The position numbers were made by a program, and so were the translations under genes. The notes under the pieces were generated by a model that did not search any database, was not told where the DNA came from, and saw only the letters and a program-made list of their open reading frames with translations. DNA of 49,659 bases, filler included, from Catajapyx aquilonaris (taxonomy: Eukaryota): NCBI GenBank assembly GCA_000934665.2. It is 2 parts of 2 records of this genome, joined end to end, with 100 filler letters (N's around TTAATTAATTAA, not from the genome) between each part and the next. Parts side by side here need not be neighbours in the genome. Positions count along the whole stretch, not along the records: positions 1 to 24,767 come from JYFJ02005461.1; 1 more part is not named here. One strand, 5' to 3'. Positions 1 through 49,659 of the stretch are shown here, piece by piece. Each line of letters opens with the position of its first letter. The stretch's first letter is position 1.

Positions 1-209
1 GGAAAGCGTAGTCGATGGTTAACGAGCGAGGTCAAAGTTATCCTGGCCAGACTGTAACCCGCATGGCGGGACAATACTTGATTCACTGATGATACATCTC
101 TCATGACGTCCTCATCCCTGACATCATAGAGCCTCTTCGGAACCTCATAAAACCCACCACTACTGTACGACTAAAGAGATATTTGTACACGTTTGGATAA
201 TCTCCTGCT

Positions 210-470
210 GTCAAACGGCAACGAACTAAAAGGCAGCATGAAACAGACAATCAACGCCAGTCCCGTCTAGAACTTCAAGAAGCCAGACAAGCTTCACAGA
301 GGCAGCAAGAAACCACAGCAGAGCGCGAATCCAGTATACACAAAATATTTCAGGCAAGACACGATCAAGTTACCATACTATATAAGACTGTGGCAAGAAC
401 GTGAATTCAACTATGACCCAGAAATGGACTATGCCAATGAAGGTTCCATTGCAATGATCAAAGTATGTCA
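210..470 (+). mobile_element. Decayed Helitron Rep-Hel N-terminal fragment
   Basis: Reads RQRTKRQHETDNQRQSRLELQEARQASQRQQETTAERES, then after a frameshift FNYDPEMDYANEGSIAMIKVC. This resembles the 'ET..QR..RL' coiled repeats and 'FNYD...M..VC' motif preceding the zinc finger of invertebrate Helitron proteins. Recognised from memory. Confidence 0.5.
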
Positions 471-1149
471 CCCGCCTTTTCCAGGTGTAGCCGCCTTTTC
501 GAAGTTACCACCACTACATTAGTTTCTTATCTTTACATTTTAACTTATATAAGAGCACACCATGTCCGAATCCAGACTACGTCCGCATACCGCCGCCTAA
601 TATGTGAAGCCATAGTTGCTATTCAATCACGCCTTAAATCAGGTATGTATGTATGTATATGTATTATTTACCCAGCGGGCCAGTGTGCATTAGCCCGAAG
701 TGCATTTAGAAGACCCCAAGCAGCTAGGTCCAAGGGTCTAGGGAAACTGCTATGCCATTCGGACTTCTCTCTACACTATATTTACAGTGTACAGTGTGCA
801 GTACCGTAAGCAGGAAAATGCAGAATATGGCCCGGTTCATAATGTTTACACTTGTTATACCCTGCATACTACTGTGCTCTCATAATTAAAACAGAATGTT
901 GGTAGATTGGTTGTATACAGTATTCGGTGTAATTTGGCTTGAAAGACTGGTCCGCTATACAGCATGCTATAAGTCAAGGCAACAATAGTTCAGCAATGGA
1001 AATATGGCATGTACGTTTTATGACAGCATATTCAGCACTAGTAAAGAGGGGTAATGTGTATAGGATAGTGATAATAGCATGCTACAAGTCAAGGCAACAA
1101 TGAGTTTAGGTTAGGTTTGCACAGCTTAGGTTAGGTTTGGACATCGGAG

Positions 1150-1485
1150 ATGTTAATGGGTCGGAGGATACACACTGCCCTCGACCGCTTACATCCAGAC
1201 TTGTCCGAGGAAATGACCATCAAACAACCATCGCAGGACCAGCACTTTGGAGAACCTGTTCACGTGCGAGATTTCAAGAAACCGGAATCATGGATCCCAG
1301 GAGTGGTGTCTGCTGTTGAAGGCACCAGGACCTATAGTGCTGTCACACCTGCAGGACAGGAGATGCGTTGTCATGTGGACCATCTACGTCCTAGGATGCC
1401 AAATGCAGTTCCAGAGTTCCCAGACAAGACCCCCGTATCTACACCACTGCCGGAACAACGACCAATAAGGGCACTAGAAAAGTAG
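1150..1485 (+). mobile_element. Ty3/Gypsy (Mag/K02A2.6-like) pol remnant, integrase C-terminal region
   Basis: LMGRRIHTALDRLHP...GEPVHVRDF...WIPGVV...YSAV...RCHVDHLRPR matches the typical integrase tail (LMGRxLRTxLDxLHP / WIPGxV / RRHVDQLR). No upstream pol or LTR seen. Confidence 0.75.
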
Positions 1486-4400
1486 GAAGACGTGTTCGGC
1501 TTATTTTTTCCTGAGAATGTGGATTGTACTGCTCCATCCAGAGTACGTCGGAGGCAAACGTAGATCTCCAGATGATTCGCCCTTCTATCTTTAGACTGCA
1601 GTAAAGGAGGGACCATTGCAGCAGAAGTCCACCGCAGGACTACAAAGCCGAGACACGCACTTTGGAAGAATAAGAGGGACAAGGTGTGGCACACTGACAA
1701 AACAACATACAAAGCTGGGTTTGACAGTAGTGTTCGGAACTCACAAATATGTGTCACTGGAATAAATTAGCCACATATTTGCCTGCAAATGCGAGATTCA
1801 TAAGTTTCCTCCCTGCAGTATAATTTCATCCCTTCATAATCATGATATGAGCAACCCAGCCCACACTCCCTTTTCTGTTCAAGGCTAATAAACTCTTCAT
1901 ATATATGGAACTATCCCGCACCACAATGCATATTTAATAAAGTTTCGTGCAAAACACCCCACAAGGAGTGAAAGCTGTATGCAAGACCGCCACTTCATTG
2001 GGTTGGCCATAAGAGGCCTTAAACTAAGGGATGGATCCTCCTAGGACCAGTTCGCCGGCTTCCTGGAGTTCCATCACCCCAACGCCTTGACCCCCTAAAC
2101 AACTGGGCATCGGGCTGTCCATTGCCCTCACAATGACTTCTGGACATCCACTCAGGGTACCTCCCGCCGTTGTTACATCGCTGGGGTAAAACTGGTAGGA
2201 AAAACAGGAGGAGGGAAGAAGTCCATACTTTGACGATTCTCTTCTGATCTGGTACAGGAAACAATGTATTTAAGAGAGTAACCCGATTTTATGCGGACAC
2301 AGAATTTGCAAACTGATTCTGGACTTACTCACAATAAACATGGCTTTGGTTGAAGAGGTATATTAAATCTCAAGAGCACATTTTAGAGGCTCGGAGCAGT
2401 GGCCACATCACCTGTGGTGGACATCATAATATGCAAATAAGACTTTTGTATGCTGGCCATTGCCTTATGGTCCTAGTATTGCGAGAAGCTGCTCCATTTG
2501 GAGATGAAGGCAAAAATAATTCTGATGTCAAAGAACTCCACAAAGAACTACTATGGATGCATCATTTGGTCTCTAACGTCTCCCTTGTTGCCCTGTTGCA
2601 AATTAAATAAACATCCAGGCAGGTATGACTCCCTGTGCATGAACTTTCCTTTTAATTTCTGATATTGCAGAAGGTTTATCATATGAATCTCGAGAGACCA
2701 TAATAAAATTTTCAGTCACAAAAGATTTTATACTCACAGTAGCATGAGAAATATTGCCACACAAAACTGTACAAGTACACACTTTTTAATGATGCATAAG
2801 TAATATGTGGCTCCCTGACATATAGTATAATATCACACAGTGCAAAAAGGGTTCTCAAATGTGTGATCAACAAAGTAAGCAATGAATGAAAGCTTTTTAA
2901 ACAAAGGTATTGATCAAAGTTATATACATGCTTTGTTTGACATCATCAAATAATACCAAAAATACACCTTCACAAACAGCTCTTTCTTAAACATGAGCTA
3001 AATACGACAGCATACGATAACACAAGAATACTTCAATGAAATTAACCAAATCAATAACCACCATTCTTCAATCTCACTGTAAGAGTCCGAGAAGTTCAAC
3101 ACTAGGTGAATCCAACTCAAGGGCAGAGAAATAGACTCAGTCTATAGATGATTCAGATGAACAAAATCAAAAGGGGTTTGCTCCTTGTGTGAAATGAACT
3201 GAATAACTTCCTGCAAAAGGAACCATTAATACCTTTCCAAAATGTAACACACTTATACTTCCTGCAACCCCGAATAGATGATCAGATAGTACTACAGTAA
3301 TGCACATAACACATGATCACTAACTCAAACGAGATATAGACTTCTTACTAAGGTAAGAGAATATATAAGATAAACGACGTTAAGAGAAACCTCGTAACTC
3401 CCGACGTACACACACAACAGTACTTTATATTCCAAGTGTGATATCAACTAAAAGAGAAATAAGTCAAGAGCGTCCGAAAGGACGACCGGACTTGTCAAGC
3501 ACCATAATGCCAGTTCTCTTTACACTTAGCTGAGCTGCCCAAAAAAAACATTCAGGTAGGAAAAAAAGAAAATATAAGGTGTGGGTAAGAAAATAGAATC
3601 AAGTAATATGCAATTGAAGTCCATGTGGGATAGCCATGTTACACCCCCAAAATGTTACATCACCTTATCTTAGGAGAGGAAACGTCCGAGATGATTTTAG
3701 CACAGGAAAAATTATTTTGATATGACCAGCGATGCATGAACGTCGCTTGGATGGGAACTCAATTCAGACCACAGCATTTAACCCTTTGAACATGACACAG
3801 TTAAAGTATTGCATCTAGCGCAAACTTCGATTTACATGGAGAAAAGACAAAACATCCATAAATTCCATTGTAAATTACTTAAGAGGAATTCGACTTATAA
3901 GTTAGTTCAACCTAGTTTTGATGGAGGCTTCACACCAAAGGAAAATGGCATGCAAATTTCTAGTTGGAAAACTTGCTATGTCCAGAAGGAATAAAAGGCA
4001 GTTTGCATCTACCACCTGCAAGTCTACAACCCTGGACGTATCCCGTTCTTATTATTATCATCAGAAATACTATGTATTACAAAGTACATGCAGTACGGTC
4101 ACAAAACATCTCATTCTTCTCAGGTAAGTAAAAAGAGCGACTGTTCATATGGCAATGTGATCGCTTTGACCTGAAGATTGGTGATCCAGCCTATTTCATA
4201 TCAAGTGCAGTTTGTGAGTAGAGGAAAAATATAACTGCCTAACGCACATCACTGACGATCAACATAAATATGTATCAGACGCTCTAAAGGCCAAGTTCCC
4301 TACAAAATTCGAAAGCGACTTTGACAGCGGACCACATAGAAGATGATAGGATGATGAGCCTCGACTGAAGTTGCCAAAACATTGACAGAGTAGGCAGGCG

Positions 4401-7400
4401 GTCATTTATGCCTGAGAAGAACCTTGATGTGCAGAACCAAGCTAAACAAGTGCTAAACAGATCCCCACGTGGCATATTTTCAATCTATTAAAGGGGAGGC
4501 AAATGTACTGGTGTCCTCCTTGTGCAAGCCCCTCTTCAGGGCATCATTCTAAAAACTCAATGCATCGTCCATCGCTACATTTAAGGAGATTTGGTGTCCA
4601 TGCTGAACAACATAATAGTCAAGTAACTGATCATGAGGATGACAGGGGCCAACACAGGGACTAAAAAGTGTCATAATTAAACACATATGAATGTTCGTTC
4701 AGTTCTCAACACAGTGCACCTAAACCCACCATATGAACACAATGTCGGCCTGGTGTAGGCTACTTCAACCGTGTAAATATCTTGGGATGGTGCAACACTT
4801 TTCCACCAAATGGGCTTGCACCAGTGGGCAGCAAATTACCATAAATCTGAGAATGCCTACCGAATTGTGTGTTATGTGCATGGATTAGAAGAGAGTGGTC
4901 CTGTGGTCCTATGCCAACATCTGTGTGGGGGAAAATAGCTATCAAACAATAGGCCTATAGCTCAAGAATTTCCTGCTCTGCGGGATACAAGTGACTGGCA
5001 TTCCAGAAGTCACACATCTACGCAGGAGGGTCAATGAGCGACATAGAATCAACAAATGTACCAATGGATGAACAGATCATATACAAATACGTACAATTAT
5101 TAGCACTTGTCAATATCGTTTTTTCCTGAAGTGCTATTAAAAGTCTGCATTACAAAAATTGGAACAAAAACGGGCATCCAAGTACTACCACGCACTCTCT
5201 ATTTCTATTTTAAAAACCCGTAAATGTTGATCTAATAAGAACTGTTCATTACCAAACTGCTCTGAGCGGACACGACTTCATTGTAGATATGTTCTAGTTT
5301 CAGCCATGAGTGTGCAGTTTGGTTGCAAAGACCGTGATCATATCACCATTTTAAACCAGGCCTAGATGGAACCAGCTATTCCACCATCTGGAATACAAAG
5401 GAAGCTGCCGTATTATCCTGTGCTATTGGAATCAGTTCTCAAAAGTAGATGTCACACGAAAATAAGTGCAAAGCGACTGCACAGAAGTACATACGTAATC
5501 TAAGAACTCACTCTATGCCTTCACACACTGAATCTAATTACTGTACATAAAAATACAGCTCCGACTATTTTGTGCTGCTATTTGCTAGATATTTTAATTG
5601 CATAAGAGAAATACATGTGGTCAACAAGAAGAGGATGATGGCATCGCTCAACCAGGGGATGATAATGTGAGTGTGCACCCTTCTCAGGACTCATCCTACT
5701 ACGAACCCTTGACACCACTGCCCATGACGGGAGCCCAGAGACGTAGGTTTTACGGAGACCTTGGCAGATGCAAATAATCACTGAGTAAAACAGAAGTCAG
5801 TTGCACTTATCATACTAATGGTGCAGACGGCCAAGTTTTAATAACACCTTCTGGGCCATGGGACGGACAGGGTAAATGGACAAACTGTGACTGAAATAAT
5901 AATTATTTATATCCACTATATCCACTCTGAACTTTTCTTTCTCCTGGAACATGGGCTGGAGCCACTACTCGCTGCTTACGAGATCTCCACTCCTTACAAT
6001 TTATGCTCAAATGTCATATACTCACTGGGCTTCATTTTAAAATGTAGTTTAAATCAATCTGCACGAAGCGATGCAATACTATCGTGTTTCATTATTCGCA
6101 ATTAGTTCAACAGCATCATTGCATACTTTATTATAATGTGTTCAGCCATTATGGTTAAAAATAAATTGGTCAAACACATTCTGTCCACCACAATTGATTG
6201 TAAAGATGGACAAACATTTTGCTGTAATTTTTAAAAAATCAATACATGATGGTGTATTGGCCTTCATTATGGCTTAACCATAATATCTTAGGGCTCATAT
6301 ATCCAAGCAATTTGTACATTCACCCAATTCAGGAGAACCTATTAGGAGAAAGGATGACGATAATGCAACAAGAATGGTTCCAACATACCAAGAAGATACC
6401 ATTTCATTAATTACTTATCCGCCTTTATATAAATGAATTGCTAAATAATCTCATTCAAACCACGATGTTCCCAGCTCCTGCTGCTTCTAGTGTACATTAC
6501 ATTACAAATGCTGCCATTACATGTGCTTGTTGCTGATTAAATTAATAATAAAATCTGGAATATTGAATAACGTGGAACAGGTGCAAGATTCTTTTTAGAG
6601 CAACTTGGACATTAGAAAAACTATCATCAAACTGCATGCCCTTATATGCAATGCGCGAAATAGCTTTCACACAAAACCAGTTGGATTTCCGGAACAGTCC
6701 ACAAGTCTGGAATAGGGAATTAGTGACAAAAGTTGATGTTACTTATTAATTCATGATATTCCCACAATCAAATTGCTGGGACTGTCCTCCAGTTCTGATG
6801 CCTGAATAGCGCTTCACATACTGAAAATGCTTTGAGATGACATGACCTGAGTTCTGCAATTGGCCCCACACCAGATCATACAGCGCTAACAACAGGGCTC
6901 AACGAGAAATAACTCATAGTGAAAGTACAGTACCAAACTGCCCAATGGCTCTGACAGTCACATATTACACAAACTAGTGTCAAAAATACCTGAAAATAAT
7001 TGACCAAATTAACTTCAATGCAGCACAAACCAAGGAGGCTCGTCTTCATGGAACACGGCCCAAAAGGGGACGCCATTGGTGCCACTCATTCCCTTCAACT
7101 GATGGACCCCAATGCGGTGGACACACTCACCTGGGTCTGAACCAGCATCGGGGCTGGAAGCAGGGCGGGCGGGCGGCCCCGGGGCGGACCTACTACGGGC
7201 AGAACAGCGGGCACGAACCGGGTTCCATCAAAAAGGGAAGAACATTCTGGAACGTTCTGAAAGGAAATAAAAAGGTGGATATCACATCGCAGTTAGTAAT
7301 AGCGGCTATTTGGAATAACCGTTATTTCATGTAATGGAAAGTGGATAGTAACGCTGCTTTTTAAAATAGCGTTTAGTGTCATCGTTGCATGAGAAGGGGG

Positions 7401-7654
7401 GGAGGAAGGGGTGGCGGTGGGGAGGAAAATTCCGAAACGGACACCACTTTCTCAGGGCCGGTCGCAGGGCCGGCCGCCTCTGGTCCCTTCCGCAGTGGGT
7501 TGCAGCAGGACGTCGTTGTTGAACATGACGACCTGCACCCCTGGAAATTGACCACCCTGGCGATCCTCCTCCGCGCCTCCAGTACTGCCAGTGGCTGAAC
7601 GCACGCATTGGTGCGCCTGTCGTTCATTTGCTTCCACGGATGAAAAGGGCATTT

Positions 7655-7795
7655 CCGGACATGGGTACCGAAGCCCTCCGGCTTGGGTGGCCCTACCAGT
7701 AGACGAAGCTACCGCCGGCATAGCTCTTGGGGTCATGGGAGAAACGCAAACCCCACCACCACGATAAGGTGGGGATACCATCGGGGGGACGACTC
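7655..7795 (-). mobile_element. 5' UTR of an RTE-clade LINE (or RTE-derived SINE)
   Basis: Minus strand reads CCCCACCTTATCGTGGTGGTGGGGTTTGCG...ATGACCCCAAGAGCTATGCCGGCGGTAGC...CTGGTAGGGCCACCCAAGCCGG, the conserved leader of RTE/Expander/BovB-type elements. Confidence 0.65.
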
Positions 7796-8020
7796 TTCAG
7801 TGGTTATACTGTACTATTTATTCCACGACATATAAAAGTTGACGTTGTTTTTGCGTCTATAGGTCCAATAATGTGGAGGCCTAAACGACTCACAACAAAT
7901 CGCGTGTAATAAAATGTGAGTTACATGCACATGCAAAGTGACAGGAAAACCACAAAAGGGAGAGGGAGAAAAAAGTGCGATAAGCTTGCTGATTAGATAA
8001 TAATAGGGCAGAGTTGAAGC

Positions 8021-8026
8021 TCAGTT
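8021..8026 (+). promoter_or_regulatory. Initiator (TCAGTT) of ankyrin gene A
   Basis: Exact arthropod Inr consensus with an AT-rich stretch 20-30 nt upstream. Followed by a plausible non-coding exon (donor GTAAGT 8097, acceptor TTGCAG ending 8182) before ATG 8214. Confidence 0.45.
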
Positions 8027-8213
8027 GATGTACGCATGAACGAGTGTGCTGTACAGACAAGCAGGTCTGCGAAGGACACACTGCAATATCTGGTTCGTAA
8101 GTACAAATTGAGTATAGATTTGAAATATTTGACAGCATTGCAAGATGGCAATGATTGTCAGGTTTATCTCGCATGATTGCAGGCGGTGCATAACTTCCAT
8201 CACAACGTAAGGC

Positions 8214-9299
8214 ATGGGCGACTACGAAACACAAGGCAACAAAGACATCCACTACGCTGTCCTTCAAAACAGCGAGTCGATATGCACGATACTGCTAAAC
8301 AAAAATGCAGATAATATTAGCGCCAGAAACAAATCTGCAGCAACTCCTCTACACCTGGCATGTCGGAAAGGGTTCGCGGGATTGGTCAATATGTTGGTGA
8401 GGCGAGGTGCAAACCTCAGGTTAGTGGATCAAGACGGCAACACCCCGCTGCATCAAGGAGCCAGAAGTGGCAACGTTCAAATCTGCAAAATTCTACTACA
8501 CAAGGACAAGGACTTGGTGAACATCAAAAATAATGAAGGGAGGACACCACTGTTCTACGCTGCTGAGAAGGGTAATAAAATGTCGGCCGAAACTTTGCTG
8601 GACTATGGCGCCGACAGGGATGTGACAGACAGTCCAGGAAAGACGCCCTTAATAGTTGCTATTGAAAATGACAAAAGTGAAGTTGCGATGACCCTACAAC
8701 TTTATGTGGCGTGAGTATTACAATAATTCTGCTTTCAGAAACCCAGTAATGACTAACTAAATGACTTTCCGCAGGAAAGAACCTCTCCCACTGGTCGAGG
8801 AAAACCCTGCAGTGGAACCACGAGGAGCTGGACCAATGCAGATGGTGAGAATAATTGTCGTGTATTGTTCAACTGACACACTTAAAATTTGATCTCTTAG
8901 GCTGCCATGACACCACTTAACAATAAGCTGCATAACGCTGCCAAGAGAGGGGCTGCGTTCGTCATCATTAAGGCTATAGATGATGGAGCAGAGATAGACA
9001 GCAAAGATCCTGGAGACGGAAAGACTCCCCTGCACCATGCATCTGAAGCAGGCCATGACTCTGCTGTCCGTAAGTTACTGGACAAAGGAGCCGACCGCAC
9101 ACTGCTGGATCTGGAAGACAACACTCCGTTGCATTTGGCCTGCATCAACAATCGATTTGAAGCCATCAAATTGCTAGTTACTAAAAACCGCGAACTAATC
9201 ACTCAGAAGAACAAGAAGGGAAGTACCCCACTGACAATTGCAGAAGGGAACGATGATCAAAATATTTATGAATTCCTATTAACAAGAAACGAAATGTGA
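8214..9299 (+). CDS. Ankyrin-repeat protein A: 5 ANK + Pro-rich linker + 4 ANK, 321 aa
   Basis: Exons 8214-8710, 8775-8844 and 8901-9299 with GT-AG introns (phase 2 then 0; 966 nt in frame). Motifs TPLHLAC, GNTPLH, GRTPLF, GKTPLH. Linker KEPLPLVEENPAVEPRGAGPMQM. AATAAA at 9388. Confidence 0.85.
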
Positions 9300-9586
9300 G
9301 CAGGGCCTCTCAGTTAATCATTCTACTCGGTACTATTTGCTTTGTTAATTTAGTTTGTCTTTTTTAAAATGAACATTGATATGCAAAAATAAATGTAGTT
9401 AGTGCGTGACATGTGTCCATATTACAATATTACACTATCTCGCCACGACTACTGGTATTCAGAGGAGATGGAACACTTCTCTAAACTTGCATAACACGAC
9501 TGTAATGGTGGAATCGGAGCAGCACAAATGTCATCCAAAGGAGCAATAAAGTGTAAATGCAACCAAAAACGTTGGTTATATGTTTA

Positions 9587-9852
9587 TTTTTTAACGAGCT
9601 CAACCGAGTGCGGACCCACACTCGCGCAACGTCGCCAGTGTTACTCCTCAACATCGCAAAAGTCGGCCATATTGTTACACCCCCCCCCCTAAATGGTGGT
9701 AACCCACCCCCCTAAAAGGGCTGTTCCCTCTAATGGGGTAAAGCTAAATAATAAAATAATAAAAAAAATTTAAAATGTTACCCCCTCCAACTTACTGTTG
9801 GAAACAAATTTGCGCGAACTGTGTTGCGCACTCAGTTGCGCTCCTTTAAAAA
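9587..9852. mobile_element. MITE-like element with ~25-bp imperfect TIRs
   Basis: TTTTAACGAGCTCAACCGAGTGCG at the left; reverse complement of the right end is TTTTAAAGGAGCGCAACTGAGTGCG. Confidence 0.5.
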
Positions 9853-10151
9853 TTCATCTATAGTACACACTGTATTCTCAGTCCAATTTGCTATCGGTTG
9901 TCATAGCTTCTATCATGTTTACACAATTGCACATTTCTCTCGGTTCATCTTGCCCACCTGATATACTGGTGCTGATATCATTGTCGAGGTCGTCAGGAGC
10001 TTACCAATAATTCTGTGAGTGTTCTTGGAAGGCGATAGTACACTGGAAACAAGCGGAGTTCAGGTCAGTTTACTTGCACCATTTCTATTAGTAGCCTCAG
10101 ACAAAAATAGTTTCGGACAATAAGCGCTACGGAATTCCGCAGGTGTCTAGG

Positions 10152-10553
10152 ATGGACCAGAACAGCGACAAGGGCAACACCATCCTGCACTACGCAGCAT
10201 TGAACAACAACGTGGACCTCGTGAAGCAACTATTGAAGTGCGGTACCAACGCCAACATCCAGAACAGTTCCGGAACCACGGCTCTTCACCTAGCAAGCAG
10301 ACACGGTTTCCTGGAAGTGGCAGAGTGTCTCCTGAAGCACGGTGCGGACGGAAAGATCGAAGACTTGGATAGAAACACGCCTCTGCACGATGCCGCTGCC
10401 TATGGGGAAGTTGGGATCGTGGAACTGATTCTGTCCAAGGATCCGGGCGCCTTGAAGGTGAAGAACACGCGCTCGCAGACGCCCATGCAGCTGGCGGCCT
10501 CACAGGGGCATGCCAAAGTGGCTCAGATTTTGAACCAGGTCGGAGGTCTATGA
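10152..10553 (+). CDS. Ankyrin-repeat protein B: single module, 4 ANK, 133 aa
   Basis: Single coding exon with GNTILHYAA, GTTALHLAS, RNTPLHDAA, SQTPMQLAA. 5'UTR intron 10064-10142 (GTCAGT...CCGCAG), first ATG 10152, AATAAA at 10641. Confidence 0.85.
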   Translation: MDQNSDKGNTILHYAALNNNVDLVKQLLKCGTNANIQNSSGTTALHLASRHGFLEVAECLLKHGADGKIEDLDRNTPLHDAAAYGEVGIVELILSKDPGALKVKNTRSQTPMQLAASQGHAKVAQILNQVGGL

Positions 10554-10897
10554 CCTGTGACGAACCTGATGACTGTAAATAATGACGTCAGATTGTAATT
10601 AAAATAGTATGTACATTGTTTACTCTTAATTAGTGATCTTAATAAAAGCATAACACGCTTTGTGATATGGAGTCACCTCTGCTAGAAGCAACTCAGCGTT
10701 ATCATTGTGATTATAGCAATATCTAATAAAGTCACTCATGCGATGTGTGTTCACTAATCTGAAGTTTTATGTACTGAAGGCGTGTATCTGCTCACTCTCC
10801 TAAAATATCTTACTTTGCACGGGATACCTTCGATTTCACCAAATAGGACGCCTAGTGGTTGGTGTGACGGTAGTCCTTAAAGTGGAATTATGGAAAA

Positions 10898-11017
10898 TAG
10901 TGGTGTCGTACCGGTGGCGCCATGAGCCGTTGGAAGCAAAAGCGTTAACCAAATTCATTGCTTCGATTCGCTCTTATGCCGCCATTGGCTCGTGGCACCA
11001 CCAGTACGACACCATTA
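10898..11017. repeat. Short hairpin or mini-MITE with 31-bp inverted arms
   Basis: TAGTGGTGTCGTACCGGTGGCGCCATGAGCC versus reverse complement of the right arm TAATGGTGTCGTACTGGTGGTGCCACGAGCC (4 mismatches). Confidence 0.7.
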
Positions 11018-11753
11018 ATGTCCAGGAGTGTACTGGTACGTCGGGTTTACATGTGGAAAATCCTTCTGGCGTTTCCGATACTATTGAACACAGGTCATGT
11101 CCTCTGCTTACATTAGTCAAAGGAAATGCACAAATAAATCCAACAGTTTGCAATCTTCAACGGCCATAGTAAAGCCACGTCATTGGAACGATAAGATTAA
11201 TCCACGCTGCAAATTATAATTATTATTGACTATTATAAGCCAATTAGTGCCTTTCCTAGCCCTGCTGGCAAATTATGTGATATGATTGTTGGTTTGTACC
11301 AGTTTATCCGAAATTCCAAAATGTGTAAGTTTTTTTTTTTGCCGTTAAACATGACACATCCCAAATAGAAAATTCCATGTGATTGTGACATGACTAGCGT
11401 CATTACCTGTATCTGCCCGTGTAGGTGGATTACTAAACAACTACGTATATAATAATCAGGTTGGTGGGTAGCGAGTCACTTGCCAGCCGAAGCTGAAGAA
11501 GAAAGGATTGGTGAATACCGTGCTAGTGTCAAGGCGACTGAAAGGTAAGCTGTGTTCAATATTGAATTTGACGAAATGCAACGCCTTTTCGTACCTTGCA
11601 GACGTAATTGGGAGATGATTCAGGTACCTGCAGACTGCAAATTCTGTTATCAGTCGAGACAGTGCAATTGACGCCACTACCAGCGAAGTGAGTTTTAATG
11701 ATGACATGGGTTTTAGCAGTGCAGGGCTCTAGATAGCGGAAGGAAGAAACCCA

Positions 11754-12978
11754 ATGAACGACCTGCTGCACGATGCAGTCAACAACCGAGACTTGCCCAC
11801 AATGAAGTCGCTAGTAGAGGGTGGCCGAAACGTGAATGTACGTAACAGGTTCGCCGAAACACCTCTTCACCTGGCCTGTCGAATGGGGTACATCGAAGGG
11901 GCAGAGTACCTGGTGATCAAGGGCGCAGACACAAGCAGGAGGGACGAGAGAGGTAACACGGTCCTGCACGAGGCGGCCAAATCCGGAAACCCCTTCTTGT
12001 GTGAGAAGTTCATCTATCTGCTTCCAACGCTGAACAAGGCTGGAAGAAGCGCACTGCACATAGCGGCCGAGCACGGAAAAGTGATGAGTGTCCGTTTGTT
12101 GCTGGATTACGGAGCTGAACCTCTTCTTAGAGACCAGTCTGGAATTACCCCGGCCAATCTGGCGATGAGTAATGACCACAGTGACGTCTCGCAGGCTATG
12201 ATCAATCACAAGTATGCATCTAAATAATATTGTAAGTGACAAGCTTTGTGCTCATAATCTCTCTTCCAGGCCTCAACAACTGCGGTCGATTCCGATAGCT
12301 CCACCCAGGTCTACATCGGCAGCTACGCCTGCACCTGCAGAACCACAGGTAAGAATGGAGAGTTTTGGTATCATTAAGAAGGAGCCAATGCAATTATGCA
12401 ACCATGGCTATCTGGCTATGAGAAGCCACAAAGGTGGGACAGAAACGAAGAGGAAAAAAGAAGAGAGGAATGACATTTACCATTATTATCAGATGTCCTA
12501 ATAAATGTTATCAAATATATCGCTTCGACACTGAATGTACACGATATCGTTTCAGGCTCAGATGTCTAGAAGTGTTCAATCACTGACTTCACTGTTCAAA
12601 GCCGCCAGAGACGGCGTAGTGCCGAACATTCACAGGGCCTTGGCAGACGGAGTGGACGTCGACAGTCGCGACATGTCTGGAGACACTGCGATGCACATCG
12701 CGGCCAAGAGAGGTCAAGTCGAAGCCATCAATTTTCTAATCGAAGAAGGTGGAGATGTATCAACGGCAAACAACGATGGAAACACCCCGTTGCACTTGGC
12801 TTGTCAGAAAGGCCATTTAGAAGCTGCCAAGTGTTTGGTGTACGAAAAGCCGTTGACTGCTATGGCTAAGAATAAGGAGGGGAAAACGCCACTGAAAATA
12901 GCCACGGGATATGCAAAATCACAAGAAAGTAGTAAGGCATACCAGGAAATTGTGACTCTCTTGAAAGATCATTCATAA
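11754..12978 (+). CDS. Ankyrin-repeat protein C: 5 ANK + Pro/Ala linker + 4 ANK, 319 aa
   Basis: Exons 11754-12211, 12270-12348 and 12556-12978 (phase 2/0; 960 nt). Linker KPQQLRSIPIAPPRSTSAATPAPAEPQ. Upstream non-coding exon ends AAAG|GTAAGC near 11544. Close paralog of D and E. Confidence 0.88.
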
Positions 12979-13339
12979 CTACTGTGTCAGGAGGCTAGTC
13001 CTGCTAATATGATTAAAGCTGCATCAGGACTAGTGTTATAATCAGATGCTATTAAAATTTTGATTGTTTGGTGGCCATATTACATAGCTTCCATTTTCGT
13101 AGAATTCAAATTATACAATACGCTTGATACTGTATAACCAATTTTGCTATTAATCACTGCGTATTGGTGGTAGACGTTTACAATAATTTTAAACTACTTT
13201 CATTTACATGGTTTTGAAGGACAATCTTGTATCCACTAACGTTATGTACTTCTTAGTAAAAATAAACTTTTCACTCTTTCCCCAAGAGGAACTTTTTCTG
13301 ATAATACATGATATGTATCCTGGTTCCACAACCCTGGTA

Positions 13340-13760
13340 GACCGTGTTCATTTGAATTCGATAAGCACAGATGAATTTTTGTGCAACCAATGACCTTGTA
13401 GGGTGTGTAGACCGAATTGGCCGATAGCAGACTGCAAATTCTGTTATCAGTCGAGAGTGCAAGAAGCGCCATTTATACTAGAAAACTATGAGAACGGAAA
13501 ACTGATGAATGCCATTTTGTTTATGGACTGCGGAGCCGACCATCGCCTGAAAGACCAGGATGGAATCACCCCGGTCAAGCTGGCGATAAGTAATGACCAG
13601 AGTTACGTCACGCAGGCTATGATCATTCACAAGTATGCGTCGTACTTGTAAGAAGCAAGCTTTGTGCTCAAGCTCAACAGCTCTTTTTCAGACCTCAGCA
13701 AGTCCGACCGATTCCGGCAGCTCCATTCAGGCATACACCAGCACAATGAGCACAGCAGGT
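13340..13760 (+). pseudogene. Internally deleted ankyrin paralog of the C/D/E family
   Basis: 5'UTR-intron sequence (...TACTAGAAAACTATG) is fused directly to mid-repeat 4 (AGAACGGAAAACTGATG...). Repeat 5 and the linker exon 13692-13758 remain, with an in-frame TGA. No third exon. Confidence 0.8.
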
Positions 13761-14918
13761 ATAAGACAGTTTTATTCAATGACACATTACTTAGGCTTGT
13801 AAGTTGAAAATTTTCACACATTTTTCACTGTCAGGGCTTCGAATGGATGCCCGTACTGAATGCCGAAGGTGAATCCAAATCTTATCATGATTTCGGAAGC
13901 TCTTTTTACGGCCTTTCGTAGTATTAGTATCACAATGAAAATCGGCGGAAGTAAATATTTATATCTCAATATGGCGGAATTATTTTGGTTTTATTATAAC
14001 TCAAAGTTAGACATTTTTCAGAATAAACGTTTCATTCTTTAACGTCTTCAACGCAGTAGATATTTCTAATGTTACATTACTTGGACCCTGATCCTACAAC
14101 CAGAGAAGCTGGTGTGGGCAATAGGGCATAGGAAAGGAAGTACACTACATGTTACATAGGGCCTCAATAGATGACTAATTAAATCATATTTAAACTGTAC
14201 TGGAGGAGTGAAAATAATGCAATTCGGACCCTTTTGGAGCGAGAGATATTGACAACATAATCTGTATTGTTGCGAATTGCGCACATGTGTTAGAAATGCC
14301 ATATTAACAAAAAAAAACAACTACGAACCCAAGTGACTTAGTCAGATATTAACGGGGTTATTCCAGACCATGTAGGTCCTTAAACCCCGGGCCCCACATA
14401 GGGCCTATATCATCGAACCCAAGTGACTGTTACATAATCCTGCAGTTAGCTTTAAAATCGTCATCAGAAAAAAACAGTCAAAATTTGCTTTGTTCCCGAA
14501 ATAGTTGCTCTCCATTAAAAAAAAAAAAAAAACTATCATTCAGCGGATAACTGCTGCGCCCTTTCTTACCCTTAACCGGCAAATTTTGCGATATGACGGC
14601 AGCCTTGTGCTATCTAAACCACTACTTATCTAATCAACTTGGAAGCATACGAGACATTAGCAGTCGCAGTGAGAAGAAAGGATTACTTGAATGCAGTACT
14701 AGGATCAAAGCGGCTGAAAGGTAAGTCATATTCACTTGAATGTAATAAGCGCCAATGGCTTTCTGTGCAACCATTGACCTTGTAGAGTAAATTGGGAGAT
14801 GATTGGGAGGTACCTACACACTGCAAATTCTGTTATCAGTCGAGATAGTGCAAGAAGCGCCATTACTAGAAAACTATGTTTGAATCGTGACCTTGGTTTT
14901 AGCAGGGCTGTGCTCTAG

Positions 14919-16187
14919 ATGGCGGGGGGCAGAAGCCCTATGAACGACCTGCTGCACGATGCAGTCAACAACCGAGACTTGCCCTCAATGAAGTCGCTAG
15001 TAGAGGGGGGCCGAGACCTGAATGTACGCAACAGGTGGGCCGAAACGCCTCTTCACCTGGCCTGTCGAATGGGGTACCTCGAAGAGGCAGAGTACCTGGT
15101 GAGCAAGGGCGCAGACACGAGCAGGGCGGACGAGAACGGTAACACGGTCCTGCACGAGGCCGCCAAATCCGGTAGCAAGATCTTGTGTGAGAAGTTAATC
15201 TATCTGCTTCCAACGCTGAACAACGCAGGAAGAAGCGCTCTGCACACCGCGGCCGAGAATGGAAAACTGATGAGTGTTCGTTTGTTTCTGGACCACGGAG
15301 CCGATCCTCTCCTTAAAGACCAGGATGGAAACACCCCGGTGAAACTGGCGATGAGTAAAGACCGCAGTGACGTCTCGCAGGCTCTGCTCAATCACAAGTA
15401 TGCATCGTAATTGTAAGAAGCAAGCTTTGTGCTCAAACTCAACATCTATATTTTTCAGACCTCAGCAAGTCCGACAAATTCCGGCAGCTCCACCCAGTCC
15501 TGCACCTGCGGCTATGGCTGCACCTACAGCACCACAGGTACTAGTGAAGAGTGTTGGTGGCCACAGTTTTGCTTGACGACACATTTTCATCTGTCACACA
15601 ATAATACTTACACTTGGAAAATGTGATTTCAACATGGCTACAAAATGTTCACGAAACATCCACAATTTTAATGTTAATTTTTGTGGCCATTGGTGAATGA
15701 TTTAAAAAAATTATTGGGTGACGTAACAAGATCGATTCTCGCACCTAGATAGCTTCGACACTAACGTACACGATCGTTTCAGCCTGAAAATGTTCAATCA
15801 CTGTTAAAAGCCGCCAGAGAAGGCAAAGTGACGAACATTCAGATGGCATTGGCAGACGGAGCGGACGTCAACAGTCGAGACAAGCTAGGAGACACTGCGA
15901 TGCACATAGCGGCCAAGAGAGGTCATGTCGCAGTCATCAATTTTCTAATAAACGAAGATGGAGATGTCTCAGCGAGGAACCCCGATGGCGACACGCCGCT
16001 GCACTTGGCTTGTCAGAAGGGCCATTTAGAAGCGGTCAGGTGTTTAGTGACGGAAAAACCGGCTATCATTATGGTTAAGAATAACTTACAAAAAACGCCA
16101 TTGACAGTAGTGACGGGATTGGCAACAGGGGATGGAAATACTGAAGTGTACAAGCAAATTCAGGATCTCTTGAAAAATAATTCATAA
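14919..16187 (+). CDS. Ankyrin-repeat protein D: 5 ANK + Pro/Ala linker + 4 ANK, 320 aa
   Basis: Exons 14919-15397, 15459-15537 and 15783-16187 (963 nt). Linker KPQQVRQIPAAPPSPAPAAMAAPTAPQ. Non-coding exon donor AAAG|GTAAGT at 14721. Confidence 0.88.
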
Positions 16188-16849
16188 CTACTGTATCAGA
16201 AGACCATGTCAGTGTTATTAAAATTACATCAGAACGAGCATTAAAATGACCTATTAAAATTTGACAGTTTCAATGCCATATTACATGGATTCAATTTTTA
16301 ATAACTCAAATTATAGGCTTGATAACATGTAATTTGCCAGCAGTCTCCACATATGGGTGGTACGTGGTAGCATTTCCCCCCTCTTTTAAAATTATTTCAT
16401 TTGCATGATTTACATTACACGTTTTTCCAATGTTATGTCGAAGTCAGAATAAACTTTTCATACCATAAAACTGATCCTTTCCCTCAAAAGTATTTCTAAT
16501 GTTACATGACATGTACCCTGGTCCTAAAACCAGGGAAGCTGGTGTGGGTGACAAGACAAAGTAAATGAAGATCCAATAGGGCTTCAGTAGATGGCAAATT
16601 AAATTATGTTTCAATCGTAACTGGAAGAGTTAAAATAGTAATTCAGACCCATTTGTATCCCAAACTATTAAAAATTGTTCACAACAATAGTATTGTTGCA
16701 GGTGCCACCGTGAATCCTGTAGTTAGCATTAAAATAATCAGAAAAATTAGTTGCCAGAAATAGTTGCAGTTAAATAAAAACACTATCATTCAGCCGATAA
16801 GTAGTTCGACCTTTCCTAGAAATCCTCTTGGCAAATAAATTATGCGATA

Positions 16850-16873
16850 TGACGTCAGCCTTGTACTATAAAA
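16850..16873 (+). promoter_or_regulatory. CRE palindrome (TGACGTCA) and TATA box (TATAAAA) upstream of ankyrin gene E
   Basis: TGACGTCA at 16850-16857 and TATAAAA at 16867-16873, in a block alignable with the D and C upstream regions, about 100 nt before the non-coding exon donor. Confidence 0.4.
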
Positions 16874-17158
16874 CCACTGCGTATCTAATCACGTTGGAGG
16901 CAAGCGAATCACTTGCCAGTCGATGTAAGAAGAAAGGACTGCTTGCATGCCTGATAGTGTCAATAAGCTGAAAGGTAAGCCATATTCACTTGAATTTAAT
17001 AAGTGCCTATGACTTTTTGTGTAACCATTGACCTTGTAGACCAAATTGGCATGTTATTAAAGGACATGGAGGCTGCATTTCAGTCGAGATAGTGGAAGAG
17101 ACGCCAGCGTATAGTTTGTTTTCATCGTGACCTTGGTTTTAGCAGGGCTGTGCTCTAG

Positions 17159-18245
17159 ATGGCGGAAGGCATAAACCCAATGAACGATGTGCTGCATGAT
17201 GCAGTCAACTACAGAGACTTGCCCACAATGAAGTCTCTAGTAGAGGGTGGCCGAAACGTAAATGTACGTAACAGGTTCGCCGAAACACCTCTTCACCTGG
17301 CCTGTCGAATGGGGTACATCGAAGAGGCAGAGTACCTGGTGAGCAAGGGCGCAGACACAAGCAGGAGGGACGAGAGAGGTAACACGGTCCTGCACGAGTC
17401 GGCCAAATCCGGAAACCCCATCTTGTGTGAGAAGTTCATCTCTCAGCTTCCAACGCTGAACAACGCAGGAAGAAGCGCACTGCACACCGCGGCCGAGAAT
17501 GGAAAACTGATGAGTGTCCGTTTGTTTCTGGACCACGGAGCTGAACCTTTTCTTAGAGACCAGTCTGGAATCACCCCGGCCAATCTGGCAATGAGTAATG
17601 ACCACAGTGACGTTTCGCAGGCTCTGATCGATCACAAGTATGCATCTCAATTGTAAGCAATATTTGTGCTCAAAATCTCTTTTTCAGATCTCACCAAGTC
17701 CACCCGAATCCGCCAGCCCAGATCGGGCCTGCACCAGCACCAGGAGCACAACAAGTAAGAGAGTTCTGTTCAATGACACCTGTGTGAGAGTGGTATATGA
17801 AAATATATTCTACATAATATCGTTTCAGGGTCCAGTGTCTGAGTGTGTTCTAGTACTGTTCAAAGCCGCCAGAGAAGGAAAGGTATCCCACATTCACAAG
17901 TCCTTGGCAGACGGAGCGGACGTCAACAGTCGAGACAACAACTCCGGAGACACAGCAATGCACGTCGCGGCCAAGAGAGGCCATGTCGAAGCCATCAATT
18001 TTCTAATCGAAGAAGGTGGCGATGTCTCAACAGTGAACCACGATGGCGACACGCCGCTTCATTTGGCTTGTCGGAAGGGTTATTTAGAAGCTGCCAGGTG
18101 TTTGGTTACCGAGAAGCCGTTGATAGCTAAGGCTAAGAATAAGGAGGGGAAAACGCCAATTACAATAGCCACGGGATATGCAAAAGGGGCAGGAAATACT
18201 AGGGCGTACAAGCAAATTGTTAGTCTTTTGAAAGATCATTCGTAA
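17159..18245 (+). CDS. Ankyrin-repeat protein E: 5 ANK + Pro/Ala linker + 4 ANK, 320 aa
   Basis: Exons 17159-17637, 17688-17754 and 17829-18245 (963 nt). Linker KSHQVHPNPPAQIGPAPAPGAQQ. Confidence 0.88.
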
Positions 18246-19087
18246 CTACTGTATGAGTAGGATCAGTCCTTTCGAGTACTCTTCAAGGAGTTTGATCAAT
18301 TAACAGTAGGTAAATGTGTGGGTGCTGATGGAAGACTGCGTTGAGCTACATCCGACCAGTTGCCTTGAAGTAAAAAGTACTGCATCATACCTGGATTCTT
18401 AACGTGATGGAAACGTGGACATGGATATGTCCGATGTGAATTAGTACAGTAATTTTATTTGTTCATCATGTGTACTTTGACCAACTCGCGAATAAATCCA
18501 GCAATGCGCTACAAAAATCAAAATTCCTCAAGTGCAATTTATCTATCATCCTAAACTGGATCGAGATATTTAAGACTCCATTATAAATACTATTGTACAG
18601 TTGAATATAGTGTGCTCATATAAAATACTTTAATATTTATTACATAAATGACTGTATTACAATCATCTACTGTAAAAAATTATTATTTGGAAGTCGATTT
18701 ATTATAACACAAATTATGAGTTTGGTGCAGCGCAATTTTGCCAGCAGTCATTATCATTACATGAGGGTGGTATAGCTATTGTTCCCTGTATTGTCAAGCC
18801 ATTTCACTTACATTGTTTTTAAAGGAATAGGATGTATCGACTATGTATGCCTAAAATGGGCCTCCAATGTTACTTCGTGACAAAAGTTGCTCATCACCTG
18901 TAAGAGATTAATATTATTTCCATACCAGGGACTAGTGCAAATTAAATCAGTTTTGAATTGTACTAGAGGCAACGCCGTACAAATAATGTAATTTTTCAGA
19001 CCCATTTGGTTATTAAAACATGCTTCATATAATTGTATTGTTTTACATGCGTTTTTAACGCCACGGACATCAAAATGCCAACTGTGA

Positions 19088-19328
19088 GGGGATAAGGAGC
19101 CCGCCTGCTAATCGGGAGCTCCTGGGTTCGAATCACTGAGCTGGCGACCCTGACCATGGTTTTCCATGGTCCTTTCCAGGACAATTCCGGGGTCGTTTTC
19201 GTAAAAATAGGCCACAGCCGCTTCCTTCCTTCCCTATCCCTGGTCCCATCCAATGGTGGTAATCCACCCCTCTAAAGGAGCCAACGGCTCTAGCCCGGGG
19301 TATGATAAATATAAACAAACAAATAAAT
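19088..19328 (+). mobile_element. tRNA-derived SINE, family 1
   Basis: B box GGTTCGAATC, body GGTTTTCCATGG...AATAGGCCACAGCCGCTTCCTT, A-rich tail. Second copy at ~32450-32620. Confidence 0.75.
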
Positions 19329-22088
19329 TAGACGAAATAGTTCAAACGGAACGACATTAATTAAGAAGGCGAATCGCTGCTATTTGTATCACTACTCATA
19401 TGAGCTACACCATAACATACTTTCCAGAAGAACATTAATGAATAACCTTGATCATGATGTTCATTAAGACTTATGGGTGTCAATCCAGACGAACTACGAG
19501 ACACTAATCACGACCTACTACGACACACTAAGCCAATCGTAATAACATTTTGCATCATGCAGGACATGCCAATATGAACATATTAATCATGAAGATCTAC
19601 GGAGGGGAGATCATTATTGCTTCCTTTAGCAGCAAAATTCAACAATCATTCCTTTTAAGTACACTCATAACATTTAGAGAGTGACTTACCCACCAAAAGA
19701 TGACTCATGCTGACGACACAGAATGGCAACAATTTTTGTTTAAAATGTTTTTTCCGCATCAAAGAGTATTTTGGATCCATCAACGGGACTAATTAGTTAA
19801 GAGAGCAAATTTTAAATAAAACGCGACTGGTTTTGTGGAACCATCAAATGCATCCTTAAAATGTTCTTGTGATCACGTCCAAGGGCGAAAATCCTACCAG
19901 CTACTTTATCGATTTAATGCCGAGCAAAAATATACGAGCAGTATGCAATCACACTAAGTGCACATCTGGTGTTAGTTCAAAAAGGTATAATTTCAATTAA
20001 CAAAAAAAAAGAGTGCAATATAACTACTAGGCAGCACACAGTGAAGCTGAAATTGCAAGTGAAATATCTCAACATTGTACATACACAGTTGGAATATTTA
20101 TAATATACCAAAAAAAATTCATTTGAAGCGAGCACAATTATATTAAGAGTGACGCTTAAGTGAAGATGTCAATAACCTTTCACAAAAAATTTACAGAAAA
20201 GAATGTGAGTATACAGAAAATGACTCCGAGCGACATGTAGAGACAAAATCGTCCCGATGAAACTCTTCATGACGACTTAAGCCATTCATTTCTTAGATTT
20301 GAATACTGAAAAGTAGCTTTCTGATATCGCGTCGCCGGGCCGCCATTTCATTACGAGACACCCAACATGGGAACTTGAGTTAGCGCCATACAATTAAAGC
20401 ACCACAAAAACTACCATTAGCGATATTTATTATTTCATACAAAAGAGGAAGACGATTCCTCCAGAAATTCCTGCAATTCATATATAATTACTTAAGCAAT
20501 ATTAAAACCAAGAATAATTCTGATATAGGAACGCGACACATGCAACAAAAAAATTGCGACATACGTACGTACGACGCTCCCCGCCAGCACACATAACAAA
20601 TACAGTCCAGTCTCAATAATTCATTGTTACAACAGTTATTGAAGATATAGAGGGACAATGGACAGCGAATGACGCTATATTAATTGAGCGGAGAGATTAA
20701 ATCCACTACGGCATAAAATGCAGATTGACGATAATGAACTAGAAGTGTGCTTAGACCAGCTTACTGACACACATGAGTTCGTGAACTACAGCCAAAAAAA
20801 ACCTGACGGACATCGCAATAATCAAGTGCTGAAATAGCAGCACCAAATGACGACTTTCCTCAGGACTAATGGCAATTGCGATAATTACAATAGGCAATTA
20901 ACAGACATAATCTGCAGAAATTGCTACTAATAACAACATAGAGACAAAAATGCACGTCACATTACTATTAGGCAACATGATGCAGAGCTATTGTGAATAA
21001 ATATTATTCGCTTCCTAATCACGTATGAAGGCTCTTTTAAGTGGGACATAAAACATTGCTTCTCTTTGCCGAGCACTGTGAGTTAGCAAGAACCGTGATG
21101 ACATTATTGGACGACTATTCTGTGTGATGAGTTAACAGCCTCGAATTTTTAAACGACTTCCGATGTTGCGAATAAATCTTGGCCAATAATTATAATTTCT
21201 TAATTGCACCATTTTTGAGTTTGTCTTGTATTGTGATTCGTAATTACGTATTTAATTACACCACGTAAACGTGTAGACAGTGCATATGAGGTGGCAAAGA
21301 AATAGGTTTTTATCATTCCAATAAGTAAACAGCTCCAAACGATTGCAGTAATTGTTCTGGAATACACAGCGGTTATAAATACAGATATAACTTTCAAGGG
21401 CTAAAAATTGCCTTTATTCACAACGGAGGAGGGCAAAGAATTAGACGAAGGCCGAAGGACGACTAAGAGGCTACACTATCAGTACGAACGAAGGTCATTT
21501 TTATTATAGTCAGTGCATCAACATGAAGTCATCGGACCCTATACGTGAATTAGCAGGAAATCCAGTCAGCTCTGAAGAAGCCATCTTATGACGAGGTCTT
21601 TGCATTGTTTTTAATGTTGTAGAATGTGGATCAGACTTTGTCATGGTTATGTAAGTACCTTAACTAAAAACCTAAAGCCTATTAAAGTAGTCCACACCAC
21701 GCTGTAACAGATGGACGGAAAGTTCACCTCGCTCCGCCAATCCCCAGGTCAAACCATTGACAATAACTACGGAGATGTGACCAAGACTGTGAGTATGGAG
21801 ACCTCACAAACAGTAACTTTGTTGATCAGATATAGTGAGAACGCATCTGACAGGTGTGCTAACATTTTTCATTCCTATTGGCGAAGTTCTGCGAATTACA
21901 AAAACAGATGACTCACTGATCATGAGACAATTCTTAGTAAGTCAATCACAATAATTGCATATTTCACCATTGTTGTTTTCAACGTGCAGGGTGACGATCT
22001 TTCCAGGCTGGACAGGTCATGACACAAATTGGGGCACGGTTAAGAATACCATCTGACGAAGCAGATGATTCACATAATAAAATCATGG

Positions 22089-23542
22089 ACTCGTTAATGG
22101 AATAGTCAGCGACGCTTTTTAACTTTGAGAAAAGGTCGTTCATGGGCAGAAGAGACACGACCACCGCCTGCTGGTAACACTGGTAAAGTGATTCAAACCA
22201 ACTACCTTGGCTTGAACATTCCATAGGTGTCCAACAGAGTTCATCAGGAACAATGAAACGCAAGAGCACAAAAAGACTGATCGGAGGGAGCAGAATCAAC
22301 AGTTCAGACCATTGTGACTGACGCAGACCATTATAAAATTACACATCTCCAAAAAAATTGACAACTTTGTACGTTCCCATGAAACTGACCTTAGAGGGAC
22401 TCATGCACACATACTCAAGACTGCAGTTACAGTATTTATCTTTGCCAACTACAAGCACATGAGAAAATCCACTAACCCTCTGTGAACCTCAACAGTGGCA
22501 TATGAAGTCAGCCAACGTCATGGGTCTGTGGACGAGTTGGAGCATAAAGTATAGCTACGCTGTGAACAAAGATCTGCTTTTAATGAATTGTAGTAGCATC
22601 TTTTGGAGATGCATGATTACATAAAGTCTGCTTACATCTGATGACATTACCAGTATCACTGTTCTTCATGCCACAGTTGTGTAACGAGTATGTGTATTAA
22701 AAACACACCATAACCACAGGATTCATAAGGAAAGCCCGAGATGATACTCACATCATGTACACTGCACATGTAAATATATTGCCATAATGCTTGGAGATAT
22801 TTGGCATTGACACAGCTCAGATCATCTCCTTCTTCTCTGTTCACTTAATAGAAGTCATGAACTTGTAATGGCACGCCCACAAAAGGAAATCCGTACTGTG
22901 AAGCCACATAAGCAACATTTGCTGTAACTCCTGCAACTGACCTTCCATCAGTGCTAACCCTAGCTTCGGGTGTTGGGGGAAGAGGACGGACGCGACGGCG
23001 GCCAGTGATACCAGATGATTGGATAGTGATGAGGATGTCGACTGGAACAGTTATAACGTTGAGAAATACGCTCAGTTTTCACGGGAAACATACCAAAAGT
23101 GTGTCGAGTTGTCACCGGCAAAATCACACTTTTGAAGACAACACAACACTTTTTAAAATGGCAGCAATTTGAAAGACAAATTAATCTAAGTAAACTTACA
23201 TGAAAGCAGGTTAAACCACTCGTTGATGGAATAGATAGCGACGCTTTTTAACTTTGAGAAAAGGTCGTTCATGAGCAGAACAGATACGACCACCGCCTGC
23301 TGTTAACACTGGTAACACTGATTCAAGCCAACTACCTTGGCTTGAACATTCCACAGCTGTCCAACAGGGTTCATCAGTTATAAAATTACGCATGAAAAGG
23401 TATCACCAAAAAATGGACAACTTTGTACGTTCCCATGAAACTGACCTTAGAGGGACGCATGTATACACAGACTAAGATTGCAGTTACAGTATTTATCTTT
23501 GCCAACTCCAAGCACATGCGAAAATCCACCAACCCTCTGTGA
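22089..23542. repeat. Diverged direct duplication (22089-22484 and 23218-23542)
   Basis: Shared blocks such as AGCGACGCTTTTTAACTTTGAGAAAAGGTCGTTCATG and GACAACTTTGTACGTTCCCATGAAACTGACCTTAGAGGGAC. The second copy lacks ~85 bp. Confidence 0.85.
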
Positions 23543-24499
23543 TACTCCCTGTAAGCAGCTCGATAAAATTTATACCAAGTATAGTGCGACTTAAAACACC
23601 GATCATCATTACAAAATAAAACATTTAAGTCTAAGCAATGAACCACTCGGTAATCATTGTTTGATTTCGTGTAAATCAATTTATTCATGGCATTTACAGT
23701 ATTACAATTGGTGGAAAGTTTTGCGGAAAATATACAAGTGTAATGTTCACACTTACTCGTACAAGGAGGGGACCAGAAGGAAGCCACTCAAAATGACAAG
23801 AACCACTACAAAAGGCACAAAGCAACTACTGATCAGCCAACAGAAAAACTCTGTAAGGTCAATCAAGGAAAAAGATGAATCACAATGGCTACGATGATTT
23901 ACTCACAGTGGCTGACAGCTTCTTATGTGCCAAATAAAGAGATTGGACAACAGTGGCTGGCGGTCCAAAGTAGATCCTAATCGACTGACCCCCTGCACAC
24001 ACTTTTGACTTATTAAGGTCGACGAACATTTTGAAGAAGCCTTTCGTTATAGGCAGAAAAATTAGACTACATGTGAAATATTATTAAAATCATACGAGGA
24101 ATATAAGGGGTTTTTGCACGGTATATCACATCATCCTGTCGTGATGTCCATTGCAACTACCATGAACGCGACTACCACCTTTCTGCATATGAGTGAAAAA
24201 CAGGAGGAGATCACCAAACAAGCCGATTTATGCACGATGCAGTAGTATTTATATGTCAGAACTTTAAAGGCATGCAGGGAAGAATGCCTACCACTCCGTC
24301 ACTGTCAGGCTTTACCTGGCCAAACAGTTCACACCCATCATATTGGGGGTATAATTCACGAAACAGTGCAGTACACTTTCTCATATTACCGTATTTTATG
24401 TGAGCACAAATTACTAATATTAATCCTATCTGTGCATCCTGTGGAGGAAAATTTATCGTCCCACATGCATTTGTGCATCATGGTGATATCCAACGTCTA

Positions 24500-24767
24500 A
24501 TGCGGACATAGTTGTCTCCCCAGGGCTCAACTTCCGATTTTTAAAGCCTCCAGCGAATGAAGGTGCGGTTCAAAATGGATCCTCCCTATTTATTGGTCGA
24601 GATCATCTGATGAACGGGCCAAGTGGATGCTGTGATATGAAAGCACCCAGATGATCAAGTAGGGTCAAATAGGGCTTATCGGACGACCCCTAACCACTTG
24701 CTCTGTGTGCTGTGCGGGGTGATCCCGCCTGACATACAGGCGAAAATGGCCTGGGATCTTAGATGCG
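24500..24767 (-). mobile_element. Possible decayed Tc1/mariner (maT-like) transposase C-terminal remnant
   Basis: Minus strand, across frameshifts, gives W P . S S D D L D ... S I L ... H S L E A L K, resembling WPSSSPDLNPLD...HxNLESLK. Confidence 0.3.
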
Positions 24768-24867
24768 NNNNNNNNNNNNNNNNNNNNNNNNNNNNNNNNN
24801 NNNNNNNNNNNTTAATTAATTAANNNNNNNNNNNNNNNNNNNNNNNNNNNNNNNNNNNNNNNNNNNN
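24768..24867. other. Assembly gap with artificial six-frame stop linker
   Basis: 44 N + TTAATTAATTAA (24812-24823) + 44 N, exactly 100 nt. Confidence 0.95.
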
Positions 24868-26083
24868 AGCTCAAGGGGGACTATATTAAAAAATGATTAG
24901 GAGGATTTCAATAAAGGTGTTCATTTTGATACTCAGGTAGATAAATTATTGAACCACCCTCGTACGGCATACAGTTGCGATATAAATTATAATGTGAGTG
25001 TTAATCGACACTCTGCGTATTCCCATGACACGGACAGGAAGGAACAGCTTTGACTATATATTGCATTAATGGTGACAGCGGTGACCACGTGCGTGACGTT
25101 AGGTTGGTAACAAGTACAGTCCGTGGTGGGGTGGACGGGTGGAGGAGAAGGGGGCTTGGTGACGTGGGTCGGGAGTAAAATAAATCAGACAGTACATGAT
25201 TGTGCTACTATGTAAAACCGCCAATGCTTTTGTAGTTATTTAAGGAAACTAATTTCTGAACGGTTACCCGCCTCTAAGCCTGACCTTATTGGCGGATAAA
25301 GTGAATCCGGAAAACCGGAAGTACCTTAGTACGGTACCGGATGTTGATAATGGAACCTATTTTAACACACTGAATCCGAATTCTAAAACCGTTTGTTGAA
25401 TATCTCGCTATGCACTTGCCGTCCCAGCAATCAAAGCGTCATTTTATATGCGATATTTCCCGCAATTCCATCCCGGGAGTGTCATGGCCGCCCACACAGT
25501 TCACTGTGGGAGCCGGACCAGCCCCCTGCATCCAAATTTTTTTAATCATTAACTATAGCCTACATAATAACCTGTAATAACAAAAAAACATGCATTCAGG
25601 TGGCTCGTGGCTGGTGCGGTGGATCTGCAAACTGGGGATGATGCGAGTTGACAATATAGGTATACGTTCAGAACGGTTCAGAGACGTTCCCCCGAATGCT
25701 GTTTTGGAACAGGGCGCTACATCCGGGTATTCGGACTCTACATCCGGGGTTAGCGGGCCAGCTAAGCGCACGCGTGGGAAAAGCGAACTAGTTGCGGGGG
25801 GCTCGGGGGACAAACGTCTCCAGACAGGGACACAACGGCGCCTGGGCAGATGCCGTAGAGAGAAGAGAGGGGGGTCAGAGCTGTGTAGCTGCTATTCAGC
25901 AGCCGCTACAGCTATTGCGCTATTCTGCGACTCGGTATCTTTGCATTTTCGCCATAAAATGACGCGTGACTGACAATACTTCCTTCAGGGTACTGTACGG
26001 TACTAAATAAATTCCTGGATAAAAATAAGGAGGAAGGGAGTGAAAAAAAGACAGAAGAAAAGAGGGAGGGGGAGAAAAAAAGA

Positions 26084-26156
26084 AGCGTCACCCAGACGCG
26101 AACCTGCAACCTTCTGATGTCTTGGCCAGCGCGCTAACCATTACGCTACGGCAGCC
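26084..26156 (-). mobile_element. tRNA-like SINE head or tRNA pseudogene
   Basis: Minus strand GGCTGCCGTAGCGTAATGGTTAGCGCG...GCAGGTTCGCGTCTGGG has an A box and degenerate B box. The cloverleaf is imperfect. Confidence 0.55.
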
Positions 26157-26330
26157 ATCGCTGGAATTGCTCCATCCGATGGGGTTTCTTATACTGCGCA
26201 GAGGTCAGGCCTCCGTTAAATGACTATTACATGACGTGGAGGGGCGAGCGTGTTGATATTTTCATTGCTGGAATATTAATTTTCACTGCTTGATGTGATG
26301 TGAGCAGGGGGTAGGGGTACGATGTACTTA

Positions 26331-26450
26331 CCCAACCCAACCTAACCTAACCTAACCTAACCTTCACTCGTTGCGGATACAGCCCTATCTTCAGGGGATA
26401 CAGCCCTACCTTTACGTATACAGCCCTATCGTCAGCGTATACAGCCCTAC
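26331..26450. repeat. (CCTAA)n tract followed by four 20-21-bp TACAGCCCTA-core repeats
   Basis: CCTAA x4 at 26341-26360; TACAGCCCTA at 26378, 26399, 26419 and 26440. Confidence 0.85.
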
Positions 26451-26684
26451 GTACGGATGTGACTAGAACCATATATGATAGCAGGATAGCGGATAGCGGA
26501 ATCGCAGTAGCAGTTATCCGATGGAGTGATCGGATCGCCGATGAACGGAACGGCGCATACTCTGCGCTTCCCGACTCTCCCGCACGATGGCGCGCAGGCG
26601 ATTGTGCCATTGTGTCCCTGTTTAGAGAGGTTTTTCTCGGGGGGCTGAGCCGCACGCTGAGCCGGACTTTCAATTCATATCAAG

Positions 26685-29600
26685 ATGGCCGCCGGTTGAG
26701 CTCGTTCTCCAATACTGAACTCCATTCCCTCAATCCAGGGGCGGATCCAGAAATCTTTTCTCGGGGGAGCACAAGGGAACTTCTCTGGGGGGAGGGGGAA
26801 ATTTTTCCCCGGTTCAAGGTCACAACCCTTCCTCGCGACCCCAAATTTGGGGTCGCAACCGCAAAACGGAAACAGAACAGTGCAACTTTGCACTGTTCTA
26901 GAGGGATTTTGCGAGTTCCCCCCCCCCCCCGTTTTTTCCTTTTNCCCCCTAAATGCGCCACTGCCTCAATCTGACTTTGTTGGTAAAAGGCATATCAAAT
27001 TGGTATTTTTGGTGCCCTACAGGGATTGTCATTACCAACTTATCAAATGAGTGATGTTATTGTGACAAGCTAAATAATTTGTTTCAGAGGAAGACATGAA
27101 TCGGGGACCAGTGGACTTTACCGATCCAGCAACTGTGAAGAGACGTCTCTTTATTGGAAATGTCATTAAGAGTGATGAGACTCATCGCACTTTGATGGAG
27201 CGATTTGAGAGTTATGGGAAAGTGGAAGGTACCGAAGTAATGATACAATTTGCTGAACTGGATCTAACTAACTTAATCACACCTTTCAGGTTTGCTACTG
27301 AATCGGGGCTTTGGGTTTGTACAGTTTGAAAATGAAGAGATAGCAAAAAATGTACTTGAGTGTGAAAATGGCATCGTCCTTCAGGGCAAGAAAATAGGTA
27401 TGACTTCTATTATAAGCAGAGATTGTTCCATAAGTTAGTGGATATTTATAAATTAGTTTCAGTTGTAGAATTCAGAAACTCACTATCTACAGGGTGTTCC
27501 AAATTCGTGGGTCATTTTTAGTTATCATTAATATTGTCCAAAGTAATTAATTTTTGTGTAGCTTGTTTCACCCCGATCTAGGTGCCTCAGTACTATCAGG
27601 TGGTCGAATGTAGAAGTGGCTGTAGAATAGGGCACCTGGATCAGTGCGCAACAAGCTACACAAAAATAACAGCTTCAAGTGAAATTTTCTATAACTACCA
27701 TATTACCTCTCATATTGCGGCATGCCGGTATAAAACGAGGTTGACCAGCATGCCGGCACGGAGTAGTAAGATGGAGGAGAAACCTGCCTCAGCTTCCTGG
27801 CATTTTTTGTGTCCGGGGCTTTTCAGTTCGCCGGACGGCCGCCAGTTGTCGCGACGGTGAATTTCGCTCTAGGATCTGGTGCTTTGCGCGTGACACAGTG
27901 GTGCGTGATTTGAATGGCGAAGCACTGCGTGAACCGCTGATTTTGGCGATTTAACGGAAATGGCTCGTCCTGAGTTGGACATTTTCGATGTGGATGACAA
28001 CAGTAGTTATGCACACATATTGCCCTGCCGGTCAAGTAGTGGTGACATTATGCACGGAGCATTACACTACTGGCCAAAAGTTGAGCATCACCCCCAAGGA
28101 GAGGTTTGTGTATTTCTAAAGCTTAAACGTACAGTACAAATTGAAAGTGTGAGGTACCGTTGAAAGCACCGTGAATAACTCTACAAACCGGAAAAGGAAC
28201 AGTCATTCTGGGTTCAACAGAGGCGCAGATATTGGCCATTTTGTTTAAAAAACCATTCTCGAAAACCTACATTTTCACCTATTAATATTAATAAATAAAG
28301 GTAATCGTCACGAATTGATGCTTTATAATTGTCATTTATGGCAAGAAGTAAACGCCGAACACAAAAAAATTACCACAAAAATTTAAAAAAAACTCATCAC
28401 TCGAACTGTAATTTTTTAAATTTTCGCCATGTCTTCTTATATGCACGGTGCACAAAATTAAAAAAATTACAGTTCGAGTGATGAGTTTTTAAAAATTTTT
28501 GTGGTAATTTGTTTGTGTTCGGCGTTTACTTCTTGCCATAAATAAAAATTATAAAGCATCAATTCGTGACGATTACCTTTATTTATTAATATTAATAGGT
28601 GAAAATGTAGGTTTTCGAGAATGGTTTTTTAAACAAAATGGGCAATATCTGCGCCTCTGTTGAACCCAGAATGACTGTTCCTTTACTTGAATTTCGATTT
28701 TCGGGCAAATGTCAAGTTCAGAAAGGACAATGTAACTTATGTGAAAACCTCGCCTTATACCGGCATACCTCGCCCTATGCCGGCATGCCGGTATAGCCAC
28801 CAGATCCTGCATTTCTAAAAACTGGTCGACCTGGCCTACACCGGCATGCCGCAATATGAGAGGTAATACGGTAAAAGTACTAATATACTTGGAACACCCT
28901 GTATTTATAGCTTAGAATAACAGGATCAAGGGTGTGGCCACTCTGGTGTACAAGTGTACACCTTGGAAGGATCTCAAATGTCCTGGAAGATGTCTCAAGT
29001 AGGCACTGAGTAGGTGCTGTAGCCATGCTTGAGAAATTTGTGTACATATTCTTTGTACGTGAGCGACTACCCCCTTTGGAAGCATGGTGACACTCAGAAA
29101 CTTCAGCAATGGGATTTTAAAATATTGGTCTTTACCCTCTGCCAGTTTAGTAAAGTTACACACCTGTTAATGAGCCCTCTCATTAGTGTGGACTTGAATA
29201 TTATAATTTACTTTCCTGTTACAGAGCTTAAAGCAGCAAGGGTGGGAGGCAGAGGCCCTGGAGGTGTCCCACTTCATTCGGAAAAAAATGACTCAGCCAT
29301 TCCACAGACAAACAAACAGGAAGCTGCTCCTTCTCCTGCAGCCAAAGGACGGGGACGTTCTACAGGGAGAGGTGACAGTGTAGAAACTGAAGGCAGGGGT
29401 AGAGGTGGCCGTGGTAGAGGTGACTCAAGTGAAGGAGAAGGACGAGGCCGTGGAGGTCGTGGAAGAGGAGACTCGAGCGATGGGGAAGGAAGAGGCAGGG
29501 GTGGCAGGGGCAGAGGGGGAGGGGCTGGTGGGAGGGGTGCTAGAACAGAATCATCAGCATATGGTCAGGCTCCCAGAAAAGAGACGACCCCAACCCCAAA

Positions 29601-32600
29601 GGATAGAGGCATGTACCGAGAGCGGTCTCCTCTTCGAGACTGGCCTTACAGTGATAGAGACAGGATGAGTTCAAGGTGAGATGCAAGTGCAATAGATATG
29701 AAAGGTTACCGAGATGAAGTATCCCTAATGGATATAGGTATGTTTTGGCACCAAACTGCATGTTATTAACCAGATACTTTTGCAGAGTTATGTTCTAAAA
29801 CGAATCAGAAATTGAAGATCCAGTAAAACCTGTCTATATTGGACACTGATAGTTCCATTTAAAATGTCCAACATAGGGAAGTGTCCAACTTATTAAGATT
29901 TCAACGTATGGGTTTCCTAGTGCAGCACAGTAATGTAGAGTACAATTCAAAGTAAGTACTGCACAGTATTCATCCAGTAATTAACTTCCAATGCATGTTC
30001 ATGTATTTATTTATTTTCGGTACAATCTACATACAATTCCTGGAACTGGCCTACTTTATGGTTTTAAAAAATGGTAACAAATGACTGTTTTAAATTTACC
30101 ACCCTCTCCTTAACCCAGATATGCAGGGGAAAATTTTTGTTGCACTTTTGAACTTTTTTTTTGTTTATTAGTTAATATTCGTTCCCAAAACACAAAAATC
30201 GAGATAAAATTTTTGTCTGACTTTGTGTGCCTCTAGTGGCCAAACGCACATTGAGCATGGGAGGAATCTACGACATTTTGCTGCCTGTCAATTGGCTGCC
30301 AGACAACTGGCTGTGGGTCATTTGGCTGCGGTAGAAAAATGGCTGCTGCCTTTTGGTTTCTGATTAAATTGGCTGTGGTCCGAGTTACTGGATGAAATGG
30401 CTGTGGAAATAAGGTTTTTGCAGAATGTAAATTAGAGTACACTAGCAGGTTACCCGGCGTTGCCTGGGTATGTTGGGGTGCTGGTAAATGTAGGGGTCCA
30501 TATACACTATACAGTATATTAGGAGATGTGTTTGTTTGTAAAAATTTCCCTTCCATACACTCGAAACTCGAAATGTCTTAAAATGGGCCTTATAAGATGT
30601 AATCACACCCCCACCTCGTTCCATATGTTTGCTCTAAAGAAGTTTAGAAATGTACTGTACGTACAGATGCATGGTGGAAAATTTTGTTTTCAACACGGAG
30701 TTATATTTGTAAATACTGTAGTATTTCACTGTATTTACTTTTGTCTGGAAGTCTATTTTCAAATCCCACAAAATCCCGGAATTACCATAAGATATGAACT
30801 CACGTGAGGTGGCCAATTAGCGTAATTGGTGGATGCGTTGAATTTACGGCAATGGTTTACCTTGCTAGGTGTTGTTGCATAAGGGCATTTCGTAGGGGAG
30901 ACGAAGTGGAGCTGCGGAAATGCGCCCACGGATGTTAAGGTCCCGGGTCCTTCATCTCGTGCAGAGTTGGGCCGTCTCTGGCTTCGTTTCGGGTGGAATC
31001 TCCTCAGACTAATCCACCCGGGGGAGTTCACAAAATGTACCCTTTGAGAATTGCACTTGCACCTCAGTCACCCTGCCCGTGGGCCCGGGCGCTACGTCAA
31101 AAAGGTTCCATCAAGACGAAATAAACGTTCCCTCCCTGCGGTACGATGCAGGGAGGTAAATCGGCATATTTTTAAAAAGGCATTTCCATGGGAATGCAAA
31201 TTGATATATTGAACATTATTGATGTAAGTTAATTGTTAGGCCCGAGAAGTGAGAAGATTTGGGAATATGCGTGTTGTGGGAGTTAGGTTCATTTTCGGAA
31301 GCTGAAACATGCGGCGTTAGATTCTTGGAAAATGTAACCCCCGATATGCTAATTGAAGGTGGTGTAGGGGCCTTCCCCTGGATTTCTGTAAGGGACAAAC
31401 ATCCAAACAAACAAACTAATATATAGATTAAGATAAATGCAACTTGCAAAATGCAAAATGGGGAGCCCCATCACTCTTGGCAGAGACTGAGAGTACAAAC
31501 CAAGTACAAACCAAAATGTCATTCTTGTTTGGAACACCGACAATGTTGCCAAACAGGATTGGGCGTTGTGCATCAAATCGTTAGTAATGAAATTTGTCCC
31601 AAAATTGGAGTTAAGGACTTCTTGCACCAATGTCTTCAATTAATAATACATCATCGTTAGCTTGAAGGTTGGCAAAGCCACGATAATGTTCCTTGGCCTG
31701 TGGCGCTAGAAGACGGACAGTCACAATAAGCGCCTAGTTCTGCTAACACTCCGCAATTAACTAAAATCATCACGCAGTGAAACATACCATGCCTGGCAGG
31801 GCCACAAGACGTACAGTATTGGTGCTATCACCCCAAAGCCATACAGATGACACCTGCCCCCCGCAACTCCCTCTCTTTTCGCGTGCTCTTAGCAAGTCCC
31901 CTATCCCCGGATTTGGAGCACTGTACCAAATCGCATTCGGGCCAACGACTTCTGAACCATACTGAATGTATCTAAATTGTCAACTCCCATTCAGCCCCAG
32001 TTTCAGATCCACCGCACCAGCCACCCAAATGTGATTTGTTACTGTGCGCCACATCCGGGGATGCTGGCCTCCACATCCAGGGATAGGGGACTTGGCTAAG
32101 CGCATGGCCTTCCCCATATGGCTAGATAGGGAGTTGTGGGGGGCTGGATGACACCAACACAACGGGCACAGCCTTTTTCGTTAATAAACACTAAGTTGCA
32201 TATATGTACTCTGATTTACATTCTGCAAAAACCTTATGTCTGTAGCCCTTTGATCTAGCAACTCTGACCTCAGCCAATTTAATCAGCAACTAAAAGGCAC
32301 CAGCCATTATTACCGTGGCGAAATGACCCTCAGCCAGTTGTCGGGATACCATATGGGGGTAGGTGGGTCCAGGGAAATCTCCTCCTGCTCTACCATATTT
32401 TATTAAGCAAAGTTGCATAATTATTACACCACACCGAAGCAATTTGGAGGAGGGGATATGGTGTCCGACTGCTAATCAGGAGGTCCTGGGATCAAATCCC
32501 GGGGCCGGCAACTCTGACCGTGGTTTTCTGTGGTTTCCCACGGTCTTTCCAGGAAAATTCCGGAGTCGCTTCCGTAATTAATAGGCCACAGCCGCTTCCT

Positions 32601-32746
32601 TTCGTCCCTATCCTATCACACAGAGCACAGTAAAATGAAAAAGCACTTGTTTACATGTACGCTAACTCCATAGTTAACTCTTTAACTCATGTTTATACAA
32701 CCAGCCCTATGAGAAATTCCACAACGAATATACGAAAAAATCGTAT

Positions 32747-32782
<36 letters not shown>

Positions 32783-35700
32783 TGCAAACGTTTTCCATAA
32801 CGTATAGGTTATATAATAAACGGTTTCATGAAAAAAGAACCAAATGTGCGACACCAACCCGTTGCAAAATAAGGAATAAATACAAAGAAACTGTTTCCGA
32901 AAGCATTACTCCAATCTCCAACCCGTTACAAAAGAACGAATACCGGTATGAAAAGAACCGTTTTCAAAAGCGTTACTCGAATACGTTACAAAATAACGAT
33001 TACCAAAAAAAACGTTTTCAAAAGCGTTACTCGAATACGTTACAAAGTAACGATTACCAAAAAAAGTTTTCAAAAGCGTTACTCGAATACGTTACAAAAT
33101 AACGATTACCAAAAAAAGTTTTCAAAAGCGTTACTCGAATACGTTACAAAATAACGAATACAAAATAACGTTTCTTAGTATGCGTTATTTTGTAACGTAT
33201 TCGAATAACGCATATTTTCAACAGAAATAAGTAATCGTTATTTTTTGCATGCGTTATTTATAACCGTTACGTTATCACATCACTAATAGGAGAGTGTGGA
33301 CACTGTGGAGTCGAGTGCGAGCAACCGCGAAGGATGGACGCTTGCTGCGTCGTCTCCCTGGTAAGTTGTAATGAGTGCTGTACTCCTACCTTATTGGGCA
33401 TTAAAGCAAAGCGTAACGAGGCAGTCTGTGTTCTGATTATGTAATCGGCATAGAAGGTAACCTTTGACCTCTGAGGTCACAAGTGGCCCCCAACCTGGGG
33501 CGGCAGGACCGCATTAAGGTCAAGCCGCCCACCCACACCCGCTTTGCTTTGCTTTAATAAGGTAGTCTGGTATCCCCAGTTCGTTACTCGGGCGTACGGA
33601 CCTGCATAGGTCGCCCGAGTACCGGGGAAGGAAATTCCGACCTTTTAAGGTCCATATTTTCCATGAGGAAAGGGCCGCACGAGGCCTTGACCGAGTACGG
33701 CACAAAGGAACCGAGAACCTGAAAAAGGCCCAAGATGGCCGTTTTTCAGCACCTCGTGGTCTCTCCCCGCTCCTTAGCGGGAGAGCCAGGGGCTGTTGCC
33801 GGTCTTGTTGGCCGGCACAGTGGTGATGGTGCACGGTGCACCGCCCCACCATCGCCATTACTCCGTTCCAACTCGCTCCTCTCCAGGCCCCTGATTGGAG
33901 GAATCGGGCCCCGCCCCAGGCTGGAGACGTCACGAGGTGGGTGGCGGGGAGAGGGGGCTTGGTGAAGCTGTCCTCATCCCACCCCCTCCTCCTCTCTCCC
34001 CTTTTTTGAAAAGGAGAGAACTCGGGCACTGCACTCCCGCGCCATCTGCTGGCGGGCGGGAGAAAAAGGGGTTTTGGACCTCCCTTGCCATCTAGGGAGT
34101 GAAAAGAGAAGCTCTTTGAGAGCAATCTGCGCGGGAACTCCGAAATGCTTTGCGATAGGGTCAGTCCTCTGCATGGGGATGATACGGGGCTTGGTAGCCC
34201 CTGTGCTGTTGCAAGCAGACCGATTGTTTCTCCAGTTTGGAGGAGCTCTCCTGTTTCGCCACGGACAGGGAGCTCCTAGCGATCTTTTTTCGCACAGGAG
34301 CAGCATGCACATTAGATACGTATGTGCATGCGGTGATCTAGGTAGATCATGGGGCGCTGAAACTTTTCAGGCCCGCTAGAGCCAGTCCATCTGTAAGATG
34401 GACGGCACCTGTGACCACTTGGGAGTCGTTTCTAAACGGCGAAGTGTAGCATGGGGTGGCACATGTGGTGGCGACGCCCTTCCGTTGGTGCGGGATGCAG
34501 GTCTGGAGAAAAAGGCGGACGTGCCTGGTGCAAGCACAGTCCTGTCAGTACCTAGGCCTCATCTCCCCTCCCCTGATTCCCTGGTCCTGGACGCTCTGGC
34601 TGGGCGGGGACAGGTCGTAAACCGATGGCCGTGTGCATCAGGTGACCTGGTCCTGGTCGTCCGGTCGGTGAGGCGTGGACATGTTGGCACAGTCGATGGC
34701 CGGGAGCCGGTTTCGGAATCCTCGCACCCTTTTGCGGGATAGCCCCTCCCACTCTGACGTCACGGTGGTTAGCTCCTCCCCTTATGACGTAGCGGCCTTG
34801 TGACGTCACCGACTTTCGGCTTTCCATGTTTCTAGCACTGTTGCAGCTTGCAGGTGCCTTAGACCTAAGGGGGTATAATCACTTCGGTACTCCGGTGTAC
34901 ACCTGCGAGTGGTACTCCTCAGGTACCTCACTCTTCATTGCAGCTATATTGCTCCTTATTGATACTCCTTGAATTTGGTACTCCAGTGTACACTTTTCAG
35001 TCGAGTGATCACCCCCTTGCTTAGACCCTATGGTCTAAGGTTATAGCCAGGGAACGCAGGCTCAAAATTCTTCGGGATGCATAAACTGTTTCCTGCAGCA
35101 GCCGGTGGCCAGACCCCACTGATCACCATTACCGCCATTTAGAGGCATACCTCATGCGGGAGGCATATATGTGGCACAATGATGAACTCAACCCAGGTGT
35201 GAGACCAGGAGTAATCCCAGTGTATAAACCAGGAACTCACTGGTGAGGACTCGCTTCCTGCAGCTGCCAGCATCGGCCAGACTCCAGCCCAAGAGCCCAT
35301 CACTCCAGGCCGATGCTGGCTGGAGATGCTGGAGATGTTGGCTGAGTAGCTGGAGTGGGCTCTTGGGCTGGAGTCTGGCCTATGCAGGCAGCTGTATAGG
35401 AAGCAAGTTCTCACGTACCACAGTGAGTTCCTGTTTTATACACTGGGATTACCATTACTCTGGATCTCACCTGGGTTGAGTTCCCCATCGTCCCACATAT
35501 ATGCCTCCCGCATGAGGTATGCCTCTAAATGTGGTGTGTTGACCACAATGTTGGCTGGAGTAGCTAGTAGGTGACAATTGGCTGGAGTCTGGCCGATGCT
35601 GGCAGCTGTAGGAAGGCTGTAGGAAGGCCGCGACGTCATAAGGGGAGGAGCTATCCCCAAAATGGTGCGAGGATTCCGAAACCGGCAGGCGGCTGAGGCA

Positions 35701-38700
35701 GGTTTCCCCTCCATCTTACTACTCCGTGTTGCAGTGTAGTTGCCATGGCCGCCAAAACCATCAAAGACCCTATTTTTGCCTGTACCCTATTTATACCTCG
35801 TTGGCGTTCCCCACACTTCAAAATGGCCGCCAGCCTTGGCAACGGCCCCAAACAGAGAGACGCGAACATCAAAGGTGCCGACAGAAAGTTGCGCGTCTTA
35901 TGTAGTATATGCTCTCTGCCCTGTACTAGTACAAGTCACTGACTTCTGAATTAATGTTCTAAACAAACAACTCCTGGCATTCTAGGATACTCTTAATCAT
36001 TCCATGAACAGTCATCTCCACCTATTTGTGATGGTGCATTATAATGCACATGCACTAACAGCAGGGCTAATCATAAGCAATTTGGTGCCAAAAATTACTA
36101 CCCATAATGGATATGTCAACTGGAAGACCCTGTAAATGTGAAAGTGTTATCACCTGTCTCTTCACAGGTCCCCCACGTTCTGGGATGGAGCAGGCGATGC
36201 TCGTTCCAATAGGTTTCTCAACAGAGAGATGGCCTACCGTGAGAAGCTTTGGGGGGAATATGAGCGGGGATATAGGTCAGTATCAATTAAAGTTTTTTGG
36301 GGCAGTTGATCACTTTTGATACATAAATATGTATATAAATTCTCAGGGGAGATGGGTATGATGAATATTATGCAGTCCAACAAGAACGATACATGGAGAT
36401 GATGGCCCAAGCCAGGGCCAACGTATGTGAGATTGTTACCATGGACAAGGTTCTCCGGTGAGCAATATGTCATGTTAATTTTGTGTAGTTTATTAGTGAC
36501 ACATTCTACTCCTTGCAGGCCTTATGCAGAGTATGTGGAGAGCCGTGTGAAGAATGCCAGCTTATTTGTGGACATTTTGTTCGTGAAGGAAAATGTGCCT
36601 ATAGATAAGGCTGTGCGAAGTATCAAGACCCGAGGAGTGCTTTACGCAATTATAATCAACACTGAACATGAACAACACAGGAGTGTCACCTTGTATATTC
36701 TTAGGGGCCGGATTCAAGGTGAGAAGTTTTTTGCCACTCTGTAGAAATATTATTGTTTACTGATGGAAGTGTTATGAGCTTTTATTTTTCATTTAGTTCA
36801 TGCACCAATTTAACCCTTCGTCTCCCGTGGCCACGTTGGTTGTACAGTGCTGGACACATTGGGCCGTATTCAGAGTCGTTGGCTAATGCAGCGCAAAAGT
36901 CCGCACTAACTAGTGCGACACTAGGTCCGCACTAGCGCCACACTAGTTGCTCCCATTCAGAGTTGCCTCACTGTCTGCTTAGAGCAGTGCACTAGGTTCG
37001 AACACTGCACTAGCGAGACGCGGTGTTGCCACGATTTCACAGTCAGGTTTTCGGACACAGTCTGTGCGATAAATGAGTTTTAAAATATTGATACATGTCA
37101 TTTTCGATTTTAATACATTTTATAGGTCTAAAACACATTTTAGATGCTTAAATAATTAATAATGATGGATTTACGCAAAAAATTCGGAGCTGGGGAAACA
37201 AATGAAGATCGTCGCCCGCCCCTGTTCGGAACCGGATCTGGGATGATACAACGATCGGGATTGCGATGTAAAAGAATAAATGTATGGTTTTTGGCTTGGT
37301 TTTCGGTAGCAGCATCGTGGGTAGCAGACACGTGTGCGCGCAAGGTTGCCAGGTAGCGTTCGCTGTCGCCGACGAAAAAAAAAACAAAACAATCACGGAC
37401 TGCTAATGTCTCCAGCACTGTATGATCATACGACCACATAATGTTAAAAAAAATTTCATTGGTATCACCTCGATGGAAATTTCTTCGACCATAGTCTTAG
37501 GAAAGGTTTGTAATTTACATGTTCAAGAGTATTGATGCCACTCGCGTGATATTTTTAATGGCACGACGTCATAGGCCAAAGGTCTAATTCATTGTAAATA
37601 AACATGTACTGCACGAATTTAAATACACATAGCTCCCTGCTGCATATTTCCCGGTAAGTGGACGTGCAGCTGAAAACCATTTGAAAACTCCCGAAATTCA
37701 GTGACTTACTCACCAGGGAAAAAATCAGAACGATCTGTCAAGGTTAGGCAAACTCCCCCAGCCACCATTTCGGTCGTAAAAAGTGTCCTCTCTCCTAATT
37801 GGCCGGGCAGACTGCTCTGAGCTCTAGGCGGTGGCCGCTTGCCACCTGATCCGCCTTTTGTTGCACCTGGTGGCTCACATCAACTCCGTTTAAACTCTAC
37901 CTTTGAAAAATTCTAAACGGACACTTAATGTTTTCATAATTTAGCAAAGGAAGTGGGCAATCATATAGAATTATCTAGGAAATTTACGAGGGGTGGAATC
38001 CGCCTAATAAAACCGCATAGGATGATGTCACCTTCTCATGTGTAGCATATGAGGCGGTACATGGCTCTAGCAAGATGCAACTCGGGTTTGTAGGTCTTGG
38101 ACGCTTCAGCCCCATCTTGTGCGTGAATCAAGAGCAAAACCAATGGTGCCAGATCCAGTGATTTTCACCTAGGGCGCTATTTTTTAATCCCCGCCCAAAG
38201 AGTGCGGAATCCAGTGGGAGACAAGGGTTATGTGGTAGGCATAGTTCTTGCCAGTGTACATACAGGATGTTCTGCTTAAAACACTAATAAAAGAAAAATT
38301 TATAACTTACAAAGTACTAGCTGTAATGACGGAAGGTAGGGGGGCATGGTGGTCTAGTGGCTAGGCTACTGTCCAGCCAAGTGGGAGATCTGGGGTTCAA
38401 ATCCGATCCCCGTCACCTCTGCTGGGTCGGGTCTTTTTCCGCTTTTCGCCCAACATGTCCTGGCAGAATTGCACTCTCTCCCCAGGGCCAAGAGAAAAGG
38501 TATTTAAGAGGGTCAGAAACGACTAAAACGAATTAAGAGCTCCCTCCCTTGAGAACCTCCCATTCCCCCNNNNNNNNNNNNNNNNNNNNNNNNNNNNNNN
38601 NNNNNNNNNNNNNNNNNNNNNNNNNNNNNNNNNNNNNNNNNNNNNNNNNNNNNNNNNNNNNNNNNNNNNNNNNCCCCCCCTTTCTAATACACTTACCGTA

Positions 38701-41700
38701 TTACCTCATAAAACGGCACAGTTTTTAGAAATCCATGATCTTGTGGCTATACCATCATGTCGGTATAAGGTGAGGTATGCCAGTATAAGGTGAGGTTTTC
38801 ACATAAGTTACATTATCCTTTCCGAACTTGACATTTGCCTGAAAATCGAAATTCACGTAAAGGCTATCGAATAGACACATTTTTCGAATTGGGCACCTGT
38901 ACTATACATTTTTTTCAATTGCAGTGTCTGGCAATAATCTCTATTTAAACAGTTGGAGCAGGGGGTTCCCCTGCCAATGCAGGCTGATGATGGGATTGGT
39001 CACACACTCTGCATTTTTTATATGCACTGTGCAACAGAACTTGCATATTCTCACAGCCTGTACACTCCCCTATTTTCGTTGTAACGTTATTTTAGTACGG
39101 TACCAGAAGCATTCAAAAAAATTGGCGAGGATCAAAATTACGGGAATCTACCTTGGTTATTGCGGCATGCCACCCCCGGGTTATACTGGCATGCTCCTTT
39201 ATGAGAGGTAATATGGTAATACACTGCATTAATAGTTTTAATACGAGCGGGATTCCCCAAAATGCAATGATTGGTGTAGATTCATGAAGGGCAAAATCAT
39301 AGGTCCCTTCTTTTTCTTGGAGGCCATGGTAACTGGACTAACATGCCTGGACATGTTTCATTAATAAGCTGTGCCTCAGCTTCCTACAATAACAATTTTT
39401 CAATAAGATGGCGCTCCCCTTCACTTTGCCAATGATATCTGCACATTCATGAATGACGATTGCATAATGGATTGGGAGATGATCAACATTCATTGCATAG
39501 CCCCCCCCCCCGCATGACCAGACCTAACTCCACCTGACTTTTTCCTGTGAGGACAGGTGTATGCTACACAGGTGCATAATCTGGAAGACTTGTGCGACAG
39601 AATTTGCGCTGCAATTAAAAACGTAACACCCAAAAGTGCTTCTCAACACATGGGCTGAGGCTGACTTCCTGTTGGACTTTTGCTGTGCTACCAATGGAGT
39701 TCATGTTGAAGTGTATTAGACTTATTTTTAAAAAATCAGATCTGCCCTTTGCACTGACGCCCACCTTCTATCATTACAACTAGTACTTTGTAAGTTATGA
39801 ATTTTGCTTTTATTCTAGTTTTAAGCATAACACCCTGTAGACATTACAAATTTGTGTACATAAACTAGTGACTAAACCAGGAAAATAGCAGTGCCATTGG
39901 AGCATATGAACAATTTATAAATACACCAGGGGGCTGTGGTATGTAACCCAGTGATTAAGGATATGCATGTAAGGGGTAAAGAACAGTTGTTAGTTTCAGT
40001 TATGAATTTTTATGGATCCTTTTAATTACATAGTTAAATCGGGTGGGGGTATCATATCAAGTAGGGCCATTTAAAAAAAAATCCTGCTCACAATCAATGA
40101 GTGTGAAAAAGATGTCCCAAATTGTCTGCTTATGTGCAAATACTAATGCAGTCAGGAGGCATGGTGGTCGAGTTGGTAACGACTCGACTTGCTGAGCAAA
40201 TGGTCCTGGGTTCGATCCCCGCCCGGGAGTTCCCTTTCGCCTGTGTCAGAAGGGTCTCGGACTCGCGCCTTGGGGGCGTCTGGCAACCTAACCTCCAGGG
40301 AGACTGCACGTGACCCCTTTTCAGACATTGCGCTAGTACCCGTGTCTGATAGTAGTGGCTTCTTGCCCTATTTGCTGGTCATGGTGCAGTTCACATTGTT
40401 GACCATGGCGGTTTTGTAAACCCAAGAGACACAGCTTGTTGCTATACCAATTACAGTAATTTACATATTGTTGCCTTTGTACTGTTAGACTGCAAAATGT
40501 GTCCTAATTTACAGGCGCCACCCTGTAATAATAATAATAATGATAATAATAATAATAATTCAGTCTGCTTCTACAAAAATAACCTGATTCCAAGATTACC
40601 GTATTTACGCGCATATAAGACGCACCCTGGTTTGAGGCGAAAAATCGTGGAAAATCGGTTGTTGACTTATATAAGACGCACCCAGATTTATTGCCGTAGT
40701 TTGGGAACTGGCCTCGACCTGCCGGCAGCAACCTCGTGTGCAATGCATGTATTAGAATCCAGTGGGGGGGGGGGGGNGTGGAAAATGGGACAATGCTACG
40801 CATCTGAAAGGTATAGATGGCAAGGTCACATCGGAATTGTGCACGTGTGTGGACGATTTCTCACTGGTTTCACCCGTTGTGCCCTGCTGTATAAGACGCA
40901 CCCTACTTTTTGAACTACAAAAATCGGAAGAAAGGTGCGTCTTATATGCGCGTAAATACGGTAGATGTTTTATGTGATTCCGGAATGCTGTCTGCACCTT
41001 ACAAGTTGAAAACATAGAAGCACCACAAATCAAATGAAGGAGAAAGTTTCTAATTATGTGTAGTGAATGCCTATGTGTAATCAGATTTTCCGTCATTTAC
41101 TTTCTTAAACTGGCCCTAATTCTAACAATAATAATATAATATATATAATATATATATATATATTATAATAATAATCCGGGTAGTGCTTGACCTCATCTGA
41201 GGTATATAGCACGGACCTTTATTTTATACTCATACATACATCGGAACCTTTATACGTAACGCCCGGGCCCACGGGCAGGATGACAGGAGGGGATGTGCAA
41301 GGTGCAGTGCAATGTCTTTATGTGGCCATTTTTAGTGAACTCGCCCGGGTGGTTTAGTCTGTAGGAAATACCACCCGAGACGAAGCCAGAGGTGACCCAA
41401 TGAACTCTGCACGAGATGAAGGGGGTGTTCCCGGGCTGGGATCGAACCCGAGACCTTAACATCCGTGGGTGCATATGTTACTGCAGCACCACTCCGCCTC
41501 CCCTTAATTCTAACAATTTCCCATATCCATACTGGCAATTTCGTTAAAATTTTTCATATAACATTTTAATGATCACCAAGTTTTATATCTAATAACCAAA
41601 GAATGGATTTCTAGGTTTTTTCCTACTTTGTCTATTGTAGGCAGAACACCGTAACCAAAATATCTCTCAATTTCATAACACAAGGACCTCAAAAATCGTA

Positions 41701-44198
41701 GTTTTATAGAACCTAAAAATGCCTATTTCGGGTGTTGGAACCTAAATGGCTTTTTTAATTAATTTATTTTTTACCCCATTGGAGGGAATGAAGCCCTTTT
41801 ATGGGGTAAATGGCTTATTACGCCTGTTAGTGCCTATTAACACCTTTTTGACGCATTTTCTGTTCAAGTCATCCCTCCTGCTTCAATCTGTGAATAGAGA
41901 AGAAGCTGTAGCCTATAGACATGCCGGATGAACTGGCTGTACAAGACATTTAACTTTTTAAGAATGATCCAGTTGCTTTGTGAGACATCTAAAGGTCATT
42001 TTTCAGCGTATAAAGTCATACTGTCACACAGACATTGCCGACAGATAATCATAAAAAAACTAAAATGTGGAACAACTGTTAATTTTTTATGGTGTTGCAA
42101 AATTACATGGCCAAAAGTAATATGCATGGGACTGAAAATAAATTAGGACCTGCTTGATTTTTAGGGCCTATTTAAGAGCCTATTTAAACTGTTTTCAGGA
42201 CCTAAATGCCTACCTATTTGAGGGTTTATTAGAACCTGGAAATCTGTTCTTTGCTAATAACTTTTTACTTTCACTCCTCCCACGAAGTGGGCCAGGTTGC
42301 TATTTTTTAATTTTTTAAATTTGGTTCGCTATTGCTATTCATGGGTGGAAGCTTCTTCGTACTACCAGTTACTTCTAACTTAGCAGTACCAGTGTAGTGC
42401 AATGGTACTGCTAACTTAGCAGTAACTAGTAGTACAACAAAAATTCCACCCCATATGATTAGTAGTAATCAAAAGACTGTATGAGACTTTGAGACTGAGA
42501 CCATGTATGGCAGTGCTTGCCAAAGTCTTGGTTGCAACTGGTCTCATCCCAGATGTCCCTGAGCACGGTCTTTTGCATGACCTTAATTGCTCTTCCATGG
42601 AGTTTCCAATTTGGCACTGCTGTTTGCTCCATGGTCCCCAAGGCGGTTCGGGCGGATGTCTCTGTGAACATGCTCCATATCCTGCTGCAGTGCAAAGAGT
42701 CTTCCGCCCGAACCATTCATGAATACCCATGATGCAATGTGACACCTTTTTTATTACCATATGTAACTTCCCCCCCCCCCTCCCCCCACTATTTACAACA
42801 ACAAAAAAGTGCCAGCCCCATACGTACATGGTCACCAGACTGGAATAGGACTGTATACAGAGTCTGACATCTTCTTGAAATTTTTAGGGAAACACTGGGA
42901 TGTACCCGGTTGGTAATCTTACCAATGCTATTTCAAAAATTTGGAGTTGGTTATGATATTCATGGAAGGGAAGGGAGAATTTTGAACATGGAATATTTGA
43001 CTTGTCCATGATAAATGAAAGATAATAAACTGCAATTGATGTCACAACCTGAAGACCAGAATTCAAATTGAAGTAGAGCCATCAATTGCAATATTTTGGG
43101 CATGAAACACTAGTGGAATTTGTGTTTGTGTGTGACATTATTTATGTAGATAGAGATAATTGAAATACTTGTGTGACAAGTGTGATGATAAGGGAAACGA
43201 AATTAAAATGTCACTATCTTTTTAAACCCCCAGTACACAAAAACATGCCCCTGGATGATGCTATCAAGTTTATGGCACGTGATTATGAGAAATACAACCA
43301 GGCATTACGTGAGGGAAAACCACTTTCGGAGGCTGGTGGAAAAGATCAGACCACATCAAAGACAGGGACATTAGAGGCTCCTCCGGCTCCGTCCATCTCA
43401 GCCTCAATTAATTTGGAGGCACACCCTGAGAATGTGCGCCAGTTGATCAGCTACTTCATCCATGAGAAGCCCCTCACCGTTTTGGAATATGATCGCTTGA
43501 TTCAATACATAAAAGAAAAGAGGGACAAGCAATTACTGGCTGAACCTGATGCTGCAGCTGCATTAGGTACCATGCCACTAGTTGAAGAAGTTCCTGTTAC
43601 GGAAGGCAAGTCTTCTGCAAGCAGGTATTCTCTAATAATTATACTCATTGAAATTCTTTCTCTTTTTTTTTTTGCAATGGTAGAACCTGAACCAGCTCTG
43701 ACACAGCAACAAGTGGATTTGCAGCAGAGGATCTTGAATATTCTCAACTCAGGCTCTCTCAGTTCAGGTGCAGCCACAGCTGGCTTGCCCATGAATGCCT
43801 CTTTGAACATGAGTGCTGCCCCTAGCATGGGAACGAGCCCATCTGTAACATCAGCAGCCAAGGTAGTACCACAGCCTGTACCAGCACCCACTTCAGTCAC
43901 AGGGCCACAGATGACCTCGCCATCCTGGATGTCAAATCAGAACAACAGCAGCACTGGTGCCAACCAACAAATGCAGCAAATGGCCAACACAAACAAGAGA
44001 CCCATGTCCAATCCTCTTTTGGACAACCCATCTGTTCAGAGAGCTTTGGACAGTCTTATTCAAACTGGCCCAAACTTCTTGAAGGTCTTATCCCAACCAC
44101 AGGACACAACCTCTATGCCACCTCCACAGGGTAATGCACACATGGGGAGGAACCAGCCCATGTACAACCCATATGGAAGTTACCAGCCGAAGTACTGA
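26685..44198 (+). CDS. NCOA5: Nuclear receptor coactivator 5 / Neosin-like RNA-binding protein (RRM, RGG repeats, anticodon-binding-like domain, low-complexity C-terminus), ~671 aa
   Basis: Exons 26685-26694 (tentative; otherwise ATG 27096), 27088-27228, 27290-27397, 29225-29675, 36168-36275, 36347-36457, 36519-36718, 43234-43605 and 43684-44198; 2016 nt with compatible phases. RRM motifs RLFIGNV and RGFGFVQF. NCOA5-type segments CEIV...YAEYVE...VDILF...HEQHRSVTLYIL and HKNMPLDDA...ARDYEKY, plus C-terminal LDNPSVQRALDSL. Confidence 0.85.
26736..26963. mobile_element. hAT-type MITE in the first intron of the NCOA5-like gene
   Basis: TIRs CAGGGGCGGAT / CAGTGGCGCAT and a perfect 8-bp TSD CCTCAATC (26728-26735 and 26964-26971). 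Confidence 0.85.
27698..28871. mobile_element. pogo/Tigger-like non-autonomous element, middle element of the nest
   Basis: TA|CCATATTACCTCTCATATTGCGGCATGCCGGT ... ACCGGCATGCCGCAATATGAGAGGTAATACGG|TA. Related copy in the opposite orientation at 38696-39216. Confidence 0.8.
28193..28684. mobile_element. Foldback element with near-perfect ~230-bp arms, innermost in the nest
   Basis: Arms 28193-28424 and 28454-28684 are reverse complements with few mismatches and a 29-nt loop. AGGAACAGTC termini resemble Kolobok/T2 MITEs, but no clean TTAA TSD. Confidence 0.85.
30442..31433 (-). mobile_element. Non-autonomous Helitron (Lep1-like) with a nested SINE
   Basis: Minus strand begins A|TCTTAATCTATATATTAGTTTGTTTGTTTGGATG and ends CCCAGGCAACGCCGGG-TAACCTGCTAG|T: 5' TC, 3' hairpin plus CTAG, inserted between A and T. 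Confidence 0.75.
30895..31110 (+). mobile_element. tRNA-derived SINE, family 2 (B box deleted)
   Basis: Shares CCCACGGATGTTAAGGTC, CTTCATCTCGTGCAGAGTT and CCTGCCCGTGGGCCCGGGCG with the minus-strand copy at 41243-41504. Confidence 0.75.
31857..32143. mobile_element. Imperfect palindromic MITE-like element
   Basis: CCCCGCAACTCCCT...CAAGTCCCCTATCCCCGGATTTGGAG is mirrored by CTCCACATCCAGGGATAGGGGACTTG...AGGGAGTTGTGGGG. Confidence 0.6.
32450..32620 (+). mobile_element. tRNA-derived SINE, family 1 (second copy)
   Basis: CTGCTAATCAGGAGGTCCTGGGATCAAATCCC...AATAGGCCACAGCCGCTTCCTT aligns to 19088-19328. Confidence 0.75.
32961..33285. repeat. 52-54-bp minisatellite (~3.7 copies), possibly within a hAT-like element end
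   Basis: Unit TTTTCAAAAGCGTTACTCGAATACGTTACAAAATAACGATTACCAAAAAAAG starts at 32961, 33015, 33067 and 33119. Inverted partial unit at ~33184. Ends CGTTATCACATCACTA (TAGTGATG-type TIR); no left TIR found. Confidence 0.8.
33540..34330 (-). mobile_element. Possible decayed non-LTR retrotransposon 3' end
   Basis: Minus strand ends in an (AAAGC)3 tail. Upstream RSLGAPCPWRN loosely resembles the Jockey-type GAPWYVRN motif. Weak support. Confidence 0.3.
35090..35615. repeat. Long imperfect inverted repeat (foldback)
   Basis: CATTTAGAGGCATACCTCATGCGGGAGGCATATATGTGG (35136) is mirrored by CCACATATATGCCTCCCGCATGAGGTATGCCTCTAAATG (35493-35531). Inner arms CCAGACTCCAGCCCAAGAGCCCA / TGGGCTCTTGGGCTGGAGTCTGG. 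Confidence 0.85.
36814..38227. mobile_element. piggyBac-type non-autonomous element
   Basis: TTAA|CCCTTCGTCTCCC ... GGGAGACAAGGG|TTAT (one mismatch in the TSD). Confidence 0.6.
38341..38545 (+). mobile_element. tRNA-derived SINE, family 3
   Basis: A box TGGTCTAGTGG and B box GGTTCAAATCC. The 3' end runs towards the N gap. Confidence 0.65.
38570..38673. other. Assembly gap (104 N)
   Basis: Run of N within an intron of the NCOA5-like gene. Confidence 0.99.
38696..39216. mobile_element. pogo/Tigger-like MITE, same family as 27698-28871, inverted
   Basis: TA|CCGTATTACCTC ... GAGAGGTAATATGG|TA. 38696-38862 is the diverged reverse complement of 28681-28871. Confidence 0.75.
40154..40559 (+). mobile_element. 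tRNA-derived SINE, family 4, with (AAT)n tail
   Basis: A box TGGTCGAGTTGG, B box GGTTCGATCCC, and (AAT)n at 40527-40559. Confidence 0.7.
40599..40961. mobile_element. pogo/Tigger-like MITE
   Basis: TA|CCGTATTTACGCGCATATAAGACGCACC ... GGTGCGTCTTATATGCGCGTAAATACGG|TA: perfect 28-bp TIRs with internal TATAAGACGCACCC repeats. Confidence 0.9.
41243..41504 (-). mobile_element. tRNA-derived SINE, family 2 (fuller copy)
   Basis: Minus strand GGGGAGGCGGAGTGG...GGTTCGATCCC...CCCGTGGGCCCGGGCGTTACGTATAAAGGTTCC, followed by a short ATGT repeat. Confidence 0.75.
41597..42253. mobile_element. Non-autonomous DNA transposon with 8-bp TSD (P- or hAT-like)
   Basis: TIRs CAAAGAATGGATTTCTAGGTT / CAAAGAACAGATTTCCAGGTT and a perfect TSD CTAATAAC (41589-41596 and 42254-42261). 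Confidence 0.85.
42483..42740 (-). mobile_element. Possible 3' end of a REL-endonuclease LINE (R4/Dong-like)
   Basis: TALGTM...AIKVMQKTVL resembles the GALGT...I..MQKAVL C-terminus. A short AGTCTC repeat follows. Confidence 0.4.
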
Positions 44199-46599
44199 AA
44201 GCAGTATTTCTCTCACTGGAAAATTATGTGGTGGTTTACAGTGGTGTTTTTTTGAGTGGTGCTTCACCACTTTCTCAGTTGAGTGTTTTTTAAAAATTAT
44301 GCAGTAGACTCCGGATATTCCGGACGTCAATGGACCCTGGAAAACATTGCTATAACTGAAAATCTGTTACAGGCATGGCTATTATATCCTGAGTCTACTG
44401 CATATATAACAATGTTTCATGTTCAAAATGTCACATTTATACAACTTTTGTCTCCCTGCTTGAAGTCAATTTTTAATTGTCCCAAAGTGTGTCCATTTGT
44501 GAGCCAACCTAAAAAAGTAAAAGGTGGGAAATGCGATTGCCATACCTCACCCATTGCATTTGACACCCACAGATGTGGCAAACACCTGCCAGGATCAGTC
44601 ATGGCATATACCTTAATATAATGATTTTTAGTGGAGGTTGTTTGTAATAATGTTTGAACTGAAAGTAGAACTCAATTATTTCTTGTTGATTCTGGGTATT
44701 GCAAAAATTCATCTCTATTTATAGCAATTGTTAGAGTTGCTTGGTGTTCACTATAACTTAATTTCATTAAATAAATTGTTAAGTCTATTGTTTACTGGGT
44801 GGTGTAGTCCTGGTGCAACACTACTGTAAGAACTACATTAATTTATTACAGTGCAGGGGTAGCAGGTCTGCACTTCACTCATTTATTCCAGTGAAAGGGT
44901 CCAGTGTTACACCAATGGATCTCTGATTTGCCAGAAAGGCTGGTGTAGAGCCTTCTTATGAAATTAATATACTACATTTTGACAAAACCTGAACTACACC
45001 TTCCACTACACTAGCCAATAAACAAACAGCCCTATTGTGTGCACCTGGTTGCTTAGAATAGCACAGTTCGTAACCCTCCATTGGTGACTTTTCAGTTACT
45101 GGAAAATTAAGAGCAAAATTAGTGAGTCTTCTTAGCATCTATGGTGATTTTAAATCAGAAAATATTGAAACTTCCTCACTTTTAGAGGTGGATTTTTCAT
45201 ATTGCCACAGTTGATGGGAAAAATCAGAGCTTCACTTTTTCATCTAACATTTTTAGGAACAACCTCCGTTATTTATTGTGGTGCACAGCAAAATTGATCC
45301 TGGTATGTGTCCTTTCACTGTGACACCATTTAGGGAGTCCCATATGTTAGAGAGCATTGATCATTAATTTATTCAGCCTCCATGCTGGTTGGAAGTGTTC
45401 AGCGTTAGAACTCAACCTGCATGGAGTTCCTATCATCTTATGGCAGTGCCCCATTTCACATGTTCAGTCTGAGCGGTCATGAAGTTTCTGAACAAGGAAA
45501 CTGATGATAACTAAAATTATGTCTTCAAAATACTCCCAAGTTCATTTTATGCAAATAAGATGTGCAAGTATGTGCATCTGTCCGTAAATCACACATGAAC
45601 GGGTGGAGTTAGCATGTTATGCGGAACAAAGCTTTGATTTTTTAAAATTATTTCCCCATTTCACTTTATTGGACTTTTTTTATACTTCTGAGCATGCAGT
45701 GTATGGCAGAAGTAGATTGGTGAAAAATAAAGATCATGTGATGGCAGTTAAATTTTTTTGCCACTCATGGCATCGTCTTTTTCAATGGAAGGGGAAAATT
45801 TATCATGTACTTGATAAACCAAGTTTTTAACATTATGAATCTTTCGCCGGAAGAGTTCTTAAATTTTGTACTTCAAATGGTAATTCCACCGAATGATTCC
45901 ATTGAGGGGGAATGGATGTTTTGAAATGTGGTTAGCGAAACAAGAATCACATGAAGTTTGTATGTACAACTATTGGGCTTGAAAATCAGTCCATTTGAAT
46001 CATCATGAAAATATTACACTCGAGAGATCGCTGGTGTTTTATTCTTGCCTTCCAATTACGTAGGTGTTTCAGGTATTAGGAGTAAGTTGTGGAGGAAGCT
46101 TCTACCCACATTTGTGCCATATTATTTATTTATTATGGCAACAGCAGAAATGCACAACCTGTGTCCTGATGAAAGCCTCCAAAGAGGTGTCCCAAGAGGT
46201 AAATTAAGTTTTTCTCCTTTCACCACCAAAAATGTTCCCTGGAATGAATGGTCCCGTGTCCCACTAGATTCCCACTTTCCCTTCTCAGAGAAAGTATTAA
46301 GCCAAAGCTACAGATGCTGAAAATGGATGGCTGCCTGCATGTAACTTGCCCACCTCTTCACAGGTCTTCCCTTGAAGCTGAGTGAGTTGTTCCAGGACCT
46401 GCAGAAGAGAGTTGCGTGAGTGTCACACTTTGATGATAGTAGGATTACACTGGTGGCCACAGGACCAGAGTCATACATGAGCAATGTTTTGCCGTGACAT
46501 AAACTCAAGGAGTATTTCAAACACACACAGTATAAGTTGTATAGCTGAACAATAAGAGAAGCTAAGGGCAGGATTTCATCATGATTGCATTGCTGGATG

Positions 46600-47700
46600 G
46601 TTGGAGGGGGTCAGGTCAATTGAGTGCAGCAGATAGAAGGTCAGTAGGTAGCATTCAAATTGGCTGAGTACACCAGCAATAGCTGGCTGTTCAAAGAGCA
46701 CCTGTCTAGCTGCAATGAACTGTATATGTCCAATGTACTTATTATTCTGAATGCCAACAATTTCCAGGTGTCCATTAATCACTGTGTAGGTCTGCTCACT
46801 TAAAAACAAGGGACAGGACAGTCAGGTGAAACTGGTACGCTTACAGGGTGAATCCCTCGTGCACAGCAGAGGGAATCTTGGGTGATTCTCCCATGTTTTT
46901 GTAGAATGTCAGACCCCTTGCCAAAAAAATACCTATACATTCAAATCATAAATTATTGCACATTCTTGGGGTACAGGTAGTAAAGGTTTTCATAGCATAA
47001 CTCTCCAATACATACAAGCAGCTACCTTTTAGCATACAGAACAGAGAACACCCATCACCCTTTGTGCATAGTTACAAATTGAAAGTTTCAAACACAAGTT
47101 CACCAGGCATTCTCTTGTACACCGTACTGCACAATAGTTTATGCACAACATTCAGCCTGCTTGATTCACATTCTTGTGCAATGGTGATTCCAAACATCAC
47201 TTACACTGTGTGTATCAGAATTGAGCTTGCATCCACATCAGTAAAAATATTGTGGACGCTTATTTACAGACATCTCTGTCGTATTTCCACCTACAAGTGT
47301 GGCAGTGCAACACAGAGTACACTTTACTAACACTCTGTATGATTCAAAGCGAAACTTGAAGGTGGGTTCACAAGGGCAAGCATTTGTGAAAATGCCATTG
47401 ATAAGGATGTGATCAAAAGACTGAAACACAATAGTTGGCTAACCATGGAGCATTGCCACTATTTTTTGGCTCTTGTCGTCATGTTGTACAGGTGCCTACA
47501 AAAAGTCCAGACACCCTCAGAGTTTTCTCACCAGGTCATTGTATTGGATGCATTACTTTCACTCTTGCCATCGACCCTGGTATCCCAAATCTACCTCCAC
47601 AATACTACAAGTATGGATGCCAGTATACATGGCAATTGTCTTATGCATGCTCCAGTAACAAGGAACCTGGGGAGTCCCCGTAATATTTTGCTGACTGCAT
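46600..47700 (+). mobile_element. Heavily decayed L2/CR1-group LINE ORF2 remnant
   Basis: RLKHNSWLTMEH...MLYRCLQKVQTPSEFS resembles the 'L.WL...LLYK.L....P.YLS' C-terminal segment. Many stops. Confidence 0.3.
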
Positions 47701-48369
47701 AGGCCTACCAGTACTGTGCAGTGACTGGATTAAAAGAGCATCACAGCTTTATTGTATGATTCTGAGAAAGTTCTGCAGAAAGTAAAATATAATAGTTCCC
47801 CAACAAAAAAAGTTTGAAAATTGCTGCAGCAGACCTCTTACAACACAGACATGTGGGTTTTCCAATAGGTCCAGGATTTCAGATATCAGAGGGCACGTTA
47901 AAACAGGCCTAGTGGGCTACTGGTTAAGAAAAAAGGATGCAAGAACAAATAAATAAATAAAAATGTATAGGCATAAAATGCGTTAAAAGTGACGGTATTT
48001 TGAATATTTGATTGACAATGGAGAGTAGTGATTCACTTACATGAAACTGTCATCAGTGTATGTGACAAATGGTTACCATTCAGGGTGGTGCTTTGGTAAT
48101 ATCTCCCCACTATTTTTAGCTTGTTTTTTGTCCTATTCCTAAATTACCCTAGGCTCTCACTTTATTGCACAGTGAAATCTGCCTATAGTTGACCCTGGAT
48201 ATTGTGTAAATGTGTCTTGTGAAAAAATATTGTGTCCTATAAGCGAGATAAGGTTTCCTGTGTATTTTTGTATGATAGCAGAACCTGTCTAACATGGAAA
48301 TGGATGATGGCATTTTTAGGCTCCACAGTAAGAAAAACCCTGTGGATAACGGAATTAATACTGCATTAA

Positions 48370-49209
48370 CCCCTTCGCTACCAGCTAGGCCGAAAATGCC
48401 TAGATTTTAACTGACACCTACTCTGAAGATAAAGACAAGATATGTTACAAATAATAACAGCTATATTTACCCATTCATGGAAAACACTATTAATCAATCA
48501 ATTGATTATTTACAACTTTCAATGCAGAACAAAAACATACGTACAAATGTCCACGCTTTTCTCGTAAGGGGGGGGGGGGGAAACACTATTAATGTGTTGC
48601 GAATAGTTGTACTACTCTAGAAGTCCCTAAATTAATTTCCAAAAAGACTGCCTTAAAAACTCGAAATCTGAGTACTGCTGGCCAACTGTTAGGCTGAGTT
48701 AATTATGAAATACACTAAAATATACGGAACAACAACCTTGAGAATAGTGCCAGAGAAATTTTCTGAAATCGTCGTACTTTGCAAGAAATAAATTAATACT
48801 TATTTGCGGATTTTTGACACTTCACGAGAAGTAAATCAATTTGGGAGTTTTCCGAAGTGTCAAAAAGCCGCAAATAAGTATTAATTTATTTCTTACAAAA
48901 TATGACGATTTCAGAAAATTCTTTTGGCAAGGTTCTCAAGGTTGTTGTTCCGTATATTTTAGCATATTTCATAATTAACTCAGCCTAACAGTTAGCCGGC
49001 AGCACTCAAATTTCGAGTTTTTAAGGCAGTCTTTTTGGAAATTAATTTAGGGACTTCTAGAGGATTAAAATTATTTGCAACACATTCATAGTGTTTTCCA
49101 TGAATGGGTAAACATAGCTGTTATTAGTTGTAAAATATCTTGTCTTTTATCTTCAGAGAAGGCGTAAGCTAAAATCGACGCGTTTTTGGCCTAGCTGGTA
49201 GCGAAGGAG
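48370..49209. mobile_element. piggyBac-type palindromic MITE (~360-bp arms)
   Basis: TTAA|CCCCTTCGCTACCAGCTAGGCC ... GGCCTAGCTGGTAGCGAAGGAG|TTAA. Arms are complementary up to a centre near 48835; the left arm carries an ~85-bp insertion. Confidence 0.9.
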
Positions 49210-49659
49210 TTAACAGCCTTTCACAACTTTGGTGAACTGAACTGGGGTGAAAAATGAGCATGAACTGAGCACGGATAAAAATTTTGCTGTAAGACCAACA
49301 TTTGGAGTTTGAAAGGCATAGGCCTACAGCCTTTGGGGCACCAATTTGGAGATTTGAGCATTAAATTCATTTTCCTTGTTTTGTGTTGTCTGGATATATG
49401 AGGGCTAGTCGGAAAATAAGTTTTATGATGCTACAGTTTCGACACCATGCGACGGGCAGGGTAAAAACTAGCATGGGCAGATACGTTGATCCTTCCTCTA
49501 CTTTATAGGATGGGTAGGAGCCTTCTTTCAACTTATGCGCAGGCGCAGCAGCCGTTGGGCGAGACTGACAAGGGAAGTGTCTGTAGTGCAATCGGCCAAT
49601 CGGCCCGAAAATGACACTAGGGGTAAATCGCAGGCCAGAAATTCATTGGTGAAAGTAAA

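What the first reader, a model, noticed from the sequence alone, without database searches (positions are those of the whole stretch)
8214..18245. Tandem array of two-module ankyrin-only genes, a candidate family of bivalent intracellular binders
Seen: A, C, D and E each have an intronless 5-repeat ANK exon, a 67-79-nt micro-exon coding only a Pro/Ala/Gln linker, and an intronless 4-repeat ANK exon. Intron phases (2 then 0) and lengths (321, 319, 320, 320 aa) are kept although A is very divergent from C/D/E. There is no signal peptide, TM segment or catalytic domain. A one-module gene (B) and a dead copy lie in the array. Established: ANK stacks are binding scaffolds, and short ANK-only proteins include IkB-like inhibitors and polydnavirus vankyrins. 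Inference: a lineage-specific birth-and-death family of two-headed adaptors, decoys or sensors, possibly immune- or symbiont-related. I do not recognise it as a described family.
Basis: partly seen in the sequence, partly recalled or inferred. Interest (0 to 1): 0.8.

Follow-up and report, generated by a model that had tools for sequence, protein, structure and literature searches.

The report
Tandem two-domain ankyrin-only gene cluster
A 10-kb stretch of an animal genome holds five expressed genes and one dead remnant that encode nothing but ankyrin repeats; four of them join a five-repeat and a four-repeat binding domain through a short flexible proline-rich tether, which is a tidy but unremarkable gene family of unknown function.

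Summary
Genes A, C, D and E (+ strand, 8214-18245) each have a 5-repeat ANK exon, a 67-79-nt micro-exon coding a Pro/Ala-rich linker, and a 4-repeat ANK exon. Intron phases are 2 then 0, and the products are 321, 319, 320 and 320 aa. Contigs of one public run (library type not on record) skip exactly all eight predicted coding introns and three 5'UTR introns, all GT..AG. B is a separate 133-aa, 4-repeat gene. The dead copy lacks most of exon 1 and all of exon 3.

AlphaFold models give two self-contained, capped ANK domains (pLDDT 94). They superpose on 5- and 4-repeat designed ankyrins (DARPins) at TM 0.84-0.92. No other domain, signal peptide, TM segment, degron or SOCS box was found.

Four database searches found only generic ANK proteins, at most 45% identical. 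dN/dS among C, D and E is 0.43-0.70, with no clear positive selection.

The best reading is a set of lineage-restricted, non-enzymatic, two-headed protein-binding adaptors. The bivalent function is inferred. Nothing supports an immune, NF-kB or symbiont role. This is a new member of a known kind, of modest interest.

The parts
8183..8710 (+). Gene A, exon holding the ATG (8214) and the 5-repeat N module. An upstream 5'UTR exon ends at 8096.
   Evidence: Model. Contig joints 8096>8183 and 8710>8775. Pfam ANK.
8775..8844 (+). Gene A linker micro-exon (70 nt).
   Evidence: Both flanking joints are seen.
8901..9299 (+). Gene A 4-repeat C module and stop. The 3'UTR reaches at least 9523.
   Evidence: Contig record 1 covers 8900-9523. 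AATAAA at 9388 and 9545.
10143..10553 (+). Gene B, a single coding exon (ATG 10152) giving 133 aa and 4 ANK repeats. Its 5'UTR exon ends at 10063. It has its own poly(A) signals at 10598 and 10641.
   Evidence: Joint 10060>10140 (cut +3) and contig 10140-10539.
11602..12211 (+). Gene C, exon with the ATG (11754) and the N module. The start codon used by D and E reads ATA here. The 5'UTR exon ends at 11544.
   Evidence: Joints 11542>11600 (cut +2) and 12211>12270.
12270..12348 (+). Gene C linker micro-exon (79 nt).
12556..12978 (+). Gene C C module and stop. The 3'UTR reaches about 13283, and AATAAA lies at 13261.
13347..13785 (+). Dead remnant. It keeps the upstream/5'UTR homology, the last ~140 nt of exon 1, intron 1, the micro-exon and part of intron 2. 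It lacks the first ~336 nt of exon 1 and all of exon 3. It is closest to D (84% over 255 nt).
   Evidence: Self-blastn. tblastn 66% over 47 aa. No Pfam hit.
14919..15397 (+). Gene D N module (ATG 14919). By homology to C, a 5'UTR intron is predicted at about 14721-14785.
   Evidence: Joint 15397>15459. AlphaFold pLDDT 94.1.
15459..15537 (+). Gene D linker micro-exon (79 nt).
15783..16187 (+). Gene D C module and stop. The 3'UTR reaches at least 16380.
17159..17637 (+). Gene E N module (ATG 17159). By homology to C, a 5'UTR intron is predicted at about 16975-17039.
   Evidence: Joint 17637>17688.
17688..17754 (+). Gene E linker micro-exon (67 nt).
17829..18245 (+). Gene E C module and stop. The 3'UTR reaches at least 18417, and AATAAA lies at 18491.
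   Evidence: AlphaFold pLDDT 93.8.

Best explanation
This is a lineage-restricted tandem cluster of separately transcribed genes for soluble, non-enzymatic ankyrin-repeat proteins.

In A, C, D and E the product is two autonomous ANK domains. One is a capped 5-repeat stack and the other a capped 4-repeat stack. A 23-27-residue Pro/Ala-rich linker, probably disordered, holds them together and is encoded on its own micro-exon.

Shown:
- The exon structure and its splicing.
- The two confident ANK folds.
- The absence of any other domain or sorting signal.
- The paralogy and its ages.
- Purifying to relaxed selection on the modules, while the linker keeps only its frame and composition.

Inferred:
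- Each domain offers one concave binding face, so one protein can hold two partners, or two sites of one partner. It would act as an adaptor, bridge or sequestering factor in the cytosol or nucleus.
- The better conserved N head would bind a shared partner and the more diverged C head a paralogue-specific one.
- B would be a one-headed relative.
For: Splicing:
- All 8 coding-intron joints and 3 UTR-intron joints appear in contigs of run X1.
- The contigs listed for A and C (records 1 and 4) run past the stop codon into the 3'UTR. Those listed for D and E (records 5 and 6) do the same.
- None of the 14 joints listed links two genes.

Fold:
- The N module has pLDDT 94.1 and 10 helices. Its best matches are N3C-type DARPins, TMq 0.84-0.89 among the ten best.
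- The C module has pLDDT 93.8. Its best matches are N2C-type DARPins. The ten best have TMq 0.83-0.85, apart from one misregistered match at 0.57, and TMt reaches 0.92.
- So each module has its own caps.

Only ANK:
- Pfam finds only ANK families above their cut-offs.
- There is no TM segment, signal peptide, DSGxxS degron, NLS, CaaX or SOCS-like motif.

Old architecture:
- A_N scores 99-102 bits against C/D/E_N but 57-63 bits against their C modules. A_C scores 72-87 bits against C/D/E_C but 42-47 bits against their N modules.
- A agrees with C/D/E in the same repeat at 98 of 233 framework positions, against 448 of 1851 in other repeats. At surface positions the figures are 15 of 48 against 64 of 366.
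- The phase-2 intron splits the same alignment column in all four genes.

Selection:
- dN/dS is 0.43-0.70.
- Exons are 78-94% identical. Intron 2 is 54-57% identical and the upstream 300 nt 72-78%.

Linker:
- It is 61-75% identical at the DNA level, about as diverged as noncoding DNA.
- Its length differences are multiples of 3, and 74-81% of its residues in C, D and E are P/A/Q/S/T/G.
- Engineered multi-DARPins are joined by a 24-aa Pro-Thr-rich linker (passage seen in bioRxiv 10.1101/2020.08.25.256339).

Heads:
- C, D and E are invariant at 16 of 26 N-module surface positions, against 8 of 22 in the C module. This is a trend only.
Against: - No partner, phenotype or expression pattern is known. 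'Two-headed adaptor' rests on what ANK stacks generally do.
- The full-length protein was not folded, so independence of the two heads is inferred from the caps and the linker composition.
- A's similarity to C/D/E (99-102 bits) is no greater than its best match among 397 fetched generic ANK proteins (98.6 bits). A's membership therefore rests on architecture, repeat-by-repeat correspondence and adjacency.
- The N-versus-C difference in surface conservation rests on small counts and I did not test it for significance.
- The lower dS of exon 1 (0.12-0.21, against 0.36-0.46 in exon 3) may reflect gene conversion, not stronger function.
- Run X1's library type is not on record, so that it is RNA is inferred from the spliced contigs.
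Confidence: 0.55

Rival explanations
1. These are IkB-like or vankyrin-like inhibitors. The ANK stacks would bind Rel-homology proteins and hold them inactive. They might replace the missing ankyrin tail of this genome's Relish-type gene.
For: - ANK-only proteins of similar size include IkBs and polydnavirus vankyrins. The abstracts of PMC3757122 and PMC3210807, seen in the listing, describe vankyrins as IkB homologues without degradation signals.
- An earlier scan note (e1-7708468, not checked here) reports an ankyrin-less Relish-type gene in the same genome.
Against: - The architecture is 5+4 repeats in two capped domains, not one 6-7-repeat stack.
- There is no DSGxxS degron.
- The best 60 PDB sequence matches of each module are DARPins, ankyrin-R/B, NOMPC, TRPA1, tankyrase, latrotoxins and others, with no IkB chain.
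- None of the 9 GGGRNWYYCC sites in the window lies within 7000-19500.
Confidence: 0.08
2. The two modules act together as one clamp. The linker lets them fold back onto a single ligand or onto each other (auto-inhibition), so the protein is monovalent.
For: - The linker length is held to 23-27 residues across a split with saturated dS.
- Module order and sizes are fixed.
Against: - The linker sequence is free to drift (61-75% DNA identity, with indels).
- Each module carries complete caps.
- No structural test of the pair was obtained.
Confidence: 0.15
3. These are ordinary redundant duplicates of a generic ANK regulatory subunit, drifting under relaxed constraint. The bipartite form would be an inherited accident with no two-partner logic.
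For: - dN/dS is fairly high at 0.43-0.70. It is not above about 1 at the canonical binding positions (0.25-1.07).
- There is a dead copy in the array.
- Named hits in the searches include PP6 regulatory ANK subunits, gankyrin and tankyrase, all at generic identity.
Against: - All five genes appear in spliced contigs.
- Reading frames, caps and architecture are kept although dS against A is saturated.
- Exons are clearly better conserved than introns and flanks.
Confidence: 0.2

Closest known systems
Designed ankyrin repeat proteins (N3C and N2C DARPins) and flexible-linker multi-DARPins
   Same: - They are the best structural matches of both modules. Among the ten best Foldseek matches TMq is 0.84-0.89 for the N module. 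For the C module it is 0.83-0.85, apart from one misregistered match at 0.57. Identity in the listed rows is mostly 30-37% (range 27-37%).
- They are among the best PDB sequence matches of both modules, beside ankyrin-1/2.
- Each module, like a DARPin, is a short capped stack.
- Engineered multivalent DARPins are joined by a 24-aa Pro-Thr-rich linker (passage seen in bioRxiv 10.1101/2020.08.25.256339). The natural linkers here are 23-27 aa and Pro/Ala-rich.
   Different: DARPins are artificial consensus proteins. The resemblance reflects closeness to the ANK consensus, not descent, and says nothing about targets.
Tankyrase ankyrin repeat clusters (ARCs)
   Same: - One polypeptide carries several self-contained 5-repeat ANK units, each a peptide-binding site (from my own knowledge).
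- Tankyrases are among the named hits at 31-41% identity to the N module.
- Chain 5jhq_A matches at E = 3.4e-29 (N module) and 4.7e-35 (C module).
   Different: There is no SAM or PARP catalytic domain, there are only two units, and the identity is at the generic ANK level.
IkB/Cactus proteins and polydnavirus vankyrins
   Same: They are small intracellular proteins made only, or almost only, of ANK repeats that work by sequestering a partner. B (133 aa, 4 repeats) is vankyrin-sized.
   Different: - Here there are two capped domains instead of one 6-7-repeat stack.
- There is no degron.
- No IkB chain is among the top PDB matches.
- The genes have spliceosomal introns and the GC content of their flanks, so they are not viral.
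Other short ANK-only regulators: gankyrin/PSMD10, INK4 CDK inhibitors, ANKRA2/RFXANK
   Same: They are non-enzymatic ANK stacks of 4-7 repeats that act purely by binding. PSMD10-named proteins appear among the hits at 34-38% identity (P0323 and P0365).
   Different: Those are single-stack proteins with conserved orthologues across animals. This family is bipartite and no orthologue was found.

Membership tests
Ankyrin repeat superfamily (Pfam Ank PF00023, Ank_2 PF12796 and related) | Repeats of about 33 residues matching the ANK profiles above their curated cut-offs | tested here: met
   9 of 10 translated segments score 74-117 bits on Ank_2 (cut-off 27.3). The pseudo-fragment scores nothing.
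Ankyrin repeat superfamily (Pfam Ank PF00023, Ank_2 PF12796 and related) | Helix-turn-helix pairs stacked into an L-shaped solenoid | tested here: met
   AlphaFold pLDDT 94.1 and 93.8, with 5 and 4 helix pairs. Foldseek TMq among the ten best ANK structures is 0.84-0.89 (N module). For the C module it is 0.83-0.85, apart from one misregistered match at 0.57.
IkB / Cactus | One contiguous stack of 6-7 ANK repeats (feature recalled) | tested here: not met
   There are two separately capped stacks of 5 and 4 repeats, split by a 23-27-aa linker.
IkB / Cactus | N-terminal signal-response degron DSGxxS (feature recalled) | tested here: not met
   No DSG..S match in A, B, C, D or E.
IkB / Cactus | Binding of a Rel-homology dimer | not testable with these tools
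   This needs pull-down or two-hybrid tests. No IkB chain is among the best 60 PDB matches.
Polydnavirus vankyrins | Encoded in a viral or proviral segment, as a single short ANK stack homologous to IkB | tested here: not met
   The genes have 5'UTR and coding introns that are spliced out in contigs. They have the GC content of their flanks (0.43-0.46). They are bipartite except for B.
Tankyrase | ARCs followed by SAM and PARP catalytic domains | tested here: not met
   No PF07647 or PF00644 hit, and the proteins end after the C module.
ASB (ankyrin repeat and SOCS box) | C-terminal SOCS box | tested here: not met
   No Pfam SOCS hit and no SOCS-like motif.

The most novel reading that the evidence does not exclude
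The family is a set of natural 'bispecific binders'. A conserved N head would dock onto a shared host machine. One candidate is the ankyrin-bearing kinase, caspase or PARP genes, or the ankyrin-less Relish, that earlier notes report in this genome. A faster-changing C head would recognise paralogue-specific targets. The cluster would then work as a small, evolvable adaptor or decoy repertoire in stress or immune signalling.
Probability: 0.1. Interest if true: 0.6.

Novelty: new member of a known kind. Interest (0 to 1): 0.28.

Why it matters
If the two heads do bind different partners, this would be a compact natural counterpart of engineered bispecific ankyrin binders. It would also give a way into lineage-specific signalling in a poorly studied animal group. 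As it stands it is a well-annotated, expressed, uncharacterised ANK-only gene family. It is useful for genome annotation and as a clean example of a linker micro-exon conserved in position and phase while its sequence drifts. It does not open or settle a larger question.

Tried and rejected
- **Whole genome.** None is held for this window, so family size elsewhere in the genome and synteny could not be examined.
- **Spliced proteins.** Full-length products were not handed to any search or folding tool. All external searches used single exons, so a relative recognisable only over the whole length could have been missed.
- **Sequence searches.**
  - The 'longer' search and the exhaustive phmmer were swamped by giant ANK arrays.
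  - The 112-359-aa search with E's C module gave only 8 weak hits among 51 candidates.
  - The N-module profile gave only generic hits.
  - The organism's own proteins do not appear in that collection. Absence of relatives is therefore weak evidence for lineage restriction.
- **Sequencing runs.** No RNA holder is listed for the stretch. The one holder, X1, has no library type on record. Bins without cover lie between the genes, but a gap in contig cover is not evidence.
- **N module with C module.** It was then accepted and returned 'NOT FOLDED' on the tool's own chain-pairing rule. There is no verdict, and I did not pursue it further.
- **kB-like sites (GGGRNWYYCC).** There are 9 in the window against 4.8 expected, and none in 7000-19500. 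This is a crude consensus and a weak negative.
- **Positive selection at DARPin-randomised positions** (2, 3, 5, 13, 14, 33; the positions are recalled, not from a call). These positions vary more often: 28 of 52 against 75 of 241, Fisher p = 0.002. But dN/dS there is 0.25-1.07, so no claim is made.
- **Rest of the window.** Pfam found nothing in 88 ORFs of 75 aa or more or in 7 ORFs. Rfam and tRNA scans found nothing. The protein atlas found nothing for the 43.2-44.2-kb ORF.
- **Earlier scan notes.** Look-ups by sequence and by place found no look-alike.
- **Literature.** Searches for a described family of this kind and on ankyrin-less Relish gave nothing specific. Only listings and abstracts were seen.
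- **My own error.** In one search the B query was in the wrong frame. The B locus was still detected through the other modules, and B was redone.
Full report
**Observation**

- Genes A, C, D and E lie head to tail on the + strand between 8214 and 18245.
- Each has a first coding exon of 458-497 nt that ends in phase 2.
- Each has a micro-exon of 70, 79, 79 or 67 nt that restores phase 0.
- Each has a last exon of 399-423 nt.
- All introns are GT..AG.
- The products are 321, 319, 320 and 320 aa.
- In C the start codon used by D and E reads ATA. Translation must begin at the next ATG, seven codons further on.

Pfam finds only ankyrin families above their cut-offs in 9 of 10 translated segments. 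The tenth, the pseudo-fragment, gives nothing. tblastn of the modules finds no further ANK exon in the 49.7-kb window.

No ORF of 75 aa or more outside the array has a Pfam match: 0 of 88 and 0 of 7. The array is therefore the only recognisable coding content.

**Transcript evidence**

One public run (X1) holds 47% of the sampled words of the stretch. Its library type is not on record and only contigs are held.

Laid on 7000-19500, its contigs join exactly across all eight predicted coding introns. They also join across a 5'UTR intron in each of A (8096>8183), B (10063>10143) and C (11544>11602). That makes 11 GT..AG joints of the 14 listed.
- Two of the remaining joints are replaced segments at 9677/9682>9807.
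- The third is a back-joint from C's intron 2 to 7696. It is probably a repeat or a chimaeric contig.

The contigs listed for A and C run from within the coding region past the stop codon into the 3'UTR (A to 9523, C to 13283). Those listed for D and E do the same (D to 16380, E to 18417). C's contig ends 22 nt after an AATAAA at 13261. No listed joint links two genes.

The modules are therefore spliced together as predicted and are not exons of one long ankyrin gene. That X1 is RNA is my inference from these spliced forms. D and E carry the same 5'UTR donor and acceptor sequences as C, but their UTR joints were not among those listed.

**Anatomy of the proteins**

AlphaFold models of the D N module and the E C module are confident (pLDDT 94.1 and 93.8). 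They show 10 helices (five repeats) and four helix pairs.

Foldseek places them on five-repeat (N3C) and four-repeat (N2C) designed ankyrins. Among the ten best matches TMq is 0.84-0.89 for the N module. For the C module it is 0.83-0.85, apart from one misregistered match at 0.57, and TMt reaches 0.92. Each module therefore has its own N- and C-terminal caps.

The linker is 23-27 residues. In C, D and E, 74-81% of its residues are P/A/Q/S/T/G.

None of the five proteins has any of the following:
- a hydrophobic stretch (19-residue Kyte-Doolittle maximum 0.74-0.96);
- a hydrophobic N-terminus;
- a DSGxxS degron, basic NLS, CaaX or SOCS-like motif.

B (133 aa) is a single four-repeat stack with its own UTR intron and poly(A) signals. 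It is most like the first four repeats of A's N module (88 bits, 37%).

**Evolution**

C, D and E are 71-78% identical in protein. A is 33-36% identical to them.

At 99-102 bits, A's N module resembles the C/D/E N modules no more than it resembles the best of 397 fetched generic ANK proteins (98.6 bits). Sequence alone therefore does not place A in the family. Four other things do:
- The module match is reciprocal. A_N scores 99-102 bits against C/D/E_N and 57-63 against their C modules. A_C scores 72-87 bits against C/D/E_C and 42-47 against their N modules.
- Repeat by repeat, A agrees with C/D/E more in the same repeat than in other repeats. At framework positions this is 98 of 233 against 448 of 1851. 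At surface positions it is 15 of 48 against 64 of 366.
- The phase-2 intron splits the same alignment column in all four genes.
- The genes are neighbours.

Synonymous divergence between A and C/D/E is saturated, so the bipartite plan is old.

Among C, D and E:

| Measure | Whole gene | N exon | C exon |
|---|---|---|---|
| dN/dS | 0.43-0.70 | 0.41-0.61 | 0.37-0.76 |
| dS | 0.27-0.33 | 0.12-0.21 | 0.36-0.46 |
| dN | 0.14-0.19 | 0.05-0.11 | 0.17-0.27 |

The N exon is less diverged than the C exon. This could reflect gene conversion or stronger constraint.

DNA identity by segment:

| Segment | Identity |
|---|---|
| Exon 1 | 89-94% |
| Intron 1 | 80-86% |
| Micro-exon | 61-75% |
| Intron 2 | 54-57% |
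| Exon 3 | 78-82% |
| Upstream 300 nt | 72-78% |
| Downstream 150 nt | 45-68% |

The linker exon thus drifts like noncoding DNA. It keeps its frame (its lengths differ by 12 nt) and its composition, as expected for a spacer.

Positions equivalent to those randomised in DARPins (recalled, not from a call) vary more often than the rest: 28 of 52 against 75 of 241, p = 0.002. Their dN/dS is 0.25-1.07, so there is no case for diversifying selection.

C, D and E are invariant at 16 of 26 such positions in the N module and 8 of 22 in the C module. This is a trend only.

The remnant at 13347-13785 keeps the upstream region, the last ~140 nt of exon 1, intron 1 and the micro-exon. It lacks the rest of exon 1 and all of exon 3, and it is closest to D.

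**Relatives elsewhere**

| Query and range | Result |
|---|---|
| D N module against proteins of 280-2000 aa | 735 hits among 1588 candidates; the best 120 are 580-1997 aa and 25-41% identical |
| Exhaustive phmmer of the E N module | 271,623 hits at E <= 1e-3; the best 150 are 944-6572 aa and 27-40% identical |
| E C module against proteins of 112-359 aa | 8 hits among 51 candidates, at most 45% identical over partial length |
| Profile of the five N modules against proteins of 73-289 aa | best 120 are 23-44% identical to the D N module |

No close relative appeared. Nor did the organism's own proteins, so the collection covers this lineage poorly, and 'lineage-specific' is suggested, not shown.

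The best PDB sequence matches are DARPins, ankyrin-R/B, NOMPC, TRPA1, latrotoxins and tankyrase. No IkB chain is among the best 60 of 374 and 395 matches.

The literature searches (listings and abstracts only) did not show a described family of this kind.

**What it most likely is**

The shown facts describe soluble proteins made of two independent ANK binding domains on a flexible tether, kept for a long time and expressed from five neighbouring genes. ANK stacks bind other proteins on their concave face. The most economical mechanism is therefore a two-site adaptor, bridge or sequestering factor, with B as a one-site version.

Engineered multivalent DARPins use the same plan, including a 24-residue Pro-Thr-rich linker (passage seen in bioRxiv 10.1101/2020.08.25.256339). 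This is a resemblance in design, not descent.

The rivals are a single-ligand clamp, generic redundant regulatory subunits, and IkB-like inhibitors. The IkB reading fails the tests that could be run:
- the stack architecture is wrong;
- the degron is absent;
- no kB-like site lies near the array.

Earlier scan notes report an ankyrin-less Relish-type gene and ankyrin-fused kinase, caspase and PARP genes in the same genome. I could not check these, and I use them only as a lead for the most novel reading. That the genome is an arthropod's also comes only from those notes.

**Left open**

- The full-length protein was not folded or searched.
- The test of the two modules against each other gave no verdict.
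- No genome is held, so other family members and orthologues could not be sought.

**Verdict**

The bivalent-binder function is plausible but inferred. The immune or symbiont suggestion has no support. This is a new, uncharacterised member of the large class of ANK-only binding proteins, of modest interest.

Noticed in passing
window 19093-19500, with a related copy at 32450-32613: A short repeat reaches a summed contig word-depth of about 1990 in run X1, against 3-23 over the ANK genes. Many contigs break at 19206-19243. It is probably an abundant, transcribed interspersed repeat.
   Followed up: partly
window 12349-12555 (intron 2 of gene C) and 7696: One contig joins 12470 back to 7696 with 39 unmatched letters between them. 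C's intron 2 is 207 nt against 74 nt in E, so it may hold an inserted repeat, or the contig may be chimaeric.
   Followed up: no
window 10891-11024, 28193-28684, 35136-35531, 48578-49099: Long imperfect palindromes (72-93% arm identity) lie between B and C and in the flanks. They look like MITE-like or foldback elements.
   Followed up: no
window 43164-44198 (+): A 344-codon open frame with a Gln/Ser/Pro-rich tail has no Pfam match and no usable protein-atlas hit. It may be a large exon of an unannotated gene.
   Followed up: partly
window 29023-29679 (+): A 218-codon open frame carries repeated GRGRGGRGRGDSS units (RGG-like). It has no Pfam match.
   Followed up: no
window 11733-11756: In gene C the start codon shared by D and E reads ATA, so the protein must start seven codons further on. 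This is a small, recent change of the N-terminus.
   Followed up: yes
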